The notes beneath the pieces are model-generated. The model was not told the origin of the DNA. It saw nothing but the letters and a program-made list of their open reading frames with translations, and ran no database searches. From Candidatus Parcubacteria bacterium (lineage in GTDB: Bacteria; Patescibacteriota; Patescibacteriia; Patescibacteriales; UBA12465): 64,000 bases of DNA. The stretch spans positions 12,102-76,101 of the forward strand of contig JAEZRQ010000002.1 of NCBI GenBank assembly GCA_023444045.1, read 5' to 3'. The translations under genes and the position numbers were made by a program. Below, piece by piece: positions 1 through 64,000 of the stretch. Positions within the stretch are counted from its first letter, which is position 1; each line of letters begins with the position of its first letter.

Positions 1-231
1 ATTTAATAAATCTTCGGGAATCTCATCATTTTGAATATTATAATACAGAAGACCTGATATTTCAGCTCTTATTTGTGTTAAAACTTCCTCGTCAACTAAA
101 CCAGCACCGATGATGACCTTGCTTAAAGGGGTTTTAGTCTCTTCGGCCTTTTTTTTCAGACTTTCTATCTTATCTGCACTTAAAAGACCTCTTTCCGCTA
201 ATATGCTAAGTAATTTTTCATTTTTATCCAT
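1..231 (-). CDS. pilB: Type IV pilus assembly ATPase PilB/GspE family, N-terminal fragment (gene runs off the left edge)
   Basis: Not in the ORF track. ATG at 231 (complement), and the frame stays open to base 1. My translation is MDKNEKLLSILAERGLLSADKIESLKKKAEETKTPLS..., which resembles the T2SSE_N-type N-terminus of PilB. It lies directly downstream of pilM-N-O on the same strand. Confidence 0.4.
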   Translation of the reverse strand, partial: MDKNEKLLSILAERGLLSADKIESLKKKAEETKTPLSKVIIGAGLVDEEVLTQIRAEISGLLYYNIQNDEIPEDLLN

Positions 232-232
232 A

Positions 233-622
233 TTACTGCTTATCCTTGTTTAAAAAGGGATTACTATTACCAACCCTAACTCTAAAAAATGTTCTACTAG
301 TACTTGAGGCTGCGTTGTCATCACTAGGGTTAACAATAACAACGTCCGATCCTTGAGAGAAGGAGGCAATTAAAGCTTCCTGACTTTTATTTAAGTCACT
401 ATAATTAAAGTCTGAGACGTAATTCTTAAAAGATTTTATTCTGGGATCATCCAAAACGCTTAAATTAAGGTTATTATTTGTATTATTTGTTGGAGTCAAT
501 ACCCCAACATCATAACTTAAGACCTTATCGGCCACCCCATCTTTAAAAAGAAATAGAAAAAATCCGACAACAATAATTATCAGGATAAACAAATATAAAA
601 TTAAAGATTGCTGATTTCTCAT
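233..622 (-). CDS. Membrane-anchored hypothetical protein, last small gene of the pilMNO block
   Basis: 129-aa ORF with one N-terminal TM (LILYLFILIIIVVGFFLFLF). 4-nt overlap with the upstream pilO-like gene; its stop lies 1 nt from the pilB ATG. Confidence 0.55.
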   Translation of the reverse strand: MRNQQSLILYLFILIIIVVGFFLFLFKDGVADKVLSYDVGVLTPTNNTNNNLNLSVLDDPRIKSFKNYVSDFNYSDLNKSQEALIASFSQGSDVVIVNPSDDNAASSTSRTFFRVRVGNSNPFLNKDKQ

Positions 623-1203
623 TTTTTATAATAAGTAGAAAATTTTAAAGTCGCCGAGCTGCCGCCAACACTTAGCTCTTTAACATCAAACATCCTTAAA
701 TTACTTTCTAAAATATTTAACAAGTTTTTGGCTCCAGCATAATCAGCTGATAAAACATTAATAGAAACATCAATCACACCAATCTTGTTATTGGCATCTA
801 AACTATTGCCTTCCGGCTGAGACAGATTAATTGAAGAAACAATAAAGCCATTTTTATTAATTATCTCTTCAATCTCACCAAATAAAGCCTCCTTGTCATA
901 TTCGTCAGGTAAGATAGCATTTACTCTAGCTAAATCATCAGGATCCACCTCATCATAAGCCTTAATAGCGGCCTGCAAACTTTGTAATTTGTGTTTCTCG
1001 GCCTGCAGCAATTTTTCATTAGAACTAATGTTTTCAGAAATAGCTGCCGTAGTAATATCTACTTTTGGTTTTAAAATTAAAAAATAAGCAATAAATAACA
1101 GGAATGATACAAAAATCACAACAAAAAAACTAAAATAATTATTTAAAAAATTATTAACAGCATTTTTTTTGGCTAGACTACTCTGTAACATAATTTTATT
1201 CAA
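619..1203 (-). CDS. pilO: PilO-like type IV pilus assembly protein
   Basis: 194 aa with a single N-terminal TM (FFVVIFVSFLLFIAYFLIL), then a coiled-coil-like segment and a small C-terminal domain. Position after pilM/pilN with overlapping stop/start. The call rests on architecture and context only. Confidence 0.45.
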   Translation of the reverse strand: MNKIMLQSSLAKKNAVNNFLNNYFSFFVVIFVSFLLFIAYFLILKPKVDITTAAISENISSNEKLLQAEKHKLQSLQAAIKAYDEVDPDDLARVNAILPDEYDKEALFGEIEEIINKNGFIVSSINLSQPEGNSLDANNKIGVIDVSINVLSADYAGAKNLLNILESNLRMFDVKELSVGGSSATLKFSTYYKK

Positions 1204-1846
1204 CTTGCTTATAAAAAATTTCTGGCTTTACTTTAAGGTTAATAGAAAAGGAAACGCTGCTTTCCCCACTAACCTCACCCTCCTTATCACTTCTGCCTGA
1301 AGAACCAGCATCAACTTCAGCCGATATCACATATTTATTATCTTTAAAAGTCTTTACCTGCCAACTAATATCACTAAAAGTTCTAGCTGTGGCTGATAAA
1401 GAATACTCTCCGGAGACATCCCCAGAGAAGCCTTGATAATTAACGGAGTTTAGAGTATTTTTTTCCAACCAATCAAAGAAGTTAGTCCAATAAATATGGG
1501 TATCGGCCATTTTTTTTGTCAATTCTAATTTTTCTTTAAAAGAAACAAAATCTTTAGCATTTCTGTTAATATTTTTTATTTCCTGGCTGACTTTATCTAA
1601 CTCAACTTTTAAAGCAATAGTTTTTTCCTCCTCTTGTTTCTGCCACCAATCAAGACCATAATAGATTTCCGCGACAAGTAAAGCGGCCACGAAAATAGCT
1701 AAAAATAATGACAGTAGATGCCTGCTCCAATTAAACTCAACACTAATCTCATCCTTAACTAAGTTAACCTCAAGAACTTTAGGATTAAAAAAGTCGTCTG
1801 CTGCTTCTTCTGAACCCTTTTTTAGTTTTTTATTAAATAGCTTCAT
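1196..1846 (-). CDS. pilN: PilN-like type IV pilus assembly protein
   Basis: 216 aa with one TM (LLSLFLAIFVAALLVAEIYYGL) followed by a coiled coil. Lies immediately downstream of pilM. Call is architecture/context based. Confidence 0.45.
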   Translation of the reverse strand: MKLFNKKLKKGSEEAADDFFNPKVLEVNLVKDEISVEFNWSRHLLSLFLAIFVAALLVAEIYYGLDWWQKQEEEKTIALKVELDKVSQEIKNINRNAKDFVSFKEKLELTKKMADTHIYWTNFFDWLEKNTLNSVNYQGFSGDVSGEYSLSATARTFSDISWQVKTFKDNKYVISAEVDAGSSGRSDKEGEVSGESSVSFSINLKVKPEIFYKQVE

Positions 1847-1855
1847 TTTTAAAAA

Positions 1856-2902
1856 CTAATTTTCAATATCTCTTAAAGCTAAGCCGACAGCCACTGCTAA
1901 TCTGGGACCAACTTCATGAATTACCGGTTTAAGCTCTTCGGGATACATAATACGACTAAAAGAATCACCAATAATCACTTGAATATTAAGCTTTTGTGAT
2001 AAATACTCCGGAAGACCAAAAAGCAGAGAGCTGCCTCCAGATAAAATAATTTTCTCTACTGGCACTCTGTTAGAATTATTATAAAATTCTAACATATATT
2101 TAATCTCATTGATAATCGGCGTAATTGTTTTGATAATTTGTTTAGGCAATTCGCCTTTAGTATTTTTTGAAGTAGATAAATCATTTTTAAATTGTTCCGC
2201 TTGAGCAAAAGTAAGCCCTAAACTTTCAGATAAATCCTTGGTGATAGTAGATCCACAAATTTCTAAACTGCGGTTTAAGACAGGGATGCTTTCCCTAACC
2301 ACAGAAATATCAGTACTATTAGCACCAATTTCTACTATCATGACAGTTGATTTGTCATTACCAACTAAAGACCTCACTAAGGAAAAAGTTTCTGTCTCTA
2401 AATACGACAAACTCAAATTAGCTTGTTTGAAAACATCAATATACTTCCGAACAATCTTGCGAGGCGAACAAGTTAAAAAAATTCTGGTTACCGATTTAGA
2501 AATAGGGCCGCCTTCCGGATCAGGAATAACTTTGAAATCAATTTTCATTTCTTCAAGCGGTAAAGGAATTACTTTTTTAGCTTCTTCTAGGACAGCATCT
2601 GTTAAATTCTTTTTATCAACCACATTAACGGTAATAATTGAAGAAAAAACAGCAAAAGTCGGCAAAGAAGCGGTTACCCTAGTCGCCTTGATTTTAGCTT
2701 CTGTCTGTACTTTATTAATTGCTTTAGCGAGATAGGCAGTATCATCAATTTTAGTAAATTTAATGTCATTAACATTTTCACTAAAAGCGTAGTTGGTTAA
2801 GTATATTTTCTTCCCTCTTTTTTCCAGCTCCACCATTTTCAGTGAAGAGTCTCCAATATCAACACCTAAAAAAGAATTTTCTGTTTTAGAAAATAAGCCC
2901 AT
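1856..2902 (-). CDS. pilM: Type IV pilus assembly protein PilM (actin-like ATPase fold)
   Basis: 348 aa. N-terminal FLGVDIGDSSLKMVELEK and C-terminal ILSGGSSLLFGLPEYL are typical PilM/FtsA-like phosphate-binding motifs. Confidence 0.8.
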   Translation of the reverse strand: MGLFSKTENSFLGVDIGDSSLKMVELEKRGKKIYLTNYAFSENVNDIKFTKIDDTAYLAKAINKVQTEAKIKATRVTASLPTFAVFSSIITVNVVDKKNLTDAVLEEAKKVIPLPLEEMKIDFKVIPDPEGGPISKSVTRIFLTCSPRKIVRKYIDVFKQANLSLSYLETETFSLVRSLVGNDKSTVMIVEIGANSTDISVVRESIPVLNRSLEICGSTITKDLSESLGLTFAQAEQFKNDLSTSKNTKGELPKQIIKTITPIINEIKYMLEFYNNSNRVPVEKIILSGGSSLLFGLPEYLSQKLNIQVIIGDSFSRIMYPEELKPVIHEVGPRLAVAVGLALRDIEN

Positions 2903-2955
2903 AAAATTTTAATTAAAACCACCAAGAAAATTGCCAAACAAATTGCGATGGTAGT

Positions 2956-2984
2956 TTGATATGTGTCAGTTTATATTATATAAT
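2956..2984 (+). promoter_or_regulatory. Sigma70-type promoter for the 3039 gene
   Basis: TTGATA (2956-2961), 17-nt spacer, TATAAT (2979-2984). Confidence 0.45.
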
Positions 2985-3038
2985 AATTACAAGACAAAGG
3001 CAAAGATTTTAAATGAGTTTAAAATAAAAAAATAAATT

Positions 3039-4304
3039 ATGAATCTCTTTTCAAAATATAAAAAACTTTTTCTGGTTATCGCCTTTCTGGCTATCACTTT
3101 TATCCTTGGTTTTTTGCTTTATAGAACTTTTTTTCAGAGCTCTTTGGTCTTGGGACCAGAGCCAATAACAATAACACCAACGACAACACCAGGTAGTCTA
3201 CCTATTTCTGGCGAAGGCACTCCGCAGACTGGCACCAGTGAACCAGGGACGATTCCAGGTAGTGAAAATATTCCTGGTGGTACCGGGATAAATCAACAAC
3301 CCGATCCCAATGCTCCTTCTGATGTCGCTTTAGGAGGCGTAACCAAAACAGAAACACTAACAAGTTCCGCTGGACTAGCGCCCACCCTATCAAACTCTGG
3401 TGGCATTCAATACTATAATAAAGATGACGGTTATTTTTATAAAATAGATGTCAGTGGCAATGCTGTTAAGATGAGTGACCGGGTTTTTTATAATGTTGAG
3501 GATGTTACTTGGGCACCAAATAAAAATAAAGCGGTTTTAGAGTACCCCGATAATACAAAAATTTTATACAACTTTGAAACCAAGAAACAAGTTACCATCC
3601 CTAGCCACTGGGAAGATTTTGATTTTTCTCCCCAAAGCGACCAAATTATTGCTAAAAGCATCGCCCTTGATCCAGATAACCGCTTTTTAACAGTTGCCTC
3701 TGATGATGGTTCTCGGGTTTATAATATTGAAGAAATTGGGTTAAACGCTGATAAAGTAAAAACCGGCTGGTCGCCAAATAATCAAATTGTAGCTACTTAT
3801 GCTGAAAGCATTGATCTAAACAGACAAGAAGTTTTCTTTGTTGGCTTAAATGGTGAAAATTTTAAATCAACTACAGTTGAGGGTCGCGGTTTAGTTTATG
3901 AGTGGTCAAAAACTGGCGACCGCTTGTTATATAGCGCCTACAATACCAACAGCAACATGAAACCATTGCTATGGGTAGTTGATGCTCAGGGTGATAATAT
4001 TAATAAAAATCGTATCAGTCTTGGGATTAATACTTGGGCAGACAAATGTACTTTTGCCACTAACACTGAAGTCTACTGCGCCGTACCGGTTGACTTGGAA
4101 GTGGGGTCGGGGCTTATTAGAGCGCTAGCTGATGATAATCCTGATGAACTATATAAGATAGATTTAAGAACTGGAACTAAGACGCTAGTAGCTATTCCCG
4201 ATGGACAATTCAATATGGAAAATCTGATTGTTAATAATAACCAGAGTCAGTTATTTTTTTCTGACAAGAACACCGGACTAATTCATAAAATAAATTTAAA
4301 ATAG
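3039..4304 (+). CDS. Membrane-anchored beta-propeller protein (TolB/PD40-like repeats) with Pro/Thr/Gly-rich linker
   Basis: 421 aa. N-terminal TM (LFLVIAFLAITFILGFLLY), a PTTTPGS-rich linker, then repeated W/F-S-P-D/N-type blade motifs (VTWAPNKNKAVL, FDFSPQSDQII, TGWSPNNQIVA, YEWSKTGDRLLY). Confidence 0.55.
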   Translation: MNLFSKYKKLFLVIAFLAITFILGFLLYRTFFQSSLVLGPEPITITPTTTPGSLPISGEGTPQTGTSEPGTIPGSENIPGGTGINQQPDPNAPSDVALGGVTKTETLTSSAGLAPTLSNSGGIQYYNKDDGYFYKIDVSGNAVKMSDRVFYNVEDVTWAPNKNKAVLEYPDNTKILYNFETKKQVTIPSHWEDFDFSPQSDQIIAKSIALDPDNRFLTVASDDGSRVYNIEEIGLNADKVKTGWSPNNQIVATYAESIDLNRQEVFFVGLNGENFKSTTVEGRGLVYEWSKTGDRLLYSAYNTNSNMKPLLWVVDAQGDNINKNRISLGINTWADKCTFATNTEVYCAVPVDLEVGSGLIRALADDNPDELYKIDLRTGTKTLVAIPDGQFNMENLIVNNNQSQLFFSDKNTGLIHKINLK

Positions 4305-4315
4305 ATAATAGAATA

Positions 4316-4350
4316 AAATAAAGCGCCCCCTTAAGGGGGCGCTTTATTTT
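4316..4350. terminator. Bidirectional rho-independent terminator between convergent genes
   Basis: aaagcgccccc-ttaa-gggggcgcttt forms a perfect GC-rich 11-bp stem flanked by an A-run and a T-run. Confidence 0.8.
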
Positions 4351-5089
4351 ATTTTTTAATATTATTAATCTCTAAATTAATAAATATTAAAACATCCTGC
4401 TTTAAAGTACGACGTAATTTTTTGAAACGATCATAGGGGAGCAAGAAATTTAAATCTTGAGTAAGAATTTTTTCATTAATATTATCTTCAATAAATGAAT
4501 GAAGTTTTCTAAAAAAATCAACTAAACTTAAGCCGGTTCTCTCGGTAATAACTTTATAGTTGTACCGATAATTATTAACGAAGAAATGATAAATATCATA
4601 AATATCCCTACCGGCAATTGAATTATTGTGCTCAAAACGATCAATTACCGCTACTAACTTATTAGCAAACATCGTTTCAATATCTTGACACATGACAACA
4701 CGGCTAATGTCGTTTAGTTTTATTGGCTTATAGTTATTGTTTTTAGGTGGTGGAAAATTAATATCTATTTTAAGGGTATTTCTGCCATCTTTGTTTTTGT
4801 TGGGGTACTTCAAAAAAAATTGCAGGGCTTTTTGACTTTCATCTTTTATCTCTAAATCAAGTTCTTTAAAGATAAACTTGAGCTCTTTTTTAATAACTGA
4901 CACTTGCTCTACAGGACCAACGTAATCAAAATCCAAATCAACCGAAAAACGATCTAAAAACCCAGCCATGGCCGCACAAGTGCCACCCTTAAAATACAAA
5001 TCATTTAATTTATTGCTGCTCACAATACTTATCAAAAGACGATACATCCAAAATTTATGAACGGCATCATGTGAATTTATAGTAATCAT
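4349..5089 (-). CDS. abiEii: AbiEii/AbiGii-family nucleotidyltransferase toxin (DUF1814)
   Basis: 246 aa. FKGGTCAAMAGFLDRFSVDLDFD matches the GGT...R.S.D.D nucleotidyltransferase motif of AbiEii. 4-nt overlap with the upstream AbiEi-like gene. Confidence 0.75.
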   Translation of the reverse strand: MITINSHDAVHKFWMYRLLISIVSSNKLNDLYFKGGTCAAMAGFLDRFSVDLDFDYVGPVEQVSVIKKELKFIFKELDLEIKDESQKALQFFLKYPNKNKDGRNTLKIDINFPPPKNNNYKPIKLNDISRVVMCQDIETMFANKLVAVIDRFEHNNSIAGRDIYDIYHFFVNNYRYNYKVITERTGLSLVDFFRKLHSFIEDNINEKILTQDLNFLLPYDRFKKLRRTLKQDVLIFINLEINNIKK

Positions 5090-5637
5090 ATTTTATGATA
5101 AACGATTTTTTGAATCTCTTTAACCATTTTCCAGTTAATTGCCTCTAAATTATCAAAGTGGTAGTTAGGGTTAAAATATAATATGTCAGCCACTGCCCTC
5201 TCAAGTGAGGCCTCACTAACTTCATTATTTTTATTAACCCCAAAATCATTATAGAGATAATCCTTTTTTAACTTTCTGAAATAGTAATTATAGGGACCAA
5301 CACTAATTCTTTTACTACCACCGCCAATAAAAGTTAAATAATTAATTTTTTGAAAGATGGCACCATGTTTTGCTAAGACTGTCTCACCACTCAAATAACA
5401 ATAATTATTAAAAATCTTAAAGCCTAAAAGCACTGGATCAAGCTCCTCAATTTTTTTTACAGAATAAAGCCCCCGATGAAGACGATAAATTAAACCTTGA
5501 TCAACATAACGTTTAAGAGTTATTAGTAAACTAGCGCGATTTTCAAGCTGCCAAATTTTAGCTAAGTCTGAAACCCGAAAAACAAAGCCTCCCAGCCTTA
5601 GAATATTCAAAAATCTATTTTGTTTAATATTAGTCAT
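5086..5637 (-). CDS. abiEi: AbiEi-family type IV toxin-antitoxin antitoxin / transcriptional regulator
   Basis: 183 aa. An N-terminal winged-helix-like segment (FRVSDLAKIWQLENRASLLITLKRYVDQGLIYRLHRGLYSV) is typical of AbiEi. It is paired with AbiEii. Confidence 0.7.
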   Translation of the reverse strand: MTNIKQNRFLNILRLGGFVFRVSDLAKIWQLENRASLLITLKRYVDQGLIYRLHRGLYSVKKIEELDPVLLGFKIFNNYCYLSGETVLAKHGAIFQKINYLTFIGGGSKRISVGPYNYYFRKLKKDYLYNDFGVNKNNEVSEASLERAVADILYFNPNYHFDNLEAINWKMVKEIQKIVYHKI

Positions 5638-5662
5638 TTTTTTATTTATTGTTTATATATAC

Positions 5663-5706
5663 TATACATATATGTATATTATAAAGTAACATTGATAGAA
5701 AGTCAA
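5663..5706 (-). promoter_or_regulatory. abiE promoter with abutting 16-bp perfect palindrome (candidate AbiEi operator)
   Basis: Minus strand carries TTGACT (5706-5701), a 17-nt spacer and TATAAT (5683-5678). The palindrome TATACATATATGTATA at 5663-5678 starts at the last base of the -10. Confidence 0.5.
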
Positions 5707-5729
5707 GTCTGGCAGCATTCTTAAAAACA

Positions 5730-5757
5730 TTGAAAAATATCTAATATCTGTTATAAT
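5730..5757 (+). promoter_or_regulatory. Promoter of the thrS leader
   Basis: TTGAAA (5730-5735), 16-nt spacer, extended -10 TGTTATAAT (5749-5757). Confidence 0.55.
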
Positions 5758-5764
5758 AATTTAG

Positions 5765-5963
5765 TCTTGATTGATTAGCCTACCAAGCTAATTAGCAACT
5801 GCTATAATCCTTAAAGGATTGCCAAAAGACAAAACAACTAGAAAAGAGTTTTCTTGAGTTATTAGACCCAGGAAAAAAATCGGGTGGAACCGCGAGATTG
5901 CTTTAATCCCGTCCCGGTCACTGCATAAGCTTAGCGTTTGTGCTGTTACCGAGGCGGGTTTTT
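5765..5963 (+). promoter_or_regulatory. T-box riboswitch leader (Thr-specific by context) with terminator/antiterminator
   Basis: T-box core CGGGTGGAACCGCG at 5881-5894. It can be drawn as the antiterminator CGGG-[UGGAACC bulge]-GCGAGAUU-GCUUU-AAUCCCGU-CCCG. The competing terminator pairs CCCGTCCCGGT (5908-5918) with ACCGAGGCGGG (5948-5958), followed by TTTTT. An upstream hairpin (5774-5792) carries the Thr codon ACC followed by A in its loop (5782-5785). Confidence 0.75.
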
Positions 5964-6014
5964 ATTTATCCCCTTAAACAGACAATGACTAATTCATGCG
6001 GTTAACCTAAAAAT

Positions 6015-7775
6015 ATGTCACACGAACATGAACATGAGATGTCCGAGGTGGAAGTCAAGCGGCACTCCTTGGCCCATTTACTGGCCACCGCGGTCCTAGA
6101 AAAACATCCTCAAGCTAAACTGGCAATTGGCCCAGCAATTGAGAATGGTTTTTATTATGATATTGATTTTGGTACCGAAAAAATTGTAGAAAGTGATTTG
6201 CGCGATTTAGAAAAACGCATGGCTCATCTTGTAAAACAAAATCTAAAGTTTGAAAGAGATGAGAAAGAAATAAATGAAGCTCTGGCTGATGCAGAAAAAG
6301 CGGGCGACCCTTACAAAGCAGAGTTAATTTCTGATTTAAGAGACAAAGGGGAAACTAAAGTAAGTTTTTATACTGTCGGGGTGTTTACTGATTTATGCCG
6401 CGGACCGCACGTTGAAAATACCAATAAAATCAAACCTGGCAGCTTCAAACTTGATAAGTTGGCTGGTGCTTACTGGCGCGGTGATGAAAAAAATAAAATG
6501 TTAACCAGAATTTATGGTTTAGCTTTTAATACTAAAGAAGAACTGGATAATTATTTAAATATGATGGCGGAGGCAGAAAAAAGAGACCACCGCAAACTAG
6601 GTAAAGAGTTAGATTTGTTTATGAATCATGATGTGGCTCCGGGAATGCCCTTCTTTTTGCCTAAAGGGATGACATTACTTCAAGAACTAACTAAATTTGT
6701 CAGACAACATTCCTACGGTGAAGGTTACAGTGAAGTCCGCACCCCACAACTTTTAAATGCTGACCTTTGGAAGATTTCTGGTCACTGGGACCATTACCAA
6801 GAAGACATGTTTTGTTTGCATCACGCTGAGGATGATATTGATATTGGCATTAAACCGATGAACTGCCCGGCTCATATGATGGTCTTTAAAAGGGATTTAA
6901 AATCATACCGAGATTTACCCTTACGTCTAGCCGAAGTGAGCACCTTATACCGCAATGAAAAGTCTGGCACTCTTCATGGATTAACCAGAGTCAGATCTCT
7001 GTCACAAGATGATTGTCATATTTTTGTTCGCCCAGAACAAATCCTGTCAGAAATTTCTACCTTATTACACAAAATAAAAACTATCTACACTATTTTTGAC
7101 TTACAAATTGACGAGATTCACTTATCTACCAGACCAGAGAGTTTCTTAGGCGAAAAAGCGATCTGGGATCAAGCAGAAGCTAACTTAAAAGAAGCTCTAG
7201 AACAAGCTAATTTGGAATATAAAATTAATGAAGGTGATGGCGCTTTCTATGGCCCTAAAATTGACGTGAAAGTTAAAGATGCTATTGGTCGCCAATGGCA
7301 ACTGGCCACCATTCAACTTGATTTTCAATTACCAGCTCGTTTTGAATTAAAATATACCGATGCTGATGGTTCAGCTAAAACTCCTGTGGTTATCCACCGT
7401 GCTCTACTAGGATCACTAGAGAGATTTTTAGGGGTGATTATTGAGCACTATGCTGGAGCCTTCCCTCTCTGGTTAGCGCCTGTTCAGGTTAAATTAGTTT
7501 CCGTTTCCGAAAATCACCTTGCTTATTGCCAGAGTTTAGCCGCTGAGTTTAAGGCAATAGGTATTAGGGTAGAAATTGATGATGACAATGAAACGGTGGG
7601 TAACAAAATCAGAAAAGCTGTTAATGAAAAAGTGCCCTACATGCTAGTTATCGGCGATAAGGAAATTGAAGCCCCAGTATTATCTGTTAGAGACAGGGGG
7701 CAGAGAGAAGCTAGAGAAATTAGCAAAGATGAATTCTTTACAGAAATAAAGGAAAAAATTAATAATTACCGCTAG
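6015..7775 (+). CDS. thrS: Threonyl-tRNA synthetase (no N-terminal TGS domain)
   Basis: 586 aa. Contains RHSLAHLLATAV (editing/SAD motif), RDHRKLGKELDLF, class II core motifs and a C-terminal anticodon-binding domain. Preceded by a T-box leader. Confidence 0.95.
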   Translation: MSHEHEHEMSEVEVKRHSLAHLLATAVLEKHPQAKLAIGPAIENGFYYDIDFGTEKIVESDLRDLEKRMAHLVKQNLKFERDEKEINEALADAEKAGDPYKAELISDLRDKGETKVSFYTVGVFTDLCRGPHVENTNKIKPGSFKLDKLAGAYWRGDEKNKMLTRIYGLAFNTKEELDNYLNMMAEAEKRDHRKLGKELDLFMNHDVAPGMPFFLPKGMTLLQELTKFVRQHSYGEGYSEVRTPQLLNADLWKISGHWDHYQEDMFCLHHAEDDIDIGIKPMNCPAHMMVFKRDLKSYRDLPLRLAEVSTLYRNEKSGTLHGLTRVRSLSQDDCHIFVRPEQILSEISTLLHKIKTIYTIFDLQIDEIHLSTRPESFLGEKAIWDQAEANLKEALEQANLEYKINEGDGAFYGPKIDVKVKDAIGRQWQLATIQLDFQLPARFELKYTDADGSAKTPVVIHRALLGSLERFLGVIIEHYAGAFPLWLAPVQVKLVSVSENHLAYCQSLAAEFKAIGIRVEIDDDNETVGNKIRKAVNEKVPYMLVIGDKEIEAPVLSVRDRGQREAREISKDEFFTEIKEKINNYR

Positions 7776-7783
7776 ACAATAAA

Positions 7784-7819
7784 AAGGCCATTTCGGAAAG
7801 TTCCAGAGGTGGCCTTTTT
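7784..7819 (+). terminator. thrS terminator
   Basis: aggcca...tggcct stem followed by TTTTT. An extended -10 TGTTATAAT (7821-7829) follows for the next operon. Confidence 0.6.
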
Positions 7820-7864
7820 ATGTTATAATAAACGATACTTAAAAATTAATTAGTTAAAATAATT

Positions 7865-8212
7865 ATGAAGAAACCATTAAAGATTTCCTTGTTATTTTTA
7901 GCAGGTATTGTAATAATCAGCCTAACTGTAGTCCTAATAAAAAACCAACCAAAACAAATTCTCTTTTATAGTAATTTCTGCGGGCATTGTTTGGAAGTAG
8001 AAAAATATATTAGTGAAAATAAGGTTAAAGACTATCTAGTTTTCAGAGAACTAGAGGTGTCTCAGAACCAGGTAAATTCCAGGCTGTTGTCCCAGAAGGC
8101 AGCGATCTGTAGAGTTGATAATAAAGAAATTGGGGTTCCCTTTTTCTTTGACGGCGAAAAATGCTTAATCGGGTCAGATGAGATTATTAATTATTTTGAA
8201 AGCAAAAAATAG
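7865..8212 (+). CDS. Membrane-anchored thioredoxin-fold protein with CGHC active site
   Basis: 115 aa with an N-terminal TM (ISLLFLAGIVIISLTVVLI). The FCGHCLEVE CxxC motif is of the PDI/DsbA type. Confidence 0.6.
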   Translation: MKKPLKISLLFLAGIVIISLTVVLIKNQPKQILFYSNFCGHCLEVEKYISENKVKDYLVFRELEVSQNQVNSRLLSQKAAICRVDNKEIGVPFFFDGEKCLIGSDEIINYFESKK

Positions 8213-8213
8213 T

Positions 8214-8723
8214 ATGAAAAGAATTATTATTAGTGGCTCAACCTTAGGAGTACTACTTGCCCTACCAGCGAAAGCGGTTTGTCCGGTTTGTGTGGTCGCA
8301 GTTGGTGCCGGACTTGGCCTATCAAGATACTTAGGTATAGATGATGTTATTACTGGGGTTTGGATTGGCGGACTAACGATTGCTGTCAGTCTTTGGACTA
8401 TTAATTGGTTAAAGAAAAAAATAAAGGCAGAAAAATACAAAAGTTTTTATAGTATAATAACAATTGTCGCTTATTACGCCCTAGTTTTCTGGCCCTTGTT
8501 CGCTCAAAACTTAGTAGGCCACCCCTTAAATACTTTATGGGGAATTGATAAAGTAATTTTAGGTTTAGTTTTAGGGACTATTTCTTTTTGGTCCATGAGT
8601 GAATTCTATCTGTATTTAAAAAAGAAAAATGGCGGACACGCTCACTTCCCCTTTCAAAAAGTAGTGATGCCTTTTGGAACTTTAGTTGTTTTAAGTGGCA
8701 TCTTTTATTTAATTACTCGTTAA
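8214..8723 (+). CDS. Polytopic membrane protein with a single CPVC motif
   Basis: The track ORF starts at 8178 inside the previous gene. ATG 8214 (MKRIIISGS...) lies 1 nt after the upstream stop. It has a signal-like N-terminus, then AVCPVCVVAVGAG and about 4 TM segments. No family recognised. Confidence 0.5.
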   Translation: MKRIIISGSTLGVLLALPAKAVCPVCVVAVGAGLGLSRYLGIDDVITGVWIGGLTIAVSLWTINWLKKKIKAEKYKSFYSIITIVAYYALVFWPLFAQNLVGHPLNTLWGIDKVILGLVLGTISFWSMSEFYLYLKKKNGGHAHFPFQKVVMPFGTLVVLSGIFYLITR

Positions 8724-8727
8724 ATAT

Positions 8728-9258
8728 ATGACTGAAAAAATAATGGACCTTGAAGAGATGATTAAAAAGGTTGATGATTTAAAAAAAGATAATAAACTAG
8801 ACCTGTCTAGTGATCAAGATCTTTCAATTGCAATTATGAATTTAATTTCAATTGAAGAACACTTCTTTTTTACGGGCGCAAAAACTGGCAAACCAGAATA
8901 TTACGATTTGTTAGATGAGGTAAGGGAGATGCGTAAACAACTACTTAAAAAAATTATTAAAGAATACGAGGGAGAGGTGTGGTGTATTTCTAAACATTTA
9001 CTGGCCGCCTCTTACCGTTTAATGGAAGTTGGAACTAAGGCTCAAGGAAAGGGTAATAAAGACGAGGCAAATGATATGTTCCAAAAATCTTATGAACTTT
9101 ATTCCCTGTTTTGGGGTTTAAATATGAAGTTGATAGACACTGGCGATATTAAAAAGATTGATGATGATGCCCTAGATAATAGGGACACTGAGAAGAAAGG
9201 ATTCGCCGGCAAGTTGGGGGCTTTAGTTAAAAAAGCCATCAACTGTTGTCTAGAGTAA
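8728..9258 (+). CDS. Hypothetical soluble protein
   Basis: 176-aa ORF lying 4 nt after the previous stop. Helical and charged, ending ...AINCCLE. No family recognised. Confidence 0.5.
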   Translation: MTEKIMDLEEMIKKVDDLKKDNKLDLSSDQDLSIAIMNLISIEEHFFFTGAKTGKPEYYDLLDEVREMRKQLLKKIIKEYEGEVWCISKHLLAASYRLMEVGTKAQGKGNKDEANDMFQKSYELYSLFWGLNMKLIDTGDIKKIDDDALDNRDTEKKGFAGKLGALVKKAINCCLE

Positions 9259-9265
9259 AGATTAT

Positions 9266-9301
9266 AAAAATAAGCCCTACGGAATCAGGGCTTATTTTTT
9301 T
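9266..9301. terminator. Bidirectional terminator
   Basis: ataagccct-acggaatc-agggcttat is a 9-bp stem flanked by an A-run and a T-run, sitting between convergent genes. Confidence 0.7.
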
Positions 9302-9917
9302 ATGAGTTAAATTGTTGATTGTTAAATATTTTTAAGTCTTCCGGGTCAGCTTTATCATCTAATAAAATTAAATCTGAATTACCGAAGTGAAAGGATCTAA
9401 GAACTGACTCCCAGGGCAAATCATAATAAGCGGCATAAATCATTTTACCAAAGTCACCGTGCCCCACTAATAAGATATTGCCGTCTTGATGCTTGTCTTT
9501 AATTTTTTTAATTAACTTTTTAGCTCTAACAATTAAATCGGGAAATGATTCCGCTCCACTGGCTTTTAAGAAATAAGTTATTTTTTCGGTTTCTAAAATA
9601 TTAGGAAAACATAACTTGGGGATATCTAACACTTTTTGCCCACCAAGTACTCCAAAATCGCGCTCTATTAAAAGCGGTTCTATTATTGGCTCTGGCATTT
9701 CTAGCTCAGTGGTGACTGACAGAGCCGTTTGATAAGCTCTCTGTAACGGCGAACTATAAACTGCTGTAAAAACCACTCCCGACTGTTTAATAAAAGAGGC
9801 TAATTGACGAGCCTGATTCTGTCCAATAGCGCTCAGTGGTTGATCACGGTGACCATTTAAAATTCCCTGCTCATTATCCAAATCTTGCCCGTGTCTGGTT
9901 AAATAAATTTTTAGCAT
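9300..9917 (-). CDS. Histidine phosphatase family protein (phosphoglycerate-mutase-like)
   Basis: 205 aa. LTRHGQDLDNEQGILNGHRDQPLS carries the RHG catalytic motif, and a later LVGHGDF carries the second His. Confidence 0.75.
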   Translation of the reverse strand: MLKIYLTRHGQDLDNEQGILNGHRDQPLSAIGQNQARQLASFIKQSGVVFTAVYSSPLQRAYQTALSVTTELEMPEPIIEPLLIERDFGVLGGQKVLDIPKLCFPNILETEKITYFLKASGAESFPDLIVRAKKLIKKIKDKHQDGNILLVGHGDFGKMIYAAYYDLPWESVLRSFHFGNSDLILLDDKADPEDLKIFNNQQFNS

Positions 9918-10477
9918 AAGTTTTCTAGAATTGTTTGCAGTCCCGCCTTAGTTTTAGAAGAATAAAACAAAACCGGAAAATCTTTAAGCTGATTTTTTAT
10001 TTTTTGTTGCTGGTTTATAAATTCATTTTTTTTAAGTTTATCAATCTTGTTGGCAATTACTAAAACTTCCCGACCATGATTTTTAAGCACTTCTAAGATT
10101 TCCAAATCATCTTTTGTGGGACCAACTTTAGCATCAATAATCTGGATTACTTTCTGAGGGTGAAAATTATCATTAAAAAGATACCAATTAATCAAATCAT
10201 GCAGCCAATCTCTATCTGTTTTAGATAGCTTTGCAAAACCATAGCCAGGCAAATCAATAAAGTACACATTATCATTAATTAAAAACAGATTTAAGCCTTG
10301 AGTTCGGCCAGGAGAAGAGCTAGTAATAGCTAAATTCTTCTGCCCAGTTAGAGCATTGATGGTACTTGATTTACCGACATTAGAGCGACCAATAAAAGCA
10401 AACTGCGGTAAGCCGTCTTTAAGCGCTTCATCCTCACCAACCATAGTTTTGATAAATTTTGCGGAGCTTATTTTCAT
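9911..10477 (-). CDS. engB: Ribosome-biogenesis GTPase EngB/YsxC
   Basis: 188 aa. G1 GRSNVGKSS, G3 DLPGYG, G4 NKIDK, and the characteristic EngB length. Confidence 0.85.
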   Translation of the reverse strand: MKISSAKFIKTMVGEDEALKDGLPQFAFIGRSNVGKSSTINALTGQKNLAITSSSPGRTQGLNLFLINDNVYFIDLPGYGFAKLSKTDRDWLHDLINWYLFNDNFHPQKVIQIIDAKVGPTKDDLEILEVLKNHGREVLVIANKIDKLKKNEFINQQQKIKNQLKDFPVLFYSSKTKAGLQTILENLC

Positions 10478-10481
10478 ATAT

Positions 10482-11360
10482 TTATTTCTCTACTATAATA
10501 ACAGTTTTTTCTTCACCCACAATCTCTTGATGATATCCGGTGGGATAAACTCTAATAGCTTTATAAAGGAGATTTTCGTTGTAGCGATAGTTCTCTCCGT
10601 TTCTGGTTCCTGGATCGTTGGTAATAAAAGTTTTCTTAGCGGCATCATACCCTGTAATTACCACCATATGCCGTTCCGGTCCGGGGCTCTTAAAATTAGG
10701 ATTCTTAAGGGCTTGTCCATTGGTTGGTGCTAGTATAATGCTCCCTGCTGCTAAATCTTTTTTCATTTGTTCTAAAGTAGTGTTTTCAAGTAATCTGACC
10801 TTATCATACTTAAACCAGTCTTTAAAGATCCAACTAACAACATCTTCCACATGAACATCAAGCGCCTCGCCATATTTTTCTTTTTCAAAATTAGATATTT
10901 CAAGGATTAAATCCCGAGCCTCAGTCTTATCTAACTTGGTCTTTCCGCTAACCCAAGCCATTGCCATGATAGCGGCCGCTTCTTCGCAACCGTCTTGTTG
11001 ATAAATGTCATCCCACTGAGATAATGGTGCTTGAGAGATGAAAGGAACCACTGCTTTAGAACTTAACGATTCAACCGCACTTACTTCAGGGGTGCTTGAA
11101 GGAGGACTTATAATTTCTGACTCAATTAATTGCTCTTTAGTTGGCGTAGTCACTGAGTCAATAAGTTCTTCTGGGCTGGTGATAGGAAAAACACCCATCT
11201 CTTGACTAAGCAATAAACCCATTTCAACCTCAGGAGTGGAGGGTGATGGTTTAACAGGAGTGGAGGGTGATGGTTTAATTGGTTTAAAAAAGAACACCAA
11301 AAAAACAAAAATAATAACAAGAAAAAGTAAGAGAAAAATTTTTAACTTATTGCTCCTCAT
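10482..11360 (-). CDS. Secreted/membrane-anchored peptidase C39-like (papain-fold) domain protein
   Basis: VPFISQAPLSQWDD...DGCEEAAAIMAMAW has the Peptidase_C39_2-type Cys motif. N-terminal TM plus a PSPSTP tandem repeat. I prefer the start MRSNKLKIF (11360) over the track start at 11411, which overlaps the upstream gene by 65 nt. Confidence 0.6.
   Translation of the reverse strand: MRSNKLKIFLLLFLVIIFVFLVFFFKPIKPSPSTPVKPSPSTPEVEMGLLLSQEMGVFPITSPEELIDSVTTPTKEQLIESEIISPPSSTPEVSAVESLSSKAVVPFISQAPLSQWDDIYQQDGCEEAAAIMAMAWVSGKTKLDKTEARDLILEISNFEKEKYGEALDVHVEDVVSWIFKDWFKYDKVRLLENTTLEQMKKDLAAGSIILAPTNGQALKNPNFKSPGPERHMVVITGYDAAKKTFITNDPGTRNGENYRYNENLLYKAIRVYPTGYHQEIVGEEKTVIIVEK
11232..11279. repeat. 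24-nt tandem duplication inside the C39-like gene
   Basis: aggagtggagggtgatggtttaac / aggagtggagggtgatggtttaat (23/24 identical). It encodes (I/V)KPSPSTP twice. Confidence 0.9.
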
Positions 11361-12036
11361 CTTTTTTAAATAAACTTCTAATTTTATCGCGCTCCATTTT
11401 TCCTTTTTCAAAAGAGTTTGGTGAGGTGCGATTAGCCTTGGAAATTATTTCCCCCGGATTATCACTAACATAAGACGGATGACCAAAGGGGCGACAACCT
11501 AAAGCTGCTCCTGACTCTAAGCAAACCAAATCAATCTTTTTTCTTTTTTCCTCAGAAAACCCCTCTCCTACAGAAGTTACACCTAATTTAACATTACTAA
11601 AACCAATTCTTTTTAAAAAATATTCTACCGAAAACAGAGATATTCCAGAATGAATACAGGAATCATAAAGTAAAATAGGATCTTCTTTATTAATATTTTT
11701 AAAGATGCTGGCAAATTTATCTGATAACTCTTCAAGATCATCATTGTTTATAAAAAAGGGTGATTCCACTATTATGGAGTTAACAAACTCTTCTGGGTTA
11801 ATAAAATAAATATTTGGAGCTTTTTCATTTTCACCTACTTCTTTCCAAGCTTCTTGCAATCCAACACTCGCCTGTCTGGCGCTATTATCCAAAAACATGA
11901 CATTATTAATCTTTTCCTGTTTAAGATAATTAGCTAAGCGATAGCTAGCTTCAAAGACATCTTCCTTAGCTTCTTTAGTATTTAAGAAGTTGTCATTATC
12001 ATCACTAAATTTTTTAAACTGCGGAAATTTTTCCAT
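11347..12036 (-). CDS. Hypothetical protein, possible phosphoribosyltransferase-like fold
   Basis: 229 aa. PILLYDSCIHSGISL loosely resembles the PRTase PRPP loop (hydrophobic-D-x-x-x-x-S/T-G). Weak evidence. Confidence 0.35.
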   Translation of the reverse strand: MEKFPQFKKFSDDNDNFLNTKEAKEDVFEASYRLANYLKQEKINNVMFLDNSARQASVGLQEAWKEVGENEKAPNIYFINPEEFVNSIIVESPFFINNDDLEELSDKFASIFKNINKEDPILLYDSCIHSGISLFSVEYFLKRIGFSNVKLGVTSVGEGFSEEKRKKIDLVCLESGAALGCRPFGHPSYVSDNPGEIISKANRTSPNSFEKGKMERDKIRSLFKKDEEQ

Positions 12037-12048
12037 AAAGTTAATATT

Positions 12049-12531
12049 TTATTTTTTTGGATAATTTTCATTTTCCCCTCTTAAGTAAGCCGCTAAGGCA
12101 GACAAAAAATTACTATCAGCTAAAGCAGCGTCATGAGAAGACAGATAGCCGGGATATTTATTATAAAAAACCATTTGCTTTTGTTCTGTGTTTTGATATC
12201 GACCTTCACTACCGACTCCATGCATCGGGAAAAGTTTGGCGTGTAGATAATTAACCCCTAACCCCTCAAAAATTAAGCCCACCCGACCAACATCAGGTAA
12301 GCGTTCTTCCAAAATTTTCGCTACCTTCTTACTGGCCACCATCAAGGCCGCCAGAGATTCATCGGCTACCTCAGCAAAATAGCTGGGTTCATATTTTTTA
12401 GGAATAACCACCGTAACACCATCAGTATTAGGAAAAATTGAAAGAAAGGCCAAATGATTATCATCCTCCCAAACCTTGTGACAGGGAATTTCGCCTTTAA
12501 TTATTTTGTGAAAAATTGTTTCTTCTGGCAT
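12049..12531 (-). CDS. HIT-family (histidine triad) hydrolase
   Basis: 160 aa. N-terminal IFHKIIKGEIPCHKVWEDDNHLAFLSIFP is the canonical HIT N-terminus. It has a variant triad region, YLHAKLFPMHG. Confidence 0.65.
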   Translation of the reverse strand: MPEETIFHKIIKGEIPCHKVWEDDNHLAFLSIFPNTDGVTVVIPKKYEPSYFAEVADESLAALMVASKKVAKILEERLPDVGRVGLIFEGLGVNYLHAKLFPMHGVGSEGRYQNTEQKQMVFYNKYPGYLSSHDAALADSNFLSALAAYLRGENENYPKK

Positions 12532-12581
12532 ATTTTTGAAGTTATTATCTAGCTTTATTATACCCTATTTTAGGGGAAAAA

Positions 12582-12620
12582 CGAAAAAGACTTGCGCTTT
12601 CGGTTTTGTTTCGGTATAAT
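12582..12620 (+). promoter_or_regulatory. lexA promoter with candidate operator repeats
   Basis: TTGCGC (12592-12597), 17-nt spacer, TATAAT (12615-12620). TTTCGGT occurs twice in the spacer (12598-12604 and 12609-12615, 11-bp period), and an inverted CGAAA sits at 12582-12586. Confidence 0.4.
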
Positions 12621-12646
12621 ATAGAAGTAATTTAAAAAATAACTAT

Positions 12647-13261
12647 ATGCCCACCTTAACCAAAAAACAAAAAGAAGTCTACGACTATGTTGAAGACTAC
12701 ATTAAAGAAAATGGCTACGCCCCTTCTCTACCGGAGATTCGCGACCACTTTCAAATCTCGGCTATTTCCACCGTTCATGAGCACCTAAACACTTTAATTA
12801 AAAAAGGGGTTTTAAAAAGAACCAAAAATGTTTCCCGGAGCTTGGAAGTGGTTGGTAAAAGAATGGCTGATATGATGAAGGTGCCACTAGTAGGAATGAT
12901 CACTGCTGGAAAGCCAATTGAAGCCATTGAAATTCCTGATGAGGTTGTAGAGATTGCTAAAGATTCCAGATTCCAAGAAGGCGAGCTCTACGCTCTTAAA
13001 GTCCACGGTAATTCTATGATTGGCGACGGTATATTTGATGGCGATTTTGCCATTATTAAAAAGCAAAATTATGCTGACAACGGCGACACCGTTGTGGCGG
13101 TAATTGATGATAATGAGGCAACCTTAAAAAGATTCTATCGGGAGAAGGATCGAATAAGGCTGCAACCCGCTAATCCTACTTTTTCACCGATTTATCGCAA
13201 AGAGGTGGAAATAAGAGGGATAGTGGTAAAAATAATTAGAGAATTCAGCCGGGTAGTTTAA
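12647..13261 (+). CDS. lexA: LexA repressor
   Basis: 204 aa. N-terminal wHTH (LTKKQKEVYDYVEDYIKENGYAPSLPEIRDHF) and an S24 peptidase domain with GNSM and a downstream K (TLKRF). Confidence 0.9.
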   Translation: MPTLTKKQKEVYDYVEDYIKENGYAPSLPEIRDHFQISAISTVHEHLNTLIKKGVLKRTKNVSRSLEVVGKRMADMMKVPLVGMITAGKPIEAIEIPDEVVEIAKDSRFQEGELYALKVHGNSMIGDGIFDGDFAIIKKQNYADNGDTVVAVIDDNEATLKRFYREKDRIRLQPANPTFSPIYRKEVEIRGIVVKIIREFSRVV

Positions 13262-13282
13262 AATTCAGAGTTTTCTTTTAAA

Positions 13283-13307
13283 AACAGCTTTAAAAAGGCT
13301 GTTTTTA
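13283..13307 (+). terminator. lexA terminator
   Basis: cagcttt-aaa-aaggctg stem followed by TTTTT. Confidence 0.55.
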
Positions 13308-13314
13308 AATAGGC

Positions 13315-13378
13315 TTGACTTTTTTAGAGCCTTAGTTTATAATGGATAATGATTATTAATTAATACTAATTATTAAAT
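13315..13378 (+). promoter_or_regulatory. Promoter plus Fur/PerR-like AT-rich box
   Basis: TTGACT (13315-13320), 17 nt, TATAAT (13338-13343). It is immediately followed by GATAATGATTATTAATTAA (13345-13363), which matches 13/19 to the classical Fur box by my count. Confidence 0.5.
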
Positions 13379-13381
13379 AGT

Positions 13382-13795
13382 ATGAATCTTAGCCCAGCTG
13401 AAATTAATAAGCGATTGGAATCATTTAAAAATGCTAGTCGTACTAAGCGCTTACCGCTTACGCCACAAAAAATAGCTATTTTTAAAATTCTCGCTTCTTC
13501 TTGTTCTCATCCTGATGCCCAAAAAATATATGAAACAGTGAAAAAAACTTTTCCTAGTATTTCTTTGGCGACGGTTTACAAGAATCTAATTAATTTCAGA
13601 AAACTGGGACTCATAAAAGAAATTTCTGTTGCCGGTGCGCCTAGTAAATATGATGCCAAGTTAGAAAATCACAGCCACGCTATTTTTTTAGACAGTGGCG
13701 AAGTCTATGACTTAGGTAGTACCGATAAACAAAAATATCCTAAAAAAATAATGGGTAAAACCGTTAAACGAGTTGAGGTGACTTACTATTTATAA
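13382..13795 (+). CDS. Fur-family regulator, PerR-like by context (no CxxC zinc site)
   Basis: 137 aa. Fur-type wHTH (LTPQKIAIFKILASSCSHPDAQKIYETVKK...SLATVYKNL). A HSHAIF metal-site region is present but no C-terminal CxxC pairs. Lies directly upstream of a peroxiredoxin. Confidence 0.7.
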   Translation: MNLSPAEINKRLESFKNASRTKRLPLTPQKIAIFKILASSCSHPDAQKIYETVKKTFPSISLATVYKNLINFRKLGLIKEISVAGAPSKYDAKLENHSHAIFLDSGEVYDLGSTDKQKYPKKIMGKTVKRVEVTYYL

Positions 13796-13801
13796 AAAAC
13801 C

Positions 13802-14326
13802 ATGCTAAATATCAATTCTCAAGCTCCTAATTTTGAAAAGGTTAAAGCCTATCACCAAGGAGACTTTAAAGAAATCAGCTTAGCTGATTATAAAGGAAAA
13901 TGGCTTGTGCTATTTTTCTACCCTAGAGATTTTACTTTTGTCTGCCCAACTGAGATTAGGGGGTTTGCTAAAATGAGTGAGGAGTTTAAAAACCTCAACT
14001 GCGAAGTAATAGCGGCCTCCACCGATTCAGAGTGGTCACACAAAAATTGGTTTGAAACAGATCTTAAAGAAGTAAATTATCCTGTCCTAGCTGACACCAC
14101 CCAAGCCCTATCTAAAGCTTATGGCGTATTAAACGAAACAGACGGTTCTGCTGACAGAGGTTTATTTATTATTGATCCAGAGGGCTTAATTAAGTATATT
14201 GTTGTTTCGGCCGGCTCAGTAGGACGATCAGTCAATGAAACCCTGAGAGTTCTTAAAGCTATTCAAAGCGGCGATCTTTGTCCGCTTGAATGGCACGAAG
14301 GTGAAAATACTTTGGGCAAGGCTTAA
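13802..14326 (+). CDS. Typical 2-Cys peroxiredoxin (AhpC/TSA family)
   Basis: 174 aa. Peroxidatic DFTFVCPTE motif and a resolving-Cys region, GDLCPLEW. Confidence 0.9.
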   Translation: MLNINSQAPNFEKVKAYHQGDFKEISLADYKGKWLVLFFYPRDFTFVCPTEIRGFAKMSEEFKNLNCEVIAASTDSEWSHKNWFETDLKEVNYPVLADTTQALSKAYGVLNETDGSADRGLFIIDPEGLIKYIVVSAGSVGRSVNETLRVLKAIQSGDLCPLEWHEGENTLGKA

Positions 14327-14333
14327 TATAATT

Positions 14334-14370
14334 AAAAAATAGAGGCTAAATTATAAGGCCTCTATTTTTT
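14334..14370. terminator. Bidirectional terminator
   Basis: aatagaggc...gcctctatt is a 9-bp stem flanked by A/T runs, between convergent genes. Confidence 0.7.
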
Positions 14371-15168
14371 AATTAGTTTTTTTAAAACAAAAGTGATGGT
14401 AAAAATCAAAGTACCAACTAGAACGATGACTGCGCCTGAGGGTAAGTCTAGAAAGTATGATGCGAGCAAGCCAGAGACGACCACCAAAACAGAACTGATG
14501 ACCGTATAAACAACAAATGATTTAAAAGACTTAGAAAATAATTTAGCAATTGCGCTCGGTGTAACAAGCAAAGCGCTAACCAAGATGATGCCAATTAACT
14601 TAATACTTAAAACAATCGCCACAGCGACTGAAATATATAGCAGTAGGTCATAAAACCAAACTCTTAGACCAGAAAGGTAGGCACCAATAGGATCAAAGGT
14701 GCTAAATAATATCTGACGATAGAAAACAATAAGGAAAATAAGAATTAAGGAACCAAAAGCTAAAATATTATAAAAATCAGAAATATTAATGGTTAAGATG
14801 TTGCCAAACAGATAACTGACCAGTTCCGGTTGATACCCCTGATAAAAATGAAGTAGAATAATGCCAACTGCCATGCCGGTAGTAAACATCAGCGCGATGG
14901 CCATGTCACTGGAAATATTGGTTTTCTTCTCTATTAAATATATTAAGATAGCAATAATAACGGCAAAAACAACCGCTACGGGAATTGGTGCCCAACCTAA
15001 CAGTAAGGCTAAAGCAATTCCAGCCAGTGAAGCATGAGCGACGCCGTCACCAATTAGACTCATTTTTCTGGTAACTACAAAAGTGCCCAGCCAACCTAAA
15101 AGAATAGCCATAAAGCTGCCAGAAATTAAAGCTCTAACCATGAAGGGGTAGTTTAAAAAATCAAACAT
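14362..15168 (-). CDS. znuB: Zn/Mn ABC transporter permease (ABC-3 family)
   Basis: Polytopic membrane protein with an ABC-3-type sequence (MFDFLNYPFMVRALI..., GDGVAHASLAGIALA). I prefer the start MFDF (15168) over the track start at 15207. Confidence 0.85.
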   Translation of the reverse strand: MFDFLNYPFMVRALISGSFMAILLGWLGTFVVTRKMSLIGDGVAHASLAGIALALLLGWAPIPVAVVFAVIIAILIYLIEKKTNISSDMAIALMFTTGMAVGIILLHFYQGYQPELVSYLFGNILTINISDFYNILAFGSLILIFLIVFYRQILFSTFDPIGAYLSGLRVWFYDLLLYISVAVAIVLSIKLIGIILVSALLVTPSAIAKLFSKSFKSFVVYTVISSVLVVVSGLLASYFLDLPSGAVIVLVGTLIFTITFVLKKLIKK

Positions 15169-15169
15169 A

Positions 15170-15886
15170 TTAGTGATGTTGGTGATAAAGACCAATACTG
15201 GTCCCATAAAGATTATTTAAAGTCTCTGGCGTGATAACAGTTTCCGGCTTACCAGAGCAGACTACTTTTTTATTAAGACAAATAACTTCATCAGCGTAGC
15301 GACTAACGACACTTAGTTCATGAGAAACAATCAGACAAGTAGTTTTTCGCTCCTGATTAATCTTTTTTATTAGATCATAGATAGTACGCCCACCAGCAAT
15401 ATCAACGCCGGTGGCTGGTTCATCAAAAATCAGAATTGCTTTCTCGTGAAGCAAAGCACGAGCAATCATTACCCTTTGAAATTGTCCACCAGAGAGTTCC
15501 CCCAACTTACTTTTTTCTAAATTAGCTAAACCGACAGACTTAAGGACTTCACTAATACGACCTGGGGCATGTTGTTGATTGCCGCATTTTTCTAAAGCAA
15601 TAAATTCATAAACCGAGATTGGAATACTACGATCAAAATCAAAGCGCTGCGGCACATAGCCAATATGACGTACCACTCTTTCTGGATCTTTATCAAAAAC
15701 CTTAACCGAACCACTGCTTGGCTGATAAGCACCAATAATATTTTTTAAAAGAGTAGTTTTCCCTGATCCATTAGGGCCAATAATAGCAACGATTTTACCT
15801 TGCTCAATTTCAAAACTGACATCATCCAAGATGAGGGAGCTATCAAATTTAAAACTTAAATTTTTTAGACTAACTGCTTTTTTCAT
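15170..15886 (-). CDS. znuC: Zn/Mn ABC transporter ATPase
   Basis: 238 aa. Walker A GPNGSGKTT, signature LSGGQFQR, Walker B ILIFDEP, H-loop VSHE. Confidence 0.9.
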   Translation of the reverse strand: MKKAVSLKNLSFKFDSSLILDDVSFEIEQGKIVAIIGPNGSGKTTLLKNIIGAYQPSSGSVKVFDKDPERVVRHIGYVPQRFDFDRSIPISVYEFIALEKCGNQQHAPGRISEVLKSVGLANLEKSKLGELSGGQFQRVMIARALLHEKAILIFDEPATGVDIAGGRTIYDLIKKINQERKTTCLIVSHELSVVSRYADEVICLNKKVVCSGKPETVITPETLNNLYGTSIGLYHQHH

Positions 15887-15887
15887 A

Positions 15888-16814
15888 TTATTTATTTAAA
15901 GCATTATAGATATTATTAACATTGTAACTGATTAAATCCAAATAATTATCTCTCTCGACCAGGCCACCAATTGGATCTAAAATAGCTACCTCTACGCCTA
16001 AATCTTGAGCTAAAGTACTAATTGCCTCTTTAGATAACTGCGGCTCTACAAAGAGAGAGTTGATATTATTTTCTTTAACTTCCTCTTGAAGCTTAATTAA
16101 ATATTGTGGCGTCGGTGTTTTACCTGGGAAGGGCTCAAAGGTGGCGACAATTTCCAGACCAAAGTAATCAGCAAAATAGCCCCAGGCATCATGAAAGACT
16201 ACTAATTCTTTCCTATTTAATTTACTAATCTTATCTTCCCATTCTGCATTTTTGACCTCTAATTCGCTAATAAAATTATCGGCGTTCCTTAAATAGTAGT
16301 GACCATTTTCTGGATCTAAAAGTGACAACTCTATACTTATCTTCTGAACCATTAAAATAGCGTTATTTGGGCTAAGCCAATAATGAGGATCTAAATCTCC
16401 ATGCTCATGTTCATCTTCGTGCTCGTCTTCATGGTCATGTCCTTGAACTTTAAATGGCTTTAAAGAAACTGATTCTTCTAAGCTAACCACTCTAACATCA
16501 TCTTCTTGAATTAATTTTTCAGCCCAAGAATCTACCCCCGCCCCGATAGTGAAAAGAAGGTTGATGTCTTGCGTTTCCTTAACTTTAGCAGGAGAAACCT
16601 CATAAGTGTGTGGGCTGGCTCCGGGAGGAAGAATTAGAATCGCCTCAACTTTTTCACCGCCAATACTCCTGACTAAATCATAGAGTGGGAAAATAGTGGC
16701 CGCCACCTTGACTTTACTAGCCTGGTTATCCTCAGCTTTATCATTTTTAGTAAAGGTAAAAAATAAAACTAAAATTGTTATTAAAATTAATATAGTAATA
16801 ATTATTTTTTTCAT
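15888..16814 (-). CDS. znuA: Metal-binding lipoprotein/SBP (cluster A-I) with His/Asp/Glu-rich loop, probably zinc
   Basis: 308 aa with a signal/TM N-terminus. Contains an HDHEDEHEDEHEHGDLDPHYWLSP loop plus the conserved PHYW motif. Confidence 0.85.
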   Translation of the reverse strand: MKKIIITILILITILVLFFTFTKNDKAEDNQASKVKVAATIFPLYDLVRSIGGEKVEAILILPPGASPHTYEVSPAKVKETQDINLLFTIGAGVDSWAEKLIQEDDVRVVSLEESVSLKPFKVQGHDHEDEHEDEHEHGDLDPHYWLSPNNAILMVQKISIELSLLDPENGHYYLRNADNFISELEVKNAEWEDKISKLNRKELVVFHDAWGYFADYFGLEIVATFEPFPGKTPTPQYLIKLQEEVKENNINSLFVEPQLSKEAISTLAQDLGVEVAILDPIGGLVERDNYLDLISYNVNNIYNALNK

Positions 16815-16820
16815 ATTTTA

Positions 16821-17240
16821 TTAACGGCACTTCTTGCAAAGTCCATAAAATTCTAGAGAATGCCCGGTTACTTGAAATTTTTCTTTTTTAAAAATATTTT
16901 TTTCTTCTTGATGCAAGTGATTATCCATTTTAATGGTTTGCACCTGATTGCAATTTAAACAAATTAAATGATGACAATGATCGTGGGCTAATTCATAAAG
17001 CGATGGCGCCTTAATTAACTTCACTTCTCTAATAAAATTATGAGCTGTCAAAAACTTTAACTCCCGATAAATAGTACTGCGGTTAACTAATAGATTCTTT
17101 TTTTTATGAAAAAAAGAAAGAATCTCGGCACCAGAAACCGGATTATTCTTGTTATTTAAAAAATCTAAAAGTATTTTTCTGGTTTTAGTTATCCTACCGC
17201 CACAAAGTTTAATGTTTTTTATTAATTCCTCGTTTTTCAT
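16821..17240 (-). CDS. zur: Fur-family zinc uptake regulator
   Basis: 139 aa. wHTH, HDHCHHLICLNCNQV and a C-terminal CKKC (two CxxC pairs). It is the first gene of the znu operon. Confidence 0.8.
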   Translation of the reverse strand: MKNEELIKNIKLCGGRITKTRKILLDFLNNKNNPVSGAEILSFFHKKKNLLVNRSTIYRELKFLTAHNFIREVKLIKAPSLYELAHDHCHHLICLNCNQVQTIKMDNHLHQEEKNIFKKEKFQVTGHSLEFYGLCKKCR

Positions 17241-17242
17241 AT

Positions 17243-17290
17243 GTTAATAATTGTCAGTTAATAATAACGCAACACTGTTGCGTTTGTCAA
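17243..17290 (-). promoter_or_regulatory. zur-znu promoter with 8-1-8 perfect palindrome in the spacer
   Basis: Minus strand has TTGACA (17290-17285), an 18-nt spacer and TATTAT (17266-17261). The palindrome ACGCAACACTGTTGCGT (17267-17283) fills the spacer. A direct repeat GTTAATAA occurs at 17243-17250 and 17257-17264. Confidence 0.55.
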
Positions 17291-17294
17291 TGGG

Positions 17295-17323
17295 TAAAAA
17301 AATAAGCACATTGGCGCTTATTT
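17295..17323 (-). terminator. Terminator of the glycosyltransferase operon
   Basis: Minus strand reads aataagcgc-caat-gtgcttatt followed by TTTTTTT. Confidence 0.6.
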
Positions 17324-17332
17324 TAGACTAAA

Positions 17333-18394
17333 CTATTTTCTATTGGCTAATTTCTTTTTTCTAAACTTATACTCAGAAATAATGCGACGATAAACCTTTT
17401 GATAACCAGAAACCATTTTCTTCACACTGAAATATATTTCCGCTCTTTTTCTAGTTTCATGGCGAGAAATAGTGTCAATATTTTTAATAGCTTCTACCAT
17501 CTCAGGAACACTACTGACAACAAAACCGCTTTTGCCTTCTTGGATTACTTCTGGTACCGCTCCATTGCCCCAACCAATAACTGGTGTTCCGCAAGACATT
17601 GCCTCAATCATAACGTAACCGAATTGCTCTTGGTATTGAGTAGGAAAAATTAAGGCTTTAGCTTTCTGCAACCAAGCAATTTTTTCCTCTGCCCCCTGCT
17701 CACCAATATACGAAATGTTAACCCCATCAATATTATTTTCAATATGTGAGTGCCAATAGCCCTCTTCTGGATAGCTGCGACCAGCAATAACCAGTTTCAC
17801 CCCCGCTTCTTTAGCGGCCTCAATAGCCAAATGAACCCCCTTCTCTTCAGTTAAGCGACCTAGATAAAGAAAAAAATCATCTGGAGTTTCGTTGAAGGCA
17901 AATTTTTCCACATCCACGCCATGATAAATATTGGCAAACCAATTTAGCTCTGGCATTTGTTTTCGCTGAGATAATGAAAAGGAGATGTAGTGCAGGTGCC
18001 GATACTTAAGTAAAAATGGCTTCATTTCATCATCAATTGGGCTATGAATAGAGACCGCTACGGGGACATCAACCAGATTACTTGGGAAAGACCCGGTTAA
18101 AGAAAAGTGGCTATGAATAATATCCGCATCTAGAGACTCCTCATAACATTTCATGGTTAAAGAGTTTAGATAGAAGTTCCTTTTTCTAGGCGTTATTGTT
18201 GGATCTAAACTTAGAGCTAACTGACAAACCGATTCAAGCTTAGCCTTGGTCGTAGAATCTCCTGAAGCAAAGAGCGTTACATCATGCCCTCGTTTCACCA
18301 GTCCGTCACATAGAGAGCCAACGTGCCCATAAATAGCATGATTTGAAGAACTAGAAACTGGATAAACAGGTGCTACTAATTGTGATATTTTCAT
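17333..18394 (-). CDS. Glycosyltransferase family 4 (GT-B, group 1)
   Basis: 353 aa. C-terminal EQFGYVMIEAMSCGTPVIG is the GT1/GT4 E-x7-E region. Confidence 0.85.
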   Translation of the reverse strand: MKISQLVAPVYPVSSSSNHAIYGHVGSLCDGLVKRGHDVTLFASGDSTTKAKLESVCQLALSLDPTITPRKRNFYLNSLTMKCYEESLDADIIHSHFSLTGSFPSNLVDVPVAVSIHSPIDDEMKPFLLKYRHLHYISFSLSQRKQMPELNWFANIYHGVDVEKFAFNETPDDFFLYLGRLTEEKGVHLAIEAAKEAGVKLVIAGRSYPEEGYWHSHIENNIDGVNISYIGEQGAEEKIAWLQKAKALIFPTQYQEQFGYVMIEAMSCGTPVIGWGNGAVPEVIQEGKSGFVVSSVPEMVEAIKNIDTISRHETRKRAEIYFSVKKMVSGYQKVYRRIISEYKFRKKKLANRK

Positions 18395-19620
18395 ATTTTT
18401 CTTAGATTATTTAGTAAAACAAGGTATTTCTCAAAAACTTTTAATAAGTCATGTTTATTAATTAAATCATTAGTAACCTTTGTTGGTAATTTTTTGTATT
18501 TAATTTCACCCAACTGAGTAATTGCTGTTTTAGGTTTACTAAAATCAATAATCCAATCACTAGCACCCAACCTTAAATAATCATCAACAAAACCAACGCT
18601 TGCAGAAATAGCCACCGGTGTCTTACAGGCAACAGCTTCAAGCAAAATAGTTGGGGAAACATCAAAATGAGATGGAATAATAATTAAATCATTCTGTAGG
18701 CAGAAATCTCTAATCTCCTCTTTGTTTAAAAAACTAATTACATTAATATTTTTACGGTAAGCTGTTTTTAAATTAATATTTTTATCACTTAATGGGATAT
18801 TAGTAACAGAATTAATAGCCCAGGGTAGTTTTTTAGACTTAATGGCTTTTGATATTTTAACAACCGCTTCCAGGTTTTTAATTCGGTCCCAACGAGCTAC
18901 TACTCCTATATTAAATCTTGTCTTATCAAAATTAAATTCTTTTTTAGATTTTTTCTGTTTATTAAAGAAACTAAAATCAACCGGTAGCGGAATAATAACC
19001 GATTTGTTATTTGCACTACGCTTGTCTTGCAAAACTTTCTGATTAAAAATCTGATGACTAAAAGTGTTTAGAAATATTTCCTTATCCGACAAGACAGAGG
19101 AGTCTCTTTCCATCTGCTTCATTATTTTAGCGCCAGAAGCAGAAAATAAATCTTGATAAATCTCTATTTCTTTTGTCCAAATTCCGGCATGTTGAATTAC
19201 TACTTTAACATTATTCTCTTTAGCGGCCACTAAAAGCAACCAATTTGTGAGCGAAAAACCATTTAAAAAAACAATGTCTGGAGCAATTTTTTTGATAATA
19301 GAGGAAAGCTTTTTAATTGGATCTTTTAGAATTATTTTAGGATCTGACACCTTTCTTGCTTTTAGTATTTTCTGGCTTAAGCTGGCTGATAGAGACAAAT
19401 CATAAATAAATCTATTCTTACGATCATCTTTAATCACCTTAGAAGAGAGACTCCCACTGACCTTATCAGAAGTTCTAACAATTAGCCCATACCATTTTAT
19501 TTTTTTATTTTTCTTACTAAGAAAATTAAAAAAGAGGCGGGCAAAATTAGCCGGACCCCCTTTGGCTGGTTCTTGAAAATTAGGCGTGTTGCAAGAATAT
19601 TCGTTAGTCAAAATCTTCAT
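18391..19620 (-). CDS. Glycosyltransferase, GT4-like
   Basis: 409 aa. FDVSPTILLEAVACKTPVAIS is a GT-B C-terminal motif. 4-nt overlap with the downstream GT gene. Confidence 0.65.
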   Translation of the reverse strand: MKILTNEYSCNTPNFQEPAKGGPANFARLFFNFLSKKNKKIKWYGLIVRTSDKVSGSLSSKVIKDDRKNRFIYDLSLSASLSQKILKARKVSDPKIILKDPIKKLSSIIKKIAPDIVFLNGFSLTNWLLLVAAKENNVKVVIQHAGIWTKEIEIYQDLFSASGAKIMKQMERDSSVLSDKEIFLNTFSHQIFNQKVLQDKRSANNKSVIIPLPVDFSFFNKQKKSKKEFNFDKTRFNIGVVARWDRIKNLEAVVKISKAIKSKKLPWAINSVTNIPLSDKNINLKTAYRKNINVISFLNKEEIRDFCLQNDLIIIPSHFDVSPTILLEAVACKTPVAISASVGFVDDYLRLGASDWIIDFSKPKTAITQLGEIKYKKLPTKVTNDLINKHDLLKVFEKYLVLLNNLRKI

Positions 19621-19696
19621 TCTTGTTCTAAATTCTGGCGGCCACGCAATTAAAAATTAAAAGCGCCCTACTAGGGAATTAATTCATAGTGCTTAT

Positions 19697-19725
19697 ATAA
19701 TACTGCCAATTTAGGTTTTGGTCAA
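19697..19725 (-). promoter_or_regulatory. Promoter of the GT operon
   Basis: Minus strand: TTGACC (19725-19720), 17 nt, TATTAT (19702-19697). Confidence 0.45.
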
Positions 19726-19792
19726 AGGCTTTATTTGACATTATTTAATAAAAATGTTAGATTCAAGACAACAAACAAAAAAGGAGGTAAGG

Positions 19793-20341
19793 GTGAACTG
19801 GACAATTTTTTTAGTGGTAGTACTTTTAAATACTGCTCTCTGCTTACTCCAATATGGAGCCGAGAGAATTGATAGAAAGAGAGGGAAAATAGCTAAGAGA
19901 CATTCTATTGTCCCTGGAGCCAATAATAAGTTTTTGTACTGGGAAGATTATTACACTCAAACATACGGAGATCTTCTTTGCCTAGTTTGGGTAATGAACG
20001 GGTTTGCTCACTTATTAATAACTGGAAGAATAAGTGCCACTCAATGGCTAATATTTTTCATAGTTAAGATAATAGCTATCACAATTTTTCTTTATCTTAA
20101 TCTAAAACCAGGACATAAAGTTGATTGGGGTTGGCCGACTGAAGGAAAAATAAGTTTGGGTGGCTTTAGCCACTTGCCTTATTTTGGTGGACTATCGGCA
20201 ATGTCAGTAATCTGCCTGATTAACATTATCAGTGGAGAATTAAATGGATTATTGCTTTATAGTACATTAATTGGTGGACTCTCTTATATAGTAACTATAA
20301 TGGCTGATATAAAATCAGGCCATTTCAAAAATAAAAAGTAG
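19793..20341 (+). CDS. Polytopic membrane hypothetical protein
   Basis: The track start is ATG 19754. I prefer GTG 19793, which lies 5 nt after a strong SD AAGGAGG (19781-19787). About 5 TM segments. No family recognised. Confidence 0.55.
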   Translation: MNWTIFLVVVLLNTALCLLQYGAERIDRKRGKIAKRHSIVPGANNKFLYWEDYYTQTYGDLLCLVWVMNGFAHLLITGRISATQWLIFFIVKIIAITIFLYLNLKPGHKVDWGWPTEGKISLGGFSHLPYFGGLSAMSVICLINIISGELNGLLLYSTLIGGLSYIVTIMADIKSGHFKNKK

Positions 20342-20361
20342 CTCGTTAAAGCTACTTTTTT
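20335..20361 (+). terminator. Terminator
   Basis: aaagtagc-tcgttaaa-gctacttt followed by a T-run; overlaps the stop codon. Confidence 0.6.
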
Positions 20362-20366
20362 CATAT

Positions 20367-20397
20367 CTGCGGAGAGGGTGGGATGCGGTTGGAACGG
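20367..20397 (-). pseudogene. tRNA 3'-end fragment (copy A)
   Basis: Minus strand reads ...ATCCCACCCTCTCCGCAGAT, i.e. the end of a T-loop, a T-stem 3' strand, the 7-nt acceptor strand CCTCTCC, discriminator G and a CAG trailer. No D or anticodon arm lies upstream. CCTCTCCGCAGAT is identical to the 3' end plus trailer of tRNA-Ser(UGA) 450 bp away. Confidence 0.55.
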
Positions 20398-20413
20398 TTT
20401 TATAAAAATAAAA

Positions 20414-20450
20414 AAGGAAAACTACTTTCTGTTAGTTTTCCTTATTATTT
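20414..20450. terminator. Bidirectional terminator
   Basis: aaggaaaacta-ctttctgt-tagttttcctt is an 11-bp perfect stem flanked by A/T runs. Confidence 0.7.
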
Positions 20451-20456
20451 GTTTTT

Positions 20457-20675
20457 TTACTTATTACTATTAAACCATTTACGAATCGGTAAATAGTATC
20501 CCGCTAGATAGCCCAGTGTAAATGACGCTATACAAATAATAGCTTTTACTGTGTCATTAAAATTAGACACAACAACTGAACCACCTAACATCAAAAATAT
20601 GGCCCCCATTATCATAGCCGATTCAAATTTTTCACGTTTTTTTGTTAAAAAAACTCTTTTTTCTTCTAAGCTCAT
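20457..20675 (-). CDS. Small two-TM membrane protein
   Basis: 72-aa ORF with two hydrophobic segments (IMGAIFLMLGGSVVV, AIICIASFTLGYLAGYYL), between terminators. Status as a real gene is uncertain. Confidence 0.4.
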   Translation of the reverse strand: MSLEEKRVFLTKKREKFESAMIMGAIFLMLGGSVVVSNFNDTVKAIICIASFTLGYLAGYYLPIRKWFNSNK

Positions 20676-20705
20676 AATATTTGTTTTTAAAGATTAATAT
20701 TTAAT

Positions 20706-20757
20706 TTTGATTAATTACTAAAATCACCAATTTAGATGAACTTAGTAATTAATCAAA
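20706..20757. repeat. 16-bp perfect inverted repeat with 20-nt spacer
   Basis: TTTGATTAATTACTAA (20706-20721) and TTAGTAATTAATCAAA (20742-20757). Located between the tRNA-Ser terminator and the 72-aa ORF start. Confidence 0.8.
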
Positions 20758-20789
20758 TTTAATCTTGTTTTTTAATGACCTAATACAAC

Positions 20790-20820
20790 AAAAAAAGTAT
20801 AACATATTGTTATACTTTTG
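20790..20820 (-). terminator. tRNA-Ser(UGA) terminator
   Basis: Minus strand reads agtataaca-ata-tgttatact followed by TTTTTTT. Confidence 0.65.
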
Positions 20821-20828
20821 TCAATCTG

Positions 20829-20915
20829 CGGAGAGGCAGGGATTCGAACCCTGGGTCGACTTTCATCGACGACAGTTTTCAAGACTGTTCCATTAAACCG
20901 CTCTGGCACCTCTCC
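20829..20915 (-). tRNA. tRNA-Ser (anticodon UGA), class II, CCA not encoded
   Basis: Hand-folded: acceptor GGAGAGG/CCTCTCC, anticodon arm ACAGT-CTTGAAA-ACTGT, long variable arm GTCGA..TCGAC, T arm CAGGG-TTCGAAT-CCCTG, discriminator G. 87 nt. Confidence 0.9.
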
Positions 20916-21004
20916 ATTTCAAAATAAAGATAACATAAGATTAAAAGCAAATCAACCCTTAAAAACAAAAAGCCCCGAACAACTTTTTGTTGTCGGGGCT
21001 TTCT

Positions 21005-21433
21005 TTAAAATATTATTCTAAAGATGGAAAGATACACAACCTGGTGCCTATTAGAAAATTGCTTTTCTTCCAGATACAGAAAATCCTCTCTCCATTCATG
21101 TCCGTTGTTATAAAGGCAACGAACCACCTTTTTCCCTTTATTATTAAGGTAAGTGGTCCCTAAAAAGACCAAATAGACACCTTTAAGATGTTGCGGTATC
21201 CGGTGACCATTCCGCAAGAAAAATTTGATAGAGCCAGCACCCAACGGTATTCGCCACGGCCTTTTCTTCAAGTCTTTAATAAGATCAACGCCTCTGACAC
21301 TTACCCCTTTCTCCTGCTCCGCGGACAAAAAAGTAGAGATTTTACCAAATCTCACTTTTAAATCTTTCTTAATATCATTAACCACCTGCCAGCCCCTAAC
21401 GCCTGACTCTCCTAATAAAGAAACTTTGAACAT
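21005..21433 (-). CDS. Hypothetical protein (last gene of the RT-associated block)
   Basis: 142-aa ORF with a strong SD (AGGAGGTaatattATG), lying 50 nt downstream of the SdpI-like gene. No family recognised. Confidence 0.6.
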   Translation of the reverse strand: MFKVSLLGESGVRGWQVVNDIKKDLKVRFGKISTFLSAEQEKGVSVRGVDLIKDLKKRPWRIPLGAGSIKFFLRNGHRIPQHLKGVYLVFLGTTYLNNKGKKVVRCLYNNGHEWREDFLYLEEKQFSNRHQVVYLSIFRIIF

Positions 21434-21483
21434 AATATTACCTCCTATTTTTTAAGTTACCGGAGATAATTACAGCAAATAAA

Positions 21484-22158
21484 CTACCTTTTGTCAACTT
21501 CTTTCTTTTCTTGACTATAGAGCCAGTAAGAATAAACAAATAAAGTAAAAACAACAAATATTGCTCCACCCAGCAGAACAAAAATGGCTGTTTTTGAGTT
21601 AAGATAGGGAGTAAACACTAGTAAAATTCCCCAAATAACAAAAAGATATGAGCCTAGGTGGTGAGTTTTATCCCAAACCTTCTCTGAAGAAATAGTCCAA
21701 GAGGTTCTAATACCGACAAAGAAATTTCTTTTAATTTTTCTAAAATAAAATCCTAGAATTATCATCAACAGCCCAATAACTGTAGTGACAATAATCCCAA
21801 TATTAAGGTTATACCCCAGATTAACCAAGGTGGCCGCTGCAAAAATTATGAACATAACTGAAAGAATGAGATTGCGCATCACTAAGTAAGCTTTAGAAAA
21901 TTCCTGATATCTTTCACTCATTGGATCAAACTTTGGCATTAATGTTAAAAGTAAATAGATAAAGAAAATTAAGCCTGGAAAAAATAAAGAATGAAACAAG
22001 CGGCTACTCCAACCATCAGCTTCGCCACTAAAATTCCAGTGAGTAATTACCAAATCAGGTAATTGAGGGTAAGCCCAAATAGCAACTGCCAAACTTAAAA
22101 ACAATAAACCGGCAGGCCAAAGTTCTGTTTTTAGTGAATAGTTAATGGGATTTTTCAT
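21484..22158 (-). CDS. SdpI/YhfL-family membrane protein (DUF1648 + SdpI domains)
   Basis: 224 aa. ITHWNFSGEADGWSSR is a DUF1648-type motif after the first TM. A later FFVGIRTSWTISSEKVWDKTH is an SdpI-type motif. About 6 TM. Confidence 0.6.
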   Translation of the reverse strand: MKNPINYSLKTELWPAGLLFLSLAVAIWAYPQLPDLVITHWNFSGEADGWSSRLFHSLFFPGLIFFIYLLLTLMPKFDPMSERYQEFSKAYLVMRNLILSVMFIIFAAATLVNLGYNLNIGIIVTTVIGLLMIILGFYFRKIKRNFFVGIRTSWTISSEKVWDKTHHLGSYLFVIWGILLVFTPYLNSKTAIFVLLGGAIFVVFTLFVYSYWLYSQEKKEVDKR

Positions 22159-22159
22159 A

Positions 22160-23338
22160 TTACTTATTTAAATTATAATGAAGCTCAAAAGTTTGGTTAA
22201 AAGCGCTAACTAGAGAGCTAATATTTGAAACCATAACTGATTCGTTATTAGAGAAAAAACCGCTAGAGCTCCAATTATTAGTGCCAAAAGCAACAGTATC
22301 ATCCGTAATTAGTAAATGATGATGCAAGAAAGAATTAAATTTATCATCACCTTTATGTTGTCTAACAGCTTCATTTCTCTTAGCATCATCTATCAGTTCT
22401 AAATTAGTTAAACCTTGATATCTCTTTTGCTTAGACATAAAAGGCATAATAGAATCTTTAATCTTAAAATTAAAGTCATCAACAATTACCTTAACTGGAA
22501 TATCCTTAGCTTTTTGTACTAAGTTAACAGCGGTGTCTTTGTCGGTAAAATGCCAAATCATGGCTTTAACATTATTTTCCGCCTTATAAATTAAATTTAA
22601 CAATCGGTTTTTTAAACTATTATCTCCGGAACTCGGTAGAAACCAGACCTCTAAAAACCCTTCCGGATAATTAATTAAAGCGGCAAAAGAATTATAATTT
22701 TCACCCCTGACCGGTACCCTATCTAATTCTAAAAGTAGGCGGTCAAATTCTTCGCCAAAAACATTTACTAACTCTGGACGATCAGTTTCCATAATAAAGC
22801 TAGGGTCATACTGAGCCTGAATATAAGTAAAGTTAGAAGAACCAAAAAATAACTTTCCCGATTCTAGTCCACGATCAATAATCATAAACTTGTGATGCAT
22901 GTATCCGCTGGATCCAAAGGGAGAAAAGCTTATTTTTAAATTATCACTCTTTTGCTCAAAGAATTTCTCCATGCTAGTAACATACTTATTACTAAAAACA
23001 ATATTGACCTTAACCCCACGATTAACTGCTCGATAAATAGCTTCCTTAATCAAAGAATCGTCCATGGAATACATAGCAATTTCAACTGTTGAGCTGGCTG
23101 AGTCAATTGCTTTAGTAGCTAACTGTGAAAAATAGTCTGAGCCCACTTCATTATTAAAGTGAATCTCGCTCGAAAAAGGCTCAGAAATATTAATTACTTT
23201 CTCCGGGGCAAAATCTTCCACTCTTGGCGGTTCATAAAAGAAAGACACCTGCTTATAAAGAACTAGAGTGATAACAACACCTAAGACCAGGATGAATAAA
23301 AGCCCTAATTTATTTTTATATTTTTTAAGCCAGTTCAT
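22160..23338 (-). CDS. Membrane-anchored phospholipase D / HKD-superfamily protein (one canonical, one degenerate HKD)
   Basis: 392 aa with an N-terminal TM (LGLLFILVLGVVITLVLY). First motif HHKFMIIDRG...GSSNFT is canonical HxK(x)4D...GSxN. Second motif HHHLLITDD...GTNNW has the Lys replaced by His. Confidence 0.75.
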   Translation of the reverse strand: MNWLKKYKNKLGLLFILVLGVVITLVLYKQVSFFYEPPRVEDFAPEKVINISEPFSSEIHFNNEVGSDYFSQLATKAIDSASSTVEIAMYSMDDSLIKEAIYRAVNRGVKVNIVFSNKYVTSMEKFFEQKSDNLKISFSPFGSSGYMHHKFMIIDRGLESGKLFFGSSNFTYIQAQYDPSFIMETDRPELVNVFGEEFDRLLLELDRVPVRGENYNSFAALINYPEGFLEVWFLPSSGDNSLKNRLLNLIYKAENNVKAMIWHFTDKDTAVNLVQKAKDIPVKVIVDDFNFKIKDSIMPFMSKQKRYQGLTNLELIDDAKRNEAVRQHKGDDKFNSFLHHHLLITDDTVAFGTNNWSSSGFFSNNESVMVSNISSLVSAFNQTFELHYNLNK

Positions 23339-25022
23339 ATTGATGATGATAATTTAAATTATTTATTTTATTAATTGAAAAAACTATGATAATGGAATCA
23401 GTAAGCTCATTACTTAATAATTTTAGCATATTATCAATACTCTGATAACCTAAATCCAGCCACTGATTATCAATAATAATAATTTGAGGCCTTTTAAAAA
23501 GGCAGTGAAGAACATGTAAGGCGAAAGATGAGGAATTGTTGCCCCAAGCATATGAGGCAAGGCGATTAAAGTTATTCTCATTTTTAAGTGCTTCCCCTAA
23601 CTCAGGAAAGCGATTAGCAATACTTAAAACTTTTTCTATCTCTTCAAACCGAGTCTCTTCCCTGTCTTTACCAATAATCACTTCAATTAAACTTTTTTCT
23701 GATTTAAATTCTTTATCAAAAAAATATGTTTGGCTATCTTTAAGCTGATACTGTGTAAAATCTAATCGCTTACCATCTACTTTTACTTTAATCCCCTTAG
23801 AAGTATAAGCGGAGACTCCAGCAAACAACTTCGCTAAAACCGTCTTACCGGAAAAGTTTGGGCCCACTAAGAGATAGCGACCGCCAACTTTAAAATCAAA
23901 AGAAACATCTTTATAATATCGCCCTGTTTTAAACAACTTTGCTTTAGAAATGTAAAAAGATAGACTATTTTTAATTTTAAGAGGATATTTTTGCGACGCA
24001 TCTTTAAATAATTTAATATCAGTTAAAGATAGACCTAATTTTCCCGGAAAAAGATAGAGCCCGATTCGTAACGACTCCATAACAGTCCTTGAGAGATAGA
24101 TAAGTAAAAATAAATATAAGAACTTAGAGCTTGAGTCTATTAAATTAATTTGCGAAATTATTTGATCATAAAAAATATTAGCTAAAATAGAAATCATCAA
24201 AAACACTAAAAATACTATCTTAAAGCTCATTTTCATCCACAGATCACGCCTGATTCTAAAAATTGAGTCAAAGCCAACTAAATTATTAAATTTTTTCAAT
24301 AAACTTTTTTCCAACTTAAAAATTTTATTAAAATATTTTTCTGATAAATTTAAATCTATATGTCGTATTATTTGAGAATAAAAAGTTACCTCCTGAGAAA
24401 CATATTTTTTCACAATTAAATAAGAACTCAGAGCAATTACAGAAGAGATAAGTACTAAAAATATTAAAATAAGCCAAACATTTAAATCTGCCAAATAAGC
24501 AACGAGGAGAGCGCAACCTAAATACACCACCCACCTAAAAAAACCAAAGAAAGAATTAGATAACCCCATTGAAACCAGGGGCAAATGATAAGATATCTTG
24601 GCAATTAAATCAGCTTGTTTTGTAAAACTCATTTTTTCCCTTTTTTGCCGCAAATAATTTTTAAAAATCCTGTTTCTTAGATAATTAATAAAGAAGACAA
24701 CAAAGGTTTTCTCCTGTTTGATTGAAAAAAATGAAGTAAAAATAAAAATAATAACCAAGCCAAAAAACGGTAGCCAGAAAGAAAAATTAGACCAATAAAA
24801 ATTACTGGAAATTAGATGATTGCGACTAACAAATATTAAAAAAGTCTCAGCCAAGCCCTGAAAAAATAACAAGAATATCGCCGACCAAAAAAGGGACTGA
24901 TTCTTCCTTAGAAAAAAAGATAAACTCCTATAAAAAGGCCGCTTGCCGATAATGGGTCTAACAACAAGCCTCTCTTGTCTAACTCTTTTTATTAAATCAA
25001 TCTGCTCGTTAACGTTTCTCAT
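23325..25022 (-). CDS. ABC-exporter-like protein with degenerate nucleotide-binding domain
   Basis: 565 aa. About 6 N-terminal TM helices in an ABC_membrane-like layout. Walker A GPNFSGKT is present. The signature position reads GNNSS instead of LSGGQ, Walker B is IIIIDNQ (no catalytic Glu), and there is no H-loop His. 14-nt overlaps with both neighbours. Confidence 0.7.
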   Translation of the reverse strand: MRNVNEQIDLIKRVRQERLVVRPIIGKRPFYRSLSFFLRKNQSLFWSAIFLLFFQGLAETFLIFVSRNHLISSNFYWSNFSFWLPFFGLVIIFIFTSFFSIKQEKTFVVFFINYLRNRIFKNYLRQKREKMSFTKQADLIAKISYHLPLVSMGLSNSFFGFFRWVVYLGCALLVAYLADLNVWLILIFLVLISSVIALSSYLIVKKYVSQEVTFYSQIIRHIDLNLSEKYFNKIFKLEKSLLKKFNNLVGFDSIFRIRRDLWMKMSFKIVFLVFLMISILANIFYDQIISQINLIDSSSKFLYLFLLIYLSRTVMESLRIGLYLFPGKLGLSLTDIKLFKDASQKYPLKIKNSLSFYISKAKLFKTGRYYKDVSFDFKVGGRYLLVGPNFSGKTVLAKLFAGVSAYTSKGIKVKVDGKRLDFTQYQLKDSQTYFFDKEFKSEKSLIEVIIGKDREETRFEEIEKVLSIANRFPELGEALKNENNFNRLASYAWGNNSSSFALHVLHCLFKRPQIIIIDNQWLDLGYQSIDNMLKLLSNELTDSIIIVFSINKINNLNYHHQYELA

Positions 25023-26229
25023 AATGAAATTTTTGATAAATTTTATACAAAGAATTTATTCTAAAAGGTGCAATCAGCTCTTTTAATTTTTTGCGATTAC
25101 GCGGCGAATATTTTTCATAAAAAAACTTAGTTAGTATCTTAAAAAAGGATTCGGAAATTTTTTTGATTTGTTCTGAGTTATTAATTTGAGGCTTACTTTT
25201 AACCATTAAATAAAAAATATTATTAAAATTAGTCTTTTCTCGGCTCATTGTTTTTTTCAAAATACTTATTTTAGCTGTCAGAGAATAGTGCTTATAAGCT
25301 AAAATCCTCTTCCACTCCGTTTCTATTCTTTTGACAAAATTTGGCTCTAGACTAATTACCCCGTTATTAAAGTGATAACCTAAATATGAAAATCCTTCAC
25401 TAGCTAATCCTAAAAACTTCTTACTCTGATTAATTTCTAGCCCTAAATCATTTAAATCACTAAATATTTGATCCGAGAGATTAATTAATTTTTTACTGTC
25501 TCTATCTAAGAGAGCAATGTCATCGCCCACACGCACATAATAATCAACTTGATCTTGATATTTAAAGTCAAACTCTGTGAGATATAGATTAACAAATAGG
25601 GCAATCAGCGGCACCCCCTGAATTAGTCCTTTTGGAGGCAGTTCTAGTTCACTACCACGATAAACTTTGTTAAAAATAAAAAGAGCTAAGATATTTAATA
25701 TCCTTTCATCATCAAATAAACTTTTTAGTTTCAAAAACATTAACTCGCGGCTAATCCGGTCAGAGTAATTTTTAAGGTCAATTATCAGGGCACCGTAATT
25801 ATTAAAATGGCGGCGATATTCTTGGCAGAAAAATTTAGCCGCTAGGTGCGGCGGCTTACCGGGACGATATGAAAATAAGTGTTTAGAATATCTTTTTTCA
25901 AATTCTGGCAAAACAACTCTATAAATAGCTTGTGCCTTAATCCTTTCTTTAATATTGTAAACAAAAATTTCCCGAAATTCTCCGGGTTTATTATTTTTTG
26001 GTATTTTAACAGAGAGGGCTGGTTCTAATTCTTTAAAACTACTAAGTTCGCTGCGAACTTGAGAGATTATTTCTTGCGACCTTAATTCCAAATCCTTCAA
26101 AAAAACGTTATCAAGGCCATGATATTTAAAATTCCGATGATCGGCTGAAAATTCTTTAATAATTTCTAAATAAGCCTCTTCTAAATTAGCTAGGCTAAGT
26201 ATTTGGTCAAACATAGTTTTAATAATCAT
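25009..26229 (-). CDS. Stand-alone reverse transcriptase, group-II-intron-like motifs, no maturase/endonuclease or intron RNA
   Basis: RT motifs are readable: IPKNNKPGEFREI (1), FSYRPGKPPHLA (2a), IIDLKNYSDRI (3), GLIQGVPLIALFVNLYL (4), YYVRVGDDIALL (5, VGDD in place of YADD), GLEINQSKKFL (6), FSYLGYHF (7). Start is uncertain: ATG 26229 (MIIKTMFDQ) or 26214 (MFDQILSLANLEEAY). The track's TTG start at 26307 would translate a GC hairpin. Confidence 0.85.
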   Translation of the reverse strand: MIIKTMFDQILSLANLEEAYLEIIKEFSADHRNFKYHGLDNVFLKDLELRSQEIISQVRSELSSFKELEPALSVKIPKNNKPGEFREIFVYNIKERIKAQAIYRVVLPEFEKRYSKHLFSYRPGKPPHLAAKFFCQEYRRHFNNYGALIIDLKNYSDRISRELMFLKLKSLFDDERILNILALFIFNKVYRGSELELPPKGLIQGVPLIALFVNLYLTEFDFKYQDQVDYYVRVGDDIALLDRDSKKLINLSDQIFSDLNDLGLEINQSKKFLGLASEGFSYLGYHFNNGVISLEPNFVKRIETEWKRILAYKHYSLTAKISILKKTMSREKTNFNNIFYLMVKSKPQINNSEQIKKISESFFKILTKFFYEKYSPRNRKKLKELIAPFRINSLYKIYQKFHYEKR

Positions 26230-26320
26230 TCCTAAGATATCTAGTAAATAGATATGATTTAATTCCACTGAGGCCGCTCCCCCTCCCGGGGGTAGTAGTG
26301 TCGACAACTACTTACTGATA

Positions 26321-26400
26321 ATAAACCGATATTAACGATATTTATCATATTTTCAGAAAGTAGTTAGTAATATCCCAAAAATGGGTGTTAGGAATGATTT
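26321..26400. repeat. Repeat module R1 (proximal to RT)
   Basis: ataaaCcgatattaacgat...taatatcccaaaaatgggtgtt... aligns with R2 at roughly three quarters identity, with one 1-nt indel by eye. The shared blocks are CGATATTAACGAT and TAATATCCCAAAAATGGGT. Confidence 0.8.
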
Positions 26401-26509
26401 TAAAAAAGACTAAACCTTCAAGATGCTTAAAAAATTAAGCATAATTTAAATCAATGAGAACCCGCAGAAAATAAATACCCATGAAAATAAGCTCAACTAT
26501 TTTTTAAAA

Positions 26510-26588
26510 ATAAATCGATATTAACGATGTTATTATATTTTTAATAAATAGTTGTTAATATCCCAAAAATGGGTTTTGAAGGTTTTTG
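26510..26588. repeat. Repeat module R2 (distal)
   Basis: ataaaTcgatattaacgat...taatatcccaaaaatgggtttt... lies 189 bp from R1 in the same orientation. Confidence 0.8.
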
Positions 26589-26607
26589 GCAATATAATTG
26601 CTTAAAT

Positions 26608-26616
26608 ATTATAACA
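26608..26616 (-). promoter_or_regulatory. Extended -10 (TGTTATAAT) reading toward the RT
   Basis: The plus strand attataaca at 26608-26616 is TGTTATAAT on the minus strand. The same 9-mer is used upstream of the thrS leader, the 7865 operon and recG. Confidence 0.45.
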
Positions 26617-26752
26617 TAAATAATAAAAAAAGGCTTGTTAATAATAAAAGTTGACATATCTTGATTTTTTAACCAGGCAATGTTAGAGTTTACTTACTAG
26701 ATTTAGTATTAACTCTCTTAAAAAAATCAGCTTCGGCTGGAAAGGAGGTCTC

Positions 26753-27154
26753 ATGAAAGCACTTTTAAAATCTCTTAAAAGAATCGCCTACTGGGTGATG
26801 AAAGACATGTTTATGATCTTAGTCGCCGCTACCTTTGGCGGTGGTTCACTTTATTTGTGGAACAACATTTACCTCTCCCTTTTCTTAGCCTTTGTAGCTG
26901 GGTATCTCTATATCGGCTATCAAGTTTCATTTCATGGTAAAGGCAGGGGCGAGCAGATATTGTTCTTTTGCAATATCATTGCTATTGGGGTAATGGCGAT
27001 TTCCGGAATATTAGGATTTGTCTTCGGACAAATTGCCATTGGGATAATAGCCGTTTTCATCCTTATATTCCTGCTATTACTGCAAGGGTTATATGAATTC
27101 GGAAAAGCAATTGAGGCGCGTGAATCATACCTAAGAAGCATGGAAGGTGATTAG
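26753..27154 (+). CDS. Small polytopic membrane protein
   Basis: 133 aa with a strong SD (AAAGGAGGTctcATG) and 3-4 TM segments. No family recognised. Confidence 0.6.
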   Translation: MKALLKSLKRIAYWVMKDMFMILVAATFGGGSLYLWNNIYLSLFLAFVAGYLYIGYQVSFHGKGRGEQILFFCNIIAIGVMAISGILGFVFGQIAIGIIAVFILIFLLLLQGLYEFGKAIEARESYLRSMEGD

Positions 27155-27207
27155 GCAACCACATAAAAAAACTCCTTAGACCATAACGGTTTAAGGAGTT
27201 TTTGTTT

Positions 27208-29433
27208 TTAATCGCGATATAGCTTCATCAGTAATGAATTAGCAACTACACTGACTGAAGAAAATGACATGGCCAGGGCCGCGATCATAGGGTCAAGCAT
27301 TATACCCCAGATTGGATATAATAATCCGGCTGCAATCGGGATACCTAAAGAGTTATAAACAAAAGCCCAAAATAAATTCTGTCTTATTTTTCTTAAAGTA
27401 TATTTAGAGATACTAATCGCGGAAATCACATCCCTTAAATCATTTTTTACTAAAATTATCTCACCCGCCTCCATAGCAACATCGGTTCCAGAGGCCATGG
27501 CAATGCCTAGGTCCGCTTGAGCTAGAGCTGGAGCATCATTAATGCCATCGCCAACCATCGCTACCACTAAACCAGCATCCTGAAGTTCTTTAATTTTTTT
27601 TGCCTTATCAGCTGGGTAGACATTAGCTAAGACATTTTCAATTCCTAATTTATTAGCAATTGCCGCAGCCACCTTTTCATTGTCGCCACTTATTAAATAA
27701 ATCTTGCGCCCTCTTTTTTTTAAGTTTGAGATAGCTTCTAAGCTGCTTTCTTTAATATCATCAATCAAACCGATAAGACCGGCAATTTGCTGACCATGAA
27801 CGACATATAATGGGGTTTTTCCAGCCTCTGCTAAAGAATTAAAACTATCTTCAACAGCTAATGGAATTTCTATCCCTTCTTCTAATAACAATTTTTTATT
27901 ACCTAAAAGTAGTTTAGTTTGGTGCTCATGGCAGAAAGCCTTAAGCCCACGGCCTTCTTTTTCTTCAAGACTAGTTACTTCAATAGTCTTAATTCCCTGA
28001 TTATTTATGTAAGAAAAAACCGCTTCTGATAAGGGGTGTTTGGAGTGCCTAGCTAAAGAACCAGAAATTTTTAGAATTTTTTCCTGAGGAAAATTAAAAC
28101 TAATAATCTCTACAACCTCTGGAGTGCCTTTAGTTAGGGTGCCGGTTTTATCAAAGACAAAAGTGTTAACCTTATTGGCCGCCTCTAAAGCGGCCAAACT
28201 TTTAATTAAAATCCCCCTTTTGGCCGCGAGACCAGCGCCCATCATGACAGCGGTTGGAGTTGCCAGTCCTAAAGAACAAGGACAAGCAATAATTAAAACC
28301 GAAACAAAAGCTGTTAAAGCAAATGAAAACTCAAAACCAAGGATTAACCAAATAAGAAGGGACAAAAAAGCAATAGTAATTACAGCGGGGGTAAAATAAT
28401 AAGCTACTTTATCTACTAGTAATTGAATCGGTGATTTGGAAGCAATGGCGTTTTCCATTACTTTAATAATCTGAGCCAACATTGTCTCTTCGCCGATGCT
28501 AGAAACCTTAAATCTTAAAACACTAGTCTTATTAATCGTGCCACCAATTAATAAGTCACCGTTTTTCTTAAGAACTGGAATACTCTCCCCGGTGATAGCG
28601 CTTTCATCAATCGTTGACTGTCCAAAGATTATTTGTCCATCAAGTGGCACTTTATCACCAGGCTTTACAATTAAAATATCCCCCGGAATAACTTCAGAAA
28701 TCTGAACTTTTATTTCCTGCTCATTGCGCCAAACAATAGCAGTATTTGGCTGTAGGCCGACTAGTTTTTTAATTGCTTCACCGGCTTTACCTTTAGTTTT
28801 TTCTTCTAGATATTTTCCTAAAATAATAAAAACCAAAATAAACCCAGCACTCTCAAAATAGACATGAAAATCATCATATTGGCCAAAAAATAAATTAGAT
28901 GAAAATAAAATAACAATTGAGTAGATAAAAGCAGCCGCAGTCCCAACAGCAATTAAACTATCCATGTTTGGCCTAAGTTTTAATAACTTAGAAAAACCAG
29001 AGTGATAAATTGATCTGTTAACAAAGATAATTAAAGAAGTGAGAATTAATTGGCCTAAATAGTTGGCAGCAGGAGAAATATTTATCATCGGTAAACCAAA
29101 CATCTGCCCCATAGAAAGATAGAACAAGGGTAAACCAAAAACTAGTGACAACACAAAAAGACGGCGGTATTTTTTAACTAAATCGGGCGTCTTTCTGGTG
29201 TCTTGATTAGCGAGTCTAGCACTATAGCCAGTTTGTTTAATTAAAGAAATTATTTCAGGGGTGCTAATGTCTATTTCTTTAAAAGAAATAAGGGCCTTAT
29301 TAGTAGCTAAACTGATTTGTGCTTCAGCAATACGAGTGTCTTTATCTAAGACTCTTTGGATATTAGCGACACAAGAAGCACAAGTCATGCCATCAATATT
29401 TAATTCTATTTTTTTCATATATTTATTCAACAA
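27208..29433 (-). CDS. copA: Copper-translocating P1B-type ATPase
   Basis: 741 aa. N-terminal HMA GMTCASCV, TM CPC motif (IIACPCSLGLATP), DKTGTLT, GDGINDAP. Confidence 0.95.
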   Translation of the reverse strand: MLNKYMKKIELNIDGMTCASCVANIQRVLDKDTRIAEAQISLATNKALISFKEIDISTPEIISLIKQTGYSARLANQDTRKTPDLVKKYRRLFVLSLVFGLPLFYLSMGQMFGLPMINISPAANYLGQLILTSLIIFVNRSIYHSGFSKLLKLRPNMDSLIAVGTAAAFIYSIVILFSSNLFFGQYDDFHVYFESAGFILVFIILGKYLEEKTKGKAGEAIKKLVGLQPNTAIVWRNEQEIKVQISEVIPGDILIVKPGDKVPLDGQIIFGQSTIDESAITGESIPVLKKNGDLLIGGTINKTSVLRFKVSSIGEETMLAQIIKVMENAIASKSPIQLLVDKVAYYFTPAVITIAFLSLLIWLILGFEFSFALTAFVSVLIIACPCSLGLATPTAVMMGAGLAAKRGILIKSLAALEAANKVNTFVFDKTGTLTKGTPEVVEIISFNFPQEKILKISGSLARHSKHPLSEAVFSYINNQGIKTIEVTSLEEKEGRGLKAFCHEHQTKLLLGNKKLLLEEGIEIPLAVEDSFNSLAEAGKTPLYVVHGQQIAGLIGLIDDIKESSLEAISNLKKRGRKIYLISGDNEKVAAAIANKLGIENVLANVYPADKAKKIKELQDAGLVVAMVGDGINDAPALAQADLGIAMASGTDVAMEAGEIILVKNDLRDVISAISISKYTLRKIRQNLFWAFVYNSLGIPIAAGLLYPIWGIMLDPMIAALAMSFSSVSVVANSLLMKLYRD

Positions 29434-30769
29434 TAAAACGGCCGTTAATCATCCCCATCCAGCAAGAAAAAGGAATAACCCCCTTATCTTTAGGGGTAAA
29501 TTCTAAAGTAACCTGATCGCCATTTTTTAATTTACCGGTAGTAAGACCTAAACGACTAATAATTACTTCATCGCTACAACCGGTAACTCTAATAGCATTA
29601 ACCGTGAACTTAACTGGTATGCCTTTTTTAATCCTGAATTCTTTTTGAACAAAGCCATAATTAATATCCAATTGGACGGTTTGATAATCGCCATTTTTTA
29701 ATTCACTACTAGAATCCAACTTAGAGCGGGAAAAAATATTCAAGGAGTTAAGAGAAAATTTAGACCCAGAAAGCACTAGTCCGGTATTAAAAGAGTAAAG
29801 GGCAAATAGAATAATAATAGCGGCAATTATTTTTTTTAGTATTCTAAAACGATTTTCTTGAGCATAGCTAGAGCCAAGTCCTACAGAGAACAAAACAGGG
29901 GTGGTGCCAAGAGCGAAAAAAGTCATTATTAAAGCTCCCTGCAAGAAGCTACCAGAAGCTACCGCCGCCACCTGCATTGACTGGGTAAAGCCGCAAGGCA
30001 AAAAGAAAGTTAAAGCACCAATAGTTGTAATTAGATAAGGCTTATTCTCTGTTTTAATATTTAATATTTTGCGACTCAGGCTTTTTGGTAAATAAAGTCC
30101 AAGTCTAGTAATACTTGGTAGCAGCCCCATAATATTTAAACCCACATAAAACATGATAAGGGCCACTAAAATCATCAAAAAACTAGTTACTGCCGGGGAA
30201 TAATTAATGACGCCCCCTAAAGATCCAAGAATGCCACCAAGGATAAAGAAGCCAACAATACGACCGGAATGGAAATATAATTGCGGCATTACTCTATCTG
30301 TTAAAGATATTTTATGACCATCATTAATTTTAAGACCACTTGAAAAGCTAAGAACTATCCCGCCAGTGATGGCTAAACAGGTAGATAAAGAAGCTACAAA
30401 GCCAATAAACAAAGCAACCATAAAACTAACGTCGCGATTTAAATCGGGGAAAAATCTAATTATATTAAACTTAGAGACGATAGTAATAATTAGAAAAATA
30501 CCAATAAAGATTGCTAGAATTTCCCACCAATCTTTTTTCTTTAAGTTACCAGTAACAGGGGCTTCTGGCTTATTAACAACTTTATAACCGCAACTTGTTA
30601 CTATTTTTTTTATTTGATTATCATTAATATTATCAGCTTCAATCTCTAAATCACCGCGCTTATGAGAAACTTTTATTTTAGCATCACTAATTACATCTTT
30701 GATGCTATTTTCAATTAACAACTCACAACTAGCACAATGAAGGCCAGAGAGATAAAATTTTCTTTTCAT
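29423..30769 (-). CDS. Three-domain fusion: HMA metallochaperone domain + DsbD/CcdA- or TauE-like permease + C-terminal cupredoxin-like domain
   Basis: 448 aa. N-terminal GLHCASCELLIE (HMA), about 6-7 central TM helices, and a C-terminal IPVKFTVNAIRVTGCSDEVI...IPFSCWMGMINGRFIV (Cys...Cys-x-Met, cupredoxin_1-like). 11-nt overlap with copA. Confidence 0.6.
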   Translation of the reverse strand: MKRKFYLSGLHCASCELLIENSIKDVISDAKIKVSHKRGDLEIEADNINDNQIKKIVTSCGYKVVNKPEAPVTGNLKKKDWWEILAIFIGIFLIITIVSKFNIIRFFPDLNRDVSFMVALFIGFVASLSTCLAITGGIVLSFSSGLKINDGHKISLTDRVMPQLYFHSGRIVGFFILGGILGSLGGVINYSPAVTSFLMILVALIMFYVGLNIMGLLPSITRLGLYLPKSLSRKILNIKTENKPYLITTIGALTFFLPCGFTQSMQVAAVASGSFLQGALIMTFFALGTTPVLFSVGLGSSYAQENRFRILKKIIAAIIILFALYSFNTGLVLSGSKFSLNSLNIFSRSKLDSSSELKNGDYQTVQLDINYGFVQKEFRIKKGIPVKFTVNAIRVTGCSDEVIISRLGLTTGKLKNGDQVTLEFTPKDKGVIPFSCWMGMINGRFIVE

Positions 30770-30772
30770 AAA

Positions 30773-31045
30773 TTATTTGTTTTGGGCGGTTTTAACAACC
30801 TTTAAGATTTCATCCATCATAATATTTATTTTCTTTTGATCACCTGCTTTAGCGGCATTAGTAACGCAACAACCTAAATGTCCTTCTAAAAGAGTTAAAT
30901 TAACTGATTTTAGAAGCCCAATAATAGCGAGGTTCTGTTGGATGATATCAATACAATATTTTTCCTCTTCAGCCATTTTTAAAACTTTAGCTGTTAAAGA
31001 GTTGGCCTTCTTTAAAGTAATGGCCACTTGTTGCTTGTAATTCAT
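30773..31045 (-). CDS. csoR: CsoR/RcnR-family copper-sensing repressor
   Basis: 90 aa. EEKYCIDIIQQ...LLEGHLGCC gives the C-H-C ligand pattern of CsoR (DUF156). Confidence 0.85.
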   Translation of the reverse strand: MNYKQQVAITLKKANSLTAKVLKMAEEEKYCIDIIQQNLAIIGLLKSVNLTLLEGHLGCCVTNAAKAGDQKKINIMMDEILKVVKTAQNK

Positions 31046-31071
31046 AAAATTATGAAAAATAAAAAATTAAT

Positions 31072-31092
31072 TATACCTACACCTATGGTATA
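31072..31092. promoter_or_regulatory. Candidate CsoR operator
   Basis: TATACC-TACACCTAT-GGTATA is an inverted repeat (TATACC/GGTATA) overlapping a minus-strand TATAAT. A TTGACA sits at 31113-31108. Confidence 0.5.
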
Positions 31093-31119
31093 GCTATTAG
31101 AAAAGACTGTCAAGAAAAA

Positions 31120-31143
31120 TAAAAAACAGCTTTTAAAAGCTGC
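31120..31143 (-). terminator. Terminator after ung
   Basis: Contains the 16-nt perfect palindrome cagcttttaaaagctg, followed on the minus strand by TTTTTT. Confidence 0.6.
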
Positions 31144-31149
31144 TTATTA

Positions 31150-31818
31150 TTACCAAATAATTTCTTTTTCGCCCTGATCTTTTAGCCATTTATTTGTCTT
31201 AGAAAAATGATGACAACCAAAAAATCCTTGATAAGCCGATAATGGTGAGGGGTGTGGTGCTTCTAAAATTAAATGCTTTTTATTATCAATTAGAGACTTT
31301 TTACTTTTAGCATAATTACCCCAGAGAATAAAAACCAACTCTTCTTTTTTATCTGATAAAATCTTAATAATTTCGTCAGTAAATTTTTCCCAGCCAATTT
31401 TACTATGAGAAGCGGGTTGATGGGCAACAACACTTAAAATAGCATTTAAAAGAAAAACACCCTGCTCTGCCCAAGAACTGAGATCACCATCTTGATAATC
31501 TTTTTTAATTCCACAATCAGTCTCTATCTCTTGATAAATATTTTTTAAAGAGGGCGGCAGCGGTACTCCTTTAGGGACAGAAAAACAAAGCCCATGAGCC
31601 TGACCGGGATTGTGATAAGGGTCTTGGCCTAAAATAACTACCCTAACTTTAGAAAATGGGGTTAAATAAAAAGCCGCAAAAATATTTTCCGGCTTAGGAT
31701 AGATTTTTTTAGTCAGATATTCGCTACGAACCAAAGAAGTTAACTCCTTGAAGCTAGTAGTTTCAAGATAAGGTTTTAGTACTTCCAACCACTCTTTTTC
31801 TATTTTAACCTCAGACAT
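31150..31818 (-). CDS. ung: Uracil-DNA glycosylase, family 1
   Basis: 222 aa. Motifs VVILGQDPYH and HPSPLSA. Confidence 0.95.
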   Translation of the reverse strand: MSEVKIEKEWLEVLKPYLETTSFKELTSLVRSEYLTKKIYPKPENIFAAFYLTPFSKVRVVILGQDPYHNPGQAHGLCFSVPKGVPLPPSLKNIYQEIETDCGIKKDYQDGDLSSWAEQGVFLLNAILSVVAHQPASHSKIGWEKFTDEIIKILSDKKEELVFILWGNYAKSKKSLIDNKKHLILEAPHPSPLSAYQGFFGCHHFSKTNKWLKDQGEKEIIW

Positions 31819-31821
31819 TTG

Positions 31822-33072
31822 TTATAAAATTAAAGTAGCTAAACCTAAGAAGGAAACGAAACCTAGAATATCAGTAGCGGTGGTAATAAAAATTGTGGCA
31901 GATGAAGCAGGGTCTTTCCCAAGACGCTTCATAATAACAGGAACAATAGTACCAAAAAAAGCCGCCACCAGTAAATTAATAATCATAGCGGAAGCGAGAA
32001 CTAAAGCTAAGCGAGTATTACCATCTTTTAGATAAACAATTGAGGCCACTAGCAAACCATTAATTAAACCATTAATAAAACCAGCCCCTAATTCATTCTT
32101 CAGAGTTCTAAACATGCTCTTAAATTCAATTTGTTTTAAAGATATGCCTCTGACCACGACCGCCAGTGTTTGAGTAGCGGAATTACCACCCATACCCGCA
32201 ACAATCGGCATATAAACTGCTAGAAGAACATATTTAGCAATTGTCTCATCAAACAAACCAACTGTAAAAGAAGCTAAAAAGGATGTGCCTAGGTTAATAA
32301 TAAGCCACTTATAACGAAATCTAACCTTAGTTCTAATAGCATCAAAAACTGACTCCTCCTTATTAACGCCCGCAAAATCATAAAGACCCTGAGCCTCCTT
32401 CTCATGCAGTAACCTCAAAACATCGTCAGAGTAAATAAAACCTAAAACATGATTCTTTTGACTTAAAACCACAACATTACTACGAGGACTTTTTCTAAAA
32501 ATCTCTAGAATTTTGTTAGTGCTAGTGTTTTCTTTAATGGTTTTTACTTTTTTAACAAAATTTTTAGCTAATTCTTCGGGGCCAGCCAATCCTAGAGAAT
32601 AGCCCGGTAAACTACCAAGCAGTTTGTGACCTTCCATCACTAAAATTACCGGTAATTTTCCTGTTCGTCTTTCATGGGTTTTAACCTGCTTAGCAACAGA
32701 AACAATGCTATCATCATGCTCTACTTGAATGTAATTAATATTAATGAGCTCCATGGCGGTATCCTGGTCAAAACTGAGCAGTGAAGAAATGCTATTTTTT
32801 AAAGTGTTGTTTAGCTGACCAACAATCTCTTTCTGCCTTTTTATTGGCAAAAGGCGAACCACATCACTAGCCTCATCGGTATCAAGATTCTGCAATAAAT
32901 CAACCACCCCCTGATCACTTAACTTAGAGACAATATCATACTGAACATAACGAGATAAATTCATTATCACATTGCGTTTTTCTTCATCCTTAATTGAACT
33001 AAAAACCTCCAAACGATTTTTGGAATCACGAGATATTTTCGTAATTAAACCCTTAAATTTATTACTAGCCAT
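31822..33072 (-). CDS. mgtE: Magnesium transporter MgtE
   Basis: 416 aa. MgtE N-domain, CBS pair, and a C-terminal 5-TM domain with GMGGNSATQT and TTATDILGF motifs. Confidence 0.9.
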   Translation of the reverse strand: MASNKFKGLITKISRDSKNRLEVFSSIKDEEKRNVIMNLSRYVQYDIVSKLSDQGVVDLLQNLDTDEASDVVRLLPIKRQKEIVGQLNNTLKNSISSLLSFDQDTAMELININYIQVEHDDSIVSVAKQVKTHERRTGKLPVILVMEGHKLLGSLPGYSLGLAGPEELAKNFVKKVKTIKENTSTNKILEIFRKSPRSNVVVLSQKNHVLGFIYSDDVLRLLHEKEAQGLYDFAGVNKEESVFDAIRTKVRFRYKWLIINLGTSFLASFTVGLFDETIAKYVLLAVYMPIVAGMGGNSATQTLAVVVRGISLKQIEFKSMFRTLKNELGAGFINGLINGLLVASIVYLKDGNTRLALVLASAMIINLLVAAFFGTIVPVIMKRLGKDPASSATIFITTATDILGFVSFLGLATLIL

Positions 33073-33112
33073 AAAAAAATAAGATAACTTATAATAGTAA
33101 TATTATAGCATA

Positions 33113-33148
33113 GATAAAAAAAAGTCGCTTTTTCAAAAAAGCGACTTT
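33113..33148 (-). terminator. Terminator of the BNR giant gene
   Basis: aaagtcgctttt-tcaa-aaaagcgacttt is a 12-bp perfect stem, with a T-run on the minus strand. Confidence 0.75.
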
Positions 33149-33166
33149 TAATAATTACTTTAAAGG

Positions 33167-36100
33167 TTATTTGATTTCGGCAACTTCTATCTGCCTAATA
33201 TTTTCGTTAGACACGCCTAAAGCTAATTCCCTCATTATTCTTAGAGCGTCATCTGGACGACCTAAATAATGCATTTTTAAATCCGTAGGATCAATATAAT
33301 ATGCTTCGCCGTTACTTTTTACTCTTAGAAGTATTTTACCAGATAAGCGACTAGGAACTCCGTTTTTCTCAAAGTTTGCAAAATCTTTTTCACTTATCCC
33401 AAGACCAAGATTACGCATTAAGTTAAAAGCATCAGCAGCTCTCCCCATGAAATACTTTTGATTGCTGGTTGGCTCAACATACCAGGCCTGACCGCGTTCT
33501 TCAACTTGTAATAAAATTCTACCAGCCAAGCGATTAGATAACTTTTTGTTAACAGACTTAACTAAACTCTTTTCATAATTATATACTGATTTTATCTCTT
33601 CTTGATAGTTATCATCTATTTTGCTAGTTTCTACTGCTGTTGACTCGCCACAAGATCTTTCACTAGCTTCTCTCTGGGCAGCAGTTAGAGAGCAGTTATT
33701 CGGAGACTTACTTAACACATTACGGAATTGTTTTCCGGCAATACAAGTGTCTTGCCACTCATCATAAACAACATCTGAGCAGTTGCTAACGACCATTAAT
33801 GAACCAGAGTTACTAGGAGCTGGAGATGATGATCCTTCACTGTAAATAATATATTCTGAGAAGTGTTTGGTCCAAATAATTAAATCATTACCAACATTTA
33901 TTTTACAATCGCCACCATCAGGCAAAGCATCGCCAGTTGCCTGATTATCAGCCTCACAAACGGTATCTATTTCAAAAAACTCACCACTAGCATTTTTGTA
34001 TCCAGCTAATTCTCCCGCCTCACCAAATAAAGTTATTCTGGCCGCTTTATTAAAGATTAAATCACGATCAGGATCACCTATCTCAAAAGCTTTAAGCACG
34101 TTCTTGGCTGTTAGACTAATACTACCAGCATCTTTTTTTTGTGGTAAATGCAGAGTAGCCTGCCAAGATGGGTCCGAAGTTGAGATGGTAGTGCTAGCAA
34201 ACATTTCTAATTTTATCTTATCAGAAACATTAATAGTCATATCCTGAGCGATATCGGCCGTTACCATGGAATCGCTAGTTGATGCGATCAAGGATAAATC
34301 TAGGGTAGCTTGATTTTCCTCATCATCAATATTAATAGTAGTTGGCACAAAAATCATATCTTGAGACATTGCCAGATTTGAGGACTCCGAAGAAACACGC
34401 ATTACCACCGGAGACAAGTCAATAGCTGATAAACTGCTTTTGGTCATGCTGGATACTTGGCCAGTATTATCTTTAACCCAGGCATACAGACCATTTCCTA
34501 GTTCTGAAGTGTAAATGTGATCAAGAAAAGTTCCAGTAATTATTTTTTTACCATCCGCCGAGGAGGCAAATGATTGCCATCGATAGTGGCCGGCGTTATT
34601 TATCTTCGTCCAATTATCTCCACCATCGCTAGATATATATATATTACTTAAGAACACCCCCTCTTCAATCTCATAGTGCCCACCAGCCACTATCCTGCTG
34701 CCATCATCAGAGACAGTAACCCCGGTAAGATATTTAACATCCTCATCAATTAATTTTGGCGTCCAGGTAGCACCACTATCATCCGATATTAAGATAAAAT
34801 CATTACCAGGGTCTTCATCGCCAACATTATTATAACCAGTGCACAAAGCTACTAACTTATTACCATTAGATGAGGAGGTAATTGTCGTCCAATTACAAGA
34901 CTCACTTACCCCTCTTTCAGTCCAAGAAGCACCACTATTAGTTGAGGTAAATAAATGAGAGCTCATTTCGCCAGTGTCATAATCAATTTCCTTACCAACA
35001 ACCGCCAACTTATTACCATTAGACGAAGAAGTAATTGACGTCCAATAATAAGACCCCCCAACATTTCTTTCTGTCCAATTTTTACCACCATTAGTAGAAG
35101 TGAGTAGATGATAAATTTCAGCATAATCATTATCACTATCAAGTGTATAGGCAGTGGCAACTAATTTATCGCCACTATCAGATGAAGCAATAGCGGTCCA
35201 GGCACGATTACCAGCACTATACCTCTTTGTCCAAGTAAGACCACTATTAGTTGAAGTGTAGATATAGCCATAGTTTTCGTTATCTAATCCAGCCGCCGCT
35301 AACTTACTACCGTCAACTGACGAAGTGACCCCTATCCAATTTCTCCTACCCGCATTAGTTCTTGCTGTCCAATCTAACCCACTATTAGTTGATGTGTATA
35401 TATAACCATCTTGTGCCTCATTTCCTCCATAAGAGGCCGCTACTATTTTATTACCATCATTTGAAGCGGCAATTGACGTCCACCAAGCATCTTCATCAAC
35501 AATACGCTGATTCCAATTATTTGGAAGCGAGGCTTTAACTGCTGGGAAAGTATAACTAGTTGGAATTGAGCTTAGCCATCCAGAAGCGTCAGCTTCGGGC
35601 CTATCAGCATTTTCAGTTAACATATAACCAGTTATTGAACCATCATCAGAAGCGGTTAAGCTAACTGGCACAGTTAGGGAGGTGGAAGAAGCTGGGATAC
35701 TAAAAGAATCTACAACTGGTAATAAGTCTACTGCTATAGTACTAGTTGCTTGTGTAGAGATATTAATTCCGTCTTTTACCCAAGCGTATAGAGTTCTTGT
35801 CCCCATAGGAGTACCAGATTCTAAAATCCAAACAGCTGGATTTACAAAGGACCAATTTTCATCATCTAAAGCAGGGGCTTCTGCTGATTCGGTAATCATA
35901 TATCCAGTAACCTGATTATCATCCTCAGCATTTATTTCTATATCAATAACTAAAGAATCGGAGTTTTCTGGAGCAGTAAATGATGTTATAGCTGGCGCAT
36001 TTTCATCAATTAGCACAGTAGCAAAAGATTTTGTTGTTAAAGAGGATATCTGGTCATTAGCATCTTTTACCCAAGCATGCAAACTATTACCTCGCTCAGA

Positions 36101-37252
36101 CATATAAATAAAATGTGGATCATACTTGATTGCCGCCATGACTTTATGCCCATCTTGAGAAATAAATAACAAACTCCAAGGAATTCCTCCTTCTTCTTCT
36201 CTTGTTGTCCAAGTATCCCCGCCATCAGTAGAAATAGAAATATACATATAGCTGGAGTCTACTCTGCCGCCAACCACGATAACTTCTCCATCGCCAGAAA
36301 TAGCTATTGGGCCTAAATATCTAGTTTCTCCACTAGCAAGCCAAGTTTCTCCACCGTCATCAGAAATATAAACAGACCCCTGACTTTGGGTAACTACTAA
36401 TCTTGAGCCATCAGCTGAATAAGCGATTGAGTCTAAAGACATAAGACCAAAACTTGGTCTCTTAATCCAGTTTTCTCCACCATCAGAAGATGTATAAATA
36501 TCACTACTGGCTAAAGCGGCTAATTTCATACCATCAGCTGAAGAGGTAATTTCTTTCCAACCTCTATTACTATCAAATATTCTTTCAACCCAAGTTTCAC
36601 CACCATCGTTAGAGGTATGAATATTGCCAAGAGGTGCAGCCATGACTAATTTTATACCATCAGCTGAAGAAGTAATTATTCCCCAATTTTTAAAGCCAGC
36701 TTCGGTTCTCTGGGTCCACGTTTCGCCGCCATCAGAAGAGGTATAAATATAGCCAGCACCAGCTGTGGCAGCTAACTTCATGCCGTCTGCCGAAGAAGTA
36801 ATATCTTTCCAACTCCTTGAACCAGCTTCGGTCCTCTGAATCCACGTTTCGCCGCCATCAGAAGAGGTATAAATATAGCCACCATTTTCTACTGCTGCTA
36901 ATCTACTACCATCAGCTGAGCCAGTTAAGGCCATCCATTGAGTTGAGGTAGCCTTCTGTTCCCAAGAAGATAAAGTCGTACCATTCACGCTAGAGAAAGT
37001 ATACTCAGTTGGAGCAGATTCCTGCCAATTTTCATCTTCCAAAACAGGAGCTTCAGCTGATTCGCTTAGCAAATAGCCAGTAATTGCTGCGCTAGATGAA
37101 GCACTGATACTTACCGGAACCGTTGAAGAAGAAGAAGTTCTAGGCACAGAAAAAGAGTTAATAGTTGGCTTACTAGGATCCGCTTTAACAAAGTTGACCG
37201 CTGTCAACAGAAAAAGCACTCCAAAAACCAAAATGGTTATAGATTTTTTCAT
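33167..37252 (-). CDS. Giant secreted protein: three Ig-like modules, two BNR/Asp-box beta-propellers, C-terminal duplicated ~55-aa domain
   Basis: 1361 aa with a signal peptide. About 14 Asp-boxes (SSDGGETW x4, SNDGGETW, SSDGGENW, SDDGGETW, STDGGDTW, STNSGLDW, STNSGLTW, STNGGKNW, STNSGASW, SDDSGATW, SSDGGDNW). The module ...ITGY(L/M)(L/I)(S/T)E(S/N)A(E/D)(A/R)P... occurs three times. The C-terminal pair is GRILLQVEERGQAWYVEP... / GKILLRVKSNGEAYYIDP... Confidence 0.8.
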   Translation of the reverse strand: MKKSITILVFGVLFLLTAVNFVKADPSKPTINSFSVPRTSSSSTVPVSISASSSAAITGYLLSESAEAPVLEDENWQESAPTEYTFSSVNGTTLSSWEQKATSTQWMALTGSADGSRLAAVENGGYIYTSSDGGETWIQRTEAGSRSWKDITSSADGMKLAATAGAGYIYTSSDGGETWTQRTEAGFKNWGIITSSADGIKLVMAAPLGNIHTSNDGGETWVERIFDSNRGWKEITSSADGMKLAALASSDIYTSSDGGENWIKRPSFGLMSLDSIAYSADGSRLVVTQSQGSVYISDDGGETWLASGETRYLGPIAISGDGEVIVVGGRVDSSYMYISISTDGGDTWTTREEEGGIPWSLLFISQDGHKVMAAIKYDPHFIYMSERGNSLHAWVKDANDQISSLTTKSFATVLIDENAPAITSFTAPENSDSLVIDIEINAEDDNQVTGYMITESAEAPALDDENWSFVNPAVWILESGTPMGTRTLYAWVKDGINISTQATSTIAVDLLPVVDSFSIPASSTSLTVPVSLTASDDGSITGYMLTENADRPEADASGWLSSIPTSYTFPAVKASLPNNWNQRIVDEDAWWTSIAASNDGNKIVAASYGGNEAQDGYIYTSTNSGLDWTARTNAGRRNWIGVTSSVDGSKLAAAGLDNENYGYIYTSTNSGLTWTKRYSAGNRAWTAIASSDSGDKLVATAYTLDSDNDYAEIYHLLTSTNGGKNWTERNVGGSYYWTSITSSSNGNKLAVVGKEIDYDTGEMSSHLFTSTNSGASWTERGVSESCNWTTITSSSNGNKLVALCTGYNNVGDEDPGNDFILISDDSGATWTPKLIDEDVKYLTGVTVSDDGSRIVAGGHYEIEEGVFLSNIYISSDGGDNWTKINNAGHYRWQSFASSADGKKIITGTFLDHIYTSELGNGLYAWVKDNTGQVSSMTKSSLSAIDLSPVVMRVSSESSNLAMSQDMIFVPTTINIDDEENQATLDLSLIASTSDSMVTADIAQDMTINVSDKIKLEMFASTTISTSDPSWQATLHLPQKKDAGSISLTAKNVLKAFEIGDPDRDLIFNKAARITLFGEAGELAGYKNASGEFFEIDTVCEADNQATGDALPDGGDCKINVGNDLIIWTKHFSEYIIYSEGSSSPAPSNSGSLMVVSNCSDVVYDEWQDTCIAGKQFRNVLSKSPNNCSLTAAQREASERSCGESTAVETSKIDDNYQEEIKSVYNYEKSLVKSVNKKLSNRLAGRILLQVEERGQAWYVEPTSNQKYFMGRAADAFNLMRNLGLGISEKDFANFEKNGVPSRLSGKILLRVKSNGEAYYIDPTDLKMHYLGRPDDALRIMRELALGVSNENIRQIEVAEIK
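36696..36880. repeat. Near-identical 59-nt segments 126 nt apart (adjacent propeller blades)
   Basis: 36696-36754 versus 36822-36880, with 56/59 identical by my count (ccagcttcggt..tccacgtttcgccgccatcagaagaggtataaatatagcc). Confidence 0.8.
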
Positions 37253-37360
37253 AATTTTTTATTTAGTTTGTATTACAAATTTAGTATAACATAAATTAAA
37301 TAAATATTTAAATTTATTTAATTTTTTTATAAATTTTCTTTGTAATATAATTAAAATGTT

Positions 37361-37390
37361 TAAAAAAATAAGGTTATCAGCCTTATTTTT
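37361..37390 (-). terminator. Terminator of the HTH-PRTase gene
   Basis: Minus strand reads aataagg-ctgataa-ccttatt followed by TTTTTTT. Confidence 0.65.
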
Positions 37391-37391
37391 C

Positions 37392-38378
37392 TTAAACTTC
37401 GCTAATGACATCAAAACCATTAAAACTACCGGTTATGGTTAAACCAATGATTTTCCCTTTGCACATTTTCTTTTCTCTAATTTTTTTAGCTGTTTCATTT
37501 AAAGTCGCGCCCGAACCAACTGCATCATCAATTAATAATATATTATTAAAAAAAGAACTATTTGGAACAATAATTGTGTCTCTAGCGTTCTCAACTCTAT
37601 CTATCAATTTATTTAGAGTTTTCTGCGGTACGGCTACAGCAGTCTTAATCTTAATAATTTCAAGTTTTCTAGAATTTAGGTTCAGGCCTTTTTCTAATAC
37701 TTTCATTAATTGCATTTCTCTCTTTACGGTTGGCGGTATAAAGCCAACCCCATCAATTTTAAATTTTTTAATAATTTTACCAATGTCTGGCTTTATTATC
37801 TCAATAATCTCCTGCATTAATCTTTTATTTTGACTTTGTTTGGCATAAAGAAGAAGTTGCCCTAATCTTGTTTTTCCAAATCTTTCAATACTATAAAAAT
37901 CAATATAAAATAATTTATCAATAAAAATATCCTTAAAGGTTTTTTTCAATTTTTCCTCACTATCAATAAGTCCATCTTTTTTGTATCTTTCATATTTTTT
38001 AAATGTTTTAAAGTATTCTATGGCAGTTTTTTCTAGCGGCAAATTATTTTTTTGGCAACAATATTTAAAACCATCAACCCCCTCTTTTCTCTCGCCTGAT
38101 GGAGTGATCATTAAAAAATTTCTGGTAATTATTTTTTTTATTTCATCATCTATATTAAAATCATCCTGATTAGTCTCAGATTTTATGGGCACAGCAATAG
38201 AATAGTATACTTTAGGTGGACGCCCACTTTTTAACAAGACACGGTCATCTATTAGTTTTGCTAAATGATGCTTAAATAAGGCCTGTCTACTAATACCAAG
38301 ATAGTCAACTAATTCATTAGCTGATACGTGTTTTTTATCTTTTATATACTTAACTATTTTTGAAGAGTTTGTATTCAT
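37392..38378 (-). CDS. Winged-helix DNA-binding domain fused to a phosphoribosyltransferase (ComF-like PRTase) domain
   Basis: 328 aa. N-terminal HTH (VSANELVDYLGISRQALFKHHLAKLIDDRVLLKSGRPPKVYY). C-terminal PRPP loop ILLIDDAVGSGATLNETA. Confidence 0.7.
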   Translation of the reverse strand: MNTNSSKIVKYIKDKKHVSANELVDYLGISRQALFKHHLAKLIDDRVLLKSGRPPKVYYSIAVPIKSETNQDDFNIDDEIKKIITRNFLMITPSGERKEGVDGFKYCCQKNNLPLEKTAIEYFKTFKKYERYKKDGLIDSEEKLKKTFKDIFIDKLFYIDFYSIERFGKTRLGQLLLYAKQSQNKRLMQEIIEIIKPDIGKIIKKFKIDGVGFIPPTVKREMQLMKVLEKGLNLNSRKLEIIKIKTAVAVPQKTLNKLIDRVENARDTIIVPNSSFFNNILLIDDAVGSGATLNETAKKIREKKMCKGKIIGLTITGSFNGFDVISEV

Positions 38379-38386
38379 ATATAAAC

Positions 38387-38423
38387 AGTATACATAGTTG
38401 ACAGTTAACTGTCAACTGTCAAC
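38387..38423 (-). promoter_or_regulatory. Promoter overlapped by a perfect 20-bp palindrome plus a third half-site
   Basis: GTTGACAGTTAACTGTCAAC (38397-38416) is a perfect palindrome, and an extra TGTCAAC lies at 38417-38423. On the minus strand, the TTGACA within the palindrome, a 17-nt spacer and TATACT (38392-38387) form the promoter. The ATG lies 8 nt after the -10. Confidence 0.6.
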
Positions 38424-38544
38424 CTAATCACTTCATCGCCTTCTTGTTAAAAACTCACTAATAAAGATTGACTTCTATCTGTTGACTATTAGCTAGTTCG
38501 GCTTACTCACTCTATCCAACAGTAACACCCTCACCATATATAAA

Positions 38545-38576
38545 CAAAAAAGTAGCCTATTAAAGCTACCTTTTTT
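38545..38576. terminator. Weak bidirectional terminator following tRNA fragment C
   Basis: gtagc-ctattaaa-gctac is a 5-6 bp stem flanked by an A-run and a T-run. Confidence 0.4.
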
Positions 38577-38580
38577 CTAA

Positions 38581-38607
38581 CTGCGGACCACCTCGGACTG
38601 GAACCGT
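38581..38607 (-). pseudogene. tRNA 3'-end fragment (copy C; T-arm plus acceptor strand of a different tRNA)
   Basis: Minus strand reads ACGG-TTCCAGT-CCGAG-GTGGTCC-G-CAG. This is a near-complete T arm, a 7-nt acceptor 3' strand, discriminator G and a CAGT trailer. No anticodon or D arm can be folded upstream. Confidence 0.5.
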
Positions 38608-38694
38608 AATTTTGGCAAGCACAGCAAGGCTTTTTGGTGATTATTTAAAAATTTAATAAATAAAATTCTCGTGCATTATAATTTGATTTAAAAA

Positions 38695-39234
38695 TTAATC
38701 CAAATTTTCCTGCCTTTTTTTAATTCTTTTAGAAGCATCTAACAACTTTTCAACTATTTTAGCTGACTTTAAAATACTCTGTGGTAATTCTGAAGGTCTA
38801 TTATTATATACATTAAAAAATCCCGTTTTTGTTGATGCAGAATCTAAAGATACTAAAATTCTACCTAAAAACAAATTACTACTCTGACTTTCAAAATATT
38901 TTAAATATTCTTCTTCCACTTTTTCATCGGAAGCATTTTCTAAATAATCAAATTTTTGTGATATAGCATCTAAATTTAATGCCTTCTGCCATCCTAACTC
39001 CCTCTGCTCTAACCCTTTATCTAATGCTTCTTGGCTAATATTTCTCAAGGCAACAGCAATGTCTTCTCCAGTCTTCATCTGATTTAAACAATTATTCACA
39101 ATACCATCGGCCATTTCTTGGCTTTCAGTATTATTTTCTTCAGTGTCTTTTTGGTCTAAATTTAAATTTTCTTTTTTAGTGCCCTCGGATTTTTGTTCTT
39201 GTTTTATTGAATTAACATTTGATTCAAAATTCAT
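38695..39234 (-). CDS. Acidic hypothetical protein (cassette 2 downstream of tRNA-Ser(GCU))
   Basis: 179-aa ORF starting MNFE, with a low-complexity E/K/N-rich N-terminus. No family recognised. Confidence 0.5.
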   Translation of the reverse strand: MNFESNVNSIKQEQKSEGTKKENLNLDQKDTEENNTESQEMADGIVNNCLNQMKTGEDIAVALRNISQEALDKGLEQRELGWQKALNLDAISQKFDYLENASDEKVEEEYLKYFESQSSNLFLGRILVSLDSASTKTGFFNVYNNRPSELPQSILKSAKIVEKLLDASKRIKKRQENLD

Positions 39235-39257
39235 AAATTTTTATTTAAATTATTTAT

Positions 39258-39291
39258 ATAAAAACAAAATAGCATTTTATTGCTATTTTGT
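39258..39291 (-). terminator. Terminator following tRNA fragment B
   Basis: acaaaatagca-ttttat-tgctattttgt is an 11-bp perfect stem, with TTTTT on the minus strand. Confidence 0.7.
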
Positions 39292-39294
39292 AAA

Positions 39295-39327
39295 CTGCGG
39301 AGAGGGTGGGATGTAGTTGGAATGGTT
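39295..39327 (-). pseudogene. tRNA 3'-end fragment (copy B, near-duplicate of copy A)
   Basis: The plus strand ctgcggagagggtgggatgTAgttggaaTggtt differs from copy A (20367) at 3 of 33 positions. It has the same ATCCCACCCTCTCCG-CAG tRNA-like end, followed by a terminator as in a real tRNA gene. Confidence 0.55.
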
Positions 39328-39336
39328 ATAAAATAA

Positions 39337-40089
39337 TTATTTATAAACCGTATCTAATATTCTATTAAAAAATGGTAAATCTTCTTCGTGATAATAATTA
39401 CTAATCATTTTAACAATATCCTCTCTATTTTTTCCCTCTTCTTTTAAAAATTGGAATTGTTTTGTAAAAGTCGCTTGTTCAACTGGATTATTAGGATAAG
39501 AATATTCCGTTTTTAAATCATCAAAAGCAAATTTTTCCATATTCTTTTGATAATCTTCTGGGGTTGCGGAGTCTAAAAAGGTTTGGCAATGTGTTAACTC
39601 GTGAACCATCCAAGCAATTTCATCAGGATTTTCTTTTGTCTCGAAATAACTCTGTTTTATTAAAATTATATTATTTTCAGCGTCCGATTCTGATGGTTGA
39701 CCACCCTTCACCCATAAATCATCTGGAATTATGGCAATATTTGTATCACCTAATCGCTTATCATTAAGCGCTTCGAACTGTTTTTGATAATTTGTTGGCA
39801 AATCTTTTGCTTTTAGCAGTTCCAATCTTTCAATATCACTATCGTCTAACTCTAAGTAGTTTTTTAAATATTTTTGTGTTTCTATATTTGGATTAAATTT
39901 TTCCGAGCCGAGAGAGGCTCTTATTTCAGCGAGTTTGATAGCGTCCTCTTTTTTTATTATTTGCTGTTCTTTTTCTAAATCAACGGAAGACAAATCATCA
40001 AGATTTTCATTCCGAGTAATTGTTTGTTTTTCTGGTTTTGGTTTTTCTGATGAATTATTTTTTGTTACCAAGTCTTGTTCAAAATTCAT
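39337..40089 (-). CDS. Hypothetical protein with HExxH zinc-metallopeptidase-like motif (cassette 1)
   Basis: 250 aa, starting MNFE. Contains IAWMVHELTHCQTF (HExxH). No family recognised beyond the motif. Confidence 0.5.
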   Translation of the reverse strand: MNFEQDLVTKNNSSEKPKPEKQTITRNENLDDLSSVDLEKEQQIIKKEDAIKLAEIRASLGSEKFNPNIETQKYLKNYLELDDSDIERLELLKAKDLPTNYQKQFEALNDKRLGDTNIAIIPDDLWVKGGQPSESDAENNIILIKQSYFETKENPDEIAWMVHELTHCQTFLDSATPEDYQKNMEKFAFDDLKTEYSYPNNPVEQATFTKQFQFLKEEGKNREDIVKMISNYYHEEDLPFFNRILDTVYK

Positions 40090-40252
40090 ATGTAATAATT
40101 TGCTTTTTCTTAAAACCTTTTTAATAAATAAATTATAACATTTTTAATGGGATATGTCAAAAATGCTTGCTTTGGAATTATATTTATTGTTATAAATATT
40201 AGCTAAAATATTTTTACTTACACCCCTTCCATCTTTGGAACGTTTAGACACC

Positions 40253-40279
40253 AAAAAATAAGGCAATAACCTTATTTTT
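40253..40279 (-). terminator. tRNA-Ser(GCU) terminator
   Basis: Minus strand reads aataagg-ttattg-ccttatt followed by TTTTTT. Confidence 0.65.
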
Positions 40280-40288
40280 GCTTTACTG

Positions 40289-40378
40289 CGGAGAGACAGG
40301 GATTCGAACCCTGGATAGGAGTTAGACTCCTATAACAGGTTAGCAACCTGCCGCCTTCAGCCTCTCGGCCACCTCTCC
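40289..40378 (-). tRNA. tRNA-Ser (anticodon GCU), class II, CCA not encoded
   Basis: Hand-folded: acceptor GGAGAGG/TCTCTCC (one G-U pair), anticodon arm GCAGG-TTGCTAA-CCTGT, long variable arm, T arm CAGGG-TTCGAAT-CCCTG. 90 nt. Confidence 0.9.
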
Positions 40379-40475
40379 AACTCTTTATTATTTTGTGTTA
40401 TAATAACTATATAACTATATAAAAATAAGTCTGGCTTGTCAATTTACGACTTATTGTTTTTATAACCATAAAAAT

Positions 40476-41000
40476 ATGGAGGAAAATAACAAAGTAGAGA
40501 GCTTAAAATGGCAAATTCCCGAATTTGAGGTAGTTGAAAGAAACCGTAATTGGTATATTCTGGCAGGGATTACTATGTTAGTATTCTTGTTTTTCTGTTT
40601 CTTTGAGATTGTAAAATGGCGACCGGTTTTTTTAGGATCAAATTCTAATTTCATCTTTGCTATTATTTTAATCCTCTCCGCTATTATTATGATTATCCGT
40701 GATGGCCAAAATCCTCGTTTAATTGACTTTGAATTAGGTCCTGAAGGAATCACTATCGGCCATAAATTCTACGACTACGATTTAATTAAAAACTTCTCTG
40801 TTATTTACAAACCAAATATTGATTTTAAAAATATTTATATTGAATTTAAGAACAGCTTTATTTACCCACGCTTATCAATTCACCTAGAAGATCAAGATCC
40901 AATTATTATTAGAAACTATCTTCTTAGATACTTAGACGAAGATTTAGAACGACTAAACCCGCCAACTTCCGAACAGTTGACTAGAATACTAAAACTATGA
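40476..41000 (+). CDS. Membrane hypothetical protein (2 TM + small cytoplasmic domain)
   Basis: 174 aa with SD-like GGAGG overlapping the start region and two TM segments. Ends with TGA. Confidence 0.55.
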   Translation: MEENNKVESLKWQIPEFEVVERNRNWYILAGITMLVFLFFCFFEIVKWRPVFLGSNSNFIFAIILILSAIIMIIRDGQNPRLIDFELGPEGITIGHKFYDYDLIKNFSVIYKPNIDFKNIYIEFKNSFIYPRLSIHLEDQDPIIIRNYLLRYLDEDLERLNPPTSEQLTRILKL

Positions 41001-41023
41001 TTTAATAAGGGGAGACTTTTAAG

Positions 41024-41098
41024 GTCTCCGTAGTTTAATGGATAGAACGCAAGCTTGCGGAGCTTGTAATCTAGGTTCGATTCCTAGCGGGGACACCA
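41024..41098 (+). tRNA. tRNA-Arg (anticodon GCG), CCA encoded
   Basis: Hand-folded: acceptor GTCTCCG/CGGGGAC, D arm GTTT-AATGGATA-GAAC, anticodon arm CAAGC-TTGCGGA-GCTTG, T arm CTAGG-TTCGATT-CCTAG, discriminator A, CCA. 75 nt. Confidence 0.8.
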
Positions 41099-41110
41099 GT
41101 ATAATTATAA

Positions 41111-41137
41111 ATATCGCCTTAGTGGCGATATTTTTTT
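41111..41137 (+). terminator. tRNA-Arg terminator
   Basis: atatcgcc-ttagt-ggcgatat followed by TTTTTTT. Confidence 0.75.
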
Positions 41138-41138
41138 G

Positions 41139-41147
41139 TGTTATAAT
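41139..41147 (+). promoter_or_regulatory. Extended -10 (TGTTATAAT) 6 nt upstream of the recG ATG
   Basis: TGTTATAAT at 41139-41147, with ATG at 41154. Confidence 0.45.
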
Positions 41148-41153
41148 AGCAGT

Positions 41154-43205
41154 ATGCTTACTTTAAAGACCCCCATCTCTGAACTTAAGGGGGTCGGTAA
41201 AATAAATAGTGCTAATTTGAAAAAGCTGGGCCTGAAAACAGCCGGGGATTTGTTATTTTATTTACCTTTTCGCTATGATAATTTTTCTGCTAAAAAGAAT
41301 ATCGCTAGCTTAAAAGATGGTGAAGCAGCCAATGTCATTGGCACAATTGATTTAATCCAGAATAAGAGAAGTTTTAAAAAGAGGATGCAAATCACTGAAG
41401 CTTTAATTTTTGATGATTCTGCTTATCTAAAAGTAATTTGGTTTAACCAAGCATTCATTGCTAGAAATTTAAAGGTTGGCGATCGGGTTTCTCTGGCTGG
41501 TAAGGTGAGGGAAAATTATGGACAACTAGAAATGGTTTCGCCCAATTATGAAAAAATTACTCAAGGAATACTAGCAAACACCCAAGGCTTGGTGCCAAAC
41601 TACCATAGCACCGAAAAGCTAAGCCAAAAACAGTTGAGAAATTTTATTAAACAAGTGCTGCCACTAGCCCAAAAAGTAGATGATTGGCTACCAGAATCTT
41701 TAAGAAAAAATTTAGGCTTAATTGATTTAGCATCCGCCCTTAGTAAGGTTCACTTCCCTAAAAATAATCAAGATATTTTAGCCAGTCAGAAAAGGCTGGC
41801 TTTTACCGAATTATTCTTGCGCCAAATAAAATCACAGAGTATTAAAAGACAATTAAAAAACTTAAGTGCTCCAATAATTAATTTTAAGGAAAAAGAAACT
41901 AGAAATTTTGTAAAAGGCCTGCCTTTTAATTTAACTGCTGACCAAAAGAAAGCTACTTGGGAAATATTACAAGACCTGGAAAAGAGCTCACCAATGTCTC
42001 GCTTGTTAGAAGGTGATGTTGGTAGCGGTAAAACATTAGTTGCTCTAATTGCTTTTCTAAATGTCTTTTTAAATAATAAACAGGGGGCATTAATGGCGCC
42101 AACAGAAATTTTAGCTAAACAACATTACCAAACAGCTTTAAAATTTTTAAAAAACTATCAAATAAAAATTGCTTTAATTACTGCCGGTGAAAAGACTAGT
42201 AATTTTAAGGCCGACAAAAAAGATTTACTTGTCGGTGCTGATTTAATTATTGGCACTCACGCTTTAATTCAAGACAAAATAAAAATTCCTCGCTTAGGAC
42301 TAGCTATTGTAGACGAACAACACCGTTTCGGAGTTAAACAAAGGCATAAAATTATTTCTTTAGAGGATAAGATGGCACCGCATTTTCTGTCAATGACCGC
42401 AACACCAATTCCACGATCACTAGCCTTGGCAATCTACGGCGATTTAGATTTATCCTTAATTAAAAGTTTGCCCAGTGGTAGGCAGCCAATTACCACTAAA
42501 ATAGTTAAAGAAAAAAATCGCGAAACGATGAATGATTTTATCCGCCAGGAAATAAAAGCGGGGCGCCAAGTTTATGTTGTCTGCCCATTAATTGATGAGT
42601 CTGATAAGTTAGGCGTTAAATCAGCTAAACTTGAGTTTGAAAAATTGCAAACTGACATTTTTAAAGAGTTTAAAGTGGGGCTGCTGCACGGAAAAATGAA
42701 AGCCAAAGAAAAAGAAGTTATTATGACTGACTTCTTAAACAATAAAATACAAATACTGGTGGCCACTTCCGTAATTGAAGTTGGTGTTGATGTCCCTAAC
42801 GCCACCATTATGATTATTGAGGGGGCTGAACGCTTTGGCCTATCACAACTACACCAATTTAGAGGTCGAGTCGGACGCAGCGATTTAAAATCATATTGTT
42901 TTTTAGTTCCTAGTTCTGATAATAGTAGTTCTAAAACCTTAGAAAGACTAGAAGCGTTGGTTAAAAATAATAGTGGCATGGAGCTGGCAAAAATAGATTT
43001 AGAGCTTCGCGGTGGCGGTGATTTATATGGAGTAGTTCAAAGTGGTTTTGATGAATTACAAATTGCTTCTCTATTTGATTATGAATTAATCAAGAAAGCG
43101 CGTGATGAAGCCACCGCAATCATTAAAGAAGATCCTGATTTAAAAAAACACCCAGTCATTAAAATGAAGCTGGGGGAGTGGGAAAATAAAATCCATCTAG
43201 AATAA
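41154..43205 (+). CDS. recG: ATP-dependent DNA helicase RecG
   Basis: Wedge domain plus SF2 helicase motifs GDVGSGKT, DEQHRFG, SATPIPR-like (SMTATPIPRS), QLHQFRGRVGR. The track's TTG start at 41136 lies inside the promoter; I use ATG 41154 (MLTLKTPI...). Confidence 0.95.
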   Translation: MLTLKTPISELKGVGKINSANLKKLGLKTAGDLLFYLPFRYDNFSAKKNIASLKDGEAANVIGTIDLIQNKRSFKKRMQITEALIFDDSAYLKVIWFNQAFIARNLKVGDRVSLAGKVRENYGQLEMVSPNYEKITQGILANTQGLVPNYHSTEKLSQKQLRNFIKQVLPLAQKVDDWLPESLRKNLGLIDLASALSKVHFPKNNQDILASQKRLAFTELFLRQIKSQSIKRQLKNLSAPIINFKEKETRNFVKGLPFNLTADQKKATWEILQDLEKSSPMSRLLEGDVGSGKTLVALIAFLNVFLNNKQGALMAPTEILAKQHYQTALKFLKNYQIKIALITAGEKTSNFKADKKDLLVGADLIIGTHALIQDKIKIPRLGLAIVDEQHRFGVKQRHKIISLEDKMAPHFLSMTATPIPRSLALAIYGDLDLSLIKSLPSGRQPITTKIVKEKNRETMNDFIRQEIKAGRQVYVVCPLIDESDKLGVKSAKLEFEKLQTDIFKEFKVGLLHGKMKAKEKEVIMTDFLNNKIQILVATSVIEVGVDVPNATIMIIEGAERFGLSQLHQFRGRVGRSDLKSYCFLVPSSDNSSSKTLERLEALVKNNSGMELAKIDLELRGGGDLYGVVQSGFDELQIASLFDYELIKKARDEATAIIKEDPDLKKHPVIKMKLGEWENKIHLE

Positions 43206-43260
43206 ATGGAATAAAAAAAATAAGGACCTTCATTACGAAAGTCCTTGTTTTTTATATTTT

Positions 43261-43620
43261 TTACTCTTCTCCAGGTTTAGCGGAGAAGAATTCCATGGTC
43301 CATTTTCCAAATTTTTCTTTTAAATCTTTTTTCTTGTTTTCATTTAAAATGAAATCAATAGAAAGAACTATAAGAGAAATTAATATCAAAATTTGGAAAA
43401 AACTTAACTTGGAAAAAGAAACGAAAGCTTGACTCCAAGAATCGAGTCCAGATAAACTTGTTGTTCCTTCTGCTGCCCAGCCTCCCAAAACAAGGAGGTA
43501 GATTAAGGAAATGACCATCCAGGCAGCACTTAAAGCGCCAACCCCAACGGTACTCCATTTAATAAAAATCCACGTCTTTCTCCAATTCAATTCTCTTAAA
43601 AAAAATTTGATTTTTTCCAT
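43261..43620 (-). CDS. Small membrane hypothetical protein
   Basis: 119 aa with 2-3 TM segments. No family recognised. Confidence 0.5.
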   Translation of the reverse strand: MEKIKFFLRELNWRKTWIFIKWSTVGVGALSAAWMVISLIYLLVLGGWAAEGTTSLSGLDSWSQAFVSFSKLSFFQILILISLIVLSIDFILNENKKKDLKEKFGKWTMEFFSAKPGEE

Positions 43621-43710
43621 GATATATAGATTTTAGTTGTTTACGTACTAATAGTGTAAAGATATTATATCATATTTAATAGCATTTGTCAATTGAGTCA
43701 ACACTGAGGT

Positions 43711-44901
43711 TTATTCGCTCTCTATTTTTTTGGCTAATATAAAGTATTTTTCTTGATTTTTTAGACCTAGAAATATTAAATTATACTCCCCGCCCTCTTT
43801 AATTTTTAAACGGTTCCTAATATCATCAGCGGTCATCCTGAAATTCTTGGTAATGATTTCCGCACGATCAATCTTTTGTTCTTTAATAAATTTTTTAAAT
43901 TGCTTTAAGGTAAACTGACCAGAACTTAAAACCAAAAATTTTCTGAAAATATTTTGCGAATCATTCATTAATTCATTACCGGTTAAAAAAGATAAATTGT
44001 AATCTAGCTTCTTAAGAGAAAAACTATGCGCCACCTCATCTATTAAATGAGCTTTGGAAATAGCTTTATCTGGTTCATATAAGTACTTAAGAGGTAAAGA
44101 TATTTCAACTGGTTCTATCTTTTCAGAATTAATAACCGAAAAATTTTTATCTTTCTTAAAACCAGTCGCTCGCCTGGCAGCAGTTTTCAAATCGCCAAAC
44201 CAAAGCAGTGCCACCTTGCAATTATTATCTTCTGAAATAACCTCTACTTCCGGTTCCAGGGGTAATAACTTTAATTCTTCATAATCAAAAGCTGGTGATA
44301 TCTTAACCGCTACATTCTTAGTAATTTCAAATAACTTAGGCAGAATTTCCAGTAGCGCTGGACTGGAATTTAAAATAGAGCGCGTTTTAGTAGCCCCTTC
44401 TCGGTCACGAGCGGGATCTAAGAAGAAAGCATCAACTTTTTTGATATTCAAATAAGCATCACCAACAATAAATTCTATTTTATCATCTACACCGTAAACT
44501 AAGGCGTTTTCTTTAGCACAATTTATCTTTTCCACCTCCAAATCAACCGCAACTACTTTTTTAACCTGGTCAGCCAAGAAAATAGCATTTGCCCCTAAAC
44601 CACAAGTTAGGTCCATTACCGTCCAATCTTTTTTAAAACGACTAGCTATGTAACGAGCGATTCTTTCACTAGTGGCTTGCTCCAAACTTAAAGAAGTAAA
44701 AAACATTTCCTCATTGCGACTGAATTTACCAGCTGCCTTGCGGCGCAATTTAATTAAAGAAACTAAACTACCAAAATAAGGACTAGCTCCTTTATCCTTT
44801 AAAATTAAAAGCTCCAGCTCCTGATCGCTTTTTAAACAGTGAGCATTATAAGCTGCTTGCCCTTCTTCTGATTTTAAGTATTTTAGTTCCAAATCTGTCA
44901 T
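43711..44901 (-). CDS. Class I SAM-dependent methyltransferase with C-terminal THUMP-like extension
   Basis: 396 aa. SAM motif I VMDLTCGLGANAIFLA and post-I/II motifs VVAVDLE, FLDPAR. Confidence 0.75.
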   Translation of the reverse strand: MTDLELKYLKSEEGQAAYNAHCLKSDQELELLILKDKGASPYFGSLVSLIKLRRKAAGKFSRNEEMFFTSLSLEQATSERIARYIASRFKKDWTVMDLTCGLGANAIFLADQVKKVVAVDLEVEKINCAKENALVYGVDDKIEFIVGDAYLNIKKVDAFFLDPARDREGATKTRSILNSSPALLEILPKLFEITKNVAVKISPAFDYEELKLLPLEPEVEVISEDNNCKVALLWFGDLKTAARRATGFKKDKNFSVINSEKIEPVEISLPLKYLYEPDKAISKAHLIDEVAHSFSLKKLDYNLSFLTGNELMNDSQNIFRKFLVLSSGQFTLKQFKKFIKEQKIDRAEIITKNFRMTADDIRNRLKIKEGGEYNLIFLGLKNQEKYFILAKKIESE

Positions 44902-44932
44902 ATTTTAATAAAATTAGCATACTATTTTTAGT

Positions 44933-44961
44933 TTGACAAACCCCTGTCTTGAGGGTAAAAT
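44933..44961 (+). promoter_or_regulatory. Promoter of the 45005 gene
   Basis: TTGACA (44933-44938), 17 nt, TAAAAT (44956-44961). Confidence 0.45.
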
Positions 44962-45004
44962 TTTAGTAGATATTTAGTATGTTGAACCTTTAAATTTATA
45001 TCCC

Positions 45005-45331
45005 ATGGCTGAAATTGAAAAAAGAGGCTACTTTGATTTTGAATGTAGTACGCCTAGCTACAAAAAAATCAAATGCATCATGAAAGATGGTGCAATTGTA
45101 ACGGCAAATTTTGACCGCTTACAAATCACTTACATCGGAACAGTAAGAATCTGGATAGATGAACTTAATAAGTTCGTTACTATCCAACAAATTCTTCCCA
45201 GCACAAATCCGGAAGATGAGAAGTATTATAGTTTTATCAGTAAAGAGATTGAAATGATTTCTTTAAAGAGAAAAGCTGAATTAAAAGAACACCAAAAAAG
45301 AAAACAAGACCGGCGCAGAATGTCGGCCTAA
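45005..45331 (+). CDS. Hypothetical protein
   Basis: 108-aa ORF with its own promoter and terminator and a basic C-terminal tail. No family recognised. Confidence 0.5.
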   Translation: MAEIEKRGYFDFECSTPSYKKIKCIMKDGAIVTANFDRLQITYIGTVRIWIDELNKFVTIQQILPSTNPEDEKYYSFISKEIEMISLKRKAELKEHQKRKQDRRRMSA

Positions 45332-45339
45332 AAAATAAA

Positions 45340-45376
45340 AAAGAGACTAATCATAACGATTAGTCTTCTTTTTTTA
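45340..45376. terminator. Bidirectional terminator
   Basis: agactaatc-ataac-gattagtct is a 9-bp perfect stem flanked by A/T runs. Confidence 0.75.
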
Positions 45377-46723
45377 CTTAATAAATTCCACTAGTTCTGC
45401 CAGATTTTTTATCTTAACGAGCTTTATTTTTTTAGTTTTCACTTCTACATTAGGAATAATTGCTTCTTTAAAGCCAAGTTTTTCGGCCTCCGCTAAGCGC
45501 TGTTCAATTCTAGAGACCGCCCTAATTTCACCACCTAAGCCAACTTCTCCCAGGACTAGAGTCTGACGGTCAAATGTTTTATTGCTATATGAAGAAATAA
45601 TCGCTGCACAAACTGCTAAATCAAGAGCGGGATCGTTAAGTCTTAGTCCGCCAACAATATTTAAAATAATATCCTGGCTGCTTAAATTAACTTTTGTTCT
45701 CTTGCTTAAAACCGCTGATAAAACCTGGAGGCGATTAAGATCAAAGCCGCTGGTTTTGCGTTGCGGGTAACCAAATACTGTTTTAGAAACCAGCGATTGG
45801 ATGTCTACTAAAAAAGAACGACTACCCTCAACCACACAGCCAATCACTGAACCAGCCAAATTGGCAAAATTAGCGTCTATAAAGACCAAACTGGGGTTTA
45901 AAACCTCTTTAAAGCCACTACCAGTCATTTCCATCACACCCAGCTCGTTAACTGAGCCAAAACGATTCTTACTGGCTCTTAACAAGCAATAATTGTTATT
46001 GTTTTCTGCCTCTAGATAAAGAACTGTATCAACGATGTGTTCTAGAGATTTAGGTCCAGCTACTTGGCCGTCTTTAGTAATGTGACCAATTAAAATAAAG
46101 GCAATATTATTTTCTTTAGCCACTTCTAAAAACTTAAGTGCCCCGGCCCTAATCTGGTTAATACTGCCCGCCTCAGACGGAATTAAAGAGGAATAAACTG
46201 TTTGAATAGAGTCAATAATCACTAAATCTGGTTTTGCTTTTAATAGTGAACTAATAATTTTTTCCACATTAGTCTCACCAATAAAGCTTAAATTATCTAA
46301 GGAGCAATTTAACCTCACTAGACGATCTTTTACTTGAGCAGCTGATTCTTCGCCGCTGACATAAATTACGTTTTTATCTTTAGCTAAAGCGTTGGCAATC
46401 TGAGCGACTAAAGTTGATTTACCAATTCCCGGCTCGCCACTTAAAATTACCAAAGACCCAGGAACCAGGCCACCACCTAAAACACGATCAACCTCTAAAA
46501 TCCCCGTCTCCAGCCTGGTTAAATTTAGGGTGTCAACTTTTTTTAAGTTAATTAAATTAGCACCTGATATTTTAGAAATAGTCTCATTTTTTATTTCCTC
46601 TTTTTTATCTATCACAGACTCACCTAAAGTACCCCAAGAACCACACTCTAAACAACGCCCACTCCATTTGGGAAATTGGGCGTCGCAATTTGAACAGACG
46701 TAAATTGTTTTAATATTTGACAT
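45374..46723 (-). CDS. radA: DNA repair protein RadA/Sms
   Basis: 449 aa. N-terminal zinc finger CSNCDAQFPKWSGRCLECGSWGT, Walker A GEPGIGKST, KNRFG motif, and a Lon-like C-terminal domain. Confidence 0.95.
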   Translation of the reverse strand: MSNIKTIYVCSNCDAQFPKWSGRCLECGSWGTLGESVIDKKEEIKNETISKISGANLINLKKVDTLNLTRLETGILEVDRVLGGGLVPGSLVILSGEPGIGKSTLVAQIANALAKDKNVIYVSGEESAAQVKDRLVRLNCSLDNLSFIGETNVEKIISSLLKAKPDLVIIDSIQTVYSSLIPSEAGSINQIRAGALKFLEVAKENNIAFILIGHITKDGQVAGPKSLEHIVDTVLYLEAENNNNYCLLRASKNRFGSVNELGVMEMTGSGFKEVLNPSLVFIDANFANLAGSVIGCVVEGSRSFLVDIQSLVSKTVFGYPQRKTSGFDLNRLQVLSAVLSKRTKVNLSSQDIILNIVGGLRLNDPALDLAVCAAIISSYSNKTFDRQTLVLGEVGLGGEIRAVSRIEQRLAEAEKLGFKEAIIPNVEVKTKKIKLVKIKNLAELVEFIK

Positions 46724-46753
46724 ATAGAAAAAGGAAGGAGAGGGTTCCGTAAA

Positions 46754-47359
46754 TTATTTTTCCCAATAAGCACCGTCAACTAACCATTCATTATTACTCT
46801 TTATCAAATCTAAAGTCATTTTTTGTTGATAAGCATCGCCCGGAGCATCGGCCCGAGTTTCTCTTCTTTCGGTGGTTACCTCAATTTTAGCACTATTTTC
46901 GCTGGAACTAATTACTTTAGTGGTTAGCGTTCTAGTAGTAATACCATAATATTCACCGCTGTATTTCTGAGATTTTAAATCAGCAACATAATCATCAGCC
47001 CAATCACGCATTGTTTCGGTCATAAAGATCTTTAAATCGGTAATATTGCTGTAATCTGATTGATTAGAAAATGATCCTAATCTTTCAGCAAAAGAAGATG
47101 ATAACTTAGCCGCATCATTTACCCCAACTAAATATGGATCTTCTTTAGATACATCATAAAGCTGGTAATTACGAGGGGCGTCACCCGGAGTAGTAGTTGG
47201 CGCTCCGCTATCTGGTAAAACTTCTTCAAGGGTTGAAGTAGCAATAGGACCATCAACACTTTGAGGCGCTTTCTTAAGAACCATCACCACAATAATAATA
47301 AGAATCAAAATTGCAATGACAATAATTAATAAGCCTACCTTTTTTCTATCTTCCATCAT
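46754..47359 (-). CDS. Membrane-anchored hypothetical protein, last gene of the T4SS-like cluster
   Basis: 201 aa with an N-terminal TM (VGLLIIVIAILILIIIVVMVL). Lies 11 nt downstream of the VirB4-like gene. Confidence 0.55.
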   Translation of the reverse strand: MMEDRKKVGLLIIVIAILILIIIVVMVLKKAPQSVDGPIATSTLEEVLPDSGAPTTTPGDAPRNYQLYDVSKEDPYLVGVNDAAKLSSSFAERLGSFSNQSDYSNITDLKIFMTETMRDWADDYVADLKSQKYSGEYYGITTRTLTTKVISSSENSAKIEVTTERRETRADAPGDAYQQKMTLDLIKSNNEWLVDGAYWEK

Positions 47360-47370
47360 ATATTTATTAA

Positions 47371-49275
47371 TTAATTATCTTTATTTTTTTGGGCTTCTTC
47401 AAACTGTCTTTTAGCCTCAGCAATTTCTAGTAACTGACGAGGGTCTGAAGTAATTAGCTGATCTTCCGAATAAGAGGCGACAATTTTAATAGCTACATGT
47501 TTATTGCCAGCAAAGAATATCCCTTCGCCAAGACCGCACTCTAAAAGCAAATATTTTTCACCTTCAGTTAATAAGAAAGTTTTTTGAACCAAATCAATAG
47601 CAGCCGGAGACTGTTTAAGTAATATCTGTAAAGAAGAGTTGTTAACAATAGCCTGTCCATAAGGAGAGGTTAAAAAGTCGTTCACATCCTGAGTAATAGT
47701 AGTAACACCCAAGTAATATTTGCGGCAACGTTTTACTAAAGCAAAAATAAATTTAGCAGAATCCTCATGTTGCATCATCCACCACGCCTCATCAATTACT
47801 AAAATTCTCTTTTTAGTTTCACTGCGAACCACATTCCAAATATAATTAACAATTGTATAAATTGCTACCGGACGAAGTTCATCTTCTAAGTCTCTTACCG
47901 AAAAAGCCACCATTTGATTATTCATCTCCACGTTAGTAGGATTATTTAGTAGACCCGCAAAAGTACCTTCGGTATATTTTTTTAAACGCAAAGCTAAATC
48001 GGCTCCACCTTCCATCCCTTCTAAAACCTGCTCAAAATCACTCATGATTGGCGGTTCAATATTAGATAGGTCAGAATCCGGAGTAATATCTTTTTTAGCA
48101 TAAGTTTCAAGTAGTGCTCTATCAATAATTGAATCTTCATCATAATTTAACTTCCCAAGCATGAGTCTCATTAAGCCTTTTAAGGTAATAACCGCACTTC
48201 TGATGATATCTTTAGGCTTAGCTTCTCCGCCAATTGAACGCGGTAAGTCAAAAGGATTAATTTTGTTTTCTGAAGCTAAAGAAATATTAATGTAGGTGCC
48301 ACCAACTGCTTCCGCTAAGTGTTTATATTCATATTCCGGGTCAATCACAATCACATCACTACCAAGCATCAGCGAACGAAGAACCTCTAGTTTAATGGCA
48401 TAACTTTTACCAGCACCGGAAGTCGCAAAAACTACTGAGTTAGCATTCTGCAAAGAAAAACGATCAAACAAAATTAAACTATTATTATGGCGATTAATAC
48501 CATATAAAATACCTTTATCACTAGTTAGCTCACTGGAAATAAAGGGGAAAGATGAGGCAATGGGTGAAGAATTCATGTTAAAGGTAATATAGAGTTCATC
48601 ATTGCCAACTGGTAGGGTGGAATTAAAGCCTTGTTCTGACTGAAAATAAACCCGGCGAGAATAAACTAAACGGGAACCTAAAATATCTTCAACTTGGTCG
48701 CTCATCCTATCAAGTTCCTCTAAATTTTCAGAATACAGGGTGATATAAAGAGAAAATTGAAAGAATTTTTCGGTGCCCTGCGTTAAAGCGTCTCTTAAAT
48801 ATTCAATATCATGTAAAGCGGTTTCGCGAAGTGGATCACGAGCCGCTCCTTTTTCCGCATCCGAGATTATCTGAGCGCCAATAGAACCAACTTTATTTTG
48901 TAGTTGTTTTAAAATAATAGAACTTTTGACTGGATAAAAGAACATGGAGACATCAAAAGTTAAGTTTAAATTAATGATCGGAGCAAACCAACCGACACTA
49001 ATATAACGGGGATAACCAACTACAAAAATAGTACGAACAAATTTATTACCTAAAACCAAGTGTTTAGCTTCAGCCTTTAAACTGGCTGGGGAAATTAAAT
49101 CACGAACAGACAGAACACCTCTTCTAAAGGCCTTTTCTTCTTCAATAATGATTTTATCTTTTTCACTATCAAAACTTAAACCAATCGCCGGTTCTTTAGG
49201 TTTGGGGACTAACTCACTAATGTTAGAATTTAGCCCAATCTTTTTTTGATTGTCTTCTTTTTTAAAATCTATCAT
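47371..49275 (-). CDS. virB4: VirB4/TrsE-family type IV secretion ATPase
   Basis: 634 aa. Walker A ATSGAGKSY, Walker B LVIDEAWWMM, and an upstream LGNKFVRTIFVVGYPRYISVGW segment typical of Gram-positive-type VirB4 homologues. Confidence 0.8.
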   Translation of the reverse strand: MIDFKKEDNQKKIGLNSNISELVPKPKEPAIGLSFDSEKDKIIIEEEKAFRRGVLSVRDLISPASLKAEAKHLVLGNKFVRTIFVVGYPRYISVGWFAPIINLNLTFDVSMFFYPVKSSIILKQLQNKVGSIGAQIISDAEKGAARDPLRETALHDIEYLRDALTQGTEKFFQFSLYITLYSENLEELDRMSDQVEDILGSRLVYSRRVYFQSEQGFNSTLPVGNDELYITFNMNSSPIASSFPFISSELTSDKGILYGINRHNNSLILFDRFSLQNANSVVFATSGAGKSYAIKLEVLRSLMLGSDVIVIDPEYEYKHLAEAVGGTYINISLASENKINPFDLPRSIGGEAKPKDIIRSAVITLKGLMRLMLGKLNYDEDSIIDRALLETYAKKDITPDSDLSNIEPPIMSDFEQVLEGMEGGADLALRLKKYTEGTFAGLLNNPTNVEMNNQMVAFSVRDLEDELRPVAIYTIVNYIWNVVRSETKKRILVIDEAWWMMQHEDSAKFIFALVKRCRKYYLGVTTITQDVNDFLTSPYGQAIVNNSSLQILLKQSPAAIDLVQKTFLLTEGEKYLLLECGLGEGIFFAGNKHVAIKIVASYSEDQLITSDPRQLLEIAEAKRQFEEAQKNKDN

Positions 49276-49952
49276 AGGTCTACTCTTAGTTTGTTTAGAT
49301 CAACCAACTTTTGATTTTTAGCAGTTTCAGGATTATATGTCCTATAATACAACTCAATTAAATCTTGAGTTTCTAAGCGACTGACAGCCACCCCCATAGA
49401 TTCCAAGCCTCCGGCAACACTATCAATTCGGCGCTCTAACATTTCCTGATATCTTCTAAAAATCTTCTCCTTTAAAATAATCATGTTAGCAGGACGAATA
49501 GCATCCTTAAAAGAACTAAAGAATCCTTTATGTCTATCAGTAGCTGGATCATAAGGGACAACAACGTAAAAACGTTTATTCATGATTTTGCCTAAGGAAG
49601 TTAACTCTTTAACATATTCAGTATATTCTCTAGTCTGCGCTTTTAATAATTTATTAGTCTGCTCCTTTTCCTTGCCACTTAAATATTCCAGGTAACCATT
49701 AATATCTAATTCCCTAGATTGAATTACAATTTGTAAAGTAAAGCTTAAGTTGTTTAAAAAACGAACATAAGAATCAATAACCGCGTTCTGCTCATCTTCG
49801 CTTTTTAGGGCAAAGTTAATACTAGAAACCAGAAGCACGGCTCTTAGAGTACCATCTTTCATAATTACCACATCATCTTTAATCTCAGCAATGTCTAAAT
49901 ACTCTTGAGTTGAAGCGCTAACATTATTTTGATTTAGTTTCTTTTCAGGCAT
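49272..49952 (-). CDS. T4SS-associated protein, possibly a separately encoded VirB4 N-terminal-like domain
   Basis: 226 aa with a 4-nt overlap with the virB4-like gene. TQEYLDIAEIKDDVVIMKDGTLRAVLLVSSINFALKSEDEQNAVIDSYVRFLN resembles the N-terminal region of conjugative VirB4/TraE-type proteins. This is judged from memory of the pattern only. Confidence 0.4.
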   Translation of the reverse strand: MPEKKLNQNNVSASTQEYLDIAEIKDDVVIMKDGTLRAVLLVSSINFALKSEDEQNAVIDSYVRFLNNLSFTLQIVIQSRELDINGYLEYLSGKEKEQTNKLLKAQTREYTEYVKELTSLGKIMNKRFYVVVPYDPATDRHKGFFSSFKDAIRPANMIILKEKIFRRYQEMLERRIDSVAGGLESMGVAVSRLETQDLIELYYRTYNPETAKNQKLVDLNKLRVDL

Positions 49953-49955
49953 AAG

Positions 49956-50408
49956 CTAGTTAATTATTTCAAAATCACTTTCATCATTATAAGTACCACT
50001 ATATTCTCCTTTAGTATCAACAATTAAAGATAATTCCGCTAGTTTTGATTTTTCGTAGTATTCTTTAGTTGATCTAGTAGAATCAAACTTTATAGTGGGA
50101 ATCTTTTCCTCATTAATCTCTGGAGCTAAACGATTGTTCCAAACTCTAATAACTGGGCGACGCCAAGTCTGAATAATATTTAACATAAAGAAATGAAAAG
50201 GGCGGCTATTAATTTTCACGAAGCCAAATAGAACTGCTAAAATAAAAATTATAACCGAAAGAACAATAAATAAAGAAAAATCAAACAGTTTGTAAAAAAT
50301 AGCGATAACCACCGCCGCCACTAAAAAAATGATAAATTGTCTGGCAGTGATTGGCCCAATAATTTTATCTTCAACATCAATAAATTGTGGAACCGTAAAC
50401 TGTTGCAT
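49956..50408 (-). CDS. PrgI-family (VirB3-like) T4SS membrane protein
   Basis: 150 aa. TVPQFIDVEDKIIGPITARQFIIF followed by two TM helices is the PrgI-family signature. Lies immediately upstream of the ATPase genes. Confidence 0.65.
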   Translation of the reverse strand: MQQFTVPQFIDVEDKIIGPITARQFIIFLVAAVVIAIFYKLFDFSLFIVLSVIIFILAVLFGFVKINSRPFHFFMLNIIQTWRRPVIRVWNNRLAPEINEEKIPTIKFDSTRSTKEYYEKSKLAELSLIVDTKGEYSGTYNDESDFEIIN

Positions 50409-50411
50409 ATA

Positions 50412-52013
50412 CTAAAACATTAAGCGGTTATTTAAAGCAATAATAGCCTCTATCTCCTCCCAAAACAGAAAATTACTAGCCTTAGCTTTTTGATAATTAT
50501 CAGCACACTGTTTTAAAGCGATTTCCTTATTAAGGGCCTCTTGTCCCATCTTTACATAAAGAGAATTTACTAAGCTATCGCGCCAAGCAAGGACGCCGTT
50601 AATCATCAGATCATAACCATCTTTCTCTAGTAGCTTAATTTTGGCTTCAACTTTGGCAGTTGCTTCTAGAGGAGACGCCCCTAAACGACGAAAATTAGTG
50701 ACATCAAGATAACGCAACTCATCAAGCGGCCCCATTGTTCTGGGTGGTTGAATATCTGAGACTAATGGCTGATTTTTTGGCGGTTGCGGCTTTTCTGCAA
50801 CTATTTGCTTTTTAGTATTATTCTGAGTTTCTAAGACAACTTCATTCCTTTTAGCTATTATTGACTGGGGCTTCACTGTTTCCTCTAAAGCTTGGCTACT
50901 TGCTACAACTTCTTTTTTAGACTCTTCTAGCGGTTTTAATATTTTAGCGACGACACTAGGCTTTTTCTCCGGCGGACGATTGATTTTAAATTCTATTTTC
51001 TTGGGTTCTGCTGGGACTTCTTTTTTTGTGATAATTGTTGGGGGTGTTATTTTTAAAACCTCTTTTATATCATCAGCAACTTTTTTAATTACTTGATTAT
51101 TCTGAGCAATCACTGTAGGTGGGGTCATTTCAGAAACCTTTTCTACGGGGCCAGTCGAATCGCCAACGCTAATTAAATCTTTCTTGTCTGGCGCTTCTAA
51201 TAATTTTTTATCTGCTAACTTTGGAGCTGGCAAAAAAGCATCATCGTTAAGTGGTAAATTTAATTTAACCTCCGCTTCTTTTAGCTGCTTGTTTTTAATA
51301 GCTTCCTGCAGATTATAAGGCGCATCTTTTAGGGGCTCATTCTTCTCATAAGCCTGTCTTACTTTTTCTAGCGCCTCTTTATTTATTTCTCTCTTTGGCT
51401 GAACTGGATTAATTTCTTTTGATTGGTGGTTATTTTTTAATACAAATCCCTCACCTAATTTAAATATTTTATCAATTACTTGATGACTTAAACCTAGTCC
51501 ACCAGAGATAATATCCTTACTAAGGGCTAAACGAACATCCACCCGGCTTCTTACTCCTTTTAAATAGGTTAATAAAATATTTCTTAATCTAATATTAAGC
51601 TCTGAACCAGTAAAAGTGACACCAGAGTTTTTAATTATTTTATCAGCTTCTAAATAATAATCATTTTCTGACTTAATCTCAGTTGCCAGATTTGAAACCG
51701 GCGTCATTTTAGGAAGCACTGTAGAGTAGGATGGGTTATAACCTAAATAATTAGCGACTGTAAAAAATAGTTTTTCTTTAAGATCGGCAGTTAACTTTTT
51801 AGCTTCCTCCGCGTTTAAAGAAAAATCAGACACAAAATAAGTTGGTAAATCCGTTAAGGGGACACTCTTAATCATCACTTTCATTACCGTAGAGGCTAAG
51901 TCTATTTTGTATTTTTTTTCCAACTCAGAAATGACGGCCATCGCCGCCTCAGAAGAAACACTGTTTCGTAAATTTTCAGGGAGGTTATTAAATTTTTGTA
52001 AATAATCAAACAT
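50412..52013 (-). CDS. Hypothetical protein, N-terminal domain paralogous to the upstream gene
   Basis: 533 aa. N-terminal 83 aa are 35 percent identical (ungapped, hand alignment) to 52022..52984. Central Pro/Lys/Glu-rich linker. No family recognised. Confidence 0.6.
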   Translation of the reverse strand: MFDYLQKFNNLPENLRNSVSSEAAMAVISELEKKYKIDLASTVMKVMIKSVPLTDLPTYFVSDFSLNAEEAKKLTADLKEKLFFTVANYLGYNPSYSTVLPKMTPVSNLATEIKSENDYYLEADKIIKNSGVTFTGSELNIRLRNILLTYLKGVRSRVDVRLALSKDIISGGLGLSHQVIDKIFKLGEGFVLKNNHQSKEINPVQPKREINKEALEKVRQAYEKNEPLKDAPYNLQEAIKNKQLKEAEVKLNLPLNDDAFLPAPKLADKKLLEAPDKKDLISVGDSTGPVEKVSEMTPPTVIAQNNQVIKKVADDIKEVLKITPPTIITKKEVPAEPKKIEFKINRPPEKKPSVVAKILKPLEESKKEVVASSQALEETVKPQSIIAKRNEVVLETQNNTKKQIVAEKPQPPKNQPLVSDIQPPRTMGPLDELRYLDVTNFRRLGASPLEATAKVEAKIKLLEKDGYDLMINGVLAWRDSLVNSLYVKMGQEALNKEIALKQCADNYQKAKASNFLFWEEIEAIIALNNRLMF

Positions 52014-52021
52014 GGTAATTA

Positions 52022-52984
52022 CTAGCGGTTAAGTCTATTAATTTCTTGAGAAATTGCTTTATACTCTAAACTGCTTGGCGGATATTTTGTCAGGCTTTTT
52101 TGTAGATCAAGGATTGTTTTTTGCTTAGTTGATATAATTGACTCTTTTTCTTCGATTACTTTTTCTTTAGTAACACTAAGTGAATCCGGATTTTTTTTAT
52201 TTACCGGGAATATCTCCCACTCATCCATCAATATTCCATCCATACTTTCTGGAAAGAAAACTAAATTACGATATAACTTTAACAATTTTCTAATAAGATC
52301 TTTTTCTTCTGGTTTCAATTGTCTAATATTTAGTGATTGGGTTAGATACTCCGCCAGTGTCACTTCATTGAATAAATCGCTGCCATACTGTTTAATAAAA
52401 TCTTTAAGCCAGTTGGCGATTGATGGCGAGGCCGGATGCCCATCTAAAATAATTTGGTGAGCCGTTATCTTTTCTTGATTAACATACAGCAAAGATTCAA
52501 CCTTATCCTCTAGATTTTCATCCTCATTAAACGTTAGAAAGATGGCAACATTTAAGTCCCTTAGATACTCATCGTCAGCCAGCAAATTGGGCACTATTTT
52601 ACTTTCAAAAATATCTAATAATAATTCTTTTCTCTCTGAAAGTGATTTGTCTGATAATTTTTGAGGTACTATTTCTAGCTCATCTTCATCCCCATTTTCA
52701 ATCAGATCTAAGACAGGAGTAAATATTTTTTCATCTAAAATATTAGCGACTTCCTCACCTTTAGCTAAATCTAGTTTAAATTTTAATTGTAAGTACTCTG
52801 GCAAGTCAGCTAAAGTCAGTTCATCAATCGCTACTAAAATAACAGCAAAAGATAAAGAAATATTATAAATCTCCTCTAACTTTTTAATCTCCAGACAAGC
52901 ATCAAAGCCACCGATAAACTCTTGAGCGACTTCTGGTAAATTATGAAATTTTTCTAAACATTCTGCTAAATAACTTTCTTTCAT
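52022..52984 (-). CDS. Hypothetical protein, N-terminal domain paralogous to the downstream gene
   Basis: 320 aa. The shared pattern is L.KF.NLPE...LE..Y.I.L...V...L.DLP.Y...F.L....L.EK.F..V. Confidence 0.6.
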   Translation of the reverse strand: MKESYLAECLEKFHNLPEVAQEFIGGFDACLEIKKLEEIYNISLSFAVILVAIDELTLADLPEYLQLKFKLDLAKGEEVANILDEKIFTPVLDLIENGDEDELEIVPQKLSDKSLSERKELLLDIFESKIVPNLLADDEYLRDLNVAIFLTFNEDENLEDKVESLLYVNQEKITAHQIILDGHPASPSIANWLKDFIKQYGSDLFNEVTLAEYLTQSLNIRQLKPEEKDLIRKLLKLYRNLVFFPESMDGILMDEWEIFPVNKKNPDSLSVTKEKVIEEKESIISTKQKTILDLQKSLTKYPPSSLEYKAISQEINRLNR

Positions 52985-53007
52985 AAAACTATTTTTTATT
53001 TTTCTGT

Positions 53008-56000
53008 CTAATCTTGAGCTTCTTCGCTAGCTGCCATCACGCTCAGTGGTTTTGGATTTTTACCAATAGCCTTAGTTACCTTCTTATCTAGATTGGTAAA
53101 CATGCGGCGGAAGAAGTTAACATCTTCAACGGACATTTTAGTTTGGATATTCTTAATTTGCGGCTGACCACCCTTGCCTTGAGGAGCGCCTGTTTCTAAT
53201 ACCTTGGTTAACTTTGCCAATGATTCATTGATAGCATCTAATTTGTCCTCTGCCATTGAGGAAGTCTTTCCCCAATCATTAGCGATTTCTTCCCCAACCT
53301 CCTTATTTTCGCCACCCCAATCATTAGCAATTTCTTCGCCAACAGCCTCTTTACTGCTGTCGCTACTCTTAACCGCTTTGTTTTCAATAACACCAGATTG
53401 AGAATCCCTAACCCCTTTTTCTGTTTCTATTACTCTTTGAGCATTAGGAACAGACCACTGACTAATTTTTTTCACAACTGCTTCTTCAATTTTTTTCGGA
53501 TCAAATTTTAATGATTCCATTCCAGCAATCATTTTACCAATTTCTGTGTCATATGATTGTTTGCCGCCAGTTCCAGGAATAGCACCGATAAGCCGAGCTT
53601 CTTGCAGAGCGTCACTGGCATCATGAACCAATTCCTCATTCTTGGCGCCAGCTCCATGCATATTTTCATGTTGAATGGAGTTGTAAGAATTTTGCCTTTT
53701 CTCAGTATCAGTTTCTCCTTTATAACTAATATCAGTATTTTGTAATTTAATTTTAGATAAATCCTGTTTTTCTAATCTACCCTTAGCAGCTTGCAACTGC
53801 GATATCTTATTGGCATTTGGATTTGAAGAGAGTTCTTTGTTGATCACTCCCTGTTCTTGTTTTATCTGATTATCTATCTCTGTCTTCTTTTTATTATAAG
53901 CAACTTTTTCAGCTATCGTTCCTTGTGGCATTGAATCTAGATCACTTAAACCAGCTTGTAAATCTTTAATTTTCTGTTGACTAGCGGCAATCACTGGGTT
54001 ATTAGCACTAGCTTCATCAACTGATTTTTGTAGTTTACTTATTTCATCATCAATTAAACTAGCCATGACAGTTGAAATTTTGCTTAACTGTTCTTTGTTA
54101 TCAATAGTAGCCGCTGGAGCCATCTCTAATGGAGTCATGTTAACCCCCATCTCTCTAGCCTTGTTATTTATTTGTTCAAAACTAGCCCCTAAAACATCTT
54201 TTCTATCTAACCTTTCTCCAGCAGATTTTAAGGAATTTTTTGCGAAAGTATCATATTTAAGCTCACCTTCACCTTTATTTAATGACATCTTATTTTCATC
54301 AAAATCGCGATAATTAACTAAGACTTTGCCTGTGTATGAACTAGGATCGTAGTTTCTACCATTTAAAGCTGTTTTTACATCAGAGAGGTTAAGAGAGTCA
54401 TTACCGCCTTTTTCATAAGCAGAGATGAGTTTAGCCACTTCTTCAGTTTCATCATCAGTAAGTCTTTTTGCTCCATTTGTGCCATTAATTTGATTAATAA
54501 GTACTTGTCTAGCCTTATAACCATCAGAGGCAACATCGCCAGTATTCATCATGTCTAATTCCAATTTCTGCTTCTCATCAATACCCTTTTTATTATAAAT
54601 TCCGCCTTTACCTAAACCACTAAAATAATCTTTATCTTGAGCAATAACGCCCATCTTCTTTTCCGCTCGGTCATACTTTTCAGTCATATTCTTTAAAGCT
54701 CTGGCGGTAATATCTAAAGGCTTATTCTTTTCTCGATTAACAGTTTTTTCATTACTTGCATACTGCTTACTTCTTGCCACGGCGTCCTTTTCATCATCTG
54801 TCCACATGTTTTCAGTATAGTTTGGGTTATTTTGCATTTTAGTCCTTAAGCTATCCACGATTGTCTTGTCGGTGTCCTTAATCCCAGAATTTTTATAATT
54901 TTCATTAAAGTCCTTAGCTTCTTTATATTTTCTGGACTTTGGCATTTTAGAATTAAAATTATCAACAACATCTTTCAGATTTTTAGCTGACTCACCACCA
55001 ACGCCCATCTTCTTAAGAAAGGCTTCTCTTTGAGTGGCTTTTTTCTTTTTTCTCTCATTTTGTAAATTATCGCGCCAGTTAAGGGCAAATTGGGCTGTTT
55101 TACTTGTAGATTTGCCAGTGATTGGGTCTTTCTTGCCGATACTAGCAACACCAGCCACACCGCCCAAAGCTAAATTTCTAGCGCCGCGACCGGTAGCGTT
55201 AGCCAAAGCTTTCCCTCTGGCTAGAGCAAAACCACCAGCGGCCGCACCCGCGCCTAATAAGAACCCCTTGCCTTTAGAAAATCCTTTACCTAAAGCTGAG
55301 GCAGCTTCACCGCCAACATCTTGAGCAATTTTCATCCCTCCTAAAAGCATACCAATAGCAATCACAAATCTGGCCATTCCGGCAACTGTTCCCGCTTCAC
55401 TGCCGACACTAACACCGTTACTAGCGGTTAGCTCATCATCGCCTGATGAAGATCCTTTAATTGGGTTACCGTTATCTGTCTGCAAAGCGGCAAAAGAAAG
55501 CCACAAGAAGAAAGCAATCACTGGGCCAACGATTAAATTACTGCTCCACTTTGTCCACCACTGTGAAGCATAAGAACCGCCCTTACCAGGGACTGCTTGC
55601 AAGAAAAAAGCTAATGGGGAAAGGACTACTAAAATCCAAATCATCACCACCCGCATCACTAGCATACCGAGCATAGCTGCCACAACCACTAGAGCAATCA
55701 GCACATAAATAAGACCAAAAATATAAGCACCAACAACAGAACTTAAACTAACATCCCTGCCAGTAGTATTAAGCTTCACAACGCTAGAAATACCCAACAT
55801 GTCCAACATGTTACCAGCACCAATAGCACTAAAAGCTTTAACAAAAGTAAGCATGACTACATTAGCCACATCAATCATTAACCCACAAATCAATTTAGAA
55901 AAATTAATCAAAACCGCGGCCATAATTAGTTTTGGCAGCATTTTTTGAGCACCATACTCTTCTTGTCCTAAAATAGTGGCAAAAGCAATTATCAAAAGGA

Positions 56001-56295
56001 TAATGACAAAAAACATGTTACATAAGTCACGAACCACTACCCAACCGCGCGAAACAGCTGCCGCATTAATAAAATCACTATAAGAAGCTACATCCATTAA
56101 GAGATTTACCACTAAAATCAAAATATTAGCCACCCCCCTAACCAAAAGATCCATAATGTTACCAACCACATTAGCCACAGCTGATTCTATACCAGCTGAT
56201 ACCGGACTAACAAACAAAAAAAGCACCGCTAAAAAAGATAAAGATACGACTATCTTTTTTTTGGTGCCTATTTTTTTAAAATTTATTTTCTTCAT
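53008..56295 (-). CDS. Large polytopic membrane protein, VirB6/TrbL-like N-terminal half with long soluble C-terminal half
   Basis: 1095 aa. Signal/TM N-terminus, about 8 TM helices in the first 380 aa, then a Gly/Ala-rich segment and a charged ~700-aa tail. The call is by architecture and position in the T4SS-like cluster. Confidence 0.45.
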   Translation of the reverse strand: MKKINFKKIGTKKKIVVSLSFLAVLFLFVSPVSAGIESAVANVVGNIMDLLVRGVANILILVVNLLMDVASYSDFINAAAVSRGWVVVRDLCNMFFVIILLIIAFATILGQEEYGAQKMLPKLIMAAVLINFSKLICGLMIDVANVVMLTFVKAFSAIGAGNMLDMLGISSVVKLNTTGRDVSLSSVVGAYIFGLIYVLIALVVVAAMLGMLVMRVVMIWILVVLSPLAFFLQAVPGKGGSYASQWWTKWSSNLIVGPVIAFFLWLSFAALQTDNGNPIKGSSSGDDELTASNGVSVGSEAGTVAGMARFVIAIGMLLGGMKIAQDVGGEAASALGKGFSKGKGFLLGAGAAAGGFALARGKALANATGRGARNLALGGVAGVASIGKKDPITGKSTSKTAQFALNWRDNLQNERKKKKATQREAFLKKMGVGGESAKNLKDVVDNFNSKMPKSRKYKEAKDFNENYKNSGIKDTDKTIVDSLRTKMQNNPNYTENMWTDDEKDAVARSKQYASNEKTVNREKNKPLDITARALKNMTEKYDRAEKKMGVIAQDKDYFSGLGKGGIYNKKGIDEKQKLELDMMNTGDVASDGYKARQVLINQINGTNGAKRLTDDETEEVAKLISAYEKGGNDSLNLSDVKTALNGRNYDPSSYTGKVLVNYRDFDENKMSLNKGEGELKYDTFAKNSLKSAGERLDRKDVLGASFEQINNKAREMGVNMTPLEMAPAATIDNKEQLSKISTVMASLIDDEISKLQKSVDEASANNPVIAASQQKIKDLQAGLSDLDSMPQGTIAEKVAYNKKKTEIDNQIKQEQGVINKELSSNPNANKISQLQAAKGRLEKQDLSKIKLQNTDISYKGETDTEKRQNSYNSIQHENMHGAGAKNEELVHDASDALQEARLIGAIPGTGGKQSYDTEIGKMIAGMESLKFDPKKIEEAVVKKISQWSVPNAQRVIETEKGVRDSQSGVIENKAVKSSDSSKEAVGEEIANDWGGENKEVGEEIANDWGKTSSMAEDKLDAINESLAKLTKVLETGAPQGKGGQPQIKNIQTKMSVEDVNFFRRMFTNLDKKVTKAIGKNPKPLSVMAASEEAQD
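53270..53343. repeat. 29-nt repeat with 45-nt period inside the VirB6-like gene
   Basis: ccccaatcattagcGatttcttcCccaac / ccccaatcattagcAatttcttcGccaac. It encodes VGEEIANDWG twice. Confidence 0.85.
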
Positions 56296-56336
56296 TTGAG
56301 AAAAATTAAACTCTGCTGACTAAATATTTAAAATCC

Positions 56337-56897
56337 CTAACTAGAGAATATGTCTAACGCCACACTAATTGGATCAACAATTATAGAAATAATGACAAGT
56401 AGCCCTAAGACTAAAAACAAGCATCCGATATTCAAACATCCACAGCCAGATCGCTCAAGAACTTTAATTAAAGAAACCGCTTGCTTACCTTTTTCATCAC
56501 CTAGTTTTTTTAAACCTGACGGAATCCATTCTTCGCCTAATTCTCTAAATACTTTGGGGCCAAAAACTTTATTCAAAAAAACATGTATGTCTATCCAAAG
56601 TAAGGTTAAACCCCAACTAGGAATTAAATTCTGCCAGGCACCTTGCAGTAGCTTATCTGTCAACTTTCTAATCGTACTATCACGATGAATTATTTCGGCC
56701 GCCCTCTTTTCGGTGCTAATGTTTAGCCCCCGCCTTTCCCTAACTTGCTGCCTAAAATCTGTAGAAGGATTTGGTTCTGATTGCCTTGGCTGACGAAGAG
56801 AGGCTCGGAATTCTCCAGCCTTTTCCAGCTCATCAAAATCCTTATTTTTATTTAATAACTGTTCGTCAATATCCATAAAAACGCTAAAATAATTCAA
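56337..56897 (-). CDS. Small membrane protein, first gene of the T4SS-like cluster (pilin-like role possible)
   Basis: 186 aa with two C-terminal hydrophobic segments, the last one Cys-rich (GCGCLNIGCLFLVLGLLVIISIIV). The track start is TTG 56897; an alternative ATG lies at 56876. Confidence 0.5.
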   Translation of the reverse strand: MNYFSVFMDIDEQLLNKNKDFDELEKAGEFRASLRQPRQSEPNPSTDFRQQVRERRGLNISTEKRAAEIIHRDSTIRKLTDKLLQGAWQNLIPSWGLTLLWIDIHVFLNKVFGPKVFRELGEEWIPSGLKKLGDEKGKQAVSLIKVLERSGCGCLNIGCLFLVLGLLVIISIIVDPISVALDIFSS

Positions 56898-57108
56898 TCT
56901 AATTATAGCATAAAGAATAAATTATTTTAACAGCTTTTACTCTATAATTTTACTATAAAAAAAAGATTCTGGCAAAAGAAAAAAAACATTTATTTTTTAT
57001 TTCGAAAAATAAAAAACTAAAAGGCGAAAAAACATATCCATATTGACAAAAAATAACATTAGTGACAGAATTTAGTTAATAAAAAGTAACTTAAAAACAG
57101 AATACACC

Positions 57109-58179
57109 ATGAAAAGAAAACTATTTGATGTTCTCGGAATGATAATTCTAAGCATCGCTATGTTATGTTGGGGATGTGACCCCACTGAAATTGAAAATGA
57201 TCCCGATCTTTATGATCCTAGTAAAGAAGCGCCAACGGTATTTTTAAAAAACGCAACTGACATTACCCTCATTTCTGCAAAAATAAGTGCCGGACTTAAG
57301 TCTGGCGGCCTGAGAACCGAGGCTTGGTTTGAATACAAAGCTAAGGGAGATGATACATATGCCTCTACAAAAGTAATATCATTCACTGAGGATAGTATTA
57401 CTATGACCTATAATTTACCTGGACTTAAGAAAGACACCCAATACTTCTTTAAAGTAGTTGCCAAAAATAAGAAAGGGACGAGCGAAAAAGAGTTAGTTTT
57501 TAATACCATAGTTGAGATTGTCACTGATTATGATGGCAATAAATATAATGCCGTTAGAATCGGGGACCAGGTGTGGTTACAAAGCAATTTGAGGACAACT
57601 AGGTTTGCTAATGGGGATAAAATAAGAATCCTCAATTATACTGGTAGGTGTGACGACAACTGGAACAGGACTGAAATACCAACAATGATATTTAAACCCG
57701 GAGATGCTCAATATGGTGGTTACTATAATGGCTATTTCTGGAATGAAACTAGGGAATTTATTCCTGGTTATAAGATTCCTAGTTTAGACGACTTCAAAAA
57801 GTTAGTTAATTTCATTGGGTATAATGATACCACCCTCACCAGAATGGTGATTGCAAACGTTGGGGAAAAGAGATTAATGCATGAAAACATCTATGATCAA
57901 GAAATTGTGAATAGTAGCGGATTTAGTGGAATTGGTGCTGGATACTTTTATTCAAACGCTTATTCCTCTTGGTTATCTGAGTGTGAATTTATGGGGTATA
58001 ATGGAGACGACTACGTAGGTGATTACTTTTTAACTAATGGTCAAATTGAAGTAATTGACAATATAACGACATATTGCAAGGTTTTTAAACTAGATCCATG
58101 GGCATACGTTACCCGCAACTCCTCAAAACCAGTAACTGACATAAAGAACGGAGTCTCAATAAGACTCATTAAAAAATAA
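57109..58179 (+). CDS. Lipoprotein with Fn3-like domain and Fibrobacter succinogenes major paralogous (FISUMP) domain
   Basis: 356 aa. Lipobox-like LSIAMLCWGC. VTDYDGNKYNAVRIGDQVWLQSNLRTTRFANGDKI matches the TIGR02145-type FISUMP motif. Confidence 0.6.
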   Translation: MKRKLFDVLGMIILSIAMLCWGCDPTEIENDPDLYDPSKEAPTVFLKNATDITLISAKISAGLKSGGLRTEAWFEYKAKGDDTYASTKVISFTEDSITMTYNLPGLKKDTQYFFKVVAKNKKGTSEKELVFNTIVEIVTDYDGNKYNAVRIGDQVWLQSNLRTTRFANGDKIRILNYTGRCDDNWNRTEIPTMIFKPGDAQYGGYYNGYFWNETREFIPGYKIPSLDDFKKLVNFIGYNDTTLTRMVIANVGEKRLMHENIYDQEIVNSSGFSGIGAGYFYSNAYSSWLSECEFMGYNGDDYVGDYFLTNGQIEVIDNITTYCKVFKLDPWAYVTRNSSKPVTDIKNGVSIRLIKK

Positions 58180-58182
58180 CAG

Positions 58183-58214
58183 AAAAGACGTGTTATAAAG
58201 ACACGTCTTTTTTA
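58183..58214. terminator. Bidirectional terminator between convergent genes
   Basis: aagacgtgt-tataaag-acacgtctt is a 9-bp perfect stem flanked by A/T runs. Confidence 0.75.
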
Positions 58215-58231
58215 ATAAATAAAACTATGAA

Positions 58232-61200
58232 CTACTCAAATAAATTTTTATAAGTACCCCAGTTATCAAAAACGCTAACATTAAAATCATTATAATCACC
58301 CTCAAGATAAAAATGGCTGACTGTATGAGGATCAGAGGTTTCTGGCTTATGATCAACACCGGTAATAACTTGAGAGCCATCGCCCCAATTAATAATAATC
58401 TGCCTTAGTGGCTGCTGCTCTTCATCAACTTTAGTATTAAAACTTAACTGATAAACTCCGCTCTTCTCTATTTTAATAGTTTTATTTTTTGGAGTAAAAG
58501 ATACTCCCTGCCCACTTATTTTAACATTACTTATAATTGGATAAATCTTGCACAAACCGCTATCATCAGAACGCTTGTCACAGATAGCGAATGAGCTAAT
58601 TTTATTAAATAGGGTTACATTATTATCTCTTTGATAAGTCTTGGTATTTGAGCTATACACATAATCCACATATTTTTCTGCGAAGATATTATTAAGATAG
58701 TTAGTTGCCGACATAATGCTAGGAATAAAATCCCCCCATAACTTCACACAAGTACCATTGCCACCAGCTGAACAGCTAAGCTTATTTAAATCTTCATCAT
58801 TTTCCCTATAGAAACAGAAAACATTAGGGTCTAAACTACATTGGCCGATATTAGCACAGCCCGGTCCAGTACAACTATATGGACGACCAGCCAACACGCT
58901 CTCTGACATCCTCTTTGAATATTGGTTTCTTAAAGGAATAACTTCACTATTTAAGAAGTCAAAATTATTTGGCAATATTGAGGCCCCAAATGGGACATCC
59001 TCTCTGTTTCTAATATATCCTTGTGCACCACCAAGATATGATGGAGTATTGGTGGCCATATTGTTGCGACTAGTTCTGCCCGTCCAAGCAGCATTTTTAC
59101 CAGAATTATCAACCACTTGAATGAACCTATTGCAGGTGACACGATATACATCCTCAGGATTTTGGTTATAGACGTGTTTTAAATTACCCTCCGCTGGATT
59201 ATTTATATTCATGACCATAATTGAAGAAAAAGATGTTGCTAAGGTATTACTAGATTCATTGACGTCAGCTAATACACTTTTACCAGTTTCAGTAATAAAG
59301 TTATCATTATCATAATCAATCGCCGAATAATAGACTGAATTATGCTTAGATAAACCATTATAATTCCACCATCCTTCTTTAAAAGTAATTCTGCAGTTAG
59401 CATTGATGTGATACTGGCTTAAGTCCACCACTTTTGTTTCAGTCTCTATTTTAAGCCCGGCTTTTTTAGGAGCACAATAAACCATAAACTGTGTTCTCTC
59501 TGGACCATTAAATGCTAGAAAATCTCCTTCGCCAGTAGTTCTTCTGAAGGTTATAGCCACATAATCTGGACTACCGCATAAAGAATTACTAGAACTATCC
59601 CCCAAACAGCGACAGTCGCCACCAGTTACAGTCATAGAGTCAATAACGTTTGAGCAATTTACAGTATTGTTGAAGATTCCAGTGCCAGATGAACCACCTA
59701 CTTTAGCAATCACTTCGCCGGGGTTTGTAGTTTCCATACCAGCATAGGAGTGCAATACCCCAACTCTCTTCTCTACTAAAGTAAAATCCCCATTAGCTTC
59801 AGAACAGTAATAGAGCGGGAATTTTCCAGAGTAACCTAGAGATGATTGAGTGTTTTTGGTAATTGGGGAAATCTTATCAATTGGATACCACATCAAGCAG
59901 ACATTAGGATTTATTGGATCTGATTGCAAACAATAACCATAAAGACCATCTTTAACAACATTATTATTAGCTGAAGTACAAGTTAAGCTATCATCGCTAG
60001 GATATAAGCGGCAACTCTTAGCAATATAAGAATTATTGCTTGTTTTTAATACCGGTTCAATATTAATATCATCAAAATAGACATAAGAAGTGTTGGTATT
60101 TACCGCATTTGAAGATAAATAGATTCTGATTTTCTTAATTTCAGTAATTGGACTGGTAACTTTAAACTGATTTATTTTTCTCTCCCAACCATTTGGAGAC
60201 GCATCGGCAAAGGTGGCAATAACGTTATTATTTTCGTCAGTAATAATCAGCTTAGCTCTTAGCCCCGAACCCTTGGTGTTAATTAAATAGTTAATGTAAT
60301 AGTCTTGATTAGAGAAAATGGAGATACTGTCATCTTTAGATATTGGCGAAATTTGATAATACCCCAAAACCTTTAAGTATCCCTTGCCATTAGCTGGATA
60401 ATCCGTGGTAGCATCTTTTGGATTAAGCACTAAGCTATCATTAATATTTTTATCAAATACACAGGCTTTATCTTTTTCTGAAATCAAGGCACCGCTAACA
60501 TCAATATTTCTGACACATGAGAGATTAACTGACGAATCCTCAAAATCAAAATGGGCCTCAGTATTCTGTCCTACCTCTTTCATGGCACCAATATAGTAAT
60601 TATTTAACAGTGAGTATCCGGTGGCATTTTTATTGCTTGTGAGAGTGGAGTTTCTAACAGTTTGATCCATTGGTAAAATCTCTACACACTCATTTTTGTC
60701 ATTTAGCTGACTGCATTCTCCCATTGAATAACAAACCTTTTCTTTAGTTACTGGATCTTCAATATAAGTCTGGCAAGACAACCATTTAGAACAGACTCTG
60801 TCTGGAGAGGCTTTAATTACCTGGTTAGCATTACAATAATTAGTATTTTCTCCGCTACAAGAAGCTGGACCGCTACCTTCATTTGTAAGATCGGCTGCAA
60901 AAACATTGGTCTTGAGCCCACTAGCGCCTGATTGAGATCTAACATTAAATAAGACACAACCATTGTCAGTATTAACAACCCCATTACAAGAAGTGCTATC
61001 AATATTAGAATTTATTTGATAATTAATAATAACTTCTTTTAGAATGGCGTCCATGTCTAAAGTTTTAAACAGTCCTTCGGCATTAACTGTGTCCTCATCT
61101 CTAAAAATTCTCACCGTTTTATTATTACCAGAGTAAAAGATAACTGATTCGTTACTACCATAAGAGCTATAGTGTAGACCCCTATCATTAGTAGAAAATC

Positions 61201-64000
61201 CCTCCCCTTGGTTATACAATTTATTATCAGCTTTTAAAACATAGAAAGTATTAGCCGCACCAACGCTAACTCTTCCCTGAAAAGCTATGTGTTGCAAGGA
61301 ACCATCTTCAGTTTTTTTAGTTTCAAGTTTTAAAGTGTAAAGCTTATTAGGCTGCACCTTAACATCTTGATAATAATAATTACCATCCTTTATCCAGCTA
61401 TCATTAATATTTATTGAACCATCCTTATTAATATCTAAAGCGCCAGGATTATAAATTAAGTTTTCTGCATGCTTACTTAGTGGGTCAATATATTCGGTAC
61501 AACCAGAGTATTCTTGATTACAAATACCAACTGCTCCCTCTGGAGTAGGAACTCTAGAGGCATCACCACCAAAACCAATGGTTTTTAGATAATTAACATT
61601 ACATGGGTATTCGTTGGTGTCATCGATACATTTGCGGCCATTACAATCAGCATCAGACGCACAAATAGCGGCGTCTTTCTCGCTACCATCAATACCGCCA
61701 CTGGCATTAGCATCGCAGCGTTTAACTGGCGATTTATACCAGAAGTTATTTTTAAAGACACAGGTATTGAGTCCTGGATTCTTAAAGTAAAGTGAGCTGT
61801 TATTATCTGTCACCCAAGTATCACAACCAACCTCATTATAAGAACAAAGAGGGGAAGAGTTTTCATTGGCATAGGTATTAGGAGTATTTTTCTTATAAAC
61901 ATCTGCCCAAGTAGTTATCGAACCGGATGTTTGTGGAACGCCAAACCGAGAGCAGCCGGCATCAGCCTTATTACATTGCTTGCTTGGGTCAAAAACAGCG
62001 TAGACTGCCTCATGCCCCCTAACCTCCACACAGCCAAAATCTCCGGGGTTACAGGCAGCACTGACATCATCACTATTTAAATTCATTTTTAAGCCATAAT
62101 AGCCAGAATAATTGTGGGTTTGAATCATTTGTTCGCAACCCACAGCTGAATCAGAACAAAGGCTGCTAAACTGATGAAGATTATGAGTGATTTTTGAAGC
62201 ATCTTGATATTGAGCACAACCCAAATTATAGTTTGGGCCTTGATATTTATCAAAAATATCATAGAAACAAACATCTGGCACATAACTACTGCCTTTAATT
62301 AAGTAATAACGATCAGTGATTTCTGTAATAATTACATTATCAATTAGAACACTATTATTGGTTTTTATTTTTAAAACATCTAGGTTAATTTCATGATTTA
62401 ATTCTCTAAGATTTATTTCGTATACATGCCAAGCGCTATCATTTTTTATATAAACATTACCTAGTGGATTGTCTTCAGTAACATTGAAAGTGGCGGCCTC
62501 TCCCTTAGAATTTTCAAACGAGAAGTTAGCTGTCACTTCAGGACCACTGGCCTTAGCTAGGAACTTAATAATATAAGCCGATCCTTCTTTAGCAAAGCTA
62601 GAAACATCAACCCCAGCTCCATCATAAAAACCAAGAGACTGGCCATTTTTATAAATAGAATCTGAACTTAAAGTTAGTTCTGCTCCATTTTTCAAGGAAT
62701 AAAAATCATCTAGACTATTATCAAAAGTATAGCTAGCTACTAATTTTAGGTTGTTTCCATTATTACCATTATATTCTCTGCAACCAACATTTTCCGCAGC
62801 ACATTTAGTGCCTTCTTCTGGGATAGCACTATAAATACAAGCGTTTTGAGTATTATTCCAGACACCATTATTTTTACAAACATAACAAGCTGATTGAGCG
62901 GAGTCCCATTTTTTATCACTGCCAACGCAGGTATTAGAGTTTAAGCTCTTATCAATATTTTTTTCATTTAAACGATAAGAATAACAATTTTCGGAACAAG
63001 AAACAGTGTTTGATAATAAGTTGTAGGTAACTTTTCCGTTCTTACTATAAAATTCCCGACAATCAGGGTTATATCTAGGGTCACTGGCCGGTAGATTATA
63101 TATCTCCGCAGTACAATTTTCACTTAAACCTGGGTTAACTAAAAATGGGTTATTATTTGCATCTACTTTTAAGGACATCACCTTCAACTGAGAGTTATCC
63201 CAAGAATAGAAATCAGCACAAGTTGAAGCATCTGGCTTAATACATTGCCTCAACTTAGAGTAATATTCAATTTGCTCACCACCGCTTGAAACAGCATCTA
63301 AATTAGTGAAGCTCGCACAACCAACGCTTTCGGCACTACATTCGTTAGCATTTCCTGGAATTAAATTGTCAGCTGAGGTGCCGTAAAAATAAGTTTCTTT
63401 GGCTAAATAAGTATCATAACCGACACACTGAGCATCACAGTAATCGCTAGTATTGGCTTTTGCAGCAACGGTAAAATTATCTTTTACTGAAGAGAAAGAA
63501 TCGCAACCAACATCAGCACGATTACACTTTCTGGCATAATTATTACAAATTTCTGGGGCTCCTTGTTTTAAGGAATAATTACCAGCACCATCGGCTGCTT
63601 CATAACAAACACTCTCTAAATAAGCCGGTAGTATTTTTTGATAAACTGGGAAGGCGGCATAATTAGAAAAACCAGGATTGAAACTATTGGGGGTTAATTT
63701 TAAATTTCTGACGAAAAACTCTACGTTACCATCATCATTATAACCAGTAATAGCGAAGTTAAGATTATTTGTCTGATCTAAAGTAACAGAAATTGGCTGC
63801 CAATAAGCAACCCCAGAAACCTCAGCCGTTTTACCATCACTACCAAAGGACATTGATACTTTACTAGCACTATTAATTTTAATTTCGGCTGATAGAGTAT
63901 ACGACCAACCGTTTATTGGTTCTAAATTTTTTGGTATAACGCTATTTTTATTATCAGAAAATAAAGAAGCAAAAGCCCAACCCTTAACAAATAAGGCTTT
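58232..64000 (-). CDS. Giant Cys-rich secreted/surface protein with C-terminal PKD-like domain, 5' end beyond the right edge
   Basis: The track lists 1873 aa from an internal Met at 63853. I checked the frame codon by codon from 63854 to 64000 and found no stop (…KALFVKGWAFASLFSDNKNSVIPKNLEPINGWSYTLSAEIKINSASKVSM…), so the gene is longer than 1,920 aa and truncated. It has dozens of Cys and a recurring ..GC..[FYW] motif. The C-terminal INWGDGS...HFY...V.V.DNWG is PKD-like. Confidence 0.85.
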   Translation of the reverse strand, partial: KALFVKGWAFASLFSDNKNSVIPKNLEPINGWSYTLSAEIKINSASKVSMSFGSDGKTAEVSGVAYWQPISVTLDQTNNLNFAITGYNDDGNVEFFVRNLKLTPNSFNPGFSNYAAFPVYQKILPAYLESVCYEAADGAGNYSLKQGAPEICNNYARKCNRADVGCDSFSSVKDNFTVAAKANTSDYCDAQCVGYDTYLAKETYFYGTSADNLIPGNANECSAESVGCASFTNLDAVSSGGEQIEYYSKLRQCIKPDASTCADFYSWDNSQLKVMSLKVDANNNPFLVNPGLSENCTAEIYNLPASDPRYNPDCREFYSKNGKVTYNLLSNTVSCSENCYSYRLNEKNIDKSLNSNTCVGSDKKWDSAQSACYVCKNNGVWNNTQNACIYSAIPEEGTKCAAENVGCREYNGNNGNNLKLVASYTFDNSLDDFYSLKNGAELTLSSDSIYKNGQSLGFYDGAGVDVSSFAKEGSAYIIKFLAKASGPEVTANFSFENSKGEAATFNVTEDNPLGNVYIKNDSAWHVYEINLRELNHEINLDVLKIKTNNSVLIDNVIITEITDRYYLIKGSSYVPDVCFYDIFDKYQGPNYNLGCAQYQDASKITHNLHQFSSLCSDSAVGCEQMIQTHNYSGYYGLKMNLNSDDVSAACNPGDFGCVEVRGHEAVYAVFDPSKQCNKADAGCSRFGVPQTSGSITTWADVYKKNTPNTYANENSSPLCSYNEVGCDTWVTDNNSSLYFKNPGLNTCVFKNNFWYKSPVKRCDANASGGIDGSEKDAAICASDADCNGRKCIDDTNEYPCNVNYLKTIGFGGDASRVPTPEGAVGICNQEYSGCTEYIDPLSKHAENLIYNPGALDINKDGSININDSWIKDGNYYYQDVKVQPNKLYTLKLETKKTEDGSLQHIAFQGRVSVGAANTFYVLKADNKLYNQGEGFSTNDRGLHYSSYGSNESVIFYSGNNKTVRIFRDEDTVNAEGLFKTLDMDAILKEVIINYQINSNIDSTSCNGVVNTDNGCVLFNVRSQSGASGLKTNVFAADLTNEGSGPASCSGENTNYCNANQVIKASPDRVCSKWLSCQTYIEDPVTKEKVCYSMGECSQLNDKNECVEILPMDQTVRNSTLTSNKNATGYSLLNNYYIGAMKEVGQNTEAHFDFEDSSVNLSCVRNIDVSGALISEKDKACVFDKNINDSLVLNPKDATTDYPANGKGYLKVLGYYQISPISKDDSISIFSNQDYYINYLINTKGSGLRAKLIITDENNNVIATFADASPNGWERKINQFKVTSPITEIKKIRIYLSSNAVNTNTSYVYFDDINIEPVLKTSNNSYIAKSCRLYPSDDSLTCTSANNNVVKDGLYGYCLQSDPINPNVCLMWYPIDKISPITKNTQSSLGYSGKFPLYYCSEANGDFTLVEKRVGVLHSYAGMETTNPGEVIAKVGGSSGTGIFNNTVNCSNVIDSMTVTGGDCRCLGDSSSNSLCGSPDYVAITFRRTTGEGDFLAFNGPERTQFMVYCAPKKAGLKIETETKVVDLSQYHINANCRITFKEGWWNYNGLSKHNSVYYSAIDYDNDNFITETGKSVLADVNESSNTLATSFSSIMVMNINNPAEGNLKHVYNQNPEDVYRVTCNRFIQVVDNSGKNAAWTGRTSRNNMATNTPSYLGGAQGYIRNREDVPFGASILPNNFDFLNSEVIPLRNQYSKRMSESVLAGRPYSCTGPGCANIGQCSLDPNVFCFYRENDEDLNKLSCSAGGNGTCVKLWGDFIPSIMSATNYLNNIFAEKYVDYVYSSNTKTYQRDNNVTLFNKISSFAICDKRSDDSGLCKIYPIISNVKISGQGVSFTPKNKTIKIEKSGVYQLSFNTKVDEEQQPLRQIIINWGDGSQVITGVDHKPETSDPHTVSHFYLEGDYNDFNVSVFDNWGTYKNLFE

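Follow-up and report, generated by a model that had tools for sequence, protein, structure and literature searches.

A conserved chromosomal, relaxase-less T4SS gene cluster adjoining radA in a Falkowbacteria-type genome

Genes of the cluster

Eight ORFs, all on the minus strand, occupy positions 46754-56897 of the window, the whole 64-kb stretch of DNA analysed here, which is part of a contig of ~291 kb. The ORF listing of the window gives intergenic gaps of -4 to 41 nt, bearing out the tight packing noted in a preliminary description of this DNA, and the T4SS genes are translationally packed. The cluster is a genuine T4SS, with a family or type assigned for five of its eight genes. The earlier view that half of the genes had no assignable family was too pessimistic: two of those four, coding for the 226-aa and 201-aa proteins, resolve as TrsD-like and VirB8-like, and therefore three of the eight (p186, p320 and p533) are left without a family.

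The 634-aa protein (47371..49275) had been described as a VirB4-type ATPase, which was confirmed by the NCBIfam model NF045971 of the CD1110 family (355.6 bits, cutoff 325; model positions 177-734), along with a Pfam P-loop_TraG match of 102 bits and intact Walker motifs (A, GAGKS, residue 287; B, VIDEAW, residue 493). Its best solved relative in a PDB search was the VirB4 C-domain 4ag5 (E = 9.6e-48), with TrwK next. Alignments by hhalign spanning more than 500 columns were obtained with pSK41 TrsE (99.8%, TrsE 36-626) and with pCF10 PrgJ (99.7%), the latter aligned only at PrgJ 222-774. The gene of the 226-aa protein (49272..49952), previously listed without identity, has a 4-nt overlap with that of VirB4. 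With NCBIfam, its product matched VirB4_plasma 92-281 (E = 2.3e-13), TIGR00929 6-173, CD1110 10-104 and the TrsD/TraD model (E = 3.2e-7), all below family cutoffs; hhalign with pSK41 TrsD gave 85.7% (E = 5.5e-6), and precomputed Pfam annotation places PF26593 TraC-like on this protein, which we now take as a TrsD-like VirB4 N-terminal module. The 634-aa VirB4 is devoid of the usual N-terminal domain, which the TrsD-like protein would supply separately. The alignments indicate a VirB4 split as in pSK41: in TrsE the 634-aa protein is matched from residue 36 to 626, in PrgJ from 222 to 774 only, and the 226-aa protein pairs with TrsD as well as with N-terminal stretches of the VirB4 models.

The 150-aa protein (49956..50408) reaches Pfam PF12666 PrgI (37 bits, cutoff 27), in agreement with its earlier designation as PrgI/VirB3-like, and is present in 74/80 related loci with a median identity of 54%. 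At the other side of VirB4, p201 (201 aa, 46754..47359), with a counterpart in 73/80 related loci, had been considered a TM-anchored unknown. The anchor was confirmed: an N-terminal TM helix (residues 3-28) is joined by a disordered linker to an NTF2-like domain (80-199) outside the cytoplasm. It is no longer an unknown, since its predicted NTF2 fold (AF2 model, pLDDT 84.6 overall and >90 in this domain) matches VirB8 domains. Foldseek against PDB retrieved the VirB8 domain of PrgL (7aed, E = 1.3e-4), as well as CagV (6iqt), TraH (5aiw), TcpC (3ub1), Rickettsia VirB8 (4o3v), R388 (8rtd_Y) and pKM101 TraE (5wip), intermixed with other, generic NTF2 folds; TM-scores were 0.40-0.49, normalised to the full-length query including the TM helix and the disordered linker. 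PrgL was also the best of 31 Tra proteins compared by hhalign (E = 1.1e-3). Together, the model and the profile comparison suggest a VirB8-like protein.

The 1,095-aa protein (53008..56295) has a signal-like N-terminus and at least six hydrophobic segments in residues ~15-320, and the family alignment indicates conservation confined to the N-terminal ~340 residues. The remaining ~750 aa are variable, hydrophilic and coiled-coil or low-complexity, with matches to coiled-coil proteins only. The protein itself stays below Pfam TrbL, a TrbL/VirB6 match being reached by 4/32 orthologues (best E = 4.6e-5), and hhalign of residues 1-420 of the family with pSK41 TrsL gave 58.6% (E = 9.5e-5, 137 columns). 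The VirB6/TrbL assignment made previously thus has moderate support, and the protein may be an extended VirB6. Proteins of this kind, described in PMC12857230, likewise combine a polytopic VirB6-like domain at the N-terminus with a large hydrophilic domain in the C-proximal part, as in Rickettsiales RvhB6 and F-plasmid TraG; unlike in these, the C-terminal domain found here is variable and coiled-coil/low-complexity, without detectable similarity to RvhB6 or TraG.

The three other proteins are lineage-specific. The product of p186 (56337..56876, in an ORF reaching 56897) most likely starts at a conserved Met8 according to the family alignment, giving 179 aa, and gene callers of homologues use the same start. 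It was rightly regarded as a membrane protein: a charged N-terminal region of variable sequence precedes a hydrophobic hairpin that is conserved ('AWxNLIxSFGLTLIYINxHVFL...FCKLGEEW'), and a TM helix lies towards the C-terminus; calling it Cys-rich was an overstatement, as it has only 3 Cys. All 52 homologues are annotated as hypothetical, and of the 43 loci with full upstream flank, 22 have p186 located 5' of the gene for the VirB6-like protein. Pfam matches were found in 0/26 family members, the PDB sequence search returned no match, and hhalign revealed similarity to none of the pCF10 and pSK41 Tra proteins. These data point to a conserved, lineage-specific membrane component. The products of p320 (320 aa, 52022..52984) and p533 (533 aa, 50412..52013) were correctly recognised as paralogous: the families align by hhalign over ~200 residues (99.85%, E = 1.3e-30), and BLASTP matches the N-terminal 80 aa of both (E = 3e-10). 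The confident AF2 model of p320 (pLDDT 90.8) is soluble and all-helical; Foldseek matched it neither to PDB (best E = 1.6) nor to BFVD (best E = 0.33), and Pfam and NCBIfam gave no sequence match, while the family profile finds 2,149 clusters (50% identity) at E <= 1e-3. In p533, present in 43/43 loci with full upstream flank, a seemingly disordered linker rich in Lys, Pro and Glu connects the p320-paralogous residues 1-198 to a conserved C-terminal domain, and the protein has no TM segment. At most two copies of the p320/p533 family exist per locus.

Conservation, radA linkage and flanking genes

The window is chromosomal housekeeping DNA, coding for ThrRS, PilM, ZnuABC, RecG, RadA and tRNAs. 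VirB4 relatives are encoded in more than 586 species-level genomes; the best 80 of them are 75-89% identical, many of these titled Falkowbacteria or Patescibacteria. Related loci, all of them fairly close relatives, show the collinear order giant, p186, p1095, p320, p533, PrgI, TrsD, VirB4, p201, radA, recG. Median identity is 82.7% for VirB4, versus 66.8% for RadA and 56.9% for RecG, VirB4 being the more conserved in 38/38 genomes, and the nearest plasmid VirB4, from Firmicutes or Actinobacteria, is at most 35% identical. The GC content of the cluster (0.360, versus 0.347 elsewhere) matches that of its flanks. By these comparisons the cluster is chromosomal and vertically inherited in a Falkowbacteria-type genome; housekeeping flanks, a gene order (radA included) conserved across Falkowbacteria/Patescibacteria genomes and the conservation of VirB4 all favour the initial reading of a chromosomal rather than a conjugative system.

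On the same strand, radA (45374..46723; TIGR00416, 505 bits) lies 30 nt 3' of p201, and no terminator-like site was found in the interval between them. Right 3' of radA there is a hairpin with a 10-bp stem and a T-run (45344..45366, minus strand), bidirectional and common to a convergent 108-aa ORF; its position alone is suggestive, the total count of terminator-like sites in the region not being above that in shuffles. Two sigma-70-like promoter matches 5' of p186 (56902..56975, minus strand, 10/12) are consensus matches only, in a number not above shuffled expectation. Among 54 related loci with enough flank, 40 carry radA at most 4 kb away on the strand of the T4SS genes, and in 14 it is not adjacent. 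The T4SS genes and radA probably form one transcription unit, of which radA would be the last gene. The statement that radA follows directly was accurate as to adjacency, but the gene probably belongs to that unit rather than merely following it.

Two flanking genes had been put forward as substrates or partners. The giant Cys-rich protein (58232..64000, minus strand) is cut by the window edge, its frame being open to base 64000, and the visible 1,873 aa include 69 Cys; in the source-like contig the annotated gene codes for ~2,600 aa. Pfam and PDB searches gave no match for it. The gene has a terminator-like hairpin of its own (58183-58211), and a homologue is found on the same strand upstream of the T4SS module in ~22/36 informative loci. 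The linkage proposed is therefore frequent, though not constant, and this protein may be a partner at the surface or a substrate. The FISUMP lipoprotein, in contrast, was not conserved: because no counterpart exists in 80 related loci, it is a local insertion and not a T4SS partner.

Proposed function and alternative readings

We consider it very probable that the cluster is a chromosomal, relaxase-less, non-self-mobilising T4SS of ultra-small Patescibacteria that transports macromolecules between epibiont and host cell. Its genes code for the cytoplasmic-membrane core, made up of the split VirB4, the VirB3/PrgI adaptor, the VirB8-like bitopic protein, the VirB6-like channel and the three lineage-specific proteins. 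Hexamers of VirB4/TrsD, docked via PrgI and the VirB8-like protein, could energise a VirB6-based translocon spanning the single membrane of the epibiont, through which macromolecules would pass between epibiont and host, candidate cargo being proteins out or nucleic acids in. The system would not mobilise itself, because relaxase, coupling protein and integrase do not accompany the cluster. The sequence data thus support the central proposal made at the outset, that of a chromosomal, minimal T4SS of Gram-positive type and not of a conjugative element.

A more specific version of this explanation, compatible with it and to which we assign a rather low probability, is a machine for nucleic-acid import or of the competence type, functionally comparable to ComB of H. 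pylori or Ced of archaea, in which incoming DNA would pass to co-transcribed RadA and to RecG and be recombined or salvaged. The proximity of radA, with recG adjoining and no intervening terminator-like site, would fit such a role, but the loci are fairly close relatives, so that this adjacency, missing in some of them, may be inherited order rather than functional coupling. ABY1 T4SS loci commonly contain comF, recG and radA (Microb Genom 2025, PMC12102498), yet comF and comEC are absent from the window. Relaxase and T4CP are lacking, as in ComB and Ced; the CedB model, however, scored 45 bits against a cutoff of 700. Finally, a 2026 preprint proposes acquisition of host nucleic acid (RNA) by T4SS-like tubes in another Patescibacterium, whereas competence of S. 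epibionticum needs comEC and type IV pili, and the essentiality of its T4SS is independent of comEC (PMC12857230).

It is highly improbable that the cluster is part or a decayed remnant of an ICE whose relaxase, coupling protein and integrase lie beyond the window. The core genes do descend from monoderm conjugation systems, the window covers a fraction of its contig, and a 2025 survey reports that in most Patescibacteria genomes VirD4-like genes lie far from virB4 (PMC12102498); we therefore claim the absence of a T4CP for the 64-kb window only. Against this reading stand the housekeeping flanks, an order conserved over dozens of species, VirB4 conservation exceeding that of RadA and RecG, and a composition equal to that of the surroundings. 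In addition, mobile-element genes occur within ±10 kb in 0/81 related loci, and only 109 relaxases were found in 3,035 Patescibacteria genomes, just 15 of them near virB4 (PMC12102498). As first reported, VirD4, relaxase and integrase were not found, with Pfam, among ~50 ORFs of the window. Neither did tblastn of pSK41/pCF10 T4CP, relaxases, hydrolases, pilin and integrase match anything in 1.29 Mb, comprising the window and 81 related loci (VirB4 control, 82/82), which also upholds the reported lack of a recognisable pilin or hydrolase. The ICE reading is largely refuted, and the cluster is not an ICE. As for the ATPase being a non-T4SS translocase of the HerA/FtsK type, in a cluster that would be no secretion system, a weak match to Pfam DUF87, the HerA central domain (30 bits), and another to AAA_10 are outweighed by a VirB4 score above the curated cutoff, the TrsE, PrgJ and 4ag5/TrwK matches and the PrgI, TrsD-like, VirB8-like and VirB6-like neighbours, so that this reading, named beforehand as what would overturn the assignment, is refuted on sequence grounds and has a negligible probability.

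Comparison with known systems

As in the DNA-uptake systems ComB and Ced, the machinery is VirB4-driven, without relaxase and coupling protein, and linked to recombination genes; unlike it, ComB is a diderm VirB2-4 plus VirB6-10 set, and Ced differs in its CedA, A1 and A2, absent here, and in the CedB score given above.

The system is derived from monoderm conjugation machinery (MPF-FATA), with a layout closest to the pGO1/pSK41 subtype. It shares with pGO1/pSK41/pIP501-type systems the local order VirB3-like (TrsC/PrgI), TrsD, VirB4 (TrsE), with pGO1/pSK41 a VirB4 whose N-terminal domain is supplied by TrsD and a TrbL/VirB6-family protein (there TrsL), and with pIP501 a VirB8-fold protein (there TraH and TraM). 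In contrast to the pGO1/pSK41 type, T4CP (TrsK), relaxase (Nes), CHAP hydrolase (TrsG), topoisomerase, SSB and homologues of TrsA, B, F, H and J are absent, VirB4 is ~26% identical to TrsE (at most 35% to the closest plasmid VirB4 in the collection), and the cluster is fixed in the chromosome instead of on a mobile replicon.

Minimal T4SS-like clusters in Patescibacteria, mentioned in the preliminary description, are indeed documented (PMC10633639, PMC12102498, PMC12857230). Their VirB4 clade is nested in MPF-FATA, and TrsD is the most frequent partner, relaxases being absent (PMC12102498); in a Saccharibacterium the T4SS, without coupling and relaxase proteins, is essential for epibiotic growth (Cell 2023, PMC10633639; PMC12857230). 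VirB2-like pilins, essential to the system of Saccharibacteria, are encoded near virB4 in 1,135 assemblies (PMC12102498, PMC10633639), whereas no VirB2-like pilin gene or array exists in or near the cluster described here, which also differs in the absence of a peptidase/lysozyme gene downstream of virB4, in the ~750-aa C-terminal extension of its VirB6-like protein and in the conserved p186, p320 and p533, matching no compared pCF10/pSK41 transfer protein, Pfam or NCBIfam model. Like the systems of Quinonero-Coronel et al. (2025, PMC12102498) and S. epibionticum SEML1_0006-0019 (Wang et al., 2023, PMC10633639), it is chromosomal, has its nearest VirB4 relatives in Patescibacteria only, from which membership of the published clade would follow, lacks relaxase and T4CP nearby, and combines a TrsD homologue adjoining VirB4 with PrgI/VirB3 and a VirB6-like protein, in an ABY1-type context with radA and recG and with a VirB8 homologue, reported almost only in ABY1. 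The cluster is thus not a new kind of system, but a well-conserved example of the known relaxase-less Patescibacteria T4SS described in 2023–2025.

Components of the secretion cluster

The eight genes located between positions 46754 and 56897 constitute the inner-membrane core of a monoderm type IV secretion system (T4SS) with a split VirB4, which is fixed in the chromosome and strongly conserved. The preliminary description had listed eight tightly packed open reading frames (ORFs) in this interval, all on the minus strand, and both points were confirmed: the products are 201, 634, 226, 150, 533, 320, 1,095 and 186 aa long (those without an established name are designated here by their length, from p201 to p186), and the gaps between genes range from -4 nt, an overlap of the 226-aa and 634-aa genes, to 41 nt, with radA 30 nt further on. 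In a promoter scan the strongest promoter-like matches were found just upstream of p186, while a terminator scan placed the strongest terminator-like hairpins directly after radA and directly after the gene of a giant Cys-rich protein at the end of the window. The total numbers of promoter and terminator sites did not exceed the shuffled expectation and only the positions at operon boundaries were used, as suggestive evidence; these suggest a nine-gene transcription unit running from p186 to radA.

The 634-aa protein reached 355.6 bits with the NCBIfam CD1110 VirB4-like family (curated cutoff, 325 bits), of which it covers only positions 177-734, and 102 bits with Pfam P-loop_TraG. Its nearest solved structure was the C-terminal domain of Thermoanaerobacter VirB4 (4ag5, E = 9.6e-48), followed by R388 TrwK, and its Walker A (GAGKS, residue 287) and Walker B (VIDEAW, residue 493) motifs are intact. 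The protein is a VirB4. The product of 226 aa matched the N-terminal positions of VirB4 models (92-281 of VirB4_plasma, E = 2.3e-13; 6-173 of TIGR00929) and also the NCBIfam TrsD/TraD model, with scores that were below the cutoffs for TrsD and VirB4 models alike, and its family profile aligned with TrsD of the Gram-positive conjugative plasmid pSK41 (hhalign 85.7%, E = 5.5e-6). We consider it a TrsD-like protein, encoded next to virB4. In hhalign comparisons the 634-aa family aligned with TrsE of pSK41 over nearly its whole length (residues 36-626) and with the fused PrgJ of pCF10, another Gram-positive conjugative plasmid, only over residues 222-774, which, along with the alignment of the 226-aa protein to TrsD, indicates that VirB4 is split as in pSK41. 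The 150-aa protein, with 37 bits for Pfam PrgI (cutoff, 27), is a PrgI/VirB3 homologue associated with virB4.

An AlphaFold2 (AF2) model of p201, based on a 62-sequence alignment (pLDDT 84.6, above 90 in the globular part), consists of a transmembrane (TM) helix, a disordered linker and then three helices on a four-stranded sheet. Foldseek searches against the PDB retrieved the VirB8 domain of PrgL (E = 1.3e-4), CagV, pIP501 TraH and TcpC, and further Rickettsia VirB8, TrwG, the R388 T4SS chain 8rtd_Y and pKM101 TraE, with generic NTF2 folds mixed in; the T4SS matches span E = 1e-4 to 4e-3. PrgL was also the best hhalign match among 31 transfer proteins (E = 1.1e-3, weak support at the sequence level), and Pfam VirB8 gave no match in p201. 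These similarities, and the fact that the p201 gene adjoins virB4 in 73 of 80 related loci, identify p201 as a VirB8-like bitopic component, with an N-terminal TM helix and a predicted extracytoplasmic NTF2-like domain. Four products had previously been left as unknowns, and two of them, the TrsD-like and the VirB8-like proteins, could now be assigned by hhalign and modeling, while p320 and p533 are still unassigned.

Conservation of p1095 is limited to the N-terminal ~340 residues, which contain at least six hydrophobic segments, the remaining ~750 residues being variable and coiled-coil-like. Pfam gave no match with the protein of the window itself; four out of 32 orthologues reached TrbL/VirB6 (best E = 4.6e-5) and the family aligned with pSK41 TrsL (hhalign 58.6%, E = 9.5e-5), moderate support by which p1095 is probably VirB6-like, as an extended VirB6.

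The proposal that p533 and p320 are paralogous was correct, as evidenced by BLASTP (E = 3e-10 across the first 80 residues) and by profile-profile comparison (99.85%, E = 1.3e-30, about 200 residues). When 1.84 billion representatives were searched with the family profile, 2,149 clusters were obtained at E ≤ 1e-3 and 352 at E ≤ 1e-30, and two sampled family members stand before PrgI-sized and TrsD-sized genes. The AF2 model of p320 is all-helical and of very high confidence (pLDDT 90.8), and it had no significant Foldseek match in the PDB (best E = 1.6) or BFVD (best E = 0.33); its profile gave only coiled-coil noise against PDB sequences, and neither protein resembles the transfer proteins of pCF10 and pSK41. 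An expanded effector or pilin-like array was ruled out for this pair, with at most two copies present per locus. As for p186, translation most likely starts at Met8, giving 179 aa. Its N-terminus is charged and variable, a hydrophobic hairpin in which a GEEW motif occurs is conserved, and a TM helix follows at the C-terminus; two hydrophobic segments and a long loop are found in its C-terminal half, and there is no signal peptide. A role as pilin found no support in Pfam (no match in 26 family members), in PDB sequences (no match) or in hhalign comparisons, which revealed no similarity to pSK41 TrsB/CagC, PrgF, PrgG and other Tra proteins. The cluster thus includes three conserved components, p186, p320 and p533, without known counterparts.

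Conservation and genomic context

A VirB4 relative was present in more than 586 genomes in a scan of species-representative genomes. The best 80 of these show 75-89% VirB4 identity, many of them bearing Candidatus Falkowbacteria or Patescibacteria in their titles; the former lies within the Patescibacteria group in the NCBI taxonomy. We take Falkowbacteria to belong to the GTDB class ABY1, which also fits the ABY1-specific context in the literature. Many of the TPA metagenome-assembled genomes carrying the locus (76-89% VirB4 identity, for example those of loci L005, L013, L015 and L017) are titled 'uncultured Gammaproteobacteria bacterium', and other such TPA records Planctomycetota or Nanoarchaeota; these titles look like taxonomic mislabels.

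The order giant gene, p186, p1095, p320, p533, PrgI, TrsD, VirB4, p201 and radA, with recG then on the opposite strand, recurs across loci. Where the full 10-kb upstream flank was available (43 loci), TrsD, PrgI and p533 were always present, p1095 in 36, p320 in 35 and p186 in 22; radA was found on the same strand at no more than 4 kb in 40 of the 54 loci with enough flank. In some relatives (locus L001, 2931-6896; L006; L022; L010, 1-7296) unrelated genes, such as those for MetK-like and HTH proteins, lie between the p320 and p533 orthologues, so that the T4SS genes are separable into two modules there. One of them, L010, is the closed genome CP066698.1, where the genes upstream of p533 (HTH proteins and others) are unrelated. 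The constraint on VirB4 is unusually strong for a T4SS ATPase: among loci that had been chosen by VirB4 similarity, its median identity was 82.7%, versus 66.8% and 56.9% for RadA and RecG, its housekeeping neighbors, and VirB4 gave the highest value in all 38 comparable genomes.

The window is ordinary chromosome, with genes for ThrRS, PilM, ZnuABC, glycosyltransferases, a Cu-ATPase, MgtE, UDG, LexA, RecG, RadA and three tRNAs. With respect to the immediate neighbors of the cluster, the giant Cys-rich ORF (58232-64000, minus strand, 3.7% Cys) is cut by the window edge, was called at 2,600 aa in a source-like 291-kb contig (L081, 1-4753) and had no Pfam or PDB match. A FISUMP/Fib_succ_major protein is encoded on the opposite strand between the giant gene and p186 (57109-58179, plus strand). 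Both had been put forward as partners or substrates of the system. Of 36 informative loci, only about 22 have the giant gene linked upstream of the T4SS module. None of the 80 related loci has a counterpart of the FISUMP gene, which is an insertion specific to the strain, in an arrangement that is otherwise conserved, and not a conserved partner.

Elsewhere in the window, a three-gene operon (22160-26307, minus strand) codes for a reverse transcriptase (RT), a 565-aa ABC-like ATPase and a PLD-family nuclease. The RT matched PADLOC RT (E = 3.4e-36), with RT_UG26 as the best DRT class (E = 2.8e-31), and the nuclease is DrmC-like (E = 1e-14); this is probably a defense-associated RT system, whose combination of RT, ATPase and PLD was not matched to a named system. 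At 4349-5637 (minus strand), an AbiEi-like antitoxin adjoins an AbiEii nucleotidyltransferase toxin (Pfam E = 5.6e-23), the two constituting a type IV toxin-antitoxin or abortive-infection pair. Within 233-2902 (minus strand), the PilM gene (Pfam E = 8.8e-43) precedes three small ORFs of 216, 194 and 129 aa that had no Pfam matches. Their products may be PilN/O-type partners in a type IV pilus; this is the other surface machine to which a part in host attachment of Patescibacteria has been ascribed. Finally, a 1,361-aa protein with BNR/Asp-box and Sortilin-Vps10-type repeats (33167-37252, minus strand) is large and probably surface-exposed.

Nucleic-acid import and conjugation as alternatives

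Import of DNA or RNA is a minority hypothesis for the function of the cluster, to which the linkage with radA and recG and a 2026 preprint on host-RNA feeding lend some weight; it is diminished by the fact that the genomes compared are close relatives and that S. epibionticum requires its T4SS irrespective of comEC (PMC12857230). A more elaborate form of this idea would have the radA-ending T4SS operon of Falkowbacteria/ABY1 act as a nucleic-acid import machine, where p320 and p533, soluble and matching no known fold, and the membrane protein p186 would be new T4SS subunits replacing the coupling protein (substrate handling) or the pilin (contact), and the linked giant Cys-rich protein would be a host-contact adhesin. 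We regard this combination as improbable.

The cluster is not a conjugative element, either an ICE or a plasmid, with an MPF-FATA T4SS: the reported lack of VirD4, relaxase, integrase and oriT-like repeats in the window held in Pfam, tblastn and repeat scans, and chromosomal context and kept synteny point in the same direction, as had been proposed. Pfam domains of relaxases, coupling proteins (T4CP), integrases and hydrolases were absent from about 50 window ORFs, and tblastn with the pSK41 and pCF10 coupling proteins (TrsK, PcfC), relaxases (PcfG, Nes, MobV), hydrolases, the TrsB pilin and an integrase gave 0 matches in 1.29 Mb, comprising the window and 81 loci, where the positive control TrsE was found in 82 out of 82. 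Intergenic regions contain only short AT-rich inverted repeats, none of them a convincing oriT-like repeat. There is no break in composition, the GC content being that of the flanks (0.360 for the cluster, 0.347 for the remainder of the window), or in synteny, gene order being kept across species, and the nearest plasmid-borne VirB4 proteins, from Firmicutes or Actinobacteria, show at most 35% identity.

Relation to described type IV secretion systems

Patescibacteria VirB4 proteins have been reported to form a monophyletic clade nested in MPF-FATA, with TrsD as the most frequent companion of virB4 and with PrgI and VirB6 homologues also present; homologues of VirB8 are infrequent and come almost exclusively from ABY1, relaxases are essentially absent, and comF, recG and radA are common at ABY1 loci (Quinonero-Coronel et al. 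2025, PMC12102498). The system is listed as a recognised T4SS subtype in a 2025 FEMS review (PMC12857230). In a Saccharibacterium, a T4SS nearest to Gram-positive conjugative systems, lacking coupling and relaxase proteins, is essential for epibiotic growth, a requirement demonstrated by Tn-seq in S. epibionticum only (Wang et al. 2023, PMC10633639). The VirB4 relatives, the adjoining TrsD, the presence of PrgI, the lack of a relaxase or T4CP nearby and the adjacent radA and recG assign the cluster to this already described, MPF-FATA-derived T4SS of the Patescibacteria clade, a placement of VirB4 that derives from its nearest relatives and the family model. Pfam recognised no VirB2-like pilins, which are frequent but not universal in the clade, among the cluster genes or the small ORFs close by. 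Gene content and the match with the literature support, with the corrections indicated, the original reading of a chromosomal secretion or DNA-uptake/host-interaction apparatus. In such a system, PrgI and the VirB8-like protein would anchor hexamers of TrsD/VirB4, which would power a VirB6-based translocon at the site of contact with the host cell.

The T4SS of Patescibacteria is among the few molecular features through which host exploitation by these ultra-small epibionts can be approached, and the only genetically tractable species cannot do without it. The cluster is not a new kind of system; it provides a clean and complete ABY1/Falkowbacteria example with a sharper parts list, namely a pSK41-type split VirB4, a VirB8-fold protein in nearly all relatives examined, an extended VirB6, and p186, p320 and p533. 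The residual interest resides in these last three, unassigned but conserved, which along with the proposed co-transcription of radA offer concrete targets for finding what the machine transports.

With regard to other systems, the models of CedB (45 bits, cutoff 700) and CedD (19.7 bits, cutoff 600) recognised no CedB-type ATPase in the cluster, and the set ComB2-4 plus ComB6-10 is not reproduced, there being no VirB7-, VirB9- or VirB10-like genes. The Saccharibacteria T4SS has VirB2-like pilins and an adjacent hydrolase, whereas the cluster has neither and, unlike that example, carries p186, p320 and p533. The architecture of p1095 is that described as 'extended VirB6' (PMC12857230), and the local order of PrgI, TrsD-like protein and VirB4 is the same as that of TrsC, TrsD and TrsE in pSK41.
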